Source: Macrostomum lignano (taxonomy: Eukaryota). From it: a stretch of 64,000 bases of DNA. Positions within the stretch are counted from its first letter, which is position 1; the number at the start of each line of letters is the position of its first letter. The notes below the pieces were generated by a model. The model made no database searches and was not told the DNA's origin. It saw only the letters and a program-made list of their open reading frames with translations. The position numbers and the translations under genes were made by a program. The DNA lies in NCBI GenBank assembly GCA_002269645.1, contig NIVC01000467.1, positions 1-64,000 on the forward strand, given 5' to 3'. Shown here piece by piece: positions 1 through 64,000 of the stretch.

Positions 1-1760
1 TTTAAATCAACCCCTCCAGTACACAGAGACCGACTCCTTTTCAATACGCTGTGCAGTTAGAAAATTGAACCCCATCTGTTGGGGGCATTGAACCAAAAAA
101 TGAGTACAATCTTTGCAGAAAGCTAAAAGTATGGAAATAGTTTTTTGATGCTGCTCTTTTAGTCTTTATATTGAAAGCTAACAATTTATATCCTCGAACT
201 CAGCGTTGCAAGATCTTTTCAGCAGTATAAGTCTCTTCTCTTAAAGTTTAGAACTCGAAGAGCAGTTAGCGTTTGAAAGTTTCCGTTTTAAAGCATTAAA
301 ATATCGAGTGTACGTTCACTGCCTGCCAAAGAGGCTCGCAAGTTGATTCATTCACTACACAGGCCGGCTATTACACAGGGCAGCGTATTGAAAGGCACAG
401 ATAATAAAACAAATTGATGGTGCAACCGATTTCACAGTCAGTCAGTATCAGTCTCAGTTAAAGTTAACAAAAACATTGCGCAATCTAAATCAACCCTCCA
501 ATACACAGCAGCAGTGAGAAGTTGAACCCTCCCCCAACTTTATCTATTACGTCTCGCAAAACTGAGCACAATTTTTGCAGAAAGTTAAAAGCATCGAAAT
601 AGTTTTTTCAATGCTGTGCTTTTTTCTTTTTATATTTAAAGCAAACAACTTATATCCCCGAACTCAGCGTTGCAAGATCTTTCCAGCAATATAAGTTTCT
701 CCTCTGAAAGTTTAAAACTCGAGGAACAGTTAGCGTTTGAATTTACCAATTTCCCGACTACTTGCTAGAGAAGCTCGCAAGTTTATTCATTGAATTTCAC
801 TGCCAAACTAATACACAGGGCCGATAATAAAAAATGAACCAATTGAATCAATTGATTGTGCAATATATTTCTGTGTTAGTCAGTATCAGTCTCAGTTAAA
901 GTTAACAAACAGATTGCGCAATCTAAATCAACCCTCAAATACACACCGACCGACCTCCTAACTGTTGGGGGGTCGGTCGAACGCCATTGAAATCCTAAAA
1001 TGAGTACAATCTTTGCAGAAAGCTAAAAGTATGGAAATAGTTTTTTTGATGCTGCTCTTTTAGTCTTTACATTTATAGCAAACAATTTATATCCTCGAAC
1101 TCAGCGTTGCAAGATCTTTTCAGCAGTATAAGTATCTTCTCTTAAAGTTTAGAACTCGAAGAGCAGTTAGCGTTTGAAAGTTCCCGTTTTAAGGCATTGA
1201 AATATCGCGTGTACGTTCACTGCCTTCCAAAGAGGCTCGCAAATTTATTCATTCATTACACAGGCTGGCTATTACACAGGGCAGCCTATTGAAAGGCACA
1301 GATAATAAAACAAATTGATGGCGCAACCGATTTCACAGTCAGTCAGTATCAGTCTCAGTTAAAGTTAAGAAAAACATTGCGCAATCTAAATCAACCCTCC
1401 AATACACAGCGCCCGACCGCCTTCCACTACGCAGTGGCAATTAGCAATTGAACCCCCCAAATTTATCTCTGACCTATCGCAAAAATAAGTACAATCTTTG
1501 CAGCAAGTTAAAAGTAAAAGTAATAAAATCGTTTTTTGAATGCTGTGCTTTTAATTTTTACAGTTAAAGCAAACAACTTATATCCCTGAACTCAGCGTTG
1601 CAAGATCTTTCCAGCAATATAAGTCTCTCCTCTCAAAGTTCAAAAATCGAGCAACAGTTAGCATTTGAAACTTTCTGATTTAAAGCATTGAAATATCGAG
1701 TGTACGTTCACTGCCTGCTAGAGAGGCTCGCAAATTGATGCATTGAATTTCACTGTCCGC
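1..1760. repeat. Tandem array of about 4 diverged ~440-480 bp units in alternating A/B pattern
   Basis: Units restart at TAAATCAACCC near 3, 486, 924 and 1387, and each contains GAACTCAGCGTTGCAAGATC. Units 1 and 3 share AATGAGTACAATCTTTGCAGAAAGCTAAAAGTATGG; units 2 and 4 share GCAAACAACTTATATCC...TTTCCAGCAATATAAGT. Confidence 0.85.
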
Positions 1761-1939
1761 CAGTTAGCTAGGGTCCAAGTGTACACACGCCGCCACTGAG
1801 AACGCTCCTATCCCCCACTGGAGAGAAAAAACACTGCCAAGTTAGCAAAATTTTATGGCGCAATCACTTAAAATTCATGCAGATTTTCAGCTCCAAGCAG
1901 AAAGAGGGGACAATTAAGATTATCAAAGGTCAAGACCGC

Positions 1940-2175
1940 CGTTTTCTGCTTTTTTGAGGATCTTAGAAATTAAAATTTCAGAATTAAAATAGCCTATAGC
2001 CGACCTCGGATAATTTCCAATCTTCCCATATAAGTTTCAACGCTGAGTTGGCACTATTCAAGGAGGAGTTGTCGAAATGACAGACAGACAGACAAACAAC
2101 GCGTCAACTTTAGTATATATAGATATGCAACTGACATACAGACAAACATCACACCAACTTTAGTATAAGATAAAT
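1940..2175 (+). mobile_element. Possible non-autonomous Helitron/INE-like fragment ending in (ACAG)n...TTTAGTATATATAGAT
   Basis: The order AATAGCCTAT...AAGTTTCA...GACAGACAGACAGACA...TTTAGTATATATAGAT resembles ends of invertebrate non-autonomous rolling-circle elements. Pattern recognition only, no alignment. Confidence 0.35.
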
Positions 2176-2688
2176 ATTAAGAGCAATGCTTGTAGCAGCG
2201 GCACTGGGACTTAAGCGCCATTTTTGCCTTCCTCTTTTTTCGTCCCGCTCTCCGGATCAGTCGTTGAAAATGCCACATATTTGGCCAGACAGCCGGACAG
2301 ACAGCCAAGCTAGCTTATGGTAAGGGGTGGGATTTTTTTCCCATCGCCTAGTAAGTCTAGGGATGCGAGCTTTCCTAGCGACAGGATTTTTTTAAGCTGG
2401 GATTCGCGCATAATCCTATCCCATATCACGTGTTGTACTTCTTCTTTTTTGGCGACAGCAGTTGCTTGTGCATCTCAAAACTGTCTGCCCGCCTGTCTGT
2501 TTGTCCCGCTTCTAGGTGTTAAGCCTAAATCTGCATCTGCATACAAACTGGAGGATGCTGTTCACCTTCATCGGGAATACTAAATTTATTATAGTATTAA
2601 TGCGTTTACACTTAGTGCACTTGAACTGTTCAATATTTATTTAGAAGGCCGATTTGATTTATTTTTTTAAACCGAATGCGAAGACTTT

Positions 2689-2950
2689 CCTTAATCCCCT
2701 TGAGACTCGCCTCTTAATCCCTTAAAAATCGTCCCTTATCCCCTTGAGAATCGTCCCTTAATCCCTTGAAGAATCGCCCCTTAATCCCCTTGAGACTCGC
2801 CCCTTAATCCCCTGGAGAATCGATGTTTAATCCCTTTAAGAATCGCCCCTTAATTCCCTAGGGACTCGCCCCTCAATCCCGGGAGAATCGCCGCTTAATC
2901 CCCGGGAGAATCGCCCCTTTATCCCCTTGAGAGTCGCCCCTAATCCTTAA
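2689..2950. repeat. 22-23 bp minisatellite (CCCTTAATCCCCTTGAGAATCG)
   Basis: About 12 degenerate copies read directly. Confidence 0.9.
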
Positions 2951-3048
2951 GAGAAGCGCTCTCTTTAGATGATATGATATGATATGATAATCCCTATTCA
3001 AATCTGAGCCCTACAAATGCTTAATCTCCCCTCCCAACACCCCTGCAG

Positions 3049-6000
3049 CAATCTACAAGAGATCAGCTTAGTAACAGTGAAACTGTTTCGCGAAGCCAAT
3101 CGCAAGAAGAAGAAAGATCAAAATCAATTAATTGGCGAAGTTCACCTGCCGGTGCACGAGATTCTCAGCCAGACTGAACAATGGTACAGCCTTCAGGCTG
3201 GCAAGACTGCTGCCAACGCATCGCCTTCATTGCGAATCAAATCTCGCTATTTAAGCGTTGACGTCTTGCCAGTATCTTGGTATGACGGCCTCCGCGACTT
3301 TCTACTGGCAGATTATTGCCAGCTAGTGAGAGTATTGGAGCCCAGCTTGCCTGTCAGGCTGAAAGAGGATCTGGCCTGCAAACTAGTAGCCCTGGCTCAT
3401 TCTAGCGGCAAATCTGAGTCCCTGGTAGCGGATTTGCTATTGCAAGAATTAGAACACTGCGGCGCTAGCGAAGCGGCCGCTGTTGTAGCATTCCGCGGCA
3501 ATTCCATAGCAACTAAAAGTGTAGAATATTATCTAAGATTAGTTGGCTCGGATTATCTGCGTTCGGTGCTGGCCGAGCCTGTCACGATTCTGTTGCGTAG
3601 CGACGAGTGCTGCGAAGTAGATCCGATGAGAGTCTCTGGCGAGGCCGAGCTCGAGTCCAATCAGCAATCGTTGAGATTATTCGCCGAGCTATTCTGGACT
3701 CGAGTGTTCACCTCGGTTGATCGACTGCCTGTCGAGTTCGGACGCCTGTTCGCTGGCATCCGTCAGCGCAGCGATCAGCAGCTGTGCGACCAGCTGGTTG
3801 GGGCCAGCATCTTCCTGCGCTTCATCTGTCCGGCTATACTCGGCCCGTCTCTGTTCGGCCTGTGCCAGGAGCTGCCCGGACCGAGGACGGCGAGGTCCTT
3901 GACGTTGATTGCTAAAACTGTACAGAATCTTGCCAATGGTAAGCGAGGGGCTTGCGTTTTTTATTTGAATTTTAAATCAAATCAGGAGTGTCAATTATTG
4001 TAAAGGAAATTCTACGAACCCACGACAGTGGACGGCAGACCCTAACCTAAGACATAACCCCAATCTAAACCCTTAACCTACCCTAAACCCTAAACTAAAC
4101 GCTAATCTAACCTAAAGCCTAAACTGAACCCTAAACTTAATCTAAAACCTAAACTCAACCCTAAACATAATCTAAAACCTAAACTCAACCCTAAACCTTA
4201 TCTAAGCCCTAAACTAAACCCTAAACCTAATCTAAAACCTAAACTAAATCCTTAACTTAATCTAAACCCTAAACTAAACCCTAAACCTAATATAAAACCT
4301 AAAGTCAACCCTGAACCTAATCTAAACCCTAAACTAAACCCTAAACCTAAACTAAATCCTTAACTTTATCTAAACCCTAAACTAAACCCAAAACCTAATC
4401 TAAAACTTAAAATAAATCCTTAACCTAATCTCAATATCTCTAACTAAACCATAAACCTAACCTAAACTCTTAATCTCTCTAAACCTTAACTAAACGCCTA
4501 ATCTAAAACCTAAACCCTAACCCTAGACTAAATCTTAACACTAAACCGAAATCGTTGGTAGACAACTTACAGTAAGTCTATTGTCGTGCTTTGCTGCCAT
4601 AAATTTCCTTGTTGAGGATTTCTCTCTGGCCCCTGAGCACTCACATCTGTTTTTTTAATATTTCCTTGCCTTTCTACTCATAGTAGCTAGATTCTGATTC
4701 AAAAGAAAGTCAATAGCCAAGTGGGTTAACGTATTTAACTGTCAGCGCTTTTAAGTTAAGCAAACTTTTTTTGGTTAGTACGCAGCTGAATAGGCTAGCA
4801 TCACCCCTCAAGGCAGTCAGCAAATAATTAAACTGATCTAGAATGCTTAGTTTGCATAAAGGCGTCCATAGAATCTTGTCTACGTAAGTAGCTTTAGTGT
4901 ACTACCGATATGTATCAAAAGTAGCTTTAAACAGAACTCTAGATTATAATTAGCCGATATGTATCGAAAGTAGCCTTAAGCTAAATAGCTAAAACACAAA
5001 CTGACCTCTCCAGGCACCTGGTTCGGCGGCAAAGAGGCCTATATGAATTTTATGAACAAATTCTTGGAGCAGCACCAACAGAACATGGCGCACTTTGTTG
5101 CCAGCCTGCAAACAATCCGTCAGCGACAGCCTGCCGCAGGCGGAGCTTCGGCCGACTCTGTTGACGCCAGTTTTGAATTGGCGCAGGCTCACACTCTACT
5201 AACTTCAGCTCTGCAATTGTTGCGCAATAATGGGCATCCGGCTTTCTCTGCTGCTGCTTCTGCTGCTCCTGGAGAAGTTGGCGCCGATGGTCAGAAGCGC
5301 TGTCTGGACCGTCTGTCCGACCATCTGAACACCGTGTCCGTGTGCCTCAAGCTCAACGTTCCCCCGCAGCCTCTGACGCCATCGCCGCCGCCGTTGCAGC
5401 CTCGATCGGCATCGTTGGCTCTGACTGCCGCGACTGCGGCGAATGGCGACTCAGACAGCGACACTCGGCCAGTGAGGAACACGAGCCCGGCGCCGCAGGT
5501 TGCCGCAGATCGACAGGTCAGTGCAGTTTTTGGCTCTGTCAGAATCGAACTTGAAAGCTAATTTAAAAGAGGGCCATCGAGCTGGCGCCCGCCCCACCTT
5601 GTGACCCGTTATGGAGATCAATAATTTTGCTTCAGGGCGCCAAAATGAGTGCCTGTCTGTGGCGCCAAAATGAGTGCCTGCCTGTGGCGCCAAAATGAGT
5701 GCCTGCCTGTGGCGCCAAAATGAGTGCCTGCCTGCGGCGCCAAAATGAATGCCTGCCTGCGGCGCCAAAATGAGTGCCTGCCTGTGGCGCCAAAATGAGT
5801 GGCTGCCAGTGGCGCCAAAATGAGTGCCTGCCTATGGCGCCAAAATGAGTGGCTGCCTGTGGCGCCAAAATGAGTGGCTGCCAGTGGCGCCAAAATGAGT
5901 GCCTGTCTGCAATTTAAATTTATTTAAATTGTTGTACAGATTGTTATACGCAGTACTAATTAGATGGCGAGGCATTCTTAGAAAGCTAAAGTTACTCGCT

Positions 6001-7225
6001 CCGTTTACCCGTATAATTTTATCTCGTACCTACCTATGTATGTTGTTAAAGCCAAGTTGTAATCAATTGTTTTCAATCTTACCCTCCTTACCTGTGTACG
6101 TTGCAAAAACCAAAATTTAATCAATCGCTTTCAATCTCAATTTCTCAAATCGTTCTAATAAAATCCTGACGATGCACCATGGCGTGCGAAACGCGTTGAA
6201 GTTGTTAGAAATTGCAATCATATTCAAATGTTGATATAAGCTTTCTATTTATTCTTCTCACTAAGCGAGGACTCTACCAGCAGAAATCAATTCCGGTTTC
6301 TATTTTCATTATTTAGGAAACCGCCGCCTCTACTGGCCGAGATTCTCGGCCACTGTCTGGCGCTTCAGCCGTCGTCGGCCACAGCCAGATCCAAGAGGAT
6401 TGGCGGCGGGTGCTTGACGAAGCCGCCGCTTCGGCCGCCGCCACGGTTGCCAGCGCATCGGCCGCTGTTGCCGCCGTCTCCGGGGTCAGCAGCAGCGCCG
6501 GAAGCAGCAGTGGTTATCAGAGCGGCAGACTGAGAAAGCCCCAGCAACAGCAACAGAAGCAACAACAGAAGCAGACACAGCCAGACCCATTGAACTGGTC
6601 AAATGATTCTCGAAATTCTCCGCTGCAATTTCACAATCCGTCTTATCAGAAGCCGGCCAGCGCTTTGGTATTGCCAGCCCCAGCTCAGCAGCAACAACAA
6701 CAAGCGTCCGTCGATTCTGCTGCTTTTAGAAGAGACGCCAACAACGACGAGGATGAAGAAAGCAGCGATAGCGACGCCAGCAGCAGCGAACTGGTTGCTT
6801 CTAGTAGCGTCGGAACCGGCACTAGCAGTACTAAAAGCAGCAGCGAAAGCAGAAATCAGAAATTGCAACAGGAACAACAGCAACCGCCTCCACTGCCGCC
6901 ACATAAAGTTCGAATGGGTCTCCGATCTGTACAGCATCCGCATCATCAACCCCAGCAGCAGCAGCAGCAGCAATTGGCCAACTCTGAACTGCTTGACCTT
7001 CAACGCGAATTGAACGAGACCCGTCGTCAGCTGGAAGCCACGGAAGCTCGTCTGCGCTCCAACGAGCGCGAGAAACTCCAGCTGATGGACGAATTCCGAC
7101 GCGGCGCCAAGGAACGCCAGCGCCGAGAGTTGGAGAACAGCAAACAGTTGGCTGAGATTATGGAACGCCTGCGGCTGTTGGAGAATGAAGCTAAGGCTAG
7201 CGGAGCTGTTAGTAGACCGGTTTGA
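3049..7225 (+). CDS. Ras GTPase-activating protein, SynGAP/DAB2IP/RASAL2-like (C2 + RasGAP + C-terminal coiled coil), 3' partial; exons 3049-3938, 5014-5516, 6317-7225
   Basis: Contains a C2 tail (VKLFRE...IGEVHLP...EQWYSL) and RasGAP motifs FRGNSIATKS, FLRFICPAILGPSLFGL and LTLIAKTVQNLAN. Splicing AATG|GTAAG to CTCCAG|GC gives LAN-GTWFGGKEAYMNFMNKFLE. CAG|GTCAGT to TTTAG|GAA is phase 0 and continues to a coiled coil (QLAEIMERLRLLENE) and a TGA stop. No upstream PH exons were seen in the window. Confidence 0.9.
4040..4545. repeat. Degenerate telomere-like (TAAACC/CCCTAA) intronic array, ~30-bp superunit
   Basis: Repeats of CTAAACCCTAAACTAAACCCTAAACCTAAT inside the RasGAP intron. Confidence 0.8.
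5635..5910. repeat. 25-bp minisatellite GGCGCCAAAATGAGTGCCTGCCTGT
   Basis: About 11 copies, intronic in the RasGAP gene. Confidence 0.95.
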
Positions 7226-7337
7226 TGTATTGCAGATTTATTGTAGATATTGATATTGACTTTTAATGGTTTACTAAATTAGGCTTTAGGCAATCAGAAT
7301 GAAGGCTCTATATGAAGTCGGGAGCTTATGTGTTTGT

Positions 7338-8414
7338 GTGCAGGGTTGGTTATGTCTATGGTAAAATCTCCTCTATGTGTAGCGTGCAGGATTGGTTATG
7401 TCTGTGGTAAAATCTGCTCTATGTGTAGCGTGCAGGATTGGTTATGTCTATGGTAAAATCTGCTCTGTTTAGCGTGCAGGATTGGTTATGTCTATGGTAA
7501 AATCTGCTCTATTTAGCGTGCAGGATTGGTTATGTCTATGGTAAAATCTGCTCTGTTTAGCGTGCAGGATTGGTTATGTCTGTGGCAAAATCTCCTCTAT
7601 GTGTAGCGTGCAGGATTGGTTATGTCTATGGTAAAATCTGCTCTGTTTAGCGTGAAGGATTGGTTATGTCTGTGGCAAAATCTCCTCTATGTGTAGCGTG
7701 CAGGATTGGTTATGTCTATGGTAAAATCTGCTCTGTTTAGCGTGAAGGATTGGTTATGTCTGTGGTAAAATCTGCTCTGTTTAGCGTGAAGGATTGGTTA
7801 TGTCTGTGGTAAAATCTGCTCTGTTTAGCGTGAAGGATTGGTTATGTCTGTGGTAAAATCTGCTCTGTTTAGCGTGCAGGATTGGTTATGTCTATGGTAA
7901 AATCTGCTCTGTTTAGCGTGAAGGATTGGTTATGTCTGTGGTAAAATCTGTTCTGTTTAGCGTGAAGGATTGGTTATGTCTGTGGTAAAATCTGCTCTGT
8001 TTAGCGTGAAGGATTGGTTATGTCTGTGGCAAAATCTCCTCTATGTGTAGCGTGCAGGATTGGTTATGTCTATGGTAAAATCTGTTCTGTTTAGCGTGAA
8101 GGATTGGTTATGTCTGTGGCAAAATCTCCTCTATGTGTAGCGTGCAGGATTGGTTATGTCTATGGTAAAATCTGTTCTGTTTAGCGTGAAGGATTGGTTA
8201 TGTCTGTGGTAAAATCTGCTCTGTTTAGCGTGAAGGATTGGTTATGTCTATGGTAAAATCTGCTCTGTTTAGCGTGAAGGATTGGTTATGTCTGTGGTAA
8301 AATCTGCTCTGTTTAGCGTGAAGGATTGGTTATGTCTGTGGCAAAATCTCCTCTATGTGTAGCGTGCAGGATTGGTTATGTCTATGGTAAAATCTGCTCT
8401 GTTTAGCGTGCAGG
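7338..8414. repeat. 44/46-bp minisatellite (AGCGTGCAGGATTGGTTATGTCTATGGTAAAATCTGCTCTGTTT)
   Basis: About 24 high-identity copies. Confidence 0.95.
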
Positions 8415-9227
8415 ACCAGAGCATACCGCTTGATTATCTCTAAAAGTCTAATTTAGTGTCAAAAAGTGCAATTAAGTATAAGTCGCTGAGGAAGCACATC
8501 ATTCCTTGTATATTCGATAGCAAGAAAGTGCGTTGTGTACCTTTGAAATCCACTGCCCAAAATTTGCTTTCTTGGTTCCGTAATATTTAACAGTTTGCTC
8601 TTGTATTTTTGTTTTGTTAACAAAAAAAATATTTTTAGTTCATAATTTTATCCTTCTATATAAATATGGTCTTGTGATAATTAGTTGGATCTTATAATGT
8701 ACTTTAATTAAATTTGCGCTAATCTTGCACTGAGCTCCTACCGTCATGGAAAATTTAATTTTATATTTTATCGATTTTTATCGATTTTATCGAACACGGC
8801 GAAAAAAATGGTTAGCTGCAATGTACTTTAGGTACCTCGCATCGCTTTCACCGCACTGTATTATAAGTTCTTCATTTTGTCCGTGTCATATGCTAGTGTA
8901 ATTTTGCATATAACTAACTATTGGCTTCATTTTTATAACATAGTTGACGCCATCTCACTTAATTAATGAGTACTTACGTCACCGACCTTGTATTGTTAAG
9001 TGTTATATGTCGTTTCTTTCGATGTATTTATATTTTTATATTTACTTTGTTTTGCTATTTAACTATGTAAGCGTGCAGTAATCATCTGTTAATATGTAAC
9101 AGTAATTAAGCTGTACATGGGTTTCAGTATAATGCCAGAATCTCATATTTCCATATTTTAGGCCCCTAAAGTTCAGTCTGCAAATTTTAGGGAATCAGTC
9201 AATTGGCTAAGGTCTAATTAGATATTT

Positions 9228-9470
9228 TAGAGGGCGCCATATTAAAATCTAAGAGGGTGCCAAATTGGAATCTAAGAGGGCGCCAAATTAGAATCTAAGA
9301 GGGCGCCAAAATAGAATCTAAGAGCGCGCCAAATAAGAATCTAATAGCGCGCCAAATAAAAATCTAAGAGGGCGCCAAATTAGAATCTAAGAGGGCACTA
9401 AATTTGGATTTTAGAGGGCGCCAAATTTGAATCTAAGAGGGCGCCAGATTAGAGTCTAATCGGGCTTCAA
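9228..9470. repeat. 23-bp minisatellite AAGAGGGCGCCAAATTAGAATCT
   Basis: About 10 copies. Confidence 0.9.
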
Positions 9471-9776
9471 ATTACTCGTAGAAATTTTATCATATTTTTG
9501 TTTATTACTTGCAAACCAAGTGGGCAATCTCAGTCCATGTGATTTTCATTCGTGTGTTTTTGTTTATGTATTTTTTAATTCACTGTATAACTTTTCATCT
9601 GTAAAGTAATCTGGTTGATTACGTTGTCACTAATTCCTCACATCAGTATAATTATTATCGATGATACTTAATTATGATTTTAATATTTGAAAGTGTCGTA
9701 AATAAAATTGTCCTGCGCTGGCCTGTACAAAGACGGGTCTTGATCATCCTACTATCTCGAAAATATTTGTTTAACA

Positions 9777-10268
9777 GGCCATTCTCAATGTAGTTTAACA
9801 GTTTAGCATGCCATTCTCTATGTAGTTTAACAGTTTAGCATGCCATTCTCAATGTAGTTTAACAGTTTAGCATGCCATTCTCAATGTAGTTTAACAGTTT
9901 AGCATGCCATTCTCAATGTAGTTTAACAGTTTAGCATGCCATTCTCGATGTAGTTTAACAGTTTAGCATGCCATTCTCAATGTAGTTTAACAGTTTAGCA
10001 TGCCATTCTCAATGTAGTTTAACAGTTTAGCATGCCATTCTCAATGTAGTTTAACAGTTTATCATGCCATTCTCAATGTAGTTTAACAGTTTAGCAGGCC
10101 ATTCTCAATATAGTTTAACAGTTTAGCATGCCATTCTCAATGTAGTTTAACAGTTTAGCAGGCCATTCTCAATATAGTTTAACAGTTTAGCATGCCATTC
10201 TCAATGTAGTTTAACAGTTTAGCATGCCATTCTCAATGTAGTTTAACAGTTTAGCAGGCCATTCTCAA
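9777..10268. repeat. 32-bp minisatellite CCATTCTCAATGTAGTTTAACAGTTTAGCATG
   Basis: About 15 near-identical copies. Confidence 0.95.
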
Positions 10269-11272
10269 TTATTAAAAATGAGTCAAATGTAATCCGCAAG
10301 CTGAAATGAAGTTAAAGCAAACAAAAATAGAATTTATTGATATTATCGAGCACAACTGAAAACTTAAGTGTTAGCAGTCGATGTGATAATATATTATCAA
10401 TTAAATAGTTTCGTTACCAATTTATTTTTCGATTTGTTAAAAGCCCACAGCTGCCATTTCGATTTTTAAAAAAGACTTTAACTATAGCAAATATTTAAAA
10501 ATTCGTATGTATATTTTAATTATTTAAAAACTGGTAAATTTTTACATTTAAAACTAATTAATAAAATTGTTCGCCTCGGCTAAAACAGATTTTTATAACT
10601 GAGTGCGAAAAGACTGGAATGTTGGGAAAAGGACATTTAGGTTTATATAGATTCTCTAGATCCACTTTATAGCAACGAAGTTTTTGACTCCATAGGCAAT
10701 AACTACAAGCATATTATAATTACATTTACTATAATTCAGACTATTAATTATTAATAAAACTATAAATATAGCTTGAATTGAGGACAGCTAAAACAGAAAG
10801 ACGCCACACTCGAGTTTCTTAGAAATGAGCTGGAGTTTGTTAAGGAGCGCATATTAGTCGTATCGCTGGTGCATTTACTATGCTCTCGAAAACGCATAGC
10901 CCTGAATGGCGTTTAGCCATAGACAAATTCTGTCTATAAAAAAATGACGGTACGACAAATATACGCCACGTTCCTTACCGAATTTCTAAGAAAATCGATC
11001 GCAGCGTCTTTCTTCAGTTGTCTATGTCTTGAACTGATTACTATAGTCTATGGCAACTAATATGCTACCCCTTGATTCTATGTTGAATTGCTGCCAATGG
11101 TAATTAATAAAGACCAATGCAATGCAGCTTTAACGAACTTTTTCTCAAATTGATTTTCTCTGCCGTTGCGATAATAACTCTCATCATACAAGTACAGGTA
11201 CAATAGTTACAGGTATGCAGCAGGTACATGTACGGCTAAAACAGCTTTATGATAATTTGAGTTCACTGCCGC

Positions 11273-13294
11273 TCAGGCCACCGCCTGCGGCCCAGGCTTG
11301 TCCGCTTTTGCCTGCACCGGCAGGTACAGCTTGAACTCTGCCGGCAGTTCGTCCTCGGTGTACAGTCGGTCGCTAAAGTACACACGACGGATCCGGCAGT
11401 TGGCGTGGATCTGGGTGGGTATTTGAGGATGAGGCAACGGTATATAAAAAACCAATGGTAGCTGATAAAAAGATTACTAATGGATGGCTTTCTATAATGG
11501 TTTGTATGTGTGAAATCTCTCCCACGCTGTGACGCACCAATTTGAATGAAGATAATGTGCAACCGACAGCTCAGCCGCAGCTATTGCGCGACGCATCTGA
11601 AGGCTGCATACGGCCTGTTCAGTCCAAGGACTGGAAGGGGCCACACTCACACCCTCAATTACCCCAGCTAACGCTGGCACCCATTTTACAGCTGGGTGAA
11701 CTGAAGCAATGCAGATTTGAGTGTCTTGCTCAAGGACACAAATCATTCCAGTGCAGGGATCAAGAATCGAACCCTCGACCTTCAATTGTCGTGAGTCCGA
11801 CGCTCTAACCACTAGGTTACAATCCCTTCAGCCCCCTTGAAAAAAATTCATGCAATTGTAATGACTTTACAAACAAAACAGATATATCTAGCTCTATTAA
11901 AAAACTGATTTGAGCTACATGTATTTTTACCTGAATTCGCTGCGTCTCAATATAGTTAGTGCCGTAGGCTCGCCTGGTGAAATCGGACAGGTTGAACTGG
12001 ATCTGGTTCCAGCCTTCGTCAAGCCTCATCGGCATGGTACAGATGAACGGCTTCACCCGGGTGGTGCTCTGATAATTGGAGGCTCGGAACCGCCGTCTGA
12101 CGTTCTTGTCGTCAAGGATCTGAAACATCGATTATATATGCATAGATTTGTTATAACTGGTATACAGGCACTCAGTCTGGATTTTGGATTTTTTGTCACG
12201 TCACTGAGGGGTGCTTATTTCATCTGGGGCGACACCATTTCGTTTGACAGGGCGCTTTTTCAATGAGGGGGCGCCATTTCGTTTGGGGAAGGGCGCCATT
12301 TCATTTGAGAGGCGCCATTTCGTTTGGGGAAGGGCGCCATTTCATTTGAGAGGCGCCATTTCGTTTGGGGAAGGGCGCCATTTCATTTGAGAGTTGCCAT
12401 TTCATTGAGGAAGGGCGCCATTTCATTTGAGAGGTGCCATTTCATTTAGGTGGCGCCATTTCATTTGAAGGGCACCAAAACTACCACAAATGAGCGCCAT
12501 CTATTGCCAGTAAGTTTTTAGAAGCCAAGCCCCCTTGCCCTTAGCTAAGCCCCTGTCGGTTACATTGCATAAAGTTAGGCTTTCTAGCTCGTATTTCTAA
12601 CAGCAATAAAGCACATTTCACTGTCTTACCTGTACTTCAAATGTAAAGTACTTCTTCAAATTCTTGATGATCATCACAAGGAATGGAAGCTTAATTCCAA
12701 GTGTTCTGCCAGATTCTTTGGGACATGTGATATATGTTGTGCTGACATTAGTGCCCATAATTTCCAATACAAGTGATTGAATGTCATTGTCTGTAATCCT
12801 CTTGATGTGTCCATTTTTTACCTGAAGTTGGAAAGTAGAAATATTTAACCTTAATCATAGGTAAATAAAACCCAGTATTTTACATTTCAAGTAAAGTATT
12901 TTCATTAAATTTTGTTGTTAAAACTCAAAATAATTATAAATTTCAATCCAAAATTCTGTTTGAGCAGCAAGTCTGATTATTTCTGCATGACTTAGAGTCA
13001 AAGCAGGGATTATATATTTGCACATATTTATTACACCTGTATAAAAATAGTTATACATTTTTTGCATAGAAAAAACATGGAATAGTAATAGAGTCATGGT
13101 CATAGTCATAGTCATAGACTTATAAAGCTTTGGGCAGTGTACTATTTGGTACAGAATATAACTGTTTACGTTGCTCAATCGCAAACAGGATGTAAAGATG
13201 TTTAACTTACATTTCTATTCCAGATCGTCAACGGCTTACTGCCAATGCTGTACAGTACTGAAAGAAAGCCACTTTGAAATGTATCCTTAAACAT
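11273..13294 (-). CDS. CFAP20: Cilia- and flagella-associated protein 20 (BUG22/C16orf80), complete, 200 aa; exons 13294-13211, 12821-12630, 12119-11931, 11410-11273
   Basis: The spliced translation [25 protein letters not shown].../[21 protein letters not shown]...[53 protein letters not shown].../[31 protein letters not shown] is the highly conserved CFAP20 sequence. All introns are GT-AG phase 0, and 84+192+189+138 = 603 nt. Confidence 0.98.
11556..11826 (-). mobile_element. tRNA-derived SINE, copy 1 (in CFAP20 intron 3)
   Basis: On the minus strand: A-box-like TAGTGGTTAGAGCG, B-box GGGTTCGATTC, then GTGTCCTTGAGCAAGACACT...CAGCTGTAAAATGGGT resembling CORE/V-type SINE central domains. A second copy lies at 18259. 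Confidence 0.8.
12225..12505. repeat. Alternating 22/19-bp GGCGCCATTTC minisatellite (CFAP20 intron 2)
   Basis: GGCGCC occurs at 12270, 12292, 12311, 12333 and 12352, with spacings 22, 19, 22, 19. Confidence 0.9.
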
Positions 13295-13463
13295 ACCAAT
13301 GCCTTTTCTGTACAGAAAGGTAAAATTTCCAAGCAAAGAGCTATTTGTTACAAACAAACAAAAGTTGTCGCTTTGTTACGGAAAGATGTTGAATAACCAG
13401 AATTTAAAACAGTGCGCTTGTTGCTTATGGATACCGTCTTTGTACATTAGCTGGGAATTTCCC

Positions 13464-13477
13464 GTTGCCATCGTAAG
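13464..13477 (-). promoter_or_regulatory. Candidate RFX X-box upstream of CFAP20
   Basis: GTTGCCATCGTAAG matches GTTGCCATGGYAAC at 12 of 14 positions, 170 bp upstream of the ATG of a ciliary gene. Confidence 0.4.
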
Positions 13478-15670
13478 GGATGCTATTATAATATTTGGTA
13501 TATTAAACTGCATAAAAATGTTTTTAAATAACAAATCTTTTTATCAAAGTATATGGCTAGTAAATTTTCAACAGACAGCTTGGCTTGTCGGCAATTTTAT
13601 TATAACAGTTGAGAATAGCTTTCTTCATTCCGTAGAAAAATAAAATGTATAAATTCGTTCACCAAGGGGCAAGTGCAGGCCAATAGACAATAAACGACCC
13701 TTCAATTCAGTTACTATACAGTAGCAGTTATTAACTAGTCTAGTGGTTCTTTCATATTCATGTTATATTTTTTATTGTAACTTATTGTGTAACTTCGATA
13801 TTTAAAAAAACGGTAAAACGTACAGTTTCTTTTTAATACCGATGTATATTGGCTCAATAAAGCATGCCAAAAATTTTATTTTAAATTTAAAAAACTATTT
13901 TTGTGTTTTACAAAAATCATTCAAACCAAGGGAAATTTCTTGAAAAAATCAAAACAACATTAATAATGTTACAATTAAATAAGGTTTTAGGCATTTTAAG
14001 GAACGCATTTTAAAGGACTATGAAAACTGCTGCAAGAACGTTATTTAAACGAGAAATAATATTTAGGATCATTTTTACAGAAATTCGATTGATATACAGC
14101 TATACATGTAATTACAGAAGCATGCATTCAGAATAAACATGAATAGAATAGAATAACTTTTATGGCTTAGCGACTGGTACATGTATACTTATGATTGTAT
14201 CATATCTAATTACGGGACAATTTAACAATCGGAATTAAAAGTTGCGGGTTTTGATTCGTACTATACAAATAGTTGAAATCAACCGGAAGTGTACAGACGT
14301 GATATACATGTGCTAAATCAAGAAGCCTTCATATCATATCATTAGACACAGCTGCATTCATCTGCATTAATTAATTTAATGATGCATTAATTAATAATGC
14401 ATAATAAGAATAATAAGATAATAGAGATGTCACACTCAGCCGCTCAGCTAGATTTTAAGCACAGCTTAGTTGACCTCAGAGAATCTGTCCTTAAGATTGA
14501 GCAGGGTTGGTGAATTTATGTATTTAAGGAAATGAGAGAGCCAAAAAGCCCCACGGAAAGAAAAGTAGAAAAGGGGAAGCGGTCCGGTGTCATAAAGAAT
14601 TGCAGCGTTGGACAGCTCTCCCCTTCTTCCCCAGCCAATTGATTGAGTCTCACATACACTTCCTCACGCCTCGTGCTCTGCTCAGTCGCTTAAGAATTAA
14701 GGAGCCCGCGGACGGACGACAAACTGCCTAGTGGGGATGCTTGGTTGTTGGGGTGATTACGTAATCCACTTTTTTTAGCTGCTAACTCTGCCGCCAGCTC
14801 GATTGCCGGGCAAATTTACTGCTTTTATTATCCCCATCTCGCTTTGGTCAGCTCGGATGGCCGCCAACGATCCCTAGAGAATCTCCTGAATTGGGATGAC
14901 GACGAGATCGTGTGCAGTGACTGGGGGGGGGGGATATAGAGAGCTGCTGCAGAAAAAAAAACAGTGGATTATGGGAAGCGTATACAACAAGCGATGCAAG
15001 CGATTCGCTTCGGCTTGTTAGCTAAATTGATAGATTTGCATAAATTTCAGCACTCTCTCGTAATAAATATCTATAACAGTGTTTGCAATTTTGTGCGGGA
15101 CTTGTGGAGTTTTTCTCTGAAGTTTTCAACGTCTACATTGACTGCAGTGGCGAGTGGACAGGAAGTGCAGCTATGCAAGCCTCCGCTGAAAAAATATCTA
15201 TATTGTGTGATGGTAGCTACAGCTATTACGCAACGAGCTGTTATGCCCGCAAGGTCGCGAAACGGTTCAAGAATTGGTTGCGGCCTCATGCGCGTGCATG
15301 GATCAACTTCCTGCTCTGAAGGGCGGGAGAATTAAGAAGCTAAAAAACTAACAATGTGCGATTAGTATAACAAGTATTGTTCACTTATAATAAGAGGATG
15401 ATGTGAAAAGTAAGGGGCTCAAGTTTCACTACAAAAGACCATTCATAATATAACCAGCATAGAACATAAAAGCGATATTATTCTTCAAAAAATTGGCTCA
15501 CATAGCGCAGATGCTTCCTTAATAATATCCTAAAAATGAACAGAAAACGTAAACTGAAAATGGGTAACTTTACCGTCTAGCAAAAAGTTTATAGCTAGAA
15601 AAAAATTAACAATTAAATGTGCTTGTCAACGTCAAAATGAGTGTTTGGAAAACCAAAACTCGGAAGCTGC

Positions 15671-17785
15671 CTAGTAGCAGACATTCACGTTCCTGACGCC
15701 TTCGCCGCAGTCGAAAGCGTTCAAAACTTCGGGCAGGCTGCTGAACGCGTCGTTGGCAAGCTTGACCACATCAGAGGTAGCCGGAGCAGTGGCTCTAGCA
15801 GCAGTCACCGACTTGCGACAAGTCAGCTGACTCACCCCGATGACAGTCGATCGCGTGACCGCCGGAGCAGTGCTCTGATCGACAGCTCGAATAGCAACAC
15901 GAAGGCTAAGCAAGCTGGCCAGCTTCTTCTGCTCTGGATCGTTGGTGGATGTAGAGCTGACCGGACATCCAGCGGTGAGGTTAACCAGAAGGTCCGCTGG
16001 CAGTCTCTGCTTCTCCACCGCCGAAATTCCGCGAAGCGTTTCGTAGGCAATCAGGAAGTTCATAGCCGGATCGGCGGGCAGGGCGGCCCAATAAAACTCA
16101 ATAGGATACGGAAATCTGTTCCAATCCGGCTCAGTGTCCTTGATGAAGCTGGGAGGCTGATAGCCGAACCGATTTGACGCTTTATCGGTGAGAAACTCGG
16201 CCTGTGAAGAAGCCGCCAACCTGTAGACGCTGCGTCTGCGCTCTCGCATTGCGTCCAGCAGATTGACAAGGTATGGATTGTCGGCTGGGAGTGCCAGCTT
16301 GCCGTAGACAGCTCGCATGCGCTCCGGGCTGCGCGTCCACCGTGGCAGGTCGGCGACATCCGTCGGTGCCACTCCAAGCACAGACCGGATCCGTTCAACA
16401 GCCGACCTGTGCTTGCCTTCCAATCCGAGCTGATCAACAAACAATCTGGCAGTCGGATGCGGATACAGGCTTAGCACGGTTGCTAGGCAGACTTCCGGCT
16501 TACCTGAAGGCGATGATAATTGACTCTGAGCCCCAGCCCGAGTGTCAACAGGGGCAGCAGCGTCCAGCGAGCCAAGCAGATGCGGTCGTAGCGCCGTCAG
16601 GGCGTTGATGAAGGCATAGCCAATCAACGTGTCCGGGTCCTGCCGGGCCGCCAGCTCCAGCAGGCGTCGGACTCTGCCGCGACCGCGAAGGCAAAGTCTG
16701 TCGAATTGTCCCGGGCCCGCCTGCAAGTCTGGAAGCAGCGTACCGTAGAAATTTTGCCAGCCAGTGGCTCCGTTCGGAAAGAGGCTGGCTACCTCGTCGA
16801 AGCTGATGTAGCTTCTATTGGCGCTGTCAGCTTCCCCATTGTCAATCAGCTTCCAGACTTCTTCGTTAAGGCTTACAATTTTCTCCACAATGACGAACGG
16901 CAGTCCGCGACCGAGAAACTTGAAGGTCGCCTCCACGGAGCGAGTCACCCGGTCGCGACTGCCGCGAGGCAGCCGAGGCGTTGACGGACGAAGGCACAGC
17001 GACAGCGAGCGCTTGTTCGACGATGCTCCAGCATCCCGACTGTCATTCGGCTCGACGTCCAGCATCACGGGCAGATCCTGCAGTGCAAACTGGGCCAGCA
17101 CTTTCTCTGGCGAATGCTTGAAGCCCCACAAGATGGACTCGGAGCCGAACACGGACATTGGCGTGAACCGACCGAGGTCGGTGAATGCTGCTATCAATTC
17201 GTCGGGTTTGAGCCGGTCGAAGGCGAGACAGGATCGAGTCAGGTTGCTCACCGCCAGAGCCCAGGAGGGCAGCGTCGGCTGTCGATCAATGCCTAGCAAC
17301 AGCAGCTCCACCAGAGAGTCCTGGATCCGGAGCTGGGCCTGACGAATCGAGCTGGTCTCAGTCTCGACAGCTCGACCGTTCCAGCGCAAGCTGACAGCCT
17401 GCTGGAAGCGACCGCACGAATATTTGTAGAGGTTCACGCACGGACTGGAGCCGGCTGAGACAAAGGACGCCGATTCAGGCGGCAGCAGAGGCGGCTGTTG
17501 CTGAAGCAGTTGACGCTGGCAGGCGGCGGCCACCTTGGAAGTTCGATCGCTGGCGCTGGTCGAGAAGGTTCTGCCGCCGGCCTGGTGTCCCGCATCGATG
17601 TAGAAGTAGAACAGACAGAGCACGGCAAATCCGCTGGCTACCAGGACCAGCAGCACCGTCAGTACCCAGGTGCTGGCCCTACAGCTGGAAGAGCTGGCGT
17701 TGTCAGGCTTACCGGATGCGTCACTTGTCTCCATGCGGATGTTAGTGTCATCGGATGTTTCACTTTCCAGCTGTTTCTGCTTCTG

Positions 17786-17826
<41 letters not shown>

Positions 17827-18055
17827 TTTGAATCAGAAGAGATTCGGTCTCAGTCTCCATGGCTGCAGCTTCACCGTTTCTGGGCGAAGCTGATCCAGGC
17901 TTGTAAATGAGGTTGGACATGCCTTTTTTATAGTCGGTAAATTTCTTCACTCTACTTTCAGTTTTCTTTTCAATAACTAGACTGTCTTGGCCATAAGTTT
18001 CACTTCGAAGCGAATTTTTATCAACTTCTCCACATTGGAGACCTCGGCATCTCAT
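15671..18055 (-). CDS. Neprilysin/endothelin-converting enzyme (M13)-like type II membrane protein, predicted catalytically inactive, single exon, 794 aa
   Basis: Has a TM helix WVLTVLLVLVASGFAVLCLFYFYI, the M13 N-terminal motif SPCVNLYKYSCGRF (cf. PCxDFYxYACGxW) and a C-terminal SLPEVLNAFDC...C (cf. NxxEFxxAFxC). The HExxH position reads IAYETLRG. Confidence 0.8.
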
Positions 18056-18258
18056 TGGACCATGGCTCCACAGCCAATACGGTTATTGCCATCATTTCAC
18101 TGGGAAATATTAGCTAATGACTGACTTTCTCTGCCAGACTGCCACTGCATACCAATGGGGCTTCAGTTGTATCCATGATTACAGGAGGATGGTCCCACAA
18201 CCAGCGCTGAGGATATTCTGCCCATTATGCTGACTCCCGAGTACGTTTTATGGCCAGA

Positions 18259-18507
18259 TGTGCAACCGACAGCTCAGCCGCAGCTATTGCGCGGCGCATC
18301 AAAGGACTGAGGGGGGGGGTCGCCGCACACCCCCTTAATTACATCAGCTAATGCTGGCACCCATTTTACAGCTGGGCGAATTGAAGCAATGCAGAGTTAA
18401 GCGTCTTGCTCAAGGACTCAAATTTTTTCCAAGTGGGTTGAGAATCGAACCTCCGACCTCTGTCAGTCGTGAGTCCCACGCTCTAAACACTACTAGGCTA
18501 CAAACCC
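18259..18507 (-). mobile_element. tRNA-derived SINE, copy 2
   Basis: Collinear with 11556-11826 (TGTGCAACCGACAGCTCAGCCGCAGCTATTGCGC; GCTGGCACCCATTTTACAGCTGGG; TCTTGCTCAAGGAC; GAATCGAACC; GTCGTGAGTCC). Confidence 0.8.
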
Positions 18508-19455
18508 TCTTTGAAATGATAAATGCCTTAACAATAGCGGCACCCTGAGATCCTGATCTGATGCCAAACCAAAAAATGATAATCAATATAAAAAATCATT
18601 TCAGCACAGATATTTTGCTTTTTGGGACAATTGTCTGCCCTAGGAATTCAAGTGGGGGCAATCCATAGTGGCACTGGCCGCGGCGCAATGATCAATCATT
18701 TAATTATTAACCAGATTTCAGCTGCGAGAGGCCAGGAGTTGAAATGACAGGCGAAATGACGCAGAAGTCTTTCCTCATAGTTTTCAGCGATCAATCGGTC
18801 TTATTGATGGGTATCTAGATATTGTAGAATCCAAGGATAAATTATGGAGAACTGAATATGAGGACGGGCCGGTCTGACCTGAGCTGTCTAGGCAAAAACC
18901 TTTAGAATAGAAAAAAAACAAAATCAAACAGACTCAGACACCCATCTCATCGTTATCTCTTGTCCGAAACATCGATCAGGACTGAAAGCAAGAACTGACT
19001 TAATGATGCTTAGTTAGCGCACAATATACACTACTCACTTCGATCAGTGTGTCAATCCAGTCTCCCGTTGTTAAATAAACATGGCATGACTTATCCCAGT
19101 CATTATTGGAACAGAGCATCAGTGCTACTGATTTTTTTACTGTTGTTATTTAGTCAGACTCCGGGCTCCCAACTCAGCGATGGAGGCTGGGTGTATAGCT
19201 ACATCAGGCATACTACTTAAACTGACCTTGGATGAACCCTCACTGCTCCCTATACTCGTAGCGTATAATTAAACCAAGGCTAGAGACTGTGATCAACTGG
19301 TTCTACCTCCATATATACTATATAGCTATTATGGACTTTTAATTTAGGGAAGACTGGAAGTTGGAAGAGCGCAAAATTTTCTTAGAAATTATATTTGTAT
19401 TTCTTAGAATGTGCATTTGAGCGAGAAATTTGATTTCAATCCACCGATTTAAAAA

Positions 19456-20100
19456 TCCTCGTACCAATTTTGGCTAATCCTTGTACCAATTTTGGCTAAT
19501 CCTTGTACCAAATTTGGCTAATCCTTGTACCAAATTTGGCTAATCCTTGTACCAAATTTGGCTAATCCTTGTACCAATTTTGGCTAATCCTTGTACCAAT
19601 TTTGGCTAATCCTTGTACGAATTTCGGCTAATCCTTGTACTAATTTAGACTAATTCTTGTACTAATTTTGGCTAATCCTTGTACCAATTTTGGCCAATCT
19701 TTGTACCAATTTAGGCTAATTCTTGTACTAATTTAGGCTAATTCTTGTACTAAATTTGGCTAATCCTTGTACCAAATTTGGCTAATCCTTGTACCAATTT
19801 TGGCTAATCCTTGTACCAATTTCGGGTAATCCTTGTACCAATTTTGGCTAATCCTTGTACGAATTTCGGCTAATCCTTGTACTAATTTAGACTAATTCTT
19901 GTACTAATTTTGGCTAATCCTTGTACCAATTTTGGCCAATCTTTGTACCAATTTAGGCTAATTCTTGTACTAATTTAGGCTAATTCTTGTACTAATTTAG
20001 GCTAATTCTTGTAATAATTTTGGCTAATTCTTGTACCGATTTCGGCTAACCCTTGTACCAATAGTAGCTAATACTTGTACCAGATTTAGATTAATCCATG
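19456..20100. repeat. 22-bp minisatellite CCTTGTACCAATTTTGGCTAAT
   Basis: About 29 copies, decaying at the right end. Confidence 0.95.
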
Positions 20101-20671
20101 TAAAAATTTTATGCTAGTTTTTTACCAACTGTTTTGAGATTCTTGTACCGGTTTCAGATATTTTGTACAAATAAATTCTATTCTAATTCTGATTTTCATA
20201 GTGTTATTATCAACCAATCCGTGCTTATAAATCTAGGTTCCCACCTAAGCGTAATCTATGACCTGCAGTCTGTCTCAATAATACTGTTGCTATGCTGGTT
20301 GCTATGGTAGGCTTTCTAAGAAACAGTAGACTTATTGATAATTATATTAAATGTCGCGTGCTATCAACTCGCTACCACTGCAAGGACTGCTTCTATCAAG
20401 CAGGTGGGGGGTTCAATTTGCCATCCGTGATTTCTTAATTTGCTATTCTGTGTTCAACTTCCAGTAAAATTTTTCAATTTGCTTCAATGTGCGTGCTACG
20501 GGGTGTGCCAAGAGTAATTAGAGAATATTAGCAAAGCAGATGCGAGTCGAGCAAAATCCTTTTTAATCAAAATTATTCTCGAAACCTTTCTAAATTCAAA
20601 ACTGTTTCTTGGAAACACACAGAAGAAATCAGATTTCTCGTCTTTTCTTTAAAACTGGATTTTTCAAAATT

Positions 20672-21440
20672 TCTCATACACCTCCCATAGATTATTAAAA
20701 TTATCTACATCTCCCAGAGATTATTGGAAATCATCTACATTCTCCCAGAGATTATTGGAAATCATCTACACCTCCCATAGATTATTAAAATTATCTACAT
20801 CTCCCAGAGATTATTGGAAATCATCTACATTCTCCCAGAGATTATTGGAAATCGTCTACATCTCCTAGAGATTCTTGGAAATCATCTACATCTCCCAGAG
20901 ATTATTGAAAATCGTCTACATCTCCTAGGGATTCTTGGAAATCGTCTACATCTCCTAGAGATTATAGAAAATCATCTACACCTCCCAGAGATTATTGGAA
21001 ATCATCTACATCTCCCAGAGATTATTGGAAATCATCTACACCTCCCAGGGATTCTTGGAAATCATCTACATCTCCCAGAGATTATTGGAAATCATCTACA
21101 TCTCCCAGAGATTATTGGAAATCATCTACACCTCCCAGGGATTCTTGGAAATCATCTACATCTCCCAGAGATTATTGGAAATCATCTACATCTCCCAGAG
21201 ATTATTGGAAATCATCTACATCTCACAGAGATTATTGGAAATCATCTACATCTCCCAGAGATTATTGGAAATCATCTACATCTCCCAGAGATTCTTGGAA
21301 ATCGTCTACATCTCACAGAGATTATTGGAAATCATCTACATCTCCCAGAGATTATTGGAAATCATCTACATCTCCCAGAGATTATTGGAAATCATCTACA
21401 TCTCCCAGAGATTATTGGAAATCATCTACGTTTCGCAGAG
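20672..21440. repeat. 30-bp minisatellite CTACATCTCCCAGAGATTATTGGAAATCAT
   Basis: About 25 copies; these generate the spurious ORFs at 20814 and 20995. Confidence 0.95.
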
Positions 21441-21959
21441 ATTGAAATCATCTTCATCTCTCTGCGTGCTTTTCAGCTCTGAATTAATTCTTGGAGCCTC
21501 GAATATTGCACTGCAGATTGCGCAAAGTGTGGCGAAAGAACTCAAAAGTTATGAGTAACGCGCTCAGATCAAAGTCTGGTCAAATTAATGATGATGTAAC
21601 CACCCATCGGGTTTTGGTGCGCAGGGTGACACTTCAGGGAAACCCAAAATCCATTGTTGCTTGGAAAGACTAAAAGAGAATCAAGCACTGGGGGTGGGTG
21701 AAACTCAGTCTGTCTGAACAGATCCTTAGTCACGACTTGGCCGCAAGCTTAGAGAGGCTTCGGCCTCTTTCGGTAAAATCCAGTCAACCACTTTTGCTGC
21801 TAACAACTGAGCACATATTTGTCTTGGCTTTAAGCTGAGGTATGGCTGCTAATGCTTGGACGCTGACGAAATCATTTTAACTGGGCCGGTATTTGCCTAG
21901 GAATTCTGTTCCTTCAAAACCTGTTTTGGGTCTGAGCAGTCTCTCCCCTGTATCTACTG

Positions 21960-22889
<930 letters not shown>

Positions 22890-23504
22890 TCGCATATCCG
22901 CTATGTGTAACATTCAAATATTTGAAAAACATGAAATTCATCCTTCAATCTGTCACTTTGCCAGACCCCCAGAGGCCGCAAAAGACAAATAGAAATAGAT
23001 GAGGCCAGCAGCTGAGCCGTGACGTCACTGGAAAGCAGAAATCGTTCTTCTCTAAAATCTGCCGTGGCATCTGTTGTGTATTTTTCAATATTTTTGCTGT
23101 TCCAGTTATCGCATGAAAAAAGAATGGAAGAAACAAGGGCCTTTAAGCTGATAATATTCTTAACTATATGACTGATTGATGAAGCGGATTGTGGGGTGCA
23201 GCAGCTGTGCCCCCCCCGCAGCTCTTCGTCAGACCGTCGTACTGGATTTATTCCAACAAATTTCAACAGCTTTTTAACCACTTCTTGTTCTGAAAAAAGC
23301 TAGGGAAAAGTTGTATTTATAATTAATAAGTATCACACAGCGAACCGCGGTGGGTGGCTGAGTGCTAGGCATATTTCTTGTGTCCATAATAGACACCACC
23401 TAACTTTTGAAATCTGTGCGGGATGTGTGTCTGTCAGACAGAAATATTTAATTTATTAGAGCAGGTGTGAAGAACTGTGTGTATAGATTTTATATTGTGA
23501 ATTT

Positions 23505-24520
23505 CCGATTCTAGTCGCTCTAAATCTGGTTACTATCACTCTTATCACTCTCAATCTGGTCACCCTTGATCTAGTAACCATCAATCTAGTCACTCTCAAT
23601 CTAGTCACTTTCAATCTAGTCACTCTCAATCTAGTCACTCTCAATCTAGTCATTCTCAATCTAGTCATTCTCAATCTAGTCACTCTCAATCTAGTCACTC
23701 TCAATCTAGTCACTCTCAATCTAGTCACTCTCAATCTAGTCACTCTCAATCTAGTCACTCTCAATCTAGTCATTCTCAGTTTAGTCACTCTCAATCTAGT
23801 CACTCTCAATCTAGTCATTCTCAATCTAGTCACTCTCAATTTAGTCATTCTCAATCTAGTCACTCTGAATCTAGTCACTCTCAATCTAGTCACTCTCAGT
23901 TTAGTCACTCTCAATCTAGTCACTCTCAATCTAGTCACTCTCAATCTAGTCACTCTCAGTTTAGTCACTCTCAATCTAGTCACTCTCAATCTAGTCATTC
24001 TCAATCTAGTCACTCTCAATCTAGTCACTCTCAATCTAGTCATTCTCAATCTAGTCACTCTCAATCTAGTCATTCTCAATCTAGTCACTCTCAATCTAGT
24101 CATTCTCAATCTAGTCACTCTCAATCTAGTCACTCTCAATCTAGTCATTCTCAATCTAGTCACTCTCAATCTAGTCACTCTCAATCTAGTCACTCTCAAT
24201 CTAGTCACTCTCAATCTAGTCACTCTCAATCTAGTCACTCTCAATCTAGTCACTCTCAATCTAGTCACTCTCAATCTAGTCACTCTCAGTTTAGTCACTC
24301 TCAATCTAGTCATTCTCAATCTAGTCACTCTCAATCTAGTCATTCTCAATCTAGTCACTCTCAATCTAGTCACTCTCAATCTTGTCACTCTCAATCTAGC
24401 CACTCTCAATCTAGTCACTCTCAATCTAGTCACTCTCAATCTAGTCACTCTCAGTTTAGTCACTCTCAATCTAGTCACTCTCAATCTAGTCACTCTCAAT
24501 CTAGTCGCACTCAATCTGCC
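23505..24520. repeat. 15-bp minisatellite CTCAATCTAGTCACT
   Basis: About 67 copies; source of the spurious TRLRV ORF. Confidence 0.97.
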
Positions 24521-25272
24521 CAAGTCATATAGGACTTATTAGCTAGCTGCAACACAACACACAGAATCCCAATCTAGATTACAAGTTTTGTTCATAAAAA
24601 AATCCCAGTCTAGAGAGGAAGCAAAACAAAAGATGATTGAACAAACTTTAAATTGGTCGCTAGCTCAAGACATAAAGCATTCAATGTTGAGATGTTTATC
24701 TATCAATCTAGGATTTTTTGGCTCAAACCGCGGTCTTCCCAAGGAAAAATATGAAACCATAACTGGACGCCTCTGTGGGCACGGCCAGGGAATCCTATTT
24801 GTTTCACCAGGAACCGACACTGGTCCCGCACCACCCCACCTCCCCTACAAGTTGAGGCCCAAACCAAGGAATTCTAAACCTAGCAAGTCTGGAATGGACA
24901 CTCTAATTGGCTGAATACCAAATAGGGCCGACTGTTCCACTGCACCCATTCGGCCAGCGAGTGAATCATGCGTATTTATTGGGCATGAGCATGCAAATAA
25001 CAAAATTATTGAACAATTATTCCAATTGTATTGCTAGTAATAACTCTAGTAATAACTAATGCTACAAATAAAATTGAAAGCATATCATTATTAATATTAG
25101 AACTATTCTGCTCGACTCGCAAAAACGGCGCAGATTTATGTTTCATTGCAGTCGATTTTTTATATATATTATTTATCTCGATTTACACGATTCATACGAA
25201 AAGGCTTTTTGTAACATGCAATAAACCAAAGATGGCAGCGCATAATAGTAAAGTTTCAAAAATTGATTGGGA

Positions 25273-26658
25273 TTACAATAAGAAGGCCGCCGCATTGTCA
25301 ACGCATATGGCCACGACGTTGTATCCAATGTTTTGCAGCATCGGCATGACTTTCAGGTAGCACTTATGCAGTGTCTCAGCCTTCAGGTTGCTCATTGGGA
25401 AAATTCCGACCAAGTCGCGGTACTTTGTCATTGCCGATTTTAAAATGAAGCACAGAGCAGTCTGGGCAACATTTCCGGCTTCTGTGAGACCATGCAATTC
25501 TCCACCGCTCATCTCGACCCGCTTGCTGGGATAAATCTCATCAATCAGCCGGATTTACGTTGGTCTCATAGGCGTGAAGTGTGTCGTAGCGCAGCTTTAG
25601 ATATTCGCAGTTGCCCAGTCCTGTAGTCGAGTCCATCCTCCGCGTCACAAGCCTCTGCGTTTTGATTGAATGATTGAAGGTAGAGCTAAGGAATTTGTCT
25701 CCAGAACACGCTGATAAGCAGCTGAACTCACGGAGAATAGAATATTGGAGAATACCAGCAGTTTTGGTGAATATCGCCGACCATGCTTGTCCACATCCAG
25801 CAATTTCAGCTGCTCAATCAAGAAAGTGAGGCAAGTTGAGTCTGCATTAGACACGTGGTCTTGCTGGTGGAGAAGCTCCAGACTCTTCAAGAGCTGCTTG
25901 CTTGTGATCCGGAGCAAGACTGTCTGATTCCACAGCATTCTTAACAAATGCAATGAGATTCGTCAGCTGAGGAGAGGAGCTTAGAAAAGCGCTCTCCGGC
26001 GAAATGATGCGAACGTATTGCTTCGGTGACACAACTTGCTTGCCGTGGTAGACAGCGACTTCCAGTCTATTGTTCACGATGATGCTGCTCTTGACTGTCT
26101 GGGGTGGACCAGGTGCCATCAGCATGAGATTAATTGAACCAGCAGATTGAAAAATGGCGAATCCGGATGGTGCAGGTTCAGTAGCAAACCGAGTTACCAC
26201 ATCGTCGAGAGTACTGGGAGTCTCACCCGCAAAAATTCTTTCTCTCGCTTCTCCTGCTGTGCAATGCTTGCTTTATGACGCCGCACTGACGTGGCTCTGT
26301 TTGACCTCACGACTGGTGGATTTTTTGTAAAGTAGGCTGGCATGGTCTGAAACTGCGTTGGGACTGCATACTCCTTGAGCCATCTTTTTGTGCGAGCGGC
26401 TCCATTGTCTTTGCCCTTTTCCGAGATGCATTGCAGTCCTGATAGTCGGTGGTGAAGTCCGATTCGACAAAATGCAGAGAGCAGACTCAGGAATGCTGAG
26501 TGGGTTGAAAAGTTGGTTCTCGGGACAGGTCGCGTAGCCATTTGGCCAAAACTCCAGCTTTGATAGGAAACTTGTGTTAAAACGAAATTTCTGCCGAAGT
26601 AGTTGTAGAGACATAGCTTGATTTGCAACCGACCGAAGGCTGCACACTTGCTTGGCAT
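25273..26658 (-). pseudogene. Decayed THAP-domain P-element-superfamily (THAP9-like) transposase, N-terminal half
   Basis: Removing a 4-nt duplication (TTCGGTCGGTTGC) gives MPSKCAAFGC...HKFP...KWLRDLSR...PTQHS*VCSLHF (THAP C2CH). This is followed by RRYSPKLLVFSNILFSVSSAAYQ...LPS, LIDEIY (25531-25548) and LCFILKS...KYRDLVGIFP...IGYNVVAICVDNAA. Multiple stops and frameshifts; truncated after the second catalytic Asp. Confidence 0.85.
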
Positions 26659-27548
26659 TGCAATTTAATGGTCAAATTTTGGTGCTTTTTTCGCAGGTTT
26701 TAGACAGCTCCAAAGTGGTCTTCTGTGTCTTGCCTTTGCCCTTACAATAAAGAGGCTCTTCTTCATAACTTATGGGGCCTAGTAATTCAGTGATGAGTCA
26801 AGTGAGCGTACATGGATGTACTATGGGCATAGTGCTTGGTCCCCCATAAACTCTCCTGCCCTTCCCAGTAAAGACAGCTAGTGCTGTCTTAATGGGGGGT
26901 CGTACACCAGAAACATGCGCCAGCTTGATTTCGGTTCCTCCGTTCCTCAGTTCGTACTAACCCTTTCAATGTGTAGGGTCTAGGTTCCCCTGTACATTTT
27001 GGGAAGTTGGACAATGGACAGGCCCAGATATGAAGCCGGCCCAGGCAGGCAGGCTCAAAAAACGGTTGGGAAGCAAGGGAGGAGCCTTTTTCGGGCGGCC
27101 CTATTTGGTATCGGTTTTTCCTCCCTCTCTGTGAGTGTCTATTCCAGACTTGCTAGGTTTAGAATTCCTTGCCCAAGCCTTCGAGCCTTCGAGACTCGGG
27201 AGTTTTTGTGAGTAAACCCTTCCTTGTAGGGAGGGTTCCCACAAATGGGGACGAAAAATAACAGAAGAGTAATTTTAGTTGAGAGTTGGGGAGAATAAAT
27301 AACAGAATGGGCAGGAGATCCTCGCTGCGCTGCTGTGTATGTACGAGTTCGTGGAACAAAGAGCCTTTCCTGTGGGACGGAAGTGCATAGGAAAATTAAT
27401 GTGCGTTCTTCCCTCACACTGTACTCTATACTGCACATTCACTGTTCTTTGCCCCTATATACGTTGCGAGTTTGTCTCGAAGAGCACTGACTCGCAATCT
27501 TCTCAATTCCACTCTATCGCATTTTGAAACTACCTGATCGTTCCCACT

Positions 27549-28889
27549 ATGGGCTACAAGTGCTGCGTTCCTCTGTGCGTCACCAACTATGCTCGCTATG
27601 AGAAGAATCCAACCGTGACTATCCACAAGTTTCTATCATCTACGCAGTTGGAGCTCCTGAATAAGTGGATCACGGCCATTCCACGCGTGTGGACCGATTC
27701 CGAGTTGGAGCAGCTGAGAACAAACCACAAACCACATTGCTCACAAGCTGAACAGGAGGTCCTTGAATCCGACAAACCTGGAGAAGACAAACGTCCAGCA
27801 CGCTGCCAATGTTTTCAGCGAGTCCACAGTGGAGGCTGCCAAGTTCCACAGGTTTCCCATCGGTCTGATCACCTTCTTACAGCTCATTCTGAGTCTGTGG
27901 ACGATGTGGAATGTTAGGACCACGAAGAAGGCAAAGGAGAAGCGGCTTCCGGACGCTGCTCCGTTGGTTCCGAATGATCCAAGGCTCTCAAAGCTGCGCC
28001 GGTTTGCCACTTTTTTTCATCGATGGGAGGAGTCAAAGCTGCCTGGATTGACTGCTCCTACATTCTTAGCCGTGAGATCCTGCTGCCTCACTCTTGCTGA
28101 CCTCACAGAGCACCTGTTGGCCGAGCATTCGTTTCCTTCCGTTTTGACAGGCCGCATTGTCAGCGATTGGATTGAGCGCCGCTTCGGTCGCTACCGCCAA
28201 TTTCACGGTGGCAACTTCTTCATTTCCGTGCGTCAGATCTTTCAGGCGGAGAAGAAGACCCGCGTCTCGAGCTTGCTCAAGTTTCATGGACTTAAGCTGA
28301 GGGACTTGAGGGACAACTGTTGTCTTTGTCGCTGCCTGGCCTGGAGCATCTGAGTGCTGCTCTTTCATCAACTGATCTGAACCTGTGCTCCTATCTTGGT
28401 GGGCATGTCGCGAAGTCTCTGTGTGGTCAGCTGAAGTGCCAGGATTGCAGGAACTTCCTGGTCACTGCCGACTATTTGGAGTTCCTATCCGATGATGAGG
28501 CCCGCGCTGAGGATTTCGCCTTGATCCAGATGCGTGATCGTGGTGGTCTGAAGTGCCCCAGTGACTTCGTGTTTCTTCTAATGAAGGTATCCTACTTCGT
28601 GTTCGGCCACCTGAAGGATAAGAGTTTGCTGACTGCTGATCTGCTGTACTCAGGAGGAACTGTTCAGAGTATCGTGGAGCTCTGCCAGGATTACATCAGC
28701 AGATCCGGTGAGTTCCGCGACATGCTGAAACAGAAGTGTCCTTGCGGAAGACCTGAGGTTATTTTCTCCTCCAGGATCCTCACCCCAGCAGTCAGAATCT
28801 TTTTGAAGAATCTCGTGAATGAGACCAACGACAACTTGAAGAACGAGAAAGCTTTAAAGAGAAAGAAGGTAAAGTTATCGGGTGAGTGA
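27549..28889 (+). pseudogene. Internally deleted THAP/P-element-like transposase (THAP start fused to C-terminal half)
   Basis: MGYKCCVPLC...TIHKF...KWITAIPR, then in another frame IAHKLNRRSLNPTNLEKTNVQHAANVFS...VLTGRIVSDWIERRFGRYRQFHGGNFFIS, then YLGGHVAK...KCQDC...DRGGLKCPS...KRKKVK. These are P/THAP9 transposase motifs. Confidence 0.88.
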
Positions 28890-29721
28890 GTCTGTCTGTA
28901 GTCCTACTGGAGTCATAATGAGTCTTCAAGAATTGCTTTTCAGTGGGAGTTCTTGCCTGCCATTTGCCAGTGCAATGGAGGATTTTTATATTGATTTATT
29001 CTCCAAAACTGAGCAATATAGAAAAAAATATTAAATTAAAAAGCAATGCAGCAAATATTTTCTTCGACACTGTCTTAATTATTTTTGTTTACTTCTTTTT
29101 GATGATTCCTTATGCGAAAGGCATGCTAACCAGGCAAGAAATTGGGGGAATGGGGAGGGGACTTGGGCCTCAACTTGTAGGCCCCATTTTTCAGTGTCGC
29201 TTCCTGGGGAGCGCAGCGAGCCAATAGGATTCCCTGGCACGGCACGTTGCATTCTCGTTCGTCCCCTCTCTCAGCGATTGCACAACCAAGTAGATGGACA
29301 CGGCTGGCTAATTACAAGTGTCAGCTCTGTGGGGGGGGGGGAGGATTCTGTAAGCACGACACAAGGAGATGAAGATTCACCAACAGTAGCTACAGCGGGC
29401 TGGTGGTTGATATCAGGGAAGATTAGGATGGGGGGTTAGGGTGGAGGTTTTGGGAAGAAGAAAGAAAATGATAGGGGGGCCATAGGTCACTCAGTTTCTG
29501 TGTTTGAAGGCTGGAATTCAACTGGGAATTTGAATAGAATCAGATTCTCGTGGACTACTAAAGAACACTGGACTGGAAGTTTCCGTCTGTTTCGAAATTC
29601 AAGAAAATTATTCACCTTCTATGGTATACGAGATACATGGCCATCTTTAGTTCGAAAAATAAATTTCAACTTCGATTTACGTGAAGTCAACACGACAGTT
29701 GACCAGCAGTCAACGAGGAGT

Positions 29722-30867
29722 CAAAGCTTCGTAATGAAAGTAACCCAGCCTCATCATGAAAGTAACCGAGCTTCATCATGAAAGTAACCCAGCTTCATCT
29801 AGAAAGTGACCCAGCTTCATCATGAAAGTAACCCAGCTTCATCTGGAAAGTAACCCAGCCTCATCATGCTTACTTCCCAGGCTTCCAGTCCAGGTCGCTC
29901 TTACTGCTCCAGTGGTCCGTGATCTTCGTTTGCGCCACGAGAGGCGGACTGCAGCAACCCGCTTTCCCTGTTTGATTGATTGTGGGAATATTCAAGAAAC
30001 CGCCTCCCCTCCCAAAAGACAACAACGGCAAAGAAAAATTGCCTTAAAAAATTCAAGATTCTCAGAGCTGATGGCTCCCCGACTCTTTAGTGTTGCTTTT
30101 ATCTTTTCTTTCACCGAATATTTCTGCCTCGAAACTTATGGGTGATTCATTGGCGCCAGACTGCTGGCCTGGAATATGTAAATATAGAGATATTATATAT
30201 GAGTATGATATTAAAGCTTTATGTATGACTCTGACAGTCAAACTAGTCACTCCAGGAACTGTTGCCCCGGCTCTAAAAATAATCGAATTTATGTGTATTA
30301 AGAACATTGACTGACAGGTCTCGGATCGAATGAGAATCTTGAGTGGGAGCACAGCATTTGAGTGGGCGGAGCTGAGCTTTTCGTTCTGTTGATCATTGAA
30401 GCATGCCGACTCTGAAGTGGTCGCCGCTTCTCAAACCTTCTCAAGTCCTTTCTTCGTTCTGTAACTGCTGTCTCTTTAATATCACCGACTGTGTTACTCA
30501 TGGCTATAGGCGTTAATAAAAAATAGAAATTTATAAAGCGTTGAAGCAGGCGTTCGCAGTTTAGTAAATTGACATTTGATGCGGATAAATTGATCAATTA
30601 AAGGTGTTTTCATGACGAAGCTGGGTTACTTTCTAGATGAAGCTGGGCTACTTTCATGATGAGGCTGGGTTACTTTCCAGATGAAGCTGGGTTACTTTCT
30701 AGATGAAGCTGGGCTACTTTCTAGATGAAACTGGGCTACTTTTATGATGAGGCTGGTTTACTTTCCAGATGAAGCTGGGTTACTTTCCAGATGAAGCTGG
30801 GCTACTGTCATGATGAAGCTGGGTTACTGTCGTGATGAAGCTGGGTTACTTTCATGATGAAGCTTTG
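29722..30867. mobile_element. Foldback-like unit bounded by inverted arrays of a 22-bp repeat (CATGAAAGTAACCCAGCTTCAT)
   Basis: About 6 copies on + at 29722-29870 and about 11 reverse-complement copies at 30611-30867; the outer ends CAAAGCTTC/GAAGCTTTG are inverted. No TSD recognised. Confidence 0.55.
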
Positions 30868-32057
30868 CAACTTTAACATTCACTGCTTCGAGGCCAATAG
30901 TTTCTTCTGTAAGATCAGAAGCTCATTTATCCTTCAATTCCAGTTCTTTACATTCATCAAATTTTTGAGCAATTTTTGGAACTGAGCCCATTGCTGACCC
31001 GATAGGACTCAGCCAAGTGGAACCCGACTCTCTCAGCTGGGGTGGTCGGGCGACCCCCCACACCGAGCGGCCGCAAACCCAGCACCGAACTCAGCCGGCG
31101 CTGGAGGCTCCGCCATCGAGATAAGGGAAATTGAAGACCTCAAACTCGATCAGAATTTTTCGAAATTTGAGAAAATAAATTAAACGATATTTGAACTGTG
31201 CTAGACGTATATACCTATAGACTGCCTTATCTCGCTGGGCCACTCCCGAATAATATAGTCCTTACGTAAAGAAAAGTTTTAATAGCATTTTTCTTCTTTT
31301 GCGCTTTTGAAAAAAAAACTAACTTAAATTTCGGTAATTACTCGAGTGAACTGTATTTCCGGATTTTCCACCTGCCCAAATGTATCAATACTGGCACTTT
31401 CATTGGTGTGAAAACATTCAAACAAATTCTATTAAGCTGTGTGTGTTTTGATACCTCGTCTTTAAAAAAACTCATTCAACCGATAAATTTAATCGATTAA
31501 ACGAATTTTTTTGTTTACTGCGCAGCTAATTTTGGTTTGGTTGAACTTAAAATTCAGCCAGACAAACAGCTGCTAAACCAACTCTGATCTTAATGCACAG
31601 GACCCACCTGTTGCAGGAAAGCAGCGATTAATATAGGCTAAAAAATGAACAGTTAAGCTGTAAAAGGAAGTTCCCTAAACAATCGACCACCATGCTGGAG
31701 GCTTCTGTAGCCGATGTCTCACGCAATTTTATTCAATGCGATATTTATAAGCATTTTTTGTAATCCTCAACTAAGCGCAATAGGATATTTCTGTATCAGT
31801 TTTTTCTCCCAACTGGAAACTCTGGACAATCGGTTGCGTGAGATAGAAATCTGTACAGTTATTCTCTTACTGTAACAGCCCGCTTGTGGCTAACATTTTT
31901 AGACAACAAAACAAAAGCCCATATAAATTGTGTGTATATCAAAATGTCAATTTTTAAAAACGTTTTGATAATTTGGGTTGAAGTGGCCTCCTGTTCTTAG
32001 CACGCAACAGCTAAGCCGGTGAGATAAGAGCTTTTGATTGGTGTGGGATCTGTTTTA

Positions 32058-33830
<1,773 letters not shown>

Positions 33831-34239
33831 TTATTAAGAACCCCAATTAGACTGGCTACCTACTTATATCAGAGCATATAGAACCTGAATCCATTATGTG
33901 TAGCAATTTTAAGCGTATGATTACTTAATGTTGTAATAATATGATACATAATAATGACAGGTCATGCACAAGAGGGACCCAGACTCAGCTCTCTATTCAC
34001 CAGTGAGCCGAGCTGAGAGATCAGGTTACTCACTGGTCGAGTTGAAGGCGAAGTTGAAGTGAAAATTCAATTTCATAAATACATACCTTGCCACTTTGTC
34101 TACAGCAGGTGCTGATTTAATTAGCTATAGTTATAGAATTATAGTTTCAAATTTTTTTAATGTCCAAGCGTTCTTTATTGACATAATTTGGCAGGAAATA
34201 ACTTGTTCTGTGCGTGGCATGAGATATGAATCATGTGTG

Positions 34240-35209
34240 TGTAGTGAGCCGCTAGTTTATTGTTAGGCGTCGCCCTTGTCAGCCGCTCCCTTGCCCTCCC
34301 TTTGGGTTGCTGTCTGCCGCTGGTCAGCTTCCCGTGTCCCTTTCCGCCCTGCTGCGTCTCCGTTCTCAGCCCTCAGTCTCTCGACTGTGGGCTGTCTCTG
34401 TTTCGCTTCCATCCTGTTTTCCTCTGTCATGTGAGCAAGTCACATGACAGACTCTGCGTTCTTCAAGTCCTAAAGTGCAGTAAACATGTTTACTGCACTC
34501 GTTGGCCCTGTTTACCGGGTGAGTCACGTGCTTTCGGACCCCTCCCTTCTCTAAGGAGAGGAGTGACTCATGTTGCTAAAAATAGCAACTGAGTCACAGC
34601 CGCGTGTACTCTGGCCGGGGACCTCAAGTGACGTCAGTTCTAAAAATAGAACAAGTCACGAGGTCTTCCGCACGCTTCTACCCTGCCCAAGACTCTCGAG
34701 TGACGTCAGTTCTAAAAATAGAACAAGTCACGAGGTCTGGAGCGTGGGAATTTCCCGGCTATAAATAGGAGCCCTCTCCCCCTTGTTTCCGTCAAGGAGT
34801 CTTCCTTCTGTTCAACCTCGAGTTCTACGTCCGCGTGTGACTGAGTCCCGAGTGTCCGAATCTTTGCGCACATTGATTCTGTTCCTATTGCTCCGACTGA
34901 GACCTGACCAAAACCAACCCAAGTTTACGAGAGGCTAACTCCGCCCTCCCTGTACCATCCAAGCCCGGCAGGTGCTGCTGACGAGACGCCTTATACGTGA
35001 GCTGCAAATCTGCACGTCGTGCTGTGTTCGTTGACTTCATTATTTCGTTCCGACGGGAAGCTCACCTCACCGAAGGCCGAGACCTGAAGGAACTGGTGGC
35101 AGCACTACCTACGCTACTGAGAAAGTTGAGAGAACTTCCCACTGAAGAGGCCCGAGTCTGAAGGTAATCCGCAAGGGCCGAAACCGGGAAGAAACCCCAT
35201 TGTACTTCA
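34240..35209 (+). repeat. 5' LTR (970 bp)
   Basis: Starts TGTAGTGAGCC and ends GTACTTCA; no difference from 43584-44553 seen by eye; TATAAATA at 34760. Confidence 0.97.
34423..34767 (+). promoter_or_regulatory. LTR U3 enhancer/promoter with FoxO-, AP-1-, CRE-, MEF2- and NF-kB-type motifs and a TATA box
   Basis: TGTTTAC/GTAAACA (34474-34499 palindrome, 34509); TGASTCA (34520, 34564, 34590); TGACGTCA (34629, 34701); CTAAAAATAG (34576, 34640, 34712); GGGAATTTCCC (34746); TATAAATA (34760). Confidence 0.7.
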
Positions 35210-35210
35210 C

Positions 35211-35228
35211 TGGTGGCAGCGGTGGGAT
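35211..35228 (+). other. Primer binding site complementary to the tRNA-Leu 3' end
   Basis: TGGTGGCAGCGGTGGGAT, 1 nt after the LTR, is complementary to ...ATCCCACCGCTGCCA-CCA, the 3' end of metazoan tRNA-Leu(AAG/UAG type). Confidence 0.9.
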
Positions 35229-35299
35229 CCGACTACGACACACCCAAGCCAACCGCTCTTTCGAGAACGACTTCGGCCAGCGACTACGACGAGTTCAAT

Positions 35300-36472
35300 A
35301 TGTTCAACGAACGAGACGAGAGCCGGTGCAGCAGCCGGCTGGATCAGCACATCAGCAGTTCGAGGCCTGCGGCAGCGGACGCCGCAGCAGCAGCAGCGAT
35401 CAACGACCTTGGTCAGCAGCCAACGCCGAGGCGAGGTGCCAGAAGCGACGTGTCCGACGACCCGCCAGACGAGCTTCTGCAAGGCCTGGACAACATCGGC
35501 CGGAACATCACGCACCAGGACGTGAGGACCATGATGGCAGCTCTGCAGCAGCAGATGGAGCGGCCTGTGAGTAAACAAGTTAAGATTGTGAAGTATACTC
35601 CAAGTCAGGACATTTATGTCTGGCTTGCCGCGTTCGAGCAGCGTTGCGAGATGGAGCGCATAGTCGACCCGTTCGAGATGAAGCAACACCTCATCGCGAG
35701 TCTTGATTTGGCTACTGCGTATCCTTCCTTGCTTAGTATGAATCTTCCGCGTTTCGCCAGCTACGAGGAGGTCAAGCAGCGTCTGATTGAGCGATTTGCC
35801 CGTCATGGTGGTGCTGATGAGTACAGAGAGCTGTTTAGGCGTCGTCAACAAGGCAAGAATGAGTCAGCAGAAGAGTTTGCTGACGCCCTGAGAACTCTTG
35901 GTGAACGTGCGTATCCTCGAATGCACCCCGAAGACCGCGAGAAGGAGATTGCTGATCAATTTCTTGCTGGTATCCGGACGACTCCAGACCTGCGTGAACG
36001 GCTGTACTGGGTCCGCCCAAATAATCTTCTTGCTGCGATTCGAGAACTACGACGACTAGAAGGCGCCAAAGAATTGGCGCAGCGAACCGCTCAACCCCCG
36101 GTTAGGATGTTGGACGGGGAGCAGGACGGCGACCCGAAGCCCGACGTCACCGCCCAAGCCTTGCTAACTCTAACCGACTTGATCGAGAAGCAGCAGCGAC
36201 TGCTTGATCACCTGGTGCAGCGTGACCAACAGCAGAAGAACAGCCCGCCGGCGAAGACTACAATCTGCTACGGCTGCGGACAGCCCGGTCACCGCAGTGC
36301 CCAGTGCCCGATGCGCCAGAACCAGGGAAACGGCCAGGCGGAGAGCGACAACGGCACCGCCCTCCGCGAGGTCCAAGCCCAGGCTACTTGGCAGACTCCG
36401 AGAGGTCACCAGAAGAAGAGGATGTCGGCTGTGCAGGCGCCAATGCCCAGTCCGACAGGCGCTCGTCAGTAA
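35300..36472 (+). CDS. gag: Retrotransposon Gag with CCHC zinc knuckle
   Basis: First in-frame ATG at 35300 (the frame is open from the PBS). Contains retrotransposon-gag-like WLAAFEQRC...QGKNESAEEFADALRTL and the knuckle CYGCGQPGHRSAQC. Confidence 0.9.
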   Translation: MFNERDESRCSSRLDQHISSSRPAAADAAAAAAINDLGQQPTPRRGARSDVSDDPPDELLQGLDNIGRNITHQDVRTMMAALQQQMERPVSKQVKIVKYTPSQDIYVWLAAFEQRCEMERIVDPFEMKQHLIASLDLATAYPSLLSMNLPRFASYEEVKQRLIERFARHGGADEYRELFRRRQQGKNESAEEFADALRTLGERAYPRMHPEDREKEIADQFLAGIRTTPDLRERLYWVRPNNLLAAIRELRRLEGAKELAQRTAQPPVRMLDGEQDGDPKPDVTAQALLTLTDLIEKQQRLLDHLVQRDQQQKNSPPAKTTICYGCGQPGHRSAQCPMRQNQGNGQAESDNGTALREVQAQATWQTPRGHQKKRMSAVQAPMPSPTGARQ

Positions 36473-39400
36473 GTGACGCGGAGTGCGGAGGTTTCGTGGA
36501 CACCTCCCCGAATCAAAAAATCCATGCGCGTGAGGCCGATCCGTACGTCACAGGTCGAGTTGCGACTCGAGAGGTGCCTTTCTTGCTTGACAGCGGCAGC
36601 CGGAAAAACTTTCTTGGTTCGTCAACCTGGGCCGCTATTAGACGTCGGATGCCTCGTTGTATTATATCGCATGCTATTCCCGATTGCGTAACTATGTATG
36701 ATGGGACGCAGCTCCCACTTGCTTGTAAGGTGACCATCCCAGTGGAGTTTGGTGATGTCGTCGCGGACACCGAATTCCTCGTCACGGTCTCCGATTGTGA
36801 AAATTTGCTTGGCGTATCGTTTATGCGAGAGCACTGCCAGAACTTGGACTTCGCTCAAGGAATGCTAACGTTCAACAATGGCACGTGCATCCCTGTTCGT
36901 TATTCGCGTCGCGAGCTTCAAACCTGCCGAGTGTACACCTCCGAGAAGTGCACCCTGCCGCCTAGAAGTTCAGCGCTGCTTCCCGTCAGATTGGATGACG
37001 GCCATTTCGAGAATCGAGGATCGCCATCAATCGTCGAGCTGGTTAAGTCGAGGCTGCATCCCAGTTGCAACGTTCTGGAAGCAGCGCCTGCTCTGATGAC
37101 GATGCCTGAAGGTCGCGGCTATCTTGAGGTCGTCAACACCGCCGACAGCGAGGTGTTCCTGCAAGCCGGTATCCGTGTAGGTGTTGCGACGCCACTCCGA
37201 ACTGCCGACCTGATGTACTTGAGCGAGACGCCCGAACCTGAAGTGCGACACCTCCCGAAGAACTCTGAAGAGTCCAGCACAGCATGGCTAGATGAAGTCG
37301 AGATCAACAGCGAATTGTCCAAAGAACAACATCAAAGAGTGCGAGATCTACTAGTCGAATGTCAAGCGGCCTTCTCCAAGCACTCGCTAGACGCCGGCCT
37401 GACTCACCTGGTGACCCACGAGATCATCTTGAAGGACCGGACACCAGTCGCGCTACCACCGCGCCGAATCCCGCCTCATCTGAAGGACAAACTCGACGCC
37501 CTGCTAGACGAGATGCTGGCGAAGCACATCATTCGCCCTGCCTACTCGAGCTACAATTCGCCAATGCTCATCGTGCCCAAGAAGGACGGCAATATCCGAC
37601 TAGTCCACGACTTCAGAGCTCTCAACGATAGGTGCGTGTATCACCCGTATCCGCTCCCGCACATCCAGGAAACCTTCGCGAAGCTTCGTGGTGCTCAGTG
37701 GTATTCCAGCTTGACCTTGCTCAAGGATTCTGGCAGATCCCGCTGCGTGACTGCGACCAGCACTTGACGGCATTCTCAGTGATCGACCGCGGCCAATTCT
37801 GTTTCAACGTTCTACCGATGGGTCTCCACGACAGTCCCGGCAGCTTTCAGCGTTGCATCAATAAGCTCCTGGACGGCCTGACGCCAAAGACTGCGCTTGG
37901 CTATATGGACGACATCGTGGTGCACTCAGTGACTTTCGAGGAACAGCTGGATAACTTGCGAACTGTACTCCAGCGCATCATCGCAGCCAACCTCAAAGTG
38001 AAACCGAAGAAGTGTCATTTGTTCCTCAAGGAGCTGCATTATTTAGGTCACGTCGTGACTCCCGACGGCCTGAAGACCTGTGAGGACAAGATTGCGCAGA
38101 TCCGTGATTGGCCCGTGCCACAGTCCGTTACTCAACTGAGACAATTCCTAGGCCTCGCCAATTACTACCACAAGTTTGTCGACGGCTACGCTGGAGTGGC
38201 TGCGCCGCTGCATGCCCTGACGCGAAAGGACATTGGCAGCCTGCGGCAGCATTGGACTCCCGAGCATCAGTTAGCGTTCGACACTTTGAAGAAGAAATTG
38301 TGTTCTACTGAAGTTCTCGCTCTGCCTGAATTTAATTCTGATCCTGCTGTGAAGTTTGTCCTCGACACGGATGCCTCTGATATTCGAATAGGCGCTTGCC
38401 TTGGACAACTGCAATCCGACGGCGTCGAACGTCCAATTGCATTCTTTAGCCGTAAACTTCGCGATCCTGAGAAGCGCTACACGGTCACGAAGAAAGAGCT
38501 GCTTGCAATTGTGGACGCTATGCGACATTTCCGTCATTACTTAATCGGCAAGAAGTTTGAAGTTCGATCCGATCATCGGGCCTTACTGTGGTTACTGAAC
38601 CAAACTCAGGCCACAGGTATTTTAGGCCGCTGGATCGAGCGCCTAAGCGAGTTCCGCTTCCAGCTCAACCACCGCAAAGGCAAGGACCACGCCAACGCTG
38701 ATGCCCTGTCAAGAAGACCGGAGGCGCCGCCGATCTCCTTCGAGCATGGCCGACTGCTAGAGCAACCTGGTTCTACAGCCCGACCCGGTGACGACCACGA
38801 CCTGGAACCGGATTTGGACCCGACACCCGAGGCCACTGCCAGAGCAGCCCTCCAGAAGACAGTCCACTCTCGCTGCTTGGAGGCCGAGACTGACCTGGAC
38901 GAAGACCTGGAAGCCACCGCGCCAGCAGCCTTCCAGCACGACGCCCACCGATGCAGTCAACGCCTGGAGTTCGGCCTGGACGACAACTCAGAGGCCACTG
39001 TGACAACAGCCCTCTGCAACGATGCCCATGCCGCCCACTGCAATTTGGAGACCAACCTGGACGAAGACCTTGAGGCCACTGTGGACACAGACCTCCTTGA
39101 CGACGCCCAAGACTACAGGTCTCGGACTCTGGAGACGCCCACGGACCAAGATTCAAAGGCCACCGCACCAGCAGCCCTTCTGATGACGGCCCGCAACGCA
39201 ACTCCAGGCAAGCAATTTAACTACAACCCTTCCGAGCCTTTCGCTGAGATTTCTCGCCGTGTTGACAGAGGCCAGAATCTCGCGCCAGCTGCAAGGTCGA
39301 AGCTCTGTCCCCCGGGCCGACAGACAGCTGCTCATCGCCTGTGCGGAAAGTCGAGTCCCCCTTTGCGACACCGCCCAGTGCAGGAGAAGACTCACCCAAT

Positions 39401-42400
39401 TTTGACGACGACTGAGCCGACGGCTACGGCTGCCAGCGACGAGGCGTGCTTCACGTGTTGCGTCCCGCCCTACAGCCAAGAGTCGCCTGGGCTATGCAGT
39501 GGAGGCATGCGCGCTGCTCCATCTGCGGAATCTTCTGTCATGAGAGCGATAAAGAGAACTTCGATTCGAGATCAACGGACGTACGCCGACGTTGTGAGAC
39601 AAAGTCCCTCGGAGCGACCTAATCCTGACGCCGACAAGACGGTGCCGTGTGATCGACCTGGAGCCATTAAAGCGGAGACTGCGGGAGTCATGACCCCTCA
39701 GCCATGCCGCGCCGTGCTCTCTGATTTTCTGAAGCTGCCGATGACTCGCCAACAGTTCGTTGACGCCCAACGCGCTGACCGAGCCATCAGCTACGTGCTC
39801 AACCTGGTCGAGAACGAAGCCCCGAAGCCTGAGTTCGACGCCCGGTTGCGACTGACTAAGGAGCAGCGGAATCTGCTCGGATACTACGAGAACCTGCAGG
39901 AGGACAACGGCCTGCTGCTGATTGACCTGACTGATGGACAGCAGCCGCCAAAGGTTGTTCTGCCTGAGGCCCTTGACGCCCAGGTGCTCCAGGAGCTCCA
40001 CAGTTCGCCACTGTGTGGACACCTCGGCGAGACGAAGACGTTACTGCGGCTACGAGAACGGTTCTGGAGACCCGGATTAGCCCGTGCTACCAAGACCTTC
40101 ATCAGTAAGTGCCGCACTTGCCTTGAAAGTAAATCGCGACGGCGAGAGAGAGTTCCGGTCCAGAGCTTCCCAGTTTGCGAAGTTCTGGGTAGAATCCACT
40201 GTGATGTAGTAGGACCAATCGCGCAGAAGAGCAAGAGCGGTAACCGCTACATCCTGACCTTGTGCGATGCGACGTCGAAGTATCCATTCGCCTACCCGAT
40301 GAGAAACCAGAAAGCCAAAACAGTCATCAAGCTTCTGCAGGAGCGCTTCATCCCTGAGTTCGGTGTACCATGCTGGATCCACACTGACCAAGGCACCAAC
40401 TTCACCGGCTCGGCCTTCAAGAAGTTCTGCGACCTGTTTGGCATTCGGCATACGACAACAACACCGTACAATCCAGCTTCCAATGGACAAGTGAGAACCT
40501 CAACAAGCAGCTGAAGAGTGTCCTCACCTGTCTGCTCGAGCGCAACCACAACGACTGGGACACCTTCCTCCCGGCCTGTCTGATGGCTCTCCGCTCCAGC
40601 GTGCACCCGGTGACCGGCTTCACGCCTCACTACCTGGTGTTCGGCCGTGACTTCCGACTCCCGATCGACAACGCGCTGAAGAAGCTGCCCGAGTACGCCG
40701 ACCTGCCCGACTACGTCAAGGACTTCCAACGTCGCCTGGACGAGGCGACTGAGCTAGCCAAGGAGCGCCTGCATCTGCACCAGCAACTGCGAGACGAGCA
40801 CTATTCGAACCTGCCCGTCGCCAAGAAGCTTCAACCCGGTGATCTGGTCTTCCTCAACAATCCGGTGCTTGAACCGGACGAGGCGGCGAAGTTTCATCGC
40901 CCGCGCAAAGCACTGTACGAAGTCGTCGAGCCTAAGGGCGAGGTTGTCTACAAGATTCGACGGAGACTGCCCAACCCGAGAGCTAGACGAGACGAACTAG
41001 TCGTCCATCGCCGGAACCTTCTGCTCGTGCCTGACGCTGACTATACGAGGACTTCCGATCCTGAAGTCGACAAGCCGAAGAGGCGTCGGCGACCGCCCGA
41101 CGTCCCCGACGGCGCAGGACCCGCGACCCTGACGCCGATCCCCGAGGACGACCAGGACGACCCCGACGATGATGATGATGACGGCTACGACGCAAGGCCG
41201 GCCTTCCGATGGCACTTCCGGCCTTTGGCGATCCCGGAGGTGCAGCCAGGAGGTGGACCGGTCACGACACCAGCGAACCAGGCAAGTGCACTTCGGCGTG
41301 AGCCAGTGCCGTATGGTGAATGTCATTTGCATGAGCCTGTTCTTGATGCGTCTACGCCTGTTGTTTCTTTTCCGCCCGTTTCTGCTCCCGCCCCCAGTGC
41401 TGCTTTATCTGTGGTCCAGACCCCTGGGCCGTCGCTATGCACCACTCCGGTGGAAGCGTCATTAGGAACTGTAGATGCCGGTAGGCCGGCTAGGAACCGT
41501 AGGCAGCCTGAGAGGCTGATTATTAATCCTAGGGCTAAAAGTTACGTTAGCCGCACCGCCCGCATCCGCGCACAAACTAAAACGAATTTCAGCGCAGAAA
41601 TGCAACCGCGCCGTATTGCTAAGCGCACTGAGCGCTCGCCGCCTACTGAGGCTCGCCTCAATCGACCCCGCTACTATGTCGAACCGGGGCCTCCGATCGG
41701 CGCAGCGGCCGGCCAGCTCGAATCTGGCGAGCACCGAGAGGCTCATCGCATTCCTCCCCAGCTCCGGCTCGGCTTCCGCCAGGACTGCGGAGCTACGCCG
41801 CTGCCGGAGGAGAACCATCGCCCGTCAAGGAGGCGCAGACGTCGACGCCGACCGGGGCACAACCGGACCGCCGGTGCCGAGGGGACGCCCTCGGAGAACC
41901 CGGCCGTCGTCCGTCGTCTAGCGCCAACCTCATCAGGAGGACAGGCGGCTGCGTCAACAGCCAGCACGGAAGCTGTCGCCCAAGGAATCGCGTCAATCCG
42001 ACGCCAGGTCGAGGCCGACCAAGCACGCGAGGCCGCTGAAACCAGCCGGGAGCGACCCAAGCCCGCCACGACCGACACCAAGCCTGAAGCCAAGGGGCAG
42101 CGCCGACCGCAAACTGCCGCTCCCGTCTGCATCGACCTGACGGGTTTGGACTCACCAACGGCCGAGCCGATGCCTAAGACTCAACCAGCCCCGGTCAACA
42201 AAGAGGCGGTCGCCGAAGCCCTGGCCGCCGTGCGACATCGGCTGTCACCCAGACCGCCAACGCCACCTTCAACGTCCAAGCCGAAGCACCGAGACCCGCG
42301 GCCGGAGCCGGCCGCCGGAGGCGCCACGACATGGGCGGAGGATGATGCCGCCCCAATTTTTCTTTGTAGGGTCGCCGGCCAGGACCACCATCTGGAGCCA

Positions 42401-42958
42401 GCCTCACCGCCGCGCGACGACCAGACGTGGCTGCCCACGGTCCCTGAGACCGAGCCCCCGGCTGAACCGAGAACCACCGAGGCCGCCTGCCAGACGGAAG
42501 ACCATCCCGCCGAGGCGGCTGTCCTCAACGACCTGGCTGCGGAACTGAGGCAGGCCTTGGCCCCCAGCGACACGGCCCCGCCGCCGCCGCCTAACTCGCC
42601 CGAGCCCGACGACGCGGAAGAAGACCCAGCGCCTGCAGACCCCTCGCCAGCCGTGCAAGCCGCCGTCAACCGCTACATTGAGGCGGTCTACTTTATTGCA
42701 CAGCAACTGACGGCCGCGGCTCAGTTAAATCTCCTGCCGAACCTCTCGGACTGGCCGCGATGGGCATGCCTCCGCGCTCTTACTGACGATGATCGCCAGA
42801 GGCTGCTGAACGAGGCAGCCCAACTCGCCGAGCCCACGCTCAGACGACCACCGCACCCCGAGACAGCGCGCGTTGTAGCTCAGCTAATCGCTGGGCAAAT
42901 TGCTGGGCGCACACCGGCAGTGCCCGAGATCATAATGAACTGCGGCAGGGCGGACTGA
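36304..42958 (+). CDS. pol: Pol polyprotein (protease, RT, RNase H, integrase, long C-terminal extension), interrupted by two 1-nt deletions at about 37713 and 40493
   Basis: PR FLLDSG; RT RLVHDFRALN...LPHI, DLAQGFWQI, YMDD; RH DTDASD...ELLAI...DHRAL...NADALSR; IN HSSPLCGH...CRTC, CDVVGP, TDQGTNF...NGQV[E]; GPY/F-like domain. The three ORF-track segments join by restoring one G at each break. Confidence 0.92.
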
Positions 42959-43571
42959 TTGATTTTAGGAAGCAGCCTAGTGCGAAACCCTTCGGCGCCA
43001 CTGACTTAGCGCCCATAGCAACTGTGCGAATTTTGCGCAATCGCGCCATTTAATTTTCTCCTTTTGTGAGCAGCATTTGCCATTTGTGCTCAAGCTGATG
43101 ATAACCCTTTGAAGGCCTCTGGCCAGTCCCTTGCTTTTCTTCCCCAGGGCTCTGCAAGAACTCCCGCATCCCTTTGTATTTAGGCGCTTCTTGCTTTCTT
43201 GGGGCTGGCGCCCCCCGTCTGCATTTGGTGTGTTCCACTAATACCGTATGGGGCAGTTTTACGGCTCTCGCCCAGCCGCGCGTTTAAGTCCGATTGCGGC
43301 CTCTATTTTACGTCCCCATACCTGTTCAGGTATCCCCTTTCTCCCCCACGGGCCCTGCTATTATTTAAAGCACCCCGGTATTTAGGCGCTGAATTCATGC
43401 GGGCAGGCGCCCCCGCCGTGCGTTTTGGGTCGCAATCATGGGCCTGACCCACCCTCTTCTGCTGCCATGCCAATTTACCATCTCCTTGCCAGCCGAAATT
43501 TTATTTTATTACATTTTGCAGTTTACCTTTTAAATAAAGGCGCGCTCCGCCTTCACTCCGCCTCTTTATTT

Positions 43572-43583
43572 GAACGGGGAGAG
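43572..43583 (+). other. Polypurine tract
   Basis: GAACGGGGAGAG immediately precedes the 3' LTR. Confidence 0.85.
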
Positions 43584-44553
43584 TGTAGTGAGCCGCTAGT
43601 TTATTGTTAGGCGTCGCCCTTGTCAGCCGCTCCCTTGCCCTCCCTTTGGGTTGCTGTCTGCCGCTGGTCAGCTTCCCGTGTCCCTTTCCGCCCTGCTGCG
43701 TCTCCGTTCTCAGCCCTCAGTCTCTCGACTGTGGGCTGTCTCTGTTTCGCTTCCATCCTGTTTTCCTCTGTCATGTGAGCAAGTCACATGACAGACTCTG
43801 CGTTCTTCAAGTCCTAAAGTGCAGTAAACATGTTTACTGCACTCGTTGGCCCTGTTTACCGGGTGAGTCACGTGCTTTCGGACCCCTCCCTTCTCTAAGG
43901 AGAGGAGTGACTCATGTTGCTAAAAATAGCAACTGAGTCACAGCCGCGTGTACTCTGGCCGGGGACCTCAAGTGACGTCAGTTCTAAAAATAGAACAAGT
44001 CACGAGGTCTTCCGCACGCTTCTACCCTGCCCAAGACTCTCGAGTGACGTCAGTTCTAAAAATAGAACAAGTCACGAGGTCTGGAGCGTGGGAATTTCCC
44101 GGCTATAAATAGGAGCCCTCTCCCCCTTGTTTCCGTCAAGGAGTCTTCCTTCTGTTCAACCTCGAGTTCTACGTCCGCGTGTGACTGAGTCCCGAGTGTC
44201 CGAATCTTTGCGCACATTGATTCTGTTCCTATTGCTCCGACTGAGACCTGACCAAAACCAACCCAAGTTTACGAGAGGCTAACTCCGCCCTCCCTGTACC
44301 ATCCAAGCCCGGCAGGTGCTGCTGACGAGACGCCTTATACGTGAGCTGCAAATCTGCACGTCGTGCTGTGTTCGTTGACTTCATTATTTCGTTCCGACGG
44401 GAAGCTCACCTCACCGAAGGCCGAGACCTGAAGGAACTGGTGGCAGCACTACCTACGCTACTGAGAAAGTTGAGAGAACTTCCCACTGAAGAGGCCCGAG
44501 TCTGAAGGTAATCCGCAAGGGCCGAAACCGGGAAGAAACCCCATTGTACTTCA
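43584..44553 (+). repeat. 3' LTR (970 bp)
   Basis: Same sequence as 34240-35209. Confidence 0.97.
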
Positions 44554-44621
44554 TGTGTCTTGAGAATAGTTCTTTCAAGACATCTTTTTATTGTGCACAT
44601 TTTCTCATAAAGTGGGATCTT

Positions 44622-45177
44622 GAAATGTCTGAGAATAGAGATCTGTTGTCAGATGATTGAGATCTGTTGTCAGATGATTTAGATCTGTTGTCAGATGATT
44701 GAGATCTGTTATCAGATGATTTAGATCTGTTGTCAGATGATTGAGATCTGTTGTCAGATGATTTAGATCTGTTGTCAGATGATTGAGATCTGTTGTCAGA
44801 TGATTTAGATCTGTTGTCAGATGATTGAGATCTGTTGTCAGATGATTTAGGTCTGTTGTCAGATGATTGAGATCTGTTGTCAGATGATTGAGATCTGTTG
44901 TCAGATGATTGAGATCTGTTGTCAGATGATTGAGATCTGTTGTCAGATGATTGAGATCTGTTGTCAGATGATTTAGATCTGTTGTCAGATGATTTAGATC
45001 TGTTGTCAGATGATTTAGATCTGTTGTCAGATGATTTAGATCTGTTGTCAGATGATTTAGATCTGTTGTCAGATGATTTAGATCTGTTGTCAGATGATTT
45101 AGATCTGTTGTCAGATGATTTAGATCTGTTGTCAGATGATTTAGATCTGTTGTCAGATGATTTAGATCTGTTGTCAG
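44622..45177. repeat. 21-bp minisatellite GATCTGTTGTCAGATGATTTA
   Basis: About 26 copies, with two variant blocks (TTGA/TTTA). Confidence 0.95.
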
Positions 45178-46209
45178 TTAACATGTAACTGCTACAGTAT
45201 ATACTATATATACTATACTATATAACTTCTCAGATATACGAGATATATAACTTCTCGTATTTAATGTGAATAAGCAAGTTTACTGAAGGAAATATAACAA
45301 AATGTACAATAATTTTGAAAAAAGCTTGCATTATCCGAAATGCTACTAATAGTAGAAATGCGAAAAAATATATTAACGTTGTTGCTGCCGATCTCAATAA
45401 AACAATATTTAACATATCGGACACACCAGTAATCACACGGTTGCACTATTTCGGGAGGCTGGATTCGCCATCAGAATAAATTAGATTCCTCTCCCCTCGC
45501 CCCAAAAAGCTGAAGCAACACCCCGATCCAAAAAATTCCTTTGTCGGCGGCACAAAAATCCCACAGGAGAACGAAGGGGGGAGGCCGGGGTTGGTGGAGA
45601 CTCGATCCTCATCTCTCTCTCGCTGCGTGGCAGAAGTGCCGAAGCTACTCAATCAACTTGACAGTTCCGCCCCCTCAGTCTCCATGGGCATTTCATCGTG
45701 AACCGCCGTTGCACGAGAAGCCTTGGAGATTGAGAGAGAGAATTTATAAATAGTGCCCGTCTGAGTCATCGCGCAAATCTCCTGATATCTGCTAACTAAA
45801 TCCGATTGTGCAAAAATAGAAGCACTCACAGAAATATAGACCTTAGCGCTCTCTTAGCTGACCCACTTAGGAGGAGTCACTTCAAAGTAAATGTCCAAAT
45901 CCGCCCACGCAATCCTGACCTGAGCTGATTTCTGTGTGGCATCAGTTCAGTTTGTGTTAGTTCAGTCAAGATTTGCATGTTAGTTTGAGCTGCCTGTCTC
46001 CCACTGCTCCTGCTTGATAAGGTGCGTGTTATTTGTTTTAGTATTTAGCAGCTTGACCCTGAGCTCAGTTCGGCTTGGTTGTGCCAATCGTCAAGTTTAA
46101 TGATATCAGATATTGATAAATAGACGTGCGCACTGATACGAGCTATTAAGCGAGATTATTCAGCCCTCCCTTCTAATATGACCTTTTCTTAGGTCATTCT
46201 TGACCGTAT

Positions 46210-46630
46210 GATTCCTGTTGTGTCTCAATGACCCCTTCTGTGTCTCAATGCCCCCTGTTGTGTTTCAGTGACCCCTGTTGTGTCTCAATGCCCCCCTGTT
46301 GTGTTTCAGTGACCCCTGTTGTGTCTCAATGCCCCCCTGTTGTGTTTCAGTGACCCCTGTTGTGCCTTAATGACCCCTGTTGTGTCTCAATGCCCCCTGT
46401 TGTGTCGCGTGACCCCTGTTGTGTCTCAATGACCTCTATTGTGTCTAAATGATCCAAGTTGTAACTCAATGACCCCTGTTGTGTCTTATTGACCCTATTG
46501 TGTCTCAATGACCCCTGCTGTGACTCAATGACCCCTGTTGTGACTCAATGATCCCTGTTGTGTCTCAATGCCCCTGTTGTGACTCAATGCCCCCTGTTGT
46601 GACTCAATGACGCCTGTTGTGTCTCAATTG
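46210..46630. repeat. 20-bp minisatellite GACCCCTGTTGTGTCTCAAT
   Basis: About 21 degenerate copies. Confidence 0.9.
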
Positions 46631-48524
46631 TGTCAGATAGTTAAGGTATCTCATCAGATAAAACAATCCAGATTCAATATCAGCTAGTGTCCAACGGGAG
46701 CAAAATTTCAAATCAAAGCACTTTAAACTTTTATTTGAACAAGTTTCCTTATTCAACAGGAGCCGGTAAAATTAGATCATAAGGCCAGACTTCGTCACCC
46801 TGTGAACCCACTAAAGTCTTGCGCCTTCCTTCCTTATTCGCTGTGCCACCCCCCCCCCCCAGAGTTTGCACCCAGGCGGACTTAGGGGCAATCATCAGCT
46901 TTAGGACACCCGGCTGCATTTTTTGTGTCTGGGGATCGGAGGGAAGACCGTCGGTGCCTTCACCCTCTCCCTTCCTTCTCCCCTCTCTCTCTCACATGGT
47001 GACGCGAATTACGCAAAATTGCACAAAATTACGTGAGAAAATTGAAAAAAATTGGGCAAGAATTGCGCAATAATTGCACTCAAATTGTTCATTAAGTGCA
47101 ATAAAATTACACGAAATCACGCTTAAAATTACAATTTAATTGAGCATAAAATTGCAATTCAAGAGCTTAGAAATTGCCGTTGGAGTGGCACTTCAGAATA
47201 TTGATACGCTCGTATTATAGTGCAGGTAAATTTTAAGACTTCCCAAATTTAGCACTCGATCTGCAATTTTCATTATATCTGCTCAGAATTGAACCCAGAA
47301 AAGTAATTAAGACACTAAAAACCACCGGTGTTATTTCGGAATACATTAAATTTTGCAATTTTTCAATAAGATGTTATAATCATTTTTCAATCCAATACAT
47401 TTCATTGTAATTTTTTATTTCACTTTACTACATATTAAAAAATAAAACTACAAACAGATACTAAATATAAACCTGTACGGGCAAAAAACGATGTATAAGA
47501 TACAAGAAAATACTTGCATAGATTAGTAAAAATTATTATTATTAAAATATTACTATTTAACTATTTAGAAAAATTATTATTAAACCATTAATAAGCACAC
47601 TGAACATTGAAACTAATTGAAAAATTCTTTTACATTTGAAGTGCAAAAGCGTTCTAAATAAACATAATTTATTAGTTAAATAATATTTTAACTTTCAGGG
47701 GTGCTGGCTGCATCAGCATGTTTATCTAAGCAGTTAAAACTTTAAAGATGAAGCCTTTTACACATCTATGATGAAGCTTTTGGATACTTTTAAGTTCAAA
47801 ACCTTTCTAGATTCCGAAATGAGACTTTCTAAGAACCCACAGGTAATCATTTTGTAGAATTGAATATTTAAAAAAAGATCCCAGATAAAGTTAGGATTCA
47901 CTTTTCGCTTATTTATAATTTTTTATCGCCTTTCCATGATCTTACTTAGACATTACTTTTTAAGGCTACCCAACATTGCCAGCCTGAAGCTCGTTAGAGC
48001 TTCCAGAAGTCAATTACAGTGATTACCTTGCAGTGATTTAGTGATTGCTTATTTAATGTTATTCCTATAGGCTATAACTGATACTTAATGGTTTCCAGTA
48101 TTGTCTTTCTTACGCTTGCCAGAAATGTCACGAAACATTTGATTTAACGATGCTCGCACAGATCTCCAGTTGTAGGCTGCAAACCATTCGGACAAAACAG
48201 CTCAAAGCTCCTCGACAGATTGCTCGTCCATCGCAATGCACTCCCTTAAGCCATTCAGCTCAATAATTGCAGAAATGCAATACTCCTCACCGAAGCGTCA
48301 AAGAACGTACTTTATGTACATTGGAGTTTATGTACATTGGCCCGCTATGAGAATTCGATTTAGGAAACTATAGAAGCACAAACTCGAAAGGCAATGGTTG
48401 GTCAAATTTGTCTGCAGCATGCCTTCGCTTTTGTGTGTTCATTTCTTGGCATGAAGAGAAACACAATTGAGTATTGAGTTGAAGTTGCACTGCTTTATAA
48501 TTATAAAAGAGTATTATATTATAA

Positions 48525-48635
48525 ATAATAATTATAAAATAATGATATAATTAATAATTATAAAATAATTATATAATTAATAATTATAAAATAATTATAT
48601 AATTAATAATTATAAAATAATTATAATAGATTATA
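48525..48635. repeat. AT-only ~26-bp tandem (AATAATTATATAATTAATAATTATAA)
   Basis: 3-4 copies. Confidence 0.75.
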
Positions 48636-50867
48636 AAAACAAAGTAGCTTTTTGAGCCACTTATTTTATTTATTTATATAGATTTCATTTTAGAATTTTG
48701 GCATACCATTAATTTGTATATGGAATCATAAAATATTATTTTGAAAACTTGCAACCAAGATTTTCATAAAACAATCTAGATATAGTGATATGATATATAG
48801 TCTAACAGACAATATATCAATAGAAGCCAAAATATTAAATACCTTAAAATAGTAGCTAATTAGTAAACAGAAGCTATACAAATGATTATACGCTCATAGC
48901 TAGGCCTAGTCATTAAGTCATTGATTAAGTTAGTAATCTAGTATATACCTACTTACTCAACTATCTTTTGCATATATTATGCTGTACCATTTAATAACCT
49001 GATAAGCTTCAGTTTGACTTTTAGACAATACATCAATTAATTTAATTAGAAAAAAGTAAATGTTTTTAAAATAGCTATAGCTACTAAGCTACATTAATTA
49101 AAAACCTATTTGTAGGCCTAGCTAATTGCCTATTAAACAATGATGTTCAATTTCATGCTTCACTAATTTAATTTAATGTATAGCTCCTATAAATAGTAGA
49201 GCTACTAAAATAATTTTGAATTGAAATACATAATGTAATGACCAATGACAATGTAATTACAATTAAAGTATAACTTATTAATACAAAATTTTAGTCTACA
49301 AAGTGCCACTGCAGTATTAAAATTAATTGTATGCACTTGCCTGATACTGAGAGAGCTCTAGTCCTAGATATAAGAAAATGATAGAAAAGTATAATTACAT
49401 GTATGAAACTAAAAAATAAAGTTCAAATACAGAGTTGACAAAACATTAACAATGACATAGTACATAGACAATTGGTAGCTTTTAGTATTTTATAAAAGGA
49501 GCTATGAAAAATGAATTGGACAAACTCCAATAATGCTAGCTAGACTAGTCAATACTTATTAGTAATAGCTAGCAATAATAGGACTAGAATTAGATAAACT
49601 AAAAAACTTTTTTTGAGTTTTACAATCTTAAGTCAAGACTACAATAGTAAATAGCAAGGCTAAGTTCTTGTCATTTACGATAAGTGAAAAGCAAGTGGCA
49701 TTACTAGCCTTCAATTTCAATTACAATGATAAAAAAAGCTAGTAAAAACAACAAAGGAGAAGGCAACAACAACAAGCAAGAGCAAGAAAGCAGCAATACG
49801 TCGACCAATATGGAGCAATAAGGCGCGCTGCTTTTTAAATTTAGCAAAGTTGTTACACTTTTAAACAAAAAATTCCTAAAATGGTAGATACACTTTCTAT
49901 TGAATATACAAAGCAGATAGATTTCTAAGAAAAATCAATTTTATTTGTTTGTAAGAATTTAGAACACTTTAAATTTGTTCAGGGAGTCGTGAAAATGCAG
50001 TCATGTAAGTACAACTTATTTTGTGCATATTTGCAGCTTATATAAATCATTTTATACCTCAATTTCGAAGACTTTGTCTATACTATGCTTCAATATATTG
50101 CAATTCATTTTCTGTACTCGTCAGAATCTGCATGTAATCGTTAAAAAATAATTTCTTTTGGCAATCTACATGTAATAGATGCGATGTAAATGTACCAGTA
50201 GCAAGGATATTTTTTATCTACTACTATACAAGTAATATTTAAAGCATATTTGAAATTGAAAAAATTGCAATATTCTTTGCAATGCGATTGCAAGAATTTC
50301 ACTTTCTTGATATGTCTTTAACACTACTTACATAAGCATCTAAAGCGCACATGAAAGTTGAGAAAATTGCAAGTTCTATGAGAAAGAAATTGCAATTAAG
50401 TCAATTATTGTGAATAAAATTGCAAGTTTCAAATTTTTTCCTCAATTTCGGGTATCATGTGCTCTCTATCTCTCTCTCTCTCTCCACTTCCTTTGATCTT
50501 TCGCCGCTCGGCCACTGACCGCGGGTGACACTGCGGCGGTCCGCTTTAATTAGAGAGGTGGCGGCGCGACCGTTAGTCAGAAAGGCCGGGACCAGGGCGG
50601 ACGATTCGCCGACAGAAAGTTTCGGTAAGCCGTTTAAACCCGACCCCCCCCCGGGCCCTTCTGCTTCCTTTTCTTTCCAATTTTGAATTTTCTTCTGGTT
50701 AAGTAGCTGCCTAAGATTGTTTATAGGAGAGTGAAAAATTCTCTAATAAAATAGATATTTGTGTCTTAGCGCAGTTTTCTTCTCTAAATTATTTTCTGTA
50801 ATGTGTAGCTTATTAAATTAATACCTAATAAAACAATAAAATAATAAAATTCAAGCTCTATGACTTT

Positions 50868-51545
50868 GATAAGCTCAGAGTGACTTTGATAAGCTCAGAG
50901 TGACTTTGATAAGCTCAGAGTGACTTTGTTAAGCTCAGAGTGACTTTGATAAGCTCAGAGTGAATTTGATAAGCTCAGAGTGACTTTGTTAAGCTCAGAG
51001 TGACTTTGATAAGCTCAGAGTGAATTTGATAGGCTCTGAGTGACTTTGATAAGCTCAGAGTGACTTTGATAAGCTCAGAGTGACTTTGATAAGCTCAGAG
51101 TGACTTTGATAGGCTCAGAGTGACTTTGATAAGTCAGAGTGAATTTGATAGGCTCAGAGTGACTTTGAATTTGATAAGCTCAAGAGTGAATTTGATAAGC
51201 TCAAGAGTGAATTTGATAAGCTCAGAGTGACTTTGATAAGCTCAGAGTGAATTTGATAGGCTCTGAGTGACTTTGATAGGCTCAGAGTGACTTTGATAAG
51301 CTCAGAGTGAATTTGATAAGCTCAGAGTGACTTTGATAAGCTCAGAGTGAATTTGATAAGCTCAAGAGTGAATTTGATAAGCTCAGAGTGACTTTGATAA
51401 GCTCAGAGTGAATTTGATAGGCTCAGAGTGACTTTGATAAGCTCAGAGTGACTTTGATAAGCTCAGAGTGAATTTGATAGGCTCAGAGTGACTTTGATAA
51501 GCTCAAGAGTGAATTTGATAAGCTCAGAGTGACTTTGATAAGCAA
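50868..51545. repeat. 20-bp minisatellite GTGACTTTGATAAGCTCAGA
   Basis: About 34 copies. Confidence 0.95.
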
Positions 51546-52542
51546 CTTAAGAGATAAGCTATTAATCAAACATGTGACGCAGTTACGGTGAGTGGCATTA
51601 ATTAACAAAAAATATACTTTAACGAAGGCTCCGGTTGCGTAAGTCCCAAATAGGTAAAGAAAAAATATTACAACGTGCCTCTTTTGCTCTTTAAATTGCA
51701 ATTTGACTGTCTAAATATAGACATGTAAAAATACAACAAAAACATAATTGAGTAATTATATTTTTCATGTTAAAAATAAATAGAATATATGACGCATTTC
51801 TAGCATATGGAAATGAGCGCTTGGATGAAAAACAAAATTTGCAACATTTTACTGAATGTGCATAATTTTGCTGTTGTGTATCCGTTAGTTTTTTATACAT
51901 GTAGATGCTCTCAAATAGCAGAATAAAAATAGCACTCGCGCAATAATATACTACTAGTTCTTTTTTGTCAATAAAAGCAGATTTCTATTTTCAACTCAAA
52001 TAATCTTGTTAAAATGCTTCTGACGTACTATATTTTCATTTGATTTTAAACGGCAATAATATTTTTCGAATGGGGAATGCCGGCCCTCGCTCGATTTCGT
52101 TGCGTGGGCGTTTCCGGTGTCTAGCTAGACAAGAGTGCTTCCTGACTGCTGTGTGTTGCCCACGCTTTTAATTGAGCCATTTAAACCCTCCATTTTCTGA
52201 CACTGCGCGCCTACGTGAGCGATCTGGCGATGCGACCCCCCGTGCCATTAGAATCATCATCCAACATCAATTTAAGTGTCTGGGAAAAAAATTATCTGAG
52301 AAAAAGCACGCTGGCACTGACAAAAGTAGCGCCAATTGAGGAAACGGGGGGAGGAAAACGGAGAATTCACGAGGGCGGCGTGGGGGGTGGGGTGGGTGGG
52401 TGGCGCGGCCCGGGCGGGCGACTGACGACAATCTATTTTTAGCAACACTGCGCGGGGGAGGATTCCCCGGACCCGCCCACACCCCAACAGCCCATTTTGG
52501 AGAGCTTTGGAAGCACTAATTTCCATTGACGAGAGAGCCGCA

Positions 52543-52616
52543 ACCAATCCGAGATGCTTCCGATGACGCGGCGGTTCTAACTTCTATTTTGTCCCCGCCC
52601 AGAAATCCTATAAATA
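52543..52616 (+). promoter_or_regulatory. Core promoter of the P450 gene (CCAAT, GC box, TATA)
   Basis: AACCAATC near 52543, CCCCGCCC at 52593-52600 and TATAAATA at 52609-52616, about 100 bp upstream of the ATG. Confidence 0.6.
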
Positions 52617-52717
52617 CGGGACTGCTGGAGGACTTCCCTCTGGCAAGCTCTGAAACTCAGCAAAGCTAATCGACTGAAAACTCAAACCTTACTTGACTTA
52701 ACAGGACCTTGATCGAC

Positions 52718-54556
52718 ATGATCAACCTGATCGACCTACTGGAGACCCAGCAGTTGCCAGCGGAGTCAGTGACTCCAGCTGCCTATCGAGTACTTGGCGG
52801 ACCTCTGGCTAGCGTGCTGGCCTGTGCTGCAGGTACTCTGCTAATCTGCTACCTATTCGGCGAGAGACAAAGGTGAGATTAAGCTCAACTGCTAATTCTA
52901 TCTATAGGATATGCTCCATAAGAACTAATATAAAGCTAGAATGCTATTTACTTGACACTTGAAACAACTTCAAATTGCAGATCTGACTCCGAGCCGCCGC
53001 TGGTGCCGGGCTCCCGCCTGTTCGGCAACGGGCCGCAGTTCCAAGCCAACGCCGTGCAGTTCCTGCTCGACGCCCGCCGAAAATTCGGCAGCCTGTTCAC
53101 CATCAGATTTCCCGGCCACCACATCCACATGCTGATGAACCCGCACAGCATCGGGGAGTTCAGCCGGGCTCGCAGTCTCGACTTCGCTCCCATCCACAAG
53201 CAGGTCACCACCAACGTGTTCAGCTTCGAAATGCCAGACTCTCATCGGATGCTCCGCGATGCCTCCAAGGCTGCCCGGGCCGCCCTGAAGGACGATGTCT
53301 TCCGCTACCAGGCCTTTGTTGACGAAGGCTTCGACTCCAAACTGGCCGGCCTGGCCGAGGGACAGTGGCGCACGGAGATGCTGGACGACTTTCTGGCCGA
53401 TACGCAGTTCCGCGCCATCTTCAACTCCATCTTTGGCCGCTCGGACGAGCACCAGTTTAACCATCGCAGCGCCCGGGGACTGTTTGCCGACATCCACGCC
53501 TCTTTCAACTATGTCTGGCTCGGCTTCCCCGTGTGGATGTTCCCCAAGACCAAGAAGGCTTGGCAAACGGTCCACAGCGCCCACCCGGCGCCTCAGGAGC
53601 TTCTCGACCGCGACGATTGCAGCGTGTACATCAAGAGCGTGATGAGCACCATGATGGAGAAGGAGCAACCGGTAGCCAGCATGGTCGGACACAACATGGT
53701 CTACCTTCACGTGAACTACAACACGAAGAAGGCCACTTATTGGGCAATTAACAATCTGCTGAAGGACCGTCAGGCTTACGCCGCTCTGCAAAGTGAAATC
53801 GACGATGCAATCAACGCCAAGGTTGGCGACTCGAGCGAAGTTGCCGAATTCAGCAGCGATGAGATCGACCGCCTGCCACTGCTTGGTAAGCTGAGCCTCC
53901 GAAACCTTATGGAAATTCATTGCCAGCCTTTATTAAAATCTCCTACAAGTTTAATTAATTACAAATTCTCTTCACACTTACAGACAGCTTCATCAAGGAG
54001 ACTTTCCGCCTGTCATCTGGCGTCTTTATGATTCGTGCGGTCACGGAGGACACTGTGCTGGAAGTCGACGGTCGTAGCTACCTGTTGCGCAAGGGCGACA
54101 AAGCGGCCGTGTACCCGCCAGCTCTGCACCGCGATCCCGAGATGTACGATAGCCCCAATGTAAGCAACTACTATGCCAGTCACCTGATTTTCCATCCAAT
54201 TAAAAATTTGATTCACTTTATAACTTGAACTAACCAACGCTCTCCACTCTCTTTGTATCGTGTAGGATTTCCGACACGACAGATTCATTGACAACGAAGT
54301 GACCTACGAGGGCAAACGAGTTAGCAAGCCAATTCTGCCCTACGGCGTGCTGTGCCCCGGTCAGCGGCTGTCCCTCATCCAATTCAAGTGGTTCATGTTC
54401 GCCATGCTGGCCCGTTTCCAGTTCCGAGCTGACGAGGGCGGCCAGACAGCCGAGTACGACTTCAACAGCTACGGACACGAGATTCTGCCACCAGTCAGCG
54501 ATATCCCATTCAACTATGCGGCTAGGGACCTGGCAGTACAGCTACAGCTCTGCTAA
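52718..54556 (+). CDS. Cytochrome P450, clan 7 (CYP7/CYP8/CYP39-like), 508 aa; exons 52718-52872, 52981-53885, 53984-54159, 54266-54556
   Basis: N-terminal anchor; EPPLVPG...FGNGPQF...FTI; I-helix NTKKATYW (cf. CYP7A ANTIPATFW); K-helix KETFRLSSG; PALHRDPEMY; DRFI; heme Cys in PYGVLCPGQ. All introns are GT-AG with consistent phases, total 1527 nt. Confidence 0.92.
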
Positions 54557-56387
54557 GCCTCACTAATACGACCACCTAGCAACCAAATTTACCTCTTGGA
54601 ACATCTTCGCTGTCGTAATTCTTACATAAGACACTTCCGAATAAAAAGTGTAGATGCGAGGCCTCGAAACGCATTTATACTTTTATTGATCGCTTCTTGT
54701 CGAACGTGTTTTTCTGTTGCTTTTTGGTAATTATAGTCGCTGTGTTACAATTATTGCGCTCGCTCGCTATTCGAATTGTTTACAATTTTACTGAAAGCGA
54801 AAATGCTTGCCTTATTGACAGCCATAATAATAACTCGCTTCCTGAGAATCTTTATGTGCTTTATACTGCTGTAATCTGCCAGCATGCTTGACCACTCCCT
54901 GAGTAGACCCATTGTACACCATGCAATGTATATCAACTTACTGTTATAGTCAGTCACAATGCCACATTGGATTCAGTTCGCTTTCGCTCGCCTGTTAAAT
55001 AATTCAAACATTTACAATAACAATGATGATGATAATGATTGCTATTTAAAACAAATATATCTATGATTATGTCTAGTCAAATTCTGAACACAGCATAAAC
55101 ACTTTTAAAACAGAATTTACTTTATTTGTTTCTTTCAACACAATAGTCTGCAAGCCCACGGCCCGCGAAGCCTCTCTATCCGGCCCTCAGGTCCTTTGAA
55201 ACTTCACAATAGCAATCCGGTCCGCTTAAGGCTTGTCTCTTCTCAGCTCCCTTCTCTCCTCTCTCCCCCTTTTTTTCTCTATCCTCTCATCTTCTCTCTC
55301 TCTCTATCTTTTTATCTTCTTTCTCTTCTCTCCTCGATTTCCTCTCTCACCTGGCCATTAGCTAGGATCTTTATCTGGGCCTTTAGGCCAAACATTTTGC
55401 TCACCCCAGTTGTAACACAATAATTTTATTTTATTTAATTGTAAAAAATACAGCAACCTGTTCATGAACTTTAAACGAGTAGGAAAGCGGAACCAAACAA
55501 ATTCAAAATTGGTATGTTCTATAAATATTATTATTATTGTGGTTATTATTCATAAAAGCCCCGCAAAGTACGTGAGGTCACAGGGACAAAATTTTTCTAA
55601 AAATCAAGCAGCTAAAAGTTTAAAGTTGGTCCCTAAGCTCTGATTCTAAAATAGAAAATTTCTTCTGGGACCCCACAAGATCTGTGGGGATCGGGTGTTT
55701 TTGTTATTGCGAGCTAACAGTTGCACATTTCGGCACTTACTGGTATGTGAGGGTTTATGGCCCAAAAAACATCAGCAGGTTTTTCTCTTCTGACTTGCGA
55801 GCTGGTGATCATCAATTTGAAAATTTACTTTATCACGCACTTCCGTATAATTTCTGCTTCTAAAAGAGCCGAATGAACTGTATTGCTAGATTGAATTATG
55901 AAAACTAAACACCTTAACAAAATCTGCGCAGTTCATCTACATGTGATTCTAAAACGATTCAACTTCAACATTCACGTGATACTGCTTGGATCGGCGTGTT
56001 TCCTTGCTTTCCTGCCTTGCCGCTTTTAGCTAGTTCGTAGAAAGGTTAAGAGGAAGTAAAGGATACAAAAAGACCGAATCAGATCACGTGACTCGCGGCC
56101 CGTACCTCCTTTCGCCCAACGAGCTAATGTACTTCAAGCTAATTTAAGCTTAGCTTTCCACGGGAATTCCCAGGGTGTTAAAAAAGCATCGGTGTACAAA
56201 GTGAACAGATATGTTTTCTTACAGCCTCACATTTAAACTTCTCGTTTAGGTTAATATTAAAGCATTCAGTAAACAGGTAGCCGTTACGCAAAAACTTGTT
56301 TTACTGACATGCTCGTTAATTTTAAAGAGAGCTGTTTTTTTACTTGGAGTCAAAGATTTAATTTTTTATTTATCAGGGAGGGTGTAG

Positions 56388-59300
56388 ATCAAGGAGGGTG
56401 TAGATCAGGGAGAGTGTAGATCAGGGAGGGTGTAGATCAGGGAGGGTGTAGATCAGGGAGGGTGTAGATCAGGGAGAGTGTAGATCAGAGAGGTGTAGAT
56501 CAGGGAGGGTGTAGATCAGGGAGGGTGTAGATCAGGGAGAGTGTAGATCAGGGAGAGTGTAGATCAAGGGAGAGTGTAGATCAGCAGGGTGTAGATCAGG
56601 GAGGGTGTAGATCAGGGAGAGTGTAGATCAGGGAGGGTGTAGATCAGAGAGGTGTAGATCTGGGAGAGTGTAGATCAGAAGGGTGTAGATCAGGGAGAGT
56701 GTAGATCAAGGAGGGTGTAGATCAGGGAGGGTGTAGATCAGAGAGGTGTAGATCTGGGAGAGTGTAGATCAGCAGGGTGTAGATCAGGGAGAGTGTAGAT
56801 CAGAGAGGTGTAGATCTGGGAGAGTGTAGATCAGCAGGGTGTAGATCAGGGAGAGTGTAGATCAAGGAGGGTGTAGATCAGGGAGAGTGTAGATCAGAGA
56901 GGTGTAGATCAGGGAGGGTGTAGATCAGGGAGGGTGTAGATCAGGGAGAGTGTAGATCAGGGAGAGTGTAGATCAAGGGAGAGTGTAGATCAGCAGGGTG
57001 TAGATCAGGGAGAGTGTAGATCAGGGAGAGTGTAGATCAGGGAGGGTGTAGATCAGAGAGGTGTAGATCTGGGAGAGTGTAGATCAGCAGGGTGTAGATC
57101 AGGGAGAGTGTAGATCAAGGAGGGTGTAGATCAGGGAGGGTGTAGATCAGAGAGGTGTAGATCTGGGAGAGTGTAGATCAGCAGGGTGTAGATCAGGGAG
57201 AGTGTAGATCAGAGAGGTGTAGATCTGGGAGAGTGTAGATCAGCAGGGTGTAGATCAGGGAGAGTGTAGATCAAGGAGGGTGTAGATCAGGGAGAGTGTA
57301 GATCAAGAGAGAGTGTAGATAAGCAGGGTGTAGATCTGGGAGAGTGTAGATCAAGGACGGTGTAGATCAAGGGAGAGTGTAGATCAATGGAGAATGTAGA
57401 TCAAGGGAGAGTGTAGATCAAGGGAGAGTGTAGATCAAGGAGGGTGTAGATCAGAGAGGTGTAGATCTGGGAGAGTGTAGATCAGCAGGGTGTAGATCAG
57501 GGAGAGTGTAGATCAGGGAGAGTGTAGATCAGGGAGAGTGTAGATCAAGGAGGGTGTAGATCAGAGAGGTGTAGATCTGGGAGAGTGTAGATCAGCAGGG
57601 TGTAGATCAGGGAGAGTGTAGATCAAGGGAGAGTGTAGATCAAGGGAGAGTGTAGATCAGGGAGGGTGTAGATCAGGGAGGGTGTAGATCAGGGAGAGTG
57701 TAGATCAATGGAGAATGTAGATCAAGGGAGAGTGTAGATCAAGGGAGAGTGTAGATCAGGGAGAGTGTAGATCAGGGAGAGTGTAGATCAGGGAGAGTGT
57801 AGATCAGAGAGATGTAGATCTGGGAGAGTGTAGATCAAGGACGGTGTAGATCAAGGGAGAGTGTAGATCAATGGAGAATGTAGATCAAGGGAGAGTGTAG
57901 ATCAAGGGAGAGTGTAGATCAGGGAGAATGTAGATCAAGGGAGAGTGTAGATCAGGGAGAGTGTAGATCAGGGAGAGTGTAGATCAAGGGAGAGTGTAGA
58001 TCAGGGAGGGTGTAGATCAGGGAGGGTGTAGATCAGGGAGGGTGTAGATCAAGGAGGGTGTAGATCAGGGAGAGTGTAGATCAGGGAGAGTGTAGATCAG
58101 GGAGAGTGTAGATCAGGGAGAGTGTAGATCAGGGAGAGTGTAGATCAAGGGAGAGTGTAGATCAGCAGGGTGTAGATCAGGGAGGGTGTAGATCAGGGAG
58201 AGTGTAGATCAGGGAGGGTGTAGATCAGAGAGGTGTAGATCTGGGAGAGTGTAGATCAGAAGGGTGTAGATCAGGGAGAGTGTAGATCAAGGAGGGTGTA
58301 GATCAGGGAGGGTGTAGATCAGAGAGGTGTAGATCTGGGAGAGTGTAGATTAGCAGGGTGTAGATCAGGGAGAGTGTAGATCAGAGAGGTGTAGATCTGG
58401 GAGAGTGTAGATCAGCAGGGTGTAGATCAGGGAGAGTGTAGATCAAGGAGGGTGTAGATCAGGGAGAGTGTAGATCAGAGAGGTGTAGATCAGGGAGGGT
58501 GTAGATCAGGGAGGGTGTAGATCAGGGAGAGTGTAGATCAGGGAGAGTGTAGATCAAGGGAGAGTGTAGATCAGCAGGGTGTAGATCAGGGAGAGTGTAG
58601 ATCAGGGAGAGTGTAGATCAGGGAGGGTGTAGATCAGAGAGGTGTAGATCTGGGAGAGTGTAGATCAGCAGGGTGTAGATCAGGGAGAGTGTAGATCAAG
58701 GAGGGTGTAGATCAGGGAGGGTGTAGATCAGAGAGGTGTAGATCTGGGAGAGTGTAGATCAGCAGGGTGTAGATCAGGGAGAGTGTAGATCAGAGAGGTG
58801 TAGATCTGGGAGAGTGTAGATCAGCAGGGTGTAGATCAGGGAGAGTGTAGATCAAGGAGGGTGTAGATCAGGGAGAGTGTAGATCAAGAGAGAGTGTAGA
58901 TCAGCAGGGTGTAGATCTGGGAGAGTGTAGATCAAGGACGGTGTAGATCAAGGGAGAGTGTAGATCAATGGAGAATGTAGATCAAGGGAGAGTGTAGATC
59001 AAGGGAGAGTGTAGATCAAGGAGGGTGTAGATCAGAGAGGTGTAGATCTGGGAGAGTGTAGATCAGCAGGGTGTAGATCAGGGAGAGTGTAGATCAGGGA
59101 GAGTGTAGATCAGGGAGAGTGTAGATCAAGGAGGGTGTAGATCAGAGAGGTGTAGATCTGGGAGAGTGTAGATCAGCAGGGTGTAGATCAGGGAGAGTGT
59201 AGATCAAGGGAGAGTGTAGATCAAGGGAGAGTGTAGATCAGGGAGGGTGTAGATCAGGGAGGGTGTAGATCAGGGAGAGTGTAGATCAATGGAGAATGTA

Positions 59301-61960
59301 GATCAAGGGAGAGTGTAGATCAAGGGAGAGTGTAGATCAGGGAGAGTGTAGATCAGGGAGAGTGTAGATCAGGGAGAGTGTAGATCAGAGAGATGTAGAT
59401 CTGGGAGAGTGTAGATCAAGGACGGTGTAGATCAAGGGAGAGTGTAGATCAATGGAGAATGTAGATCAAGGGAGAGTGTAGATCAAGGGAGAGTGTAGAT
59501 CAGGGAGAATGTAGATCAAGGGAGAGTGTAGATCAGGGAGAGTGTAGATCAGGGAGAGTGTAGATCAAGGGAGAGTGTAGATCAGGGAGGGTGTAGATCA
59601 GGGAGGGTGTAGATCAGGGAGGGTGTAGATCAGGGAGGGTGTAGATCAGGGAGAGTGTAGATCAGGGAGAGTGTAGATCAGGGAGAGTGTAGATCAGGGA
59701 GAGTGTAGATCAGGGAGAGTGTAGATCAAGGGAGAGTGTAGATCAGCAGGGTGTAGATCAGGGAGGGTGTAGATCAGGGAGAGTGTAGATCAGGGAGGGT
59801 GTAGATCAGAGAGGTGTAGATCTGGGAGAGTGTAGATCAGAAGGGTGTAGATCAGGGAGAGTGTAGATCAAGGAGGGTGTAGATCAGGGAGGGTGTAGAT
59901 CAGAGAGGTGTAGATCTGGGAGAGTGTAGATCAGCAGGGTGTAGATCAGGGAGAGTGTAGATCAGAGAGGTGTAGATCTGGGAGAGTGTAGATCAGCAGG
60001 GTGTAGATCAGGGAGAGTGTAGATCAAGGAGGGTGTAGATCAGGGAGAGTGTAGATCAGAGAGGTGTAGATCAGGGAGGGTGTAGATCAGGGAGGGTGTA
60101 GATCAGGGAGAGTGTAGATCAGGGAGAGTGTAGATCAAGGGAGAGTGTAGATCAGCAGGGTGTAGATCAGGGAGAGTGTAGATCAGGGAGAGTGTAGATC
60201 AGGGAGGGTGTAGATCAGAGAGGTGTAGATCTGGGAGAGTGTAGATCAGCAGGGTGTAGATCAGGGAGAGTGTAGATCAAGGAGGGTGTAGATCAGGGAG
60301 GGTGTAGATCAGAGAGGTGTAGATCTGGGAGAGTGTAGATCAGCAGGGTGTAGATCAGGGAGAGTGTAGATCAGAGAGGTGTAGATCTGGGAGAGTGTAG
60401 ATCAGCAGGGTGTAGATCAGGGAGAGTGTAGATCAAGGAGGGTGTAGATCAGGGAGAGTGTAGATCAAGAGAGAGTGTAGATCAGCAGGGTGTAGATCTG
60501 GGAGAGTGTAGATCAAGGACGGTGTAGATCAAGGGAGAGTGTAGATCAATGGAGAATGTAGATCAAGGGAGAGTGTAGATCAAGGGAGAGTGTAGATCAA
60601 GGAGGGTGTAGATCAGAGAGGTGTAGATCTGGGAGAGTGTAGATCAGCAGGGTGTAGATCAGGGAGAGTGTAGATCAGGGAGAGTGTAGATCAGGGAGAG
60701 TGTAGATCAAGGAGGGTGTAGATCAGAGAGGTGTAGATCTGGGAGAGTGTAGATCAGCAGGGTGTAGATCAGGGAGAGTGTAGATCAAGGGAGAGTGTAG
60801 ATCAAGGGAGAGTGTAGATCAGGGAGGGTGTAGATCAGGGAGGGTGTAGATCAGGGAGAGTGTAGATCAATGGAGAATGTAGATCAAGGGAGAGTGTAGA
60901 TCAAGGGAGAGTGTAGATCAGGGAGAGTGTAGATCAGGGAGAGTGTAGATCAGGGAGAGTGTAGATCAGAGAGATGTAGATCTGGGAGAGTGTAGATCAA
61001 GGACGGTGTAGATCAAGGGAGAGTGTAGATCAATGGAGAATGTAGATCAAGGGAGAGTGTAGATCAAGGGAGAGTGTAGATCAGGGAGAATGTAGATCAA
61101 GGGAGAGTGTAGATCAGGGAGAGTGTAGATCAGGGAGAGTGTAGATCAAGGGAGAGTGTAGATCAGGGAGGGTGTAGATCAGGGAGGGTGTAGATCAGGG
61201 AGGGTGTAGATCAGGGAGGGTGTAGATCAGGGAGAGTGTAGATCAGGGAGAGTGTAGATCAGGGAGAGTGTAGATCAGGGAGAGTGTAGATCAGGGAGAG
61301 TGTAAATCAGGGAGAGTGTAGATCAGGGAGAGTGTAGATCAGGGAGAGTGTAGATCAGGGAGAGTGTAGATCAGGGAGAGTGCAGATCAGGGAGAGTGTA
61401 GATCAGGGAGGGTGTACCGTAGATCAAGGGAGAGTGTAGATCAGGGAGGGTGTAGATCAGGGAGGGTGTAGATCAGGGAGGGTGTAGATCAGGGAGAGTG
61501 TAGATCAGGGAGAGTGTAGATCAGCAGGGTGTAGATCAGGGAGAGTGTAGATCAAGGGAGAGTGTAGATCAGGGAGGGTGTAGATCAAGGGAGAGTGTAG
61601 ATCAGGGAGGGTGTAGATCAGGGAGGGTGTAGATCAGGGAGAGTGTAGATCAGGGAGAGTGTAGATCAGCAGGGTGTAGATCAGGGAGAGTGTAGATCAA
61701 GGGAGAGTGTAGATCAAGGGAGAGTGTAGATCAAGGGAGAGTGTAGATCAAGGGAGAGTGTAGATCAGGGAGGGTGTAGATCAGGGAGGGTGTAGATCAG
61801 GGAGAGTGTAGATCAGGGAGGGTGTAGATCAGGGAGGGTGTAGATCAGGGAGGGTGTAGATCAGGGAGGGTGTAGATCAGGGAGGGTGTAGATCAGGGAG
61901 GGTGTATATCAAAGAATTAGGAGGGTGTAGATCTAATGATCAGAGAGGGTATAGATCAAA
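56388..61960. repeat. 5.5-kb 15-17-bp satellite (GTGTAGATCAGGGAGA) with a 1581-bp higher-order repeat
   Basis: The rare variant CAGAAGGG recurs at 56676, 58257 and 59838 (spacing 1581). Confidence 0.95.
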
Positions 61961-63277
61961 GGATCAGGGAGGTTGAAGACCGAAGGATCAGATCGAGAGG
62001 GATAGATCGAAGGATAGTGGAGGGTGTAGATATAAAACTCAGGGATAGTTTTTCAATATACAGCAAATAATCAATTTTTATTAGCTATATAATATGAACT
62101 ATTAGCTTAAATGTAATTTAAAGCAGTTTAAATTATTTGGCAGAAATATTTCCGCGTGGGCGGGGCCGCTGTTGCTATAGCAATATACTCGTACATGTAG
62201 ATCGAGCGTTAGCGTGGGTGGATAAAAAGGCAGGATCTATCGACTATGGATCACACCACCGCGCCCACCAATGCCATCAGTACGTCAAAAAATTAATTGG
62301 CTTTCCTCTAGGCTGCGGATGGTCTGATCCAGTGTTAGAGATGGGATAAATTTTGAACTTTTAAAGCAAGCAAATTTTCAACCTATGAAATTTGAATCTA
62401 TGGGAACTGTGCAGGCAATTCATACATCATTATTGCTTAAATTTTGGCTTTTCTTTTTAATTGATGAAACCATTCCGCCGCTGAAAAAGTTGTTGGTGCT
62501 CTTCGGCTCTTGCTACGCTTGTGTTGGTGGAAAAATTAGTCAAAAAAACTAGAGCAGGCATATGTGGGCGGCGCCCATTTAATTGAAGCAATTGCACAAA
62601 AAAGAGGCAAAAGCACTTCTCTCTTGCTCTCTTTCAGACGAGATGAATGGCTGCAATTTTATTGTGCGTGGGCGGGTTAGCTGTTTGAGTCGTGTATAAC
62701 GCAGCGAGCAACAGTGACAGCAATCTAATTGAGATATTCTGGCGTCCCATGACGAATAATAATTATGGAATTATATTTACCTTGCTCGCTCGACTCACTA
62801 ACCTGCGAAATTATTTAATGATATTTGAATGCTTTTTAAATCCCTGTGCCGCATCTAAGCAGATAAAATTAAAATAAGTTTTTTTAAACCTAACCATAAC
62901 TAACATGTACGAGTAGCAGATTGTAGTTGAAAGATCATAATTGCAGGGAACTTTTATGTAGCTTGAGTAGCTGTACAGTTAAGAATTGCATTTAACAGAT
63001 TTTAATTTGTTTTATGATGTACGCGTACGACATATTTACTCTCGTACATATAAATTTTACATCGCAAAAATAGAAAAGTGCACGAACTACTACGTAAGTT
63101 GTCCGTGAAAAAGTGTTTGGGGTAGAATTTAGGGATAATTTGCCAGCAGGTCGTTTGCTTGCCAATTTGCCCAGGCAGTGTGATGATTATAATTCATTTA
63201 AGTCGTAAACGAGAAGCAAAAAACTTGCAATATATTGTTACATCAACAGTTCGACATCTGAATTGTGTTGGTAGTAA

Positions 63278-63427
63278 CTAGGGGTGTTTGGGATGGCATT
63301 TTTTCGGGGTTCGGGGTTAACCCCGATCCCGAAAATATCTTTCGGGAATCCCGAACCCCGTCCCGAACATTTATCGGGAACCCCGAACCCCGTCCCGAAC
63401 CCTAATCCCGACCCCGAACCCCGATAA
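63278..63427. mobile_element. Possible DNA-transposon (hAT/MITE-type) end with CCCGAA subterminal repeats
   Basis: TAGGGGTG start followed by clustered TTCGGG and CCCGAA(CC) motifs in both orientations. No partner end found. Confidence 0.35.
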
Positions 63428-64000
63428 CGCTGAAGTAAGCAATAGCATGAAATAAAAAGTGGTATTGACGGGCAATGACGGCTACTTACGACTATTAGCC
63501 TGTTTCAGTTCAACTTAAAATTAATGTGAAATTAATTTAAGGCAGGTTGCATTTCTTTTGTTTTCTTTTTCCAATAGTGAATCAAATAGTGAACTCAAGG
63601 TTCGAAAACCACTATTTATTCAGTATATTATTCAATTCCATCGATTACGAATACGAAATACGAACTAACGAACTTAAGAACTCAACGGTTGTGTTCATTG
63701 AGCAACAATTTTGCTGTGTTTGATGTGTGAAACATCATGTGCCTCTTTCTCTGCAGAGATAGAAGCTATCTTATCAATCAAGAATCAATCTCTCTTTTTC
63801 TTAATCTCGTTTACTTAGTCTTTGGTGGCATTGCCATCGATGCACGTTGACGCTAGTAAACACTAAAATAGTCTGAATTCTCATGTCATCTAATCAAAAT
63901 GATCAGACTACCAAGTGATAATAGAATAGAACGCGAGTCACTTTACAGTCTCTGGCTCAACGAATATGGCATACAGCTAATCGAATTTGTCTCGCAAGAA

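What the first reader, a model, noticed from the sequence alone, without database searches (positions are those of the whole stretch)
34474..34767. LTR U3 is a dense stress/wound-response-type enhancer cassette
Seen in under 300 bp: three FoxO-type TGTTTAC/GTAAACA, three AP-1 TGASTCA, an E-box, two full CRE TGACGTCA, three perfect MEF2 CTAAAAATAG and one NF-kB-type GGGAATTTCCC directly before the TATA box. A ~40-bp CRE+MEF2 module is duplicated at 72-bp spacing. Established: these are the consensus sites of immediate-early and stress-responsive factors. Inference: the element is tuned to fire on injury or starvation and, with two copies per insertion, could distribute wound-responsive enhancers. 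It would also be a ready-made inducible promoter.
Basis: partly seen in the sequence, partly recalled or inferred. Interest (0 to 1): 0.8.

Follow-up and report, generated by a model that had tools for sequence, protein, structure and literature searches.

The report
Flatworm retrotransposon LTR enhancer-promoter cassette
The 294-bp stretch is the promoter/enhancer part (U3) of a young Ty3/gypsy-type retrotransposon of the flatworm Macrostomum lignano, truly packed with transcription-factor motifs that survive LTR turnover, but nothing yet shows that it responds to wounds or stress.

Summary
Observation confirmed. Every motif sits where stated: 14 matches against 0.21 expected from shuffles, and 12 against 0.16 after collapsing the duplication. 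The region lies in the 5' LTR (34240-35209) of a 10.3-kb Ty3/Mdg4 (gypsy) element of Macrostomum lignano. Its two LTRs are 100% identical, it has a 4-bp TSD, and it encodes gag and a broken pol but no env.

Eight independent copies show patchy conservation. The motif blocks, and especially the two 44-bp CRE+MEF2 modules, persist while the spacer and flanking LTR segments have turned over. A distant relative keeps only the MEF2-type palindrome with GAGTCAC, the E-box, one forkhead site, two hairpin palindromes and the TATA box.

A U3 enhancer-promoter with a duplicated module is well founded and is classical LTR architecture. The "wound/starvation-tuned" reading rests on motif names alone.
- There is no canonical heat-shock element, which is the proven stress switch of other LTR families in this species.
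- The "NF-kB" site is limited to one subfamily, and planarians lack a clear NF-kB.
- Two "FoxO" sites are the halves of one palindrome whose symmetry is conserved, not its forkhead core.

No expression data could be reached. It is an ordinary kind of element, locally useful.

The parts
34236..34239 (.). Target-site duplication TGTG (5' copy); the 3' copy is at 44554-44557
   Evidence: Other copies also have 4-bp TSDs: CTAC, TTAT, CTTA, CCAA.
34240..35209 (+). 5' LTR, 970 bp, TG...CA
   Evidence: Self-BLAST gives 100% identity to 43584-44553. Ends read.
34423..34451 (+). Palindrome P1 (12-nt arms TCTGTCATGTGA / TCACATGACAGA, 5-nt loop). It lies upstream of the finding and is conserved in all subfamilies.
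   Evidence: L007 keeps it with compensatory outer pairs.
34474..34499 (+). Palindrome P2, 26 nt and perfect. It contains 'FoxO' sites 1 and 2 (GTAAACA|TGTTTAC).
   Evidence: In L007 it is replaced by a different palindrome without a forkhead core.
34509..34515 (+). Forkhead core TGTTTAC (site 3); TGTTTAT in L007
34520..34530 (+). TRE TGAGTCA overlapping the E-box CACGTG. The TRE occurs only in subfamily A. The E-box is kept in B and L007 and lost in L004/L005.
34563..34597 (+). Near-symmetric composite: GTGACTCA, then the palindromic MEF2-type site GTTGCTAAAAATAGCAAC, then TGAGTCAC. The MEF2 site plus GAGTCAC is the most deeply conserved piece (26 of 27 in L007).
34623..34666 (+). Enhancer module copy 1: CRE TGACGTCA, MEF2-type GTTCTAAAAATAGAAC and AAGTCACGAGGTCT
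34695..34738 (+). Enhancer module copy 2, 43 of 44 identical to copy 1, 72 bp downstream
   Evidence: The 28-bp spacer 34667-34694 matches subfamily B at only about 54%.
34742..34756 (+). GCGTGGGAATTTCCC: a kB/RHD-type palindrome (34746-34756) overlapping an EGR-like GCGTGGG and the CSL core GTGGGAA. Only GCGTGGG is shared with subfamily B.
   Evidence: The EGR and CSL consensus readings are from my own knowledge.
34759..34768 (+). TATA box CTATAAATAG, which also fits YTAWWWWTAR
   Evidence: The TATAAAT core is kept in L007.
34788..34797 (+). Predicted transcription start zone (about 30-34 nt after the TATA box; inferred, not shown). Identity between subfamilies A and B falls from 93% to 56% right after it.
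   Evidence: Inference
34961..35135 (+). Conserved R/U5 block. It includes a PBS-like 10-mer TGGTGGCAGC at 35094-35103.
35211..35229 (+). Primer-binding site TGGTGGCAGCGGTGGGATC; the primer tRNA was not identified
   Evidence: No tRNA gene was found in the window or loci.
35300..36472 (+). gag (390 codons from the first ATG), open, with a CCHC zinc knuckle and a weak Retrotrans_gag match
36226..42958 (+). pol: PR (weak), RT, RNase H, a 436-aa linker, IN and a long Pro-rich tail. In this copy it is broken by two frameshifts relative to the continuous 2206-aa pol of copy L006. There are no in-frame stops in the aligned parts and there is no env.
43572..43583 (+). Polypurine tract GAACGGGGAGAG
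43584..44553 (+). 3' LTR. An identical copy of the cassette lies at 43818-44111.

Best explanation
The region is the enhancer-promoter (U3) of a young, recently amplified Ty3/Mdg4 (gypsy) LTR retrotransposon family of Macrostomum lignano.

Host factors would bind a dense array of sites:
- bZIP factors: two full CREs, up to three TREs, and repeated GTGAC half-sites
- a MADS/MEF2-type factor: three palindromic CTAAAAATAG sites plus the TATA box itself
- a forkhead protein
- a bHLH(-ZIP) protein at CACGTG

Together they would recruit RNA polymerase II to the TATA box at 34760 and start the genomic RNA about 30 nt downstream. A 72-bp tandem duplication, of which a 44-bp CRE+MEF2 core is retained, doubles the main module, as in the classical retroviral enhancer repeats.

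Shown here:
- the LTR anatomy
- the motif excess
- the family-specific occurrence of the cassette
- the persistence of the motif blocks across subfamilies

Inferred:
- which proteins bind
- where transcription starts
- that the array is signal-responsive (MAPK or cAMP/Ca type) rather than simply strong
For: - Motif excess: 14 observed against 0.21 expected, and unique within the window. The GTGAC half-site occurs 7 times against 0.85 expected.
- Element anatomy: identical 970-bp LTRs, TG..CA ends, 4-bp TSD, PBS, PPT, gag with CCHC, and RT-RH-IN order.
- Host identified by 97%-identical M. lignano proteins.
- Nine independent insertions. LTR pairs are 99.9-100% identical wherever both LTRs were recovered, except in the distant L007 copy at 97.9%.
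- Variable columns: 5 of 111 in motif positions against 30 of 183 in non-motif positions (p=0.0025). The region is 11.9% variable against 32% for the rest of the LTR.
- The modules are identical in subfamilies A and B, while the spacer between them matches at about 54%.
- In L007 (internal identity 85%, U3 otherwise unalignable) P1, TGTTTAT, CACGTG, the MEF2 palindrome with GAGTCAC and the TATA box survive.
- Two other M. lignano LTR families have essentially none of these motifs.
- LTRs of this species are proven to work as autonomous, motif-dependent promoters in another family (PMC12801592).
Against: - No transcript, TSS or binding data were reachable.
- Over the whole region, A-B divergence (7%) equals the near-neutral rate in gag (5.6-9.5% at third positions). 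The A/B footprint therefore comes mainly from hyper-divergent spacers, not from hyper-conserved motifs. Concerted evolution of the two repeats could also keep the modules alike within a copy.
- Only three lineages were compared.
- There is no canonical poly(A) signal downstream of the TATA box, so the U3/R/U5 borders are uncertain.
- Several sites vary between subfamilies: TRE 1, the kB-like site and the E-box.
Confidence: 0.75

Rival explanations
1. One reading: the cassette is specifically tuned to fire on injury, starvation or other stress. Immediate-early factors (AP-1, CREB/ATF, possibly EGR, FoxO) would switch the element on, coupling its transcription to wounding and regeneration, and LTR copies would spread wound-responsive enhancers.
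For: - There are two full CREs and up to three TREs.
- CRE, TRE and Egr motifs are the injury-responsive motifs in Hydra chromatin (PMC8049744).
- GCGTGGG next to the TATA box is EGR-like, and more so in subfamily B (consensus from my own knowledge).
- LTR families of this species have repeatedly captured stress elements (PMC12801592). That paper also notes that regeneration from somatic stem cells offers a route into the germline.
Against: - The case rests on motif names only.
- There is no HSE and no SRE/CArG.
- In the published heat experiment, strong induction was confined to HSE-bearing families.
- The kB-like site is subfamily-specific, and NF-kB is doubtful in flatworms.
- Two of the three Fox sites may be a structural palindrome.
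- MEF2 and CACGTG are not stress-specific.
- CRE and TRE are also common in strong constitutive viral enhancers.
Confidence: 0.2
2. It is a tissue- or cell-type-specific or constitutive promoter rather than an inducible one. The array would give strong basal transcription in particular cells, for example stem cells or germline (useful to the element) or muscle and neurons (typical MEF2/CREB territory).
For: - There are three to four MEF2-type sites with an E-box and bZIP sites.
- The most deeply conserved site is the MEF2-type palindrome.
- The identical LTRs of many copies imply recent heritable transposition, which needs expression in germline or stem cells.
Against: - The E-box is CACGTG, not the myogenic CAGCTG type.
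- There are no expression data.
- This reading is compatible with inducibility and does not exclude it.
Confidence: 0.35
3. This rival applies only to 34423-34499. The two long palindromes, including 'FoxO' sites 1 and 2, would act through their symmetry rather than as forkhead sites. They could be RNA hairpins in the 3' UTR (the U3 of the 3' LTR is transcribed), DNA cruciforms, or interchangeable dimer sites.
For: - Both remain hairpin-capable in L007 with changed sequence. P1 shows CG to UA. P2 shows GC to AU, AU to GC and GC to GU, and its forkhead core is lost.
- The RNA fold is -34 kcal/mol with z=-4.96.
- Palindromes are moderately enriched overall (P about 0.01-0.04).
Against: - All compensatory changes come from one lineage contrast.
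- Subfamily A copies L004-L006 carry unpaired changes in the 5' arm of P1 while the 3' arm is invariant.
- Templated mutation can perfect palindromes without selection.
- There is no Rfam match.
- Dimeric factors also prefer palindromes.
Confidence: 0.3
4. The motif cluster is a chance or hitch-hiking feature with no regulatory role.
For: The motifs were picked after reading the sequence. The A-B divergence of the region as a whole is near neutral.
Against: - 14 hits against 0.21 expected, with no shuffle exceeding 3.
- The position is immediately upstream of a TATA box in an LTR.
- Islands survive in L007 where the rest of U3 is unalignable.
- The motifs are absent from other LTR families.
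Confidence: 0.03

Closest known systems
Retroviral U3 enhancers with tandem repeats (e.g. the murine leukaemia virus 72/75-bp repeats; the HTLV-1 21-bp CRE repeats) - from my own knowledge
   Same: A dense, composite array of transcription-factor sites in U3 just upstream of a TATA box. One module is tandemly duplicated with a period of about 70 bp, and CRE-type bZIP sites are the core.
   Different: The host is a flatworm and the element is a gypsy-type retrotransposon without env. The partner sites are MEF2-type palindromes. No binding or activity data exist.
HSE-bearing heat-inducible LTR families of M. lignano (Mlig-id115|Mag, Mlig-id55|CsRN1, Mlig-id38|Gmr1/Osvaldo; PMC12801592)
   Same: Same species and same superfamily. 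The LTR acts as a self-contained promoter that has captured host response elements near a TATA box.
   Different: Those families carry 1-4 canonical HSEs and are induced more than 250-fold by heat. This LTR has no HSE at all and instead carries CRE, TRE and MEF2 sites. Whether it is one of the paper's 137 families could not be resolved, because the supplement is not held.
ONSEN (Ty1/copia, Arabidopsis), as discussed in PMC12801592
   Same: The concept is the same: an LTR retrotransposon hijacking a host stress pathway through cis elements in the LTR.
   Different: Different superfamily, kingdom and motif. Induction is shown there and not here.
Immediate-early / injury-responsive cis-regulatory modules (CRE, TRE, Egr, MEF2, SRF; PMC8049744, PMC6140108)
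   Same: The motif vocabulary overlaps: CRE, TRE and MEF2, plus an EGR-like core.
   Different: There is no SRE/CArG, the module sits in a mobile element, and responsiveness is untested.

Membership tests
Ty3/Mdg4 (gypsy) LTR retrotransposon | Long terminal direct repeats ending TG...CA | tested here: met
   970-bp LTRs, 100% identical, TGTAGT...ACTTCA
Ty3/Mdg4 (gypsy) LTR retrotransposon | Short target-site duplication | tested here: met
   4 bp (TGTG). Four other copies also have 4-bp TSDs.
Ty3/Mdg4 (gypsy) LTR retrotransposon | PBS next to the 5' LTR and a polypurine tract before the 3' LTR | tested here: met
   TGGTGGCAGCGGTGGGATC at 35211 and GAACGGGGAGAG at 43572. The primer tRNA was not identified.
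Ty3/Mdg4 (gypsy) LTR retrotransposon | gag with a CCHC knuckle; pol in the order PR-RT-RNase H-IN | tested here: met
   Pfam matches: zf-CCHC, RVT_1, RT_RNaseH, Integrase_H2C2, rve, and a weak Asp_protease_2
Errantivirus / endogenous retrovirus (env-bearing) | An env-like third gene | tested here: not met
   The fourth open frame begins with the integrase C-terminal region. In copy L006 it is part of one continuous 2206-aa pol.
LTR U3 enhancer-promoter with repeated enhancer module | A cluster of transcription-factor sites upstream of a TATA box inside the LTR, with a tandem repeat of a module | tested here: met
LTR U3 enhancer-promoter with repeated enhancer module | Transcription starts downstream of the TATA box, which defines the U3/R border | not testable with these tools
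   No transcript data were reachable. RAMPAGE data exist for the species (PMC5730564).
Stress-inducible LTR promoter of the HSE type (ONSEN; the M. lignano HSE families) | A canonical HSE, nGAAnnTTCnnGAAn, in the LTR | tested here: not met
   None on either strand, and not even a GAAnnTTC dimer
Stress-inducible LTR promoter of the HSE type (ONSEN; the M. lignano HSE families) | Transcript induction on heat | not testable with these tools
   Family-level tables of PMC12801592 are not held
Immediate-early / wound-response enhancer | CRE and TRE consensus sites | tested here: met
   2 CREs and 3 TREs. TRE 1 occurs only in subfamily A.
Immediate-early / wound-response enhancer | SRE/CArG box and a full EGR site | tested here: not met
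   No CCWWWWWWGG. The EGR-like match is only partial: GCGTGGGAA in A and GCGTGGGTG in B.
Immediate-early / wound-response enhancer | Rapid induction after injury | not testable with these tools
   No expression data
NF-kB-responsive element | A GGGRNWYYCC site that is conserved, and a cognate factor in the host | tested here: inconclusive
   The site is perfect in subfamily A but absent in B and in L007. Planarians have only divergent RHD proteins and no clear NF-kB (PMC13563047). The M. lignano repertoire was not examined.

The most novel reading that the evidence does not exclude
A flatworm retrotransposon family has built an immediate-early-type enhancer (CRE, TRE, MEF2 and an EGR-like core) and is switched on by wounding. 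Its transcription would then be coupled to regeneration, when somatic stem cells can rebuild the germline, and new LTR copies would seed injury-responsive enhancers near host genes.
Probability: 0.15. Interest if true: 0.7.

Novelty: new member of a known kind. Interest (0 to 1): 0.33.

Why it matters
- It gives a fully dissected example of a non-HSE LTR promoter in a transgenic-capable regeneration model. The one study in this species that looked for cis-regulatory elements in LTRs searched only for heat-shock elements.
- The natural subfamily variants offer a ready comparative series for reading existing expression data. Some lack TRE 1 and the kB-like site, some lack the E-box, and one lacks both CRE+MEF2 modules.
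- If the family did respond to injury, it would link transposon activity to regeneration. If not, it remains a typical strong LTR enhancer.

Tried and rejected
- Env reading of the fourth ORF: rejected. It is the integrase C-terminus plus a tail.
- Search for transcript-derived contigs through gag: only two remote hits and none from this family.
- Pattern scans of metagenome and viral collections with the conserved MEF2+GAGTCAC piece and with the CRE+MEF2 module: no match.
- tRNA search to name the PBS primer: none in the window or in 10 loci.
- Rfam over the element: nothing.
- PDB sequence search of the RH-IN linker and the pol tail: nothing.
- Supplementary tables of PMC12801592, needed to identify the family and its heat response: not held.
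- First NF-kB/flatworm literature search: uninformative.
- Bacterial-type promoter/terminator scan of the LTR: irrelevant hits only.
- Reading the A-versus-B footprint as strong purifying selection: toned down after the neutral-rate check.
- Chance explanation of the motif cluster: rejected.

Full report
**1. Observation**

Reading 34200-35100 and exact pattern counts confirm every item of the finding:
- forkhead cores at 34480, 34487 and 34509
- TGASTCA at 34520, 34564 and 34590
- CACGTG at 34525
- TGACGTCA at 34629 and 34701
- CTAAAAATAG at 34576, 34640 and 34712
- GGGAATTTCCC at 34746-34756
- TATAAATA at 34760

The repeated module is 44 bp (34623-34666 and 34695-34738), matches at 43 of 44 positions, and the copies are 72 bp apart.

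In 5000 dinucleotide-preserving shuffles the six motif classes together give 0.21 hits on average, with a maximum of 3. The observed count is 14. With one repeat removed it is 12 against 0.16. No other 294-bp window of the 64 kb approaches this, apart from the second LTR.

An unbiased word count shows that the most repeated 6-mer is AGTCAC/GTGACT. GTGAC occurs 7 times against 0.85 expected. The array is therefore dominated by bZIP-type half-sites.

**2. What it sits in**

Self-BLAST finds a 970-bp direct repeat, 34240-35209 and 43584-44553, that is 100% identical. Other features of the element:
- TG...CA ends and a 4-bp target duplication TGTG
- a PBS-like TGGTGGCAGCGGTGGGATC one base after the 5' LTR
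- a polypurine tract before the 3' LTR
- gag with a CCHC knuckle, and pol in the order RT-RNase H-integrase with a weak protease match upstream (Pfam)

This is a Ty3/Mdg4 (gypsy) element. The fourth long ORF is not an env. It begins with the integrase C-terminal region and carries a weak Integrase_p58_C match. In copy L006 the whole of pol is one 2206-aa frame that is -1 relative to gag.

In the window copy gag is open. Pol carries two frameshifts relative to L006 and has no in-frame stops in the aligned parts. Every other copy examined also has at least one break (counts):
- L006: one stop in gag
- L001: three pol frameshifts
- L002: one pol frameshift, plus one frameshift and one stop in gag
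- L003: two pol frameshifts
- L005: three frameshifts and two stops in pol
- L007: five frameshifts and one stop in pol, and two frameshifts in gag

Indel errors of long-read assemblies could mimic some of these frameshifts.

The host is Macrostomum lignano. The best pol hit is 97% identical, and all close hits come from that species.

**3. Relatives**

Eight loci from assembly GCA_002269645.1 carry the same family.
- Subfamily A: L004, L005, L006 and L008, with LTRs about 93% identical to the window.
- Subfamily B: L001-L003, about 83% identical.
- A distant member, L007: 85% identical internally, with the LTR alignable only in two blocks.

No flanks are shared, so these are independent insertions. 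LTR pairs within copies are 99.9-100% identical, except in L007 at 97.9%. The family was therefore active very recently.

**4. Conservation pattern**

Identity between the window and subfamily B, by segment:

| Segment | Identity |
|---|---|
| 5' U3 | 70% |
| 34413-34797 | 93-97% |
| 34798-34960 | 56% |
| 34961-35135 | 90% |
| 3' end | 73% |

Within the finding region, 5 of 111 motif columns vary against 30 of 183 non-motif columns (Fisher p=0.0025). The two 44-bp modules are the same in A and B, while the 28-bp spacer between them matches at only about 54%. The spacer ends still resemble the sequences flanking the modules. This suggests an old 72-bp duplication of which only the core has been kept.

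There is a caveat. Near-neutral divergence between the same copies is 5.6-9.5% (third positions of unchanged gag codons), about the same as the region overall (7%). The A/B contrast therefore comes mainly from unusually fast turnover of the spacers and flanks, which the motif blocks escaped. It does not come from extra conservation of the blocks. Homogenisation between the repeats could also contribute.

The deeper contrast with L007 is more telling, because most of its U3 is unalignable there (36-46% identity). L007 nevertheless keeps the following:
- palindrome P1
- TGTTTAT
- TCACGTGC
- TGTTGCTAAAAATAGCAAC followed by GAGTCAC (26 of 27 positions)
- the TATAAAT box

L007 has no CRE+MEF2 modules and no kB-like site, so those are later additions.

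Site turnover among close copies:
- TRE 1 and the kB-like palindrome exist only in subfamily A.
- The E-box is lost in L004 and L005.

Two other M. lignano families (pol 56-59% identical; L009, L010) have AT-rich LTRs with essentially none of these motifs. The cassette is therefore family-specific.

**5. Palindromes**

The first two forkhead cores are the halves of a 26-nt perfect palindrome, P2 (34474-34499). A second palindrome, P1 (34423-34451), lies just upstream of the finding.

In L007 both stay hairpin-capable with altered sequence. P1 has one compensatory pair. P2 has two compensatory pairs and one G-U pair, and its forkhead core is replaced. As RNA the pair folds at -34 kcal/mol with z=-4.96.

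All of these changes come from one lineage, and some subfamily A copies carry unpaired changes in P1. This is therefore a live rival for that sub-region only.

TRE 2 and TRE 3 are inverted repeats around the palindromic MEF2 site, forming a near-symmetric unit of about 35 bp.

**6. Interpretation**

The best reading is an LTR enhancer-promoter driven mainly by bZIP and MADS/MEF2-type factors, with forkhead and bHLH inputs and a duplicated core module. This is the classical architecture of retroviral U3 enhancers (from my own knowledge).

The wound/stress reading is only a possibility. In its favour:
- CRE, TRE and Egr motifs are the injury-responsive motifs in Hydra chromatin (PMC8049744).
- CREB, AP-1, MEF2 and Egr are the standard stimulus-regulated factors (PMC6140108).

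Against it:
- In M. lignano itself the demonstrated stress switch of LTRs is the canonical heat-shock element. It is present in 6 of 137 families, 4 of which are induced more than 250-fold. HSE mutation abolished induction in the one family tested, the top-induced Mlig-id115|Mag (PMC12801592).
- This LTR has no HSE, not even a dimer.
- The NF-kB label is doubtful. The palindrome is subfamily-specific, and planarians have only divergent RHD proteins and no clear NF-kB (PMC13563047).
- The invariant core GCGTGGG can be read as EGR-like or as the CSL core GTGGGAA (from my own knowledge).

No expression evidence could be obtained.

There is no canonical poly(A) signal after the TATA box. The only variants are TATAAA itself and AAGAAA near the LTR end. 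The U3/R/U5 borders therefore remain inferred.

**7. Novelty**

Dense, partly duplicated transcription-factor arrays in U3 are a known kind of thing, and LTR promoters with captured response elements have been published for this very species. What is new is a specific, well-footprinted CRE/TRE/MEF2 cassette in one young family, together with natural variants. Interest is modest unless induction by injury is shown.

Noticed in passing
window 35094-35103 and 35211-35220; L009 7823/8026; L010 8393/8472: The first 10 nt of the primer-binding site (TGGTGGCAGC) also occur about 115 nt upstream, inside U5. That internal copy is invariant in all nine copies, including the distant L007. The same 10-mer occurs both inside and just after the LTR in two other M. 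lignano families.
   Followed up: partly
window 35211-35229; L001-L008 just after the 5' LTR: There are two PBS variants among copies: TGGTGGCAGCGGTGGGAT and TGGTGACGCAGCGGTGAGAT. L002 and L008 carry tandem duplications of a PBS/leader segment of about 64 bp.
   Followed up: partly
window 34423-34451: A 12-nt-arm palindrome (TCTGTCATGTGA...TCACATGACAGA) lies just upstream of the finding. It is conserved in all subfamilies and has compensatory outer pairs in L007.
   Followed up: partly
window 38655-39962 and about 41000-42955: Pol is unusually long (2206 aa in L006). It has a 436-aa RNase H-integrase linker and a proline-rich tail of about 700 aa, neither with any Pfam or PDB match. Subfamily B elements are about 1.4 kb shorter in the tail.
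   Followed up: partly
window 34798-34960: Identity between subfamilies A and B falls abruptly from 93% to 56% right after the predicted start site and recovers to 90% at 34961. Such a mosaic could mark recombination at R during reverse transcription.
   Followed up: no
window 32123-33765 and 44639-45177: The element is flanked by minisatellite arrays: 11/23-bp units upstream and a 21-bp unit downstream. Copy L001 also sits inside a satellite of about 240 bp.
   Followed up: no
window 56372-61911: A 5.5-kb array of a 16-bp unit (about 346 copies) has a higher-order period of about 1581 bp.
   Followed up: no
window 4056-4516: Degenerate AACCCTAA-type units form an interstitial array resembling telomere repeats.
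   Followed up: no
window 3017-4003 (+), 15671-18055 (-), 52952-54031 (+): Host gene fragments are present: a RasGAP domain, a peptidase M13 domain and a cytochrome P450 domain.
   Followed up: no
L010 7738-24077: A different gypsy family is arranged as a tandem LTR-internal-LTR-internal-LTR array with a period of 7898 bp.
   Followed up: no
L001 3020-21321; L004 1348-21281: Two family copies lie antisense inside the span of predicted host genes, one with a DUF3689 domain and one cadherin-like.
   Followed up: no

What the first reader, a model, noticed from the sequence alone, without database searches (positions are those of the whole stretch)
41480..42958. Unrecognised ~450-aa ORF fused in frame after the natural end of Pol, a candidate accessory gene
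Seen: Pol reaches the typical Gypsy terminal motif RPARNRRQPERL at about 41.5 kb but has no stop. The frame continues through TTTCAG|CGCAG|AA-ATG (ATG at 41600) into MQPRRIAKR..., an Arg-rich NLS-like stretch (RRRRRRR), a Pro/Ala-rich linker and a compact predicted helical C-terminal domain (AVQAAVNRYIEAVYFIAQQL...WPRWACLRAL...ARVVAQLIAG). There is no signal peptide or TM segment, so it is not env, and no chromodomain is evident. A good splice donor (AAG|GTAAT, 35164) lies in U5. Inference: a third gene expressed as a Pol fusion and/or from a spliced subgenomic RNA, possibly a nuclear regulator, targeting factor or silencing suppressor. Together with the enhancer-rich LTR, this is the best candidate for an undescribed system in the window.
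Basis: partly seen in the sequence, partly recalled or inferred. Interest (0 to 1): 0.8.

Follow-up and report, generated by a model that had tools for sequence, protein, structure and literature searches.

The report
Undescribed third gene in flatworm Gypsy retrotransposon
A young Ty3/Gypsy retrotransposon of the flatworm Macrostomum lignano carries, right after its integrase, a real protein-coding third gene that matches no known family, comes in very different interchangeable versions on near-identical elements, and has features suggesting a nuclear SUMO-binding adaptor.

Summary
Window 34240-44553 is a full-length Ty3/Gypsy element with 100% identical 971-bp LTRs. Its best Pol relatives are Macrostomum lignano proteins. 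After the usual Pol C-terminal motif, the frame runs on through an ATG at 41600 into a 452-codon ORF ending at 42958.

This ORF3 is coding, not chance. Four variants only 33-48% identical are each stop-free in this frame alone, against about 0.2% or fewer of resamples. Mismatches peak at third codon positions. They share an N-terminal block, an Arg run, an invariant IDLT motif (the PIAS1 SUMO-interaction core) and a confidently predicted C-terminal helical bundle.

No Pfam, PDB or fold match was found. An exhaustive search found only M. lignano retroelement copies.

- Elements 98-100% identical in gag-pol carry ORF3 versions 39-48% identical, so it behaves as an exchangeable cassette.
- One close sibling lacks ORF3, and its Pol stops where ORF3 would begin.
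- Public gene models begin at a conserved TTTCAG acceptor just upstream of the ATG. ORF3 is therefore probably also made from its own, possibly trans-spliced, mRNA.

Function is inferred only: a nuclear, SUMO-engaging adaptor for targeting or counter-silencing. In this copy pol carries two frame changes.

The parts
34236..34239 (.). Target-site duplication TGTG, 5' copy (3' copy at 44554-44557)
   Evidence: Read directly.
34240..35209 (+). 5' LTR, TG...CA, 100% identical to the 3' LTR. It contains the donor-like AAG|GTAAT at 35161-35168 and a 48-nt internal duplication.
   Evidence: blastn of the two ends; boundaries read.
35202..35228 (+). LTR end plus PBS-like block. This 27-nt stretch is identical in the L002-L004 siblings.
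   Evidence: Complementarity to a tRNA was not tested.
35213..36472 (+). gag ORF (Retrotrans_gag-like, CCHC zinc knuckle); open in this copy
36304..41599 (+). pol, with PR (DSG motif), RT, RNase H, a long acidic RH-IN linker, IN zinc finger, IN core and IN C-terminal region. It enters by the conserved -1 overlap with gag. It is broken in this copy by two frame changes, with no in-frame stop inside the open segments.
   Evidence: Pfam, translations, open-segment counts.
41483..41518 (+). RPARNRRQPERL, the motif that marks the usual C-terminal end of Pol in relatives
   Evidence: The sibling L001 stops shortly after it.
41570..43530 (+). Variable cassette (GC about 68%). It holds the last few pol codons, ORF3 and most of the 3' untranslated stretch. 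It cannot be aligned at the DNA level with siblings whose gag-pol is 85-99% identical.
41587..41599 (+). Splice-acceptor-like TTTCAG|CGCAG|AA directly upstream of the ORF3 ATG. It is conserved in all ORF3-bearing siblings (TTCCAG in L003).
   Evidence: Gene model P0125 starts 1 nt after TTTCAG.
41600..42958 (+). ORF3: 452 codons plus stop. It is in frame with the IN C-terminal segment of pol.
41600..41773 (+). Conserved N-terminal block of ORF3: M..R..KR..RS, GPxIGAAAGQxE, P(R/Q)LRLG
   Evidence: Invariant columns in the alignment.
41828..41851 (+). Run of eight Arg. An Arg-rich run is present in all four versions. It is a candidate NLS or RNA-binding motif.
   Evidence: The function is inferred.
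42125..42154 (+). VCIDLTGLDS, a SIM-like motif. I-D-L-T..D-S is invariant in all four versions, and three of them read EVIDLT.
   Evidence: It lies in a region of pLDDT below 50. VIDLT and (I/V)DLT are the PIAS1 SIM core according to PMC4907222 and PMC3901395.
42506..42559 (+). Conserved amphipathic helix: (Y)SW(S)DLAxELRxAL, followed by APPxSP
42632..42937 (+). C-terminal helical-bundle domain of about 100 aa. It has no detectable relative.
   Evidence: AlphaFold2 pLDDT 85-96. Foldseek against PDB and BFVD gave no match at E<=0.001.
43528..43583 (+). Conserved block before the 3' LTR, with AATAAA (43533-43538) and the polypurine tract GAACGGGGAGAG (43572-43583)
43584..44553 (+). 3' LTR

Best explanation
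ORF3 (41600-42958) is a genuine, lineage-restricted accessory gene of a Macrostomum lignano Ty3/Gypsy clade. It sits between the usual end of integrase and the polypurine tract.

Shown:
- It is protein-coding and under purifying selection.
- It has no detectable relative outside these elements.
- It exists in at least four deeply divergent versions at the same position.
- These versions are decoupled from the gag-pol backbone, so the cassette is exchanged by recombination, or the backbone is homogenised around it.
- It is dispensable for recent insertion, because an ORF3-less sibling has identical LTRs.

Inferred about expression. Because no stop separates it from IN, translation of genomic RNA would append it to the C-terminus of Pol/IN. 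In addition, the conserved acceptor 7 nt upstream of a conserved ATG probably gives a separate mRNA. In this species that would most likely be by spliced-leader trans-splicing. Public gene models start at that point.

Inferred about function. The protein is mostly disordered. It has an Arg-rich run for nuclear import and/or nucleic-acid binding, and an invariant PIAS-type SUMO-interaction core (I/V)DLT with a D/S-containing downstream flank. It ends in a small helical bundle that would bind a partner protein. The most likely role is a nuclear adaptor. It would link the element, either its integrase or its new or transcribing copy, to SUMO-modified host chromatin factors. The effect would be to steer integration or to blunt SUMO-dependent silencing. 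The deep diversity of versions fits a host-interface protein.
For: Identity of the element and its host:
- LTRs, TSD, PPT and gag-PR-RT-RH-IN order.
- The best Pol hits are M. lignano proteins.

Coding:
- There are no stops in frame +1 in any of four versions, against 3-14 stops in each of the other five frames.
- Third-position mismatches are 0.61-0.70, against 0.35-0.49 at positions 1 and 2. Rough dN/dS is 0.24-0.40.
- Zero-stop resamples numbered 0, 8, 11 and 12 of 5000.
- The sense frame gives the highest tblastx sum in every pair, while blastn finds almost nothing.

Family:
- Exhaustive phmmer over 1.84 billion representatives found only 4 proteins.
- Three of them, plus the extra cluster member P0125, were traced to M. 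lignano retroelement loci. The fourth, P0121, could not be traced to a contig, but it is itself a gag-pol-ORF3 gene model.
- Conserved motifs are listed.

Position and frame:
- The junction ..SAE-M.. is in frame with no stop in the window, L002, L003 and L004.
- In L002a one uninterrupted open segment runs from RT through IN to the ORF3 stop.

Cassette behaviour:
- L002, L003 and L004 are 98-100% identical across gag-pol but 39-48% aa identical in ORF3.
- Within one version, divergence matches that of pol. P0121 against the window is 94-95% in ORF3 and 96% in pol segments.

Dispensability: L001 is 95-99% identical in gag-pol, has 100% identical 998-bp LTRs, has no ORF3, and its Pol stops there.

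Separate mRNA:
- Gene models PAA55839.1 (starts AE-M, 1 nt after TTTCAG), PAA89952.1 and PAA48053.1 (start at the ATG) and PAA74962.1 (one codon later) all begin at the acceptor, although the frame is open upstream.
- That annotation cuts transcripts at experimentally mapped trans-splice sites (PMC5730564).

Protein features:
- pLDDT is below 50 for most of aa 1-300 and 85-96 for the C-terminal bundle.
- No TM segment.
- VIDLT is the PIAS1 SIM core (PMC4907222 and PMC3901395).
Against: - No experiment or RNA read was examined here. The trans-splice inference rests on where annotated CDSs begin, and one model (P0122) starts a codon after the ATG, not at an AG.
- The SIM is a four-residue motif. 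The same LIDLT string also occurs by chance in the IN N-terminal region of this element.
- SUMO binding, nuclear localisation and any effect on targeting or silencing are untested.
- The window version has CIDLT, not VIDLT.
- ORF3-less L001 inserted recently and also sits in satellite DNA. ORF3 is therefore not required in cis, and no difference in insertion site is visible from the few loci seen.
- In this copy pol has two frame changes, so a full Pol-ORF3 fusion could not be made from it as it stands. These may be long-read assembly errors.
- dS is saturated and the alignment was protein-guided, so dN/dS is only indicative.
Confidence: 0.5

Rival explanations
1. ORF3 is purely a C-terminal targeting extension of integrase, the functional analogue of a chromodomain or the Ty5 targeting domain. 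It is made only as part of Pol. The conserved ATG and acceptor are incidental.
For: It is in frame with IN, with no stop, in all four versions. In L002a it is continuous with IN in one open segment. The position is where chromoviruses carry their chromodomain. A SIM plus a small binding domain is what a tether would need.
Against: Tethers to conserved chromatin marks are usually conserved, whereas this one differs by more than 50% between near-identical elements. The ATG, and the N-terminal motif right after it, are conserved in all versions. Annotated transcripts begin at the acceptor. In the related family L005, a positionally equivalent ORF starts 5 nt after the pol stop in another frame, so it must be translated on its own. 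Homology of that ORF to ORF3 is not established.
Confidence: 0.2
2. ORF3 is a separately expressed nuclear regulator of the element's own RNA, working like Rev or the Cer1 CERV protein. It would act on export, stability or transcription through its Arg-rich motif. The in-frame junction with Pol would be irrelevant.
For: All versions carry a conserved Arg-rich run. Gene models start at the acceptor. There is a precedent in CERV of the Ty3/Gypsy element Cer1, a lineage-restricted, fast-evolving nuclear protein made from a spliced mRNA and needed for genomic-RNA export (PMC10309623).
Against: There is no similarity to CERV's predicted architecture. No GTPase-like or Cys-rich domain was found by Pfam or fold search. 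No RNA target was identified and no Rfam match was found. ORF3-less L001 inserted recently, so such a function is not needed in cis, although it could be supplied in trans.
Confidence: 0.15
3. The segment is a passenger. It is a captured host or de novo GC-rich sequence that is carried along and plays no part in the element's biology.
For: The GC content jumps from about 55-60% to 68%. The composition is low-complexity and rich in Ala, Pro and Arg. One sibling does without it. No known domain was found.
Against: No paralogue outside these elements was found among 1.84 billion representative proteins. It holds the same position, junction and motifs in four versions that have diverged beyond DNA alignability yet all stay open. 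The codon-position pattern indicates purifying selection. The C-terminal domain is predicted confidently from only four sequences.
Confidence: 0.07
4. It is a chance open frame in GC-rich non-coding spacer, or a decayed env gene.
For: GC-rich DNA has few stop codons. Several ORFs of 100-160 codons occur on the other strand of the same span.
Against: No more than 12 of 5000 composition-matched resamples are stop-free for any version, and four versions are all stop-free in the same frame only. Protein-level conservation exists without DNA-level similarity. There is no TM segment, signal peptide or fusion-protein fold.
Confidence: 0.02

Closest known systems
Integrase C-terminal targeting modules of LTR retrotransposons: the chromodomain of chromoviruses and the Ty5 targeting domain (from my own knowledge of these systems)
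   Same: It is an in-frame extension after the conserved IN C-terminal region. It carries a short linear motif plus a small domain suited to binding a chromatin-associated partner.
   Different: It has no chromodomain or any Pfam domain. It is hypervariable between near-identical elements. It has its own conserved ATG and upstream acceptor. It is absent from a recently inserted sibling.
CERV of the C. elegans Ty3/Gypsy element Cer1 (PMC10309623)
   Same: Both are lineage-restricted, fast-diverging accessory proteins of a Ty3/Gypsy element with no homologues elsewhere. Both are partly disordered with structured domains and a candidate NLS, and both are apparently expressed from a processed mRNA.
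   Different: CERV is built from five exons that share its N-terminus with gag, and it has H, M and GTPase-like G domains. ORF3 is a single block downstream of pol, in frame with IN. It has a helical bundle and a SIM-like motif, and shows no structural match.
ORF3s of bdelloid rotifer LTR retrotransposons (PMC5408684)
   Same: The gene sits between pol and the 3' LTR. It behaves as a module, and different ORF3 types are found on related backbones.
   Different: Rotifer ORF3s are recognisable env-like, GDSL esterase or DEDDy exonuclease proteins. This one is non-enzymatic, mostly disordered and matches nothing.
env of errantiviruses and other envelope-carrying Ty3/Gypsy elements (PMC13524379; only its title and the start of its abstract were seen, in the listing)
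   Same: It is a third ORF after pol, with a splice acceptor near its start.
   Different: It has no signal peptide, TM segment or fusion-glycoprotein fold. It is in frame with pol.
PIAS-type SUMO-interaction motif, VIDLT (PMC4907222, PMC3901395)
   Same: Three versions have exactly VIDLT and the window has CIDLT. The motif lies in a disordered stretch. The downstream D-S is invariant, and two versions add a Glu.
   Different: The resemblance is at motif level only, and binding is untested. The same four residues also occur by chance in this element's IN N-terminal region.

Membership tests
Ty3/Gypsy (Metaviridae) LTR retrotransposon | Flanking LTRs with TG...CA ends and a short target-site duplication | tested here: met
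   The 971-bp LTRs are 100% identical. The TG/CA ends and the TGTG duplication were read.
Ty3/Gypsy (Metaviridae) LTR retrotransposon | gag with a CCHC knuckle; pol in the order PR-RT-RNase H-IN | tested here: met
   Pfam found zf-CCHC, RVT_1, RT_RNaseH, Integrase_H2C2 and rve in that order. PR is seen only as the FLLDSG motif, with no Pfam hit.
Ty3/Gypsy (Metaviridae) LTR retrotransposon | Primer-binding site after the 5' LTR and a polypurine tract before the 3' LTR | tested here: inconclusive
   The purine run GAACGGGGAGAG abuts the 3' LTR. A 27-nt block at the 5' LTR end is identical in siblings. tRNA complementarity was not tested.
Chromovirus-type integrase with a C-terminal chromodomain | A chromodomain after the IN C-terminal region | tested here: not met
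   No Pfam hit at E<=1 in any of the four ORF3 versions. No fold match.
Envelope-carrying Ty3/Gypsy (errantivirus-like) | A third ORF encoding a signal peptide, a TM anchor and a fusion glycoprotein | tested here: not met
   Maximum 19-aa hydropathy is 0.95-1.31 in the four versions and the N-termini are hydrophilic. No PDB or BFVD fold match.
Cer1 CERV-like accessory regulator | Expression from a spliced mRNA | tested here: inconclusive
   There is a conserved acceptor upstream of the ATG, and annotated CDSs begin there. No RNA reads were examined.
Cer1 CERV-like accessory regulator | H, M and GTPase-like G domains (PMC10309623) | tested here: not met
   AlphaFold2 shows only isolated helices plus one helical bundle. 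No GTPase-like match by Pfam or Foldseek. A direct comparison with the CERV sequence was not run.
Bdelloid-type enzymatic ORF3 (GDSL esterase, DEDDy exonuclease) | A recognisable catalytic domain | tested here: not met
   Pfam found none.
SUMO-interaction-motif proteins (PIAS-type SIM) | Hydrophobic core (V/I)(V/I)DLT in a disordered region with an acidic or Ser-rich flank | tested here: met
   The four versions read EVIDLTGEDS, EVIDLTAEDSS, EVIDLTRDSPP and VCIDLTGLDSP. pLDDT is below 50 around the motif. The motif definition comes from PMC4907222 and PMC3901395.
SUMO-interaction-motif proteins (PIAS-type SIM) | Physical binding to SUMO | not testable with these tools

The most novel reading that the evidence does not exclude
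ORF3 is a spliced-leader trans-spliced, SUMO-binding accessory protein with which a flatworm retrotransposon engages or disarms SUMO-dependent chromatin silencing. Its deeply divergent versions would be kept as a polymorphic set by host-element conflict. They would be shuffled between backbones by recombination at the acceptor that bounds its mRNA. That would make it a diversifying counter-defence or targeting locus carried by a retroelement, and the first case of an LTR retrotransposon using trans-splicing to express an accessory gene.
Probability: 0.15. Interest if true: 0.85.

Novelty: new variant of a known kind. Interest (0 to 1): 0.6.

Why it matters
Extra ORFs in LTR retrotransposons are known, but few have a function assigned. 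This one sits in very young elements (identical LTRs) of a flatworm that is a transgenic laboratory model with existing RNA-seq, trans-splicing and small-RNA data, so the question can be addressed with data already available.

Three points go beyond 'another unknown ORF':
- Near-identical gag-pol backbones carry ORF3 versions that are less than 50% identical. This is a clear natural example of modular exchange and a hint of host-element conflict.
- The only invariant motif in the disordered centre is a PIAS-type SUMO-interaction core. This links it to a pathway central to transposon silencing in animals.
- It seems to be both fused in frame to integrase and served by its own acceptor and ATG. 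If confirmed, that would show how a retroelement uses a trans-splicing host to express a downstream gene.

It also matters for annotation. The public M. lignano annotation lists these ORFs as ordinary 'hypothetical protein' host genes (PAA89952.1, PAA48053.1, PAA74962.1, PAA55839.1), whereas they are retroelement genes.

Tried and rejected
Searches that gave nothing:
- Word-indexed protein searches with the whole tail and with the C-terminal domain returned nothing. They did not even return the known family members, so those negatives carry no weight.
- The same search with the alignment timed out twice.
- Only the exhaustive phmmer search was informative.
- Pfam on all four versions found nothing consistent.
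- A PDB sequence profile gave nothing below E 0.68.
- Foldseek gave no match at E<=0.001. It was run with the full model and the domain model against PDB, and with the full model against BFVD. Low-ranked helical bundles such as Rev1 CTD and LEDGF IBD are not significant.
- Exact look-ups of the window's own ORF3 and of P0121 found no contig.
- hhalign of the ORF3 family against the positionally equivalent ORF of family L005 aligned only the IDL(T/G)G motif (E 0.26). Homology is therefore not claimed.
- tblastn of ORF3 against L005 and L006 found no hit.
- There is no canonical heat-shock element in this LTR, so the element is not one of the heat-activated families of PMC12801592.
- No Rfam family matched in the element.
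- The gene identifiers do not appear in the supplements of PMC5730564.
- No paper found describes an ORF3 in Macrostomum LTR retrotransposons.

Explanations rejected:
- Antisense gene: all three minus-strand frames have 3-13 stops in every version.
- Continuous hypermutation of ORF3: within one version, divergence equals that of pol.
- Preference for satellite insertion sites as evidence of targeting: the window is full of unrelated minisatellites, and the ORF3-less L001 also sits in a satellite.


Full report
**What is there.**
- Window 34240-44553 is a complete 10,314-bp LTR retrotransposon.
- Its two 971-bp LTRs are 100% identical. They begin with TG and end with CA, and they are flanked by a TGTG duplication.
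- A purine run abuts the 3' LTR.
- Pfam finds a gag with a CCHC knuckle, then RT, RNase H, the integrase zinc finger and the integrase core, in the Ty3/Gypsy order. The protease shows only as an FLLDSG motif.
- The best Pol relatives are Macrostomum lignano proteins, at 97%, 59% and 56% identity. Every related locus fetched comes from the M. lignano assembly GCA_002269645.1. The host is therefore this free-living flatworm.
- The LTR holds no canonical heat-shock element. The element is thus not one of the heat-activated families described for this species (PMC12801592).

**Check of the observation.**
GRPARNRRQPERL starts at 41480. No stop follows. TTTCAG-CGCAG-AA precedes an ATG at 41600. The frame stays open to 42958, giving 452 codons from the ATG.
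- The motif really does mark the normal end of Pol. In 12 of 22 relatives read, a motif of the type R-x-R-R-x-P-x-R-[LYF] lies within about 10 residues of the stop. In the M. lignano relative P0001 it lies 28 residues before the stop.
- There is no TM segment or signal peptide and no Pfam domain.
- One caveat applies. In this copy pol is not one frame. Beyond the conserved -1 overlap with gag, it carries two frame changes. The tail is therefore in frame only with the last open segment, which holds the IN C-terminal region.
- Every sibling examined has at least one frame change in pol. Most are at different places, although the one in IN appears to be shared by the window and L001. The public assembly is long-read based, so real mutations and assembly indels cannot be told apart here.

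**Is it coding?** Yes.
- The exhaustive phmmer search found just four proteins among 1.84 billion representatives. One is a chimeric gene model of a window-type sibling (P0121, 92% identical). The other three are stand-alone proteins of 366-416 aa (P0122-P0124, 37-39% identical).
- All three stand-alone proteins are encoded in M. lignano Gypsy elements at exactly the same place, directly after Pol.
- The four versions share 33-48% of residues.
- In each version only the sense frame is free of stops. The other five frames hold 3-14 stops.
- Composition-matched resamples are stop-free in 0, 8, 11 and 12 of 5000 trials.
- Third-position mismatches (0.61-0.70) exceed those at positions 1 and 2 (0.35-0.49). 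Rough dN/dS is 0.24-0.40. dS is saturated and the alignment was protein-guided, so the ratio is only indicative.
- tblastx scores are highest in the sense frame for every pair, while blastn finds almost nothing.

**Anatomy of the protein.** Conserved blocks are:
- an N-terminal stretch (M..R..KR..RS, GPxIGAAAGQxE, P(R/Q)LRLG);
- an Arg-rich run, which is eight Arg in the window;
- an invariant I-D-L-T..D-S, read as EVIDLT in three versions and VCIDLT in the window;
- an amphipathic helix (SW.DLA.ELR.AL) followed by APPxSP;
- a C-terminal domain of about 100 residues.

AlphaFold2, run on the four-sequence alignment, leaves most of residues 1-300 below pLDDT 50. It predicts the C-terminal domain as a helical bundle at pLDDT 85-96. 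A domain-only run gives the same helices. Neither the PDB nor BFVD holds a significant structural match, and a PDB sequence profile finds nothing.

VIDLT is the SUMO-interaction core of PIAS1, and (I/V)DLT is described as the core SIM (PMC4907222, PMC3901395). This is a motif-level resemblance only. The same residues also occur by chance in the IN N-terminal region of this element.

**Relation to the rest of the element.**
- The sibling L001 is 95-99% identical to the window from the 5' LTR to 41570. It then diverges completely until about 50 nt before the 3' LTR.
- L001 has about 510 bp where the window has about 1.96 kb. It has no ORF3, and its Pol stops about 10 codons after the divergence point. 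Its LTRs are 100% identical. An ORF3-less element therefore inserted recently.
- L002, L003 and L004 are 98-100% identical to one another across gag-pol. Yet their ORF3 versions are only 39-48% identical in protein and about 50-60% in DNA.
- Identity among them returns at different points before the 3' LTR.
- Within one version, divergence is ordinary. P0121 against the window is 94-95% in ORF3 and 96% in pol segments. P0125 differs from P0124 by one residue.
- So ORF3 is not hypermutating. Old, distinct versions sit on young, nearly identical backbones. This points to recombinational exchange of a cassette whose 5' edge lies within about 50 nt of the ORF3 ATG.
- That this edge coincides with a putative mRNA 5' end suggests template switching involving the ORF3 mRNA. 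This is speculation.

**How it is expressed.** Two routes are compatible with the sequence.
- *Fusion.* In all four versions the junction reads ..(F/S)SAE-M.. with no stop. In L002a one open segment runs from RT through IN to the ORF3 stop. Genomic-RNA translation would therefore add ORF3 to the C-terminus of Pol.
- *Separate mRNA.* The ATG, its A at -3 and the upstream TTTCAG (TTCCAG in L003) are conserved.
- The public annotation contains ORF3-only gene models although the frame is open upstream. PAA89952.1 and PAA48053.1 start at the ATG. PAA55839.1 starts with AE-M, which is one nucleotide after TTTCAG. PAA74962.1 starts one codon after the ATG.
- That annotation defined gene boundaries by cutting transcriptional units at experimentally mapped trans-splice and poly(A) sites (PMC5730564). 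This is indirect evidence for a processed, probably trans-spliced, ORF3 mRNA. No reads were examined.
- The cis donor proposed at 35164 is not informative. The LTR sequence there differs in the ORF3-bearing L002-L004 lineage, and the donor is present in the ORF3-less L001.

**Most likely function.**
- Shown: a conserved, element-specific, mostly disordered protein with an Arg-rich run, a SIM-type motif and a small helical domain.
- Inferred: a nuclear adaptor that engages SUMO-modified host factors. It would act either as an integrase tether or as a free protein that counters SUMO-dependent silencing.
- The deep diversity of versions fits a host-interface protein better than a tether to an invariant chromatin mark.
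- I give the core claim, a real accessory gene of a new family, about 0.9. I give the SUMO/nuclear-adaptor mechanism about 0.3-0.35. The overall figure for the combined statement is 0.5.

**Rivals.**
- A pure IN targeting domain (0.2).
- A Rev- or CERV-like RNA regulator (0.15; PMC10309623).
- A passenger sequence (0.07).
- A chance ORF or decayed env (0.02).

**Comparison with what is known.**
- Extra ORFs after pol are well known. Examples are errantivirus env, the bdelloid ORF3s (PMC5408684) and Cer1 CERV.
- This one fails the defining features of each: no chromodomain, no TM segment or fusion protein, no enzymatic domain, and no CERV-like domains.
- It is therefore a new variant of a known kind, not a member of a described family.
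- No paper found describes it. In the databases it appears only as 'hypothetical protein'.

**Limits.**
- Only seven related loci were seen, five of them with ORF3 (L002 holds two copies, so six copies in all).
- Two other M. lignano Gypsy families also have an open segment of 260-290 codons between pol and the 3' LTR. Homology to ORF3 could not be shown.
- The word-indexed searches failed to return even known members, so their negatives mean nothing.
- No repaired, joined or consensus sequence was made at any point.

Noticed in passing
window 38655-39965 (within pol): The linker between RNase H and the integrase zinc finger is about 240-325 aa longer than in the related M. lignano families L005 and L006. 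It is acidic, contains degenerate repeats of about 30 aa (LE..LD.D.EAT...) and has no Pfam hit. It is also the least conserved part of pol between the window and L002 (74% over 38794-39093).
   Followed up: partly
window 43528-43583: This is the only block of the pol-to-LTR interval conserved in all siblings, including the ORF3-less L001. It holds an AATAAA (43533-43538) about 45 nt upstream of the 3' LTR, next to the polypurine tract. It could be a poly(A) signal for an mRNA that ends before the LTR.
   Followed up: no
L005 11848-12672; L006 12567-13347: Two more distant M. lignano Gypsy families (pol 45-58% identical) also have an open segment of 260-290 codons between pol and the 3' LTR. 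The one in L005 starts 5 nt after the pol stop in another frame and contains LIIDLGGAD. Homology to ORF3 is not significant (hhalign E 0.26), and neither has a Pfam hit.
   Followed up: partly
L002 2465-21251; L006 5735-20077: In these loci the elements sit as tandem arrays (element-LTR-element) with 99.9% identical units, not as single insertions.
   Followed up: no
L001 7325-7563 and 16470-17166: The ORF3-less sibling is inserted inside a satellite array. The same tandem repeat lies on both sides of the element.
   Followed up: no
window 2690-61911 (many sites): The window holds at least 18 unrelated minisatellite arrays with periods of 4-68 nt. One is a 5.5-kb array of a 16-nt unit at 56372-61911, and another is a G-rich array of an 11/23-nt unit at 32123-33765, just upstream of the element. 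The G-rich array produces long spurious ORFs on both strands.
   Followed up: partly
window 3017-4003 (+) and 15671-18055 (-): Two probable host-gene fragments: a RasGAP-domain ORF (E 2e-26) and a Peptidase_M13-like ORF (E 6e-11).
   Followed up: partly
window 34620-34667 / 34691-34738 (and the same in the 3' LTR): There is a 48-nt internal duplication in the LTR (96% identical). No canonical heat-shock element is present in the LTR.
   Followed up: partly
L002, L003, L004, L007 (gene tables): In the public M. lignano annotation, ORF3 is the only gene called inside these elements, and it is named as an ordinary hypothetical protein. gag and pol are not annotated there. In the ORF3-less L001, a partial RT-RNase H protein is annotated instead.
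   Followed up: no
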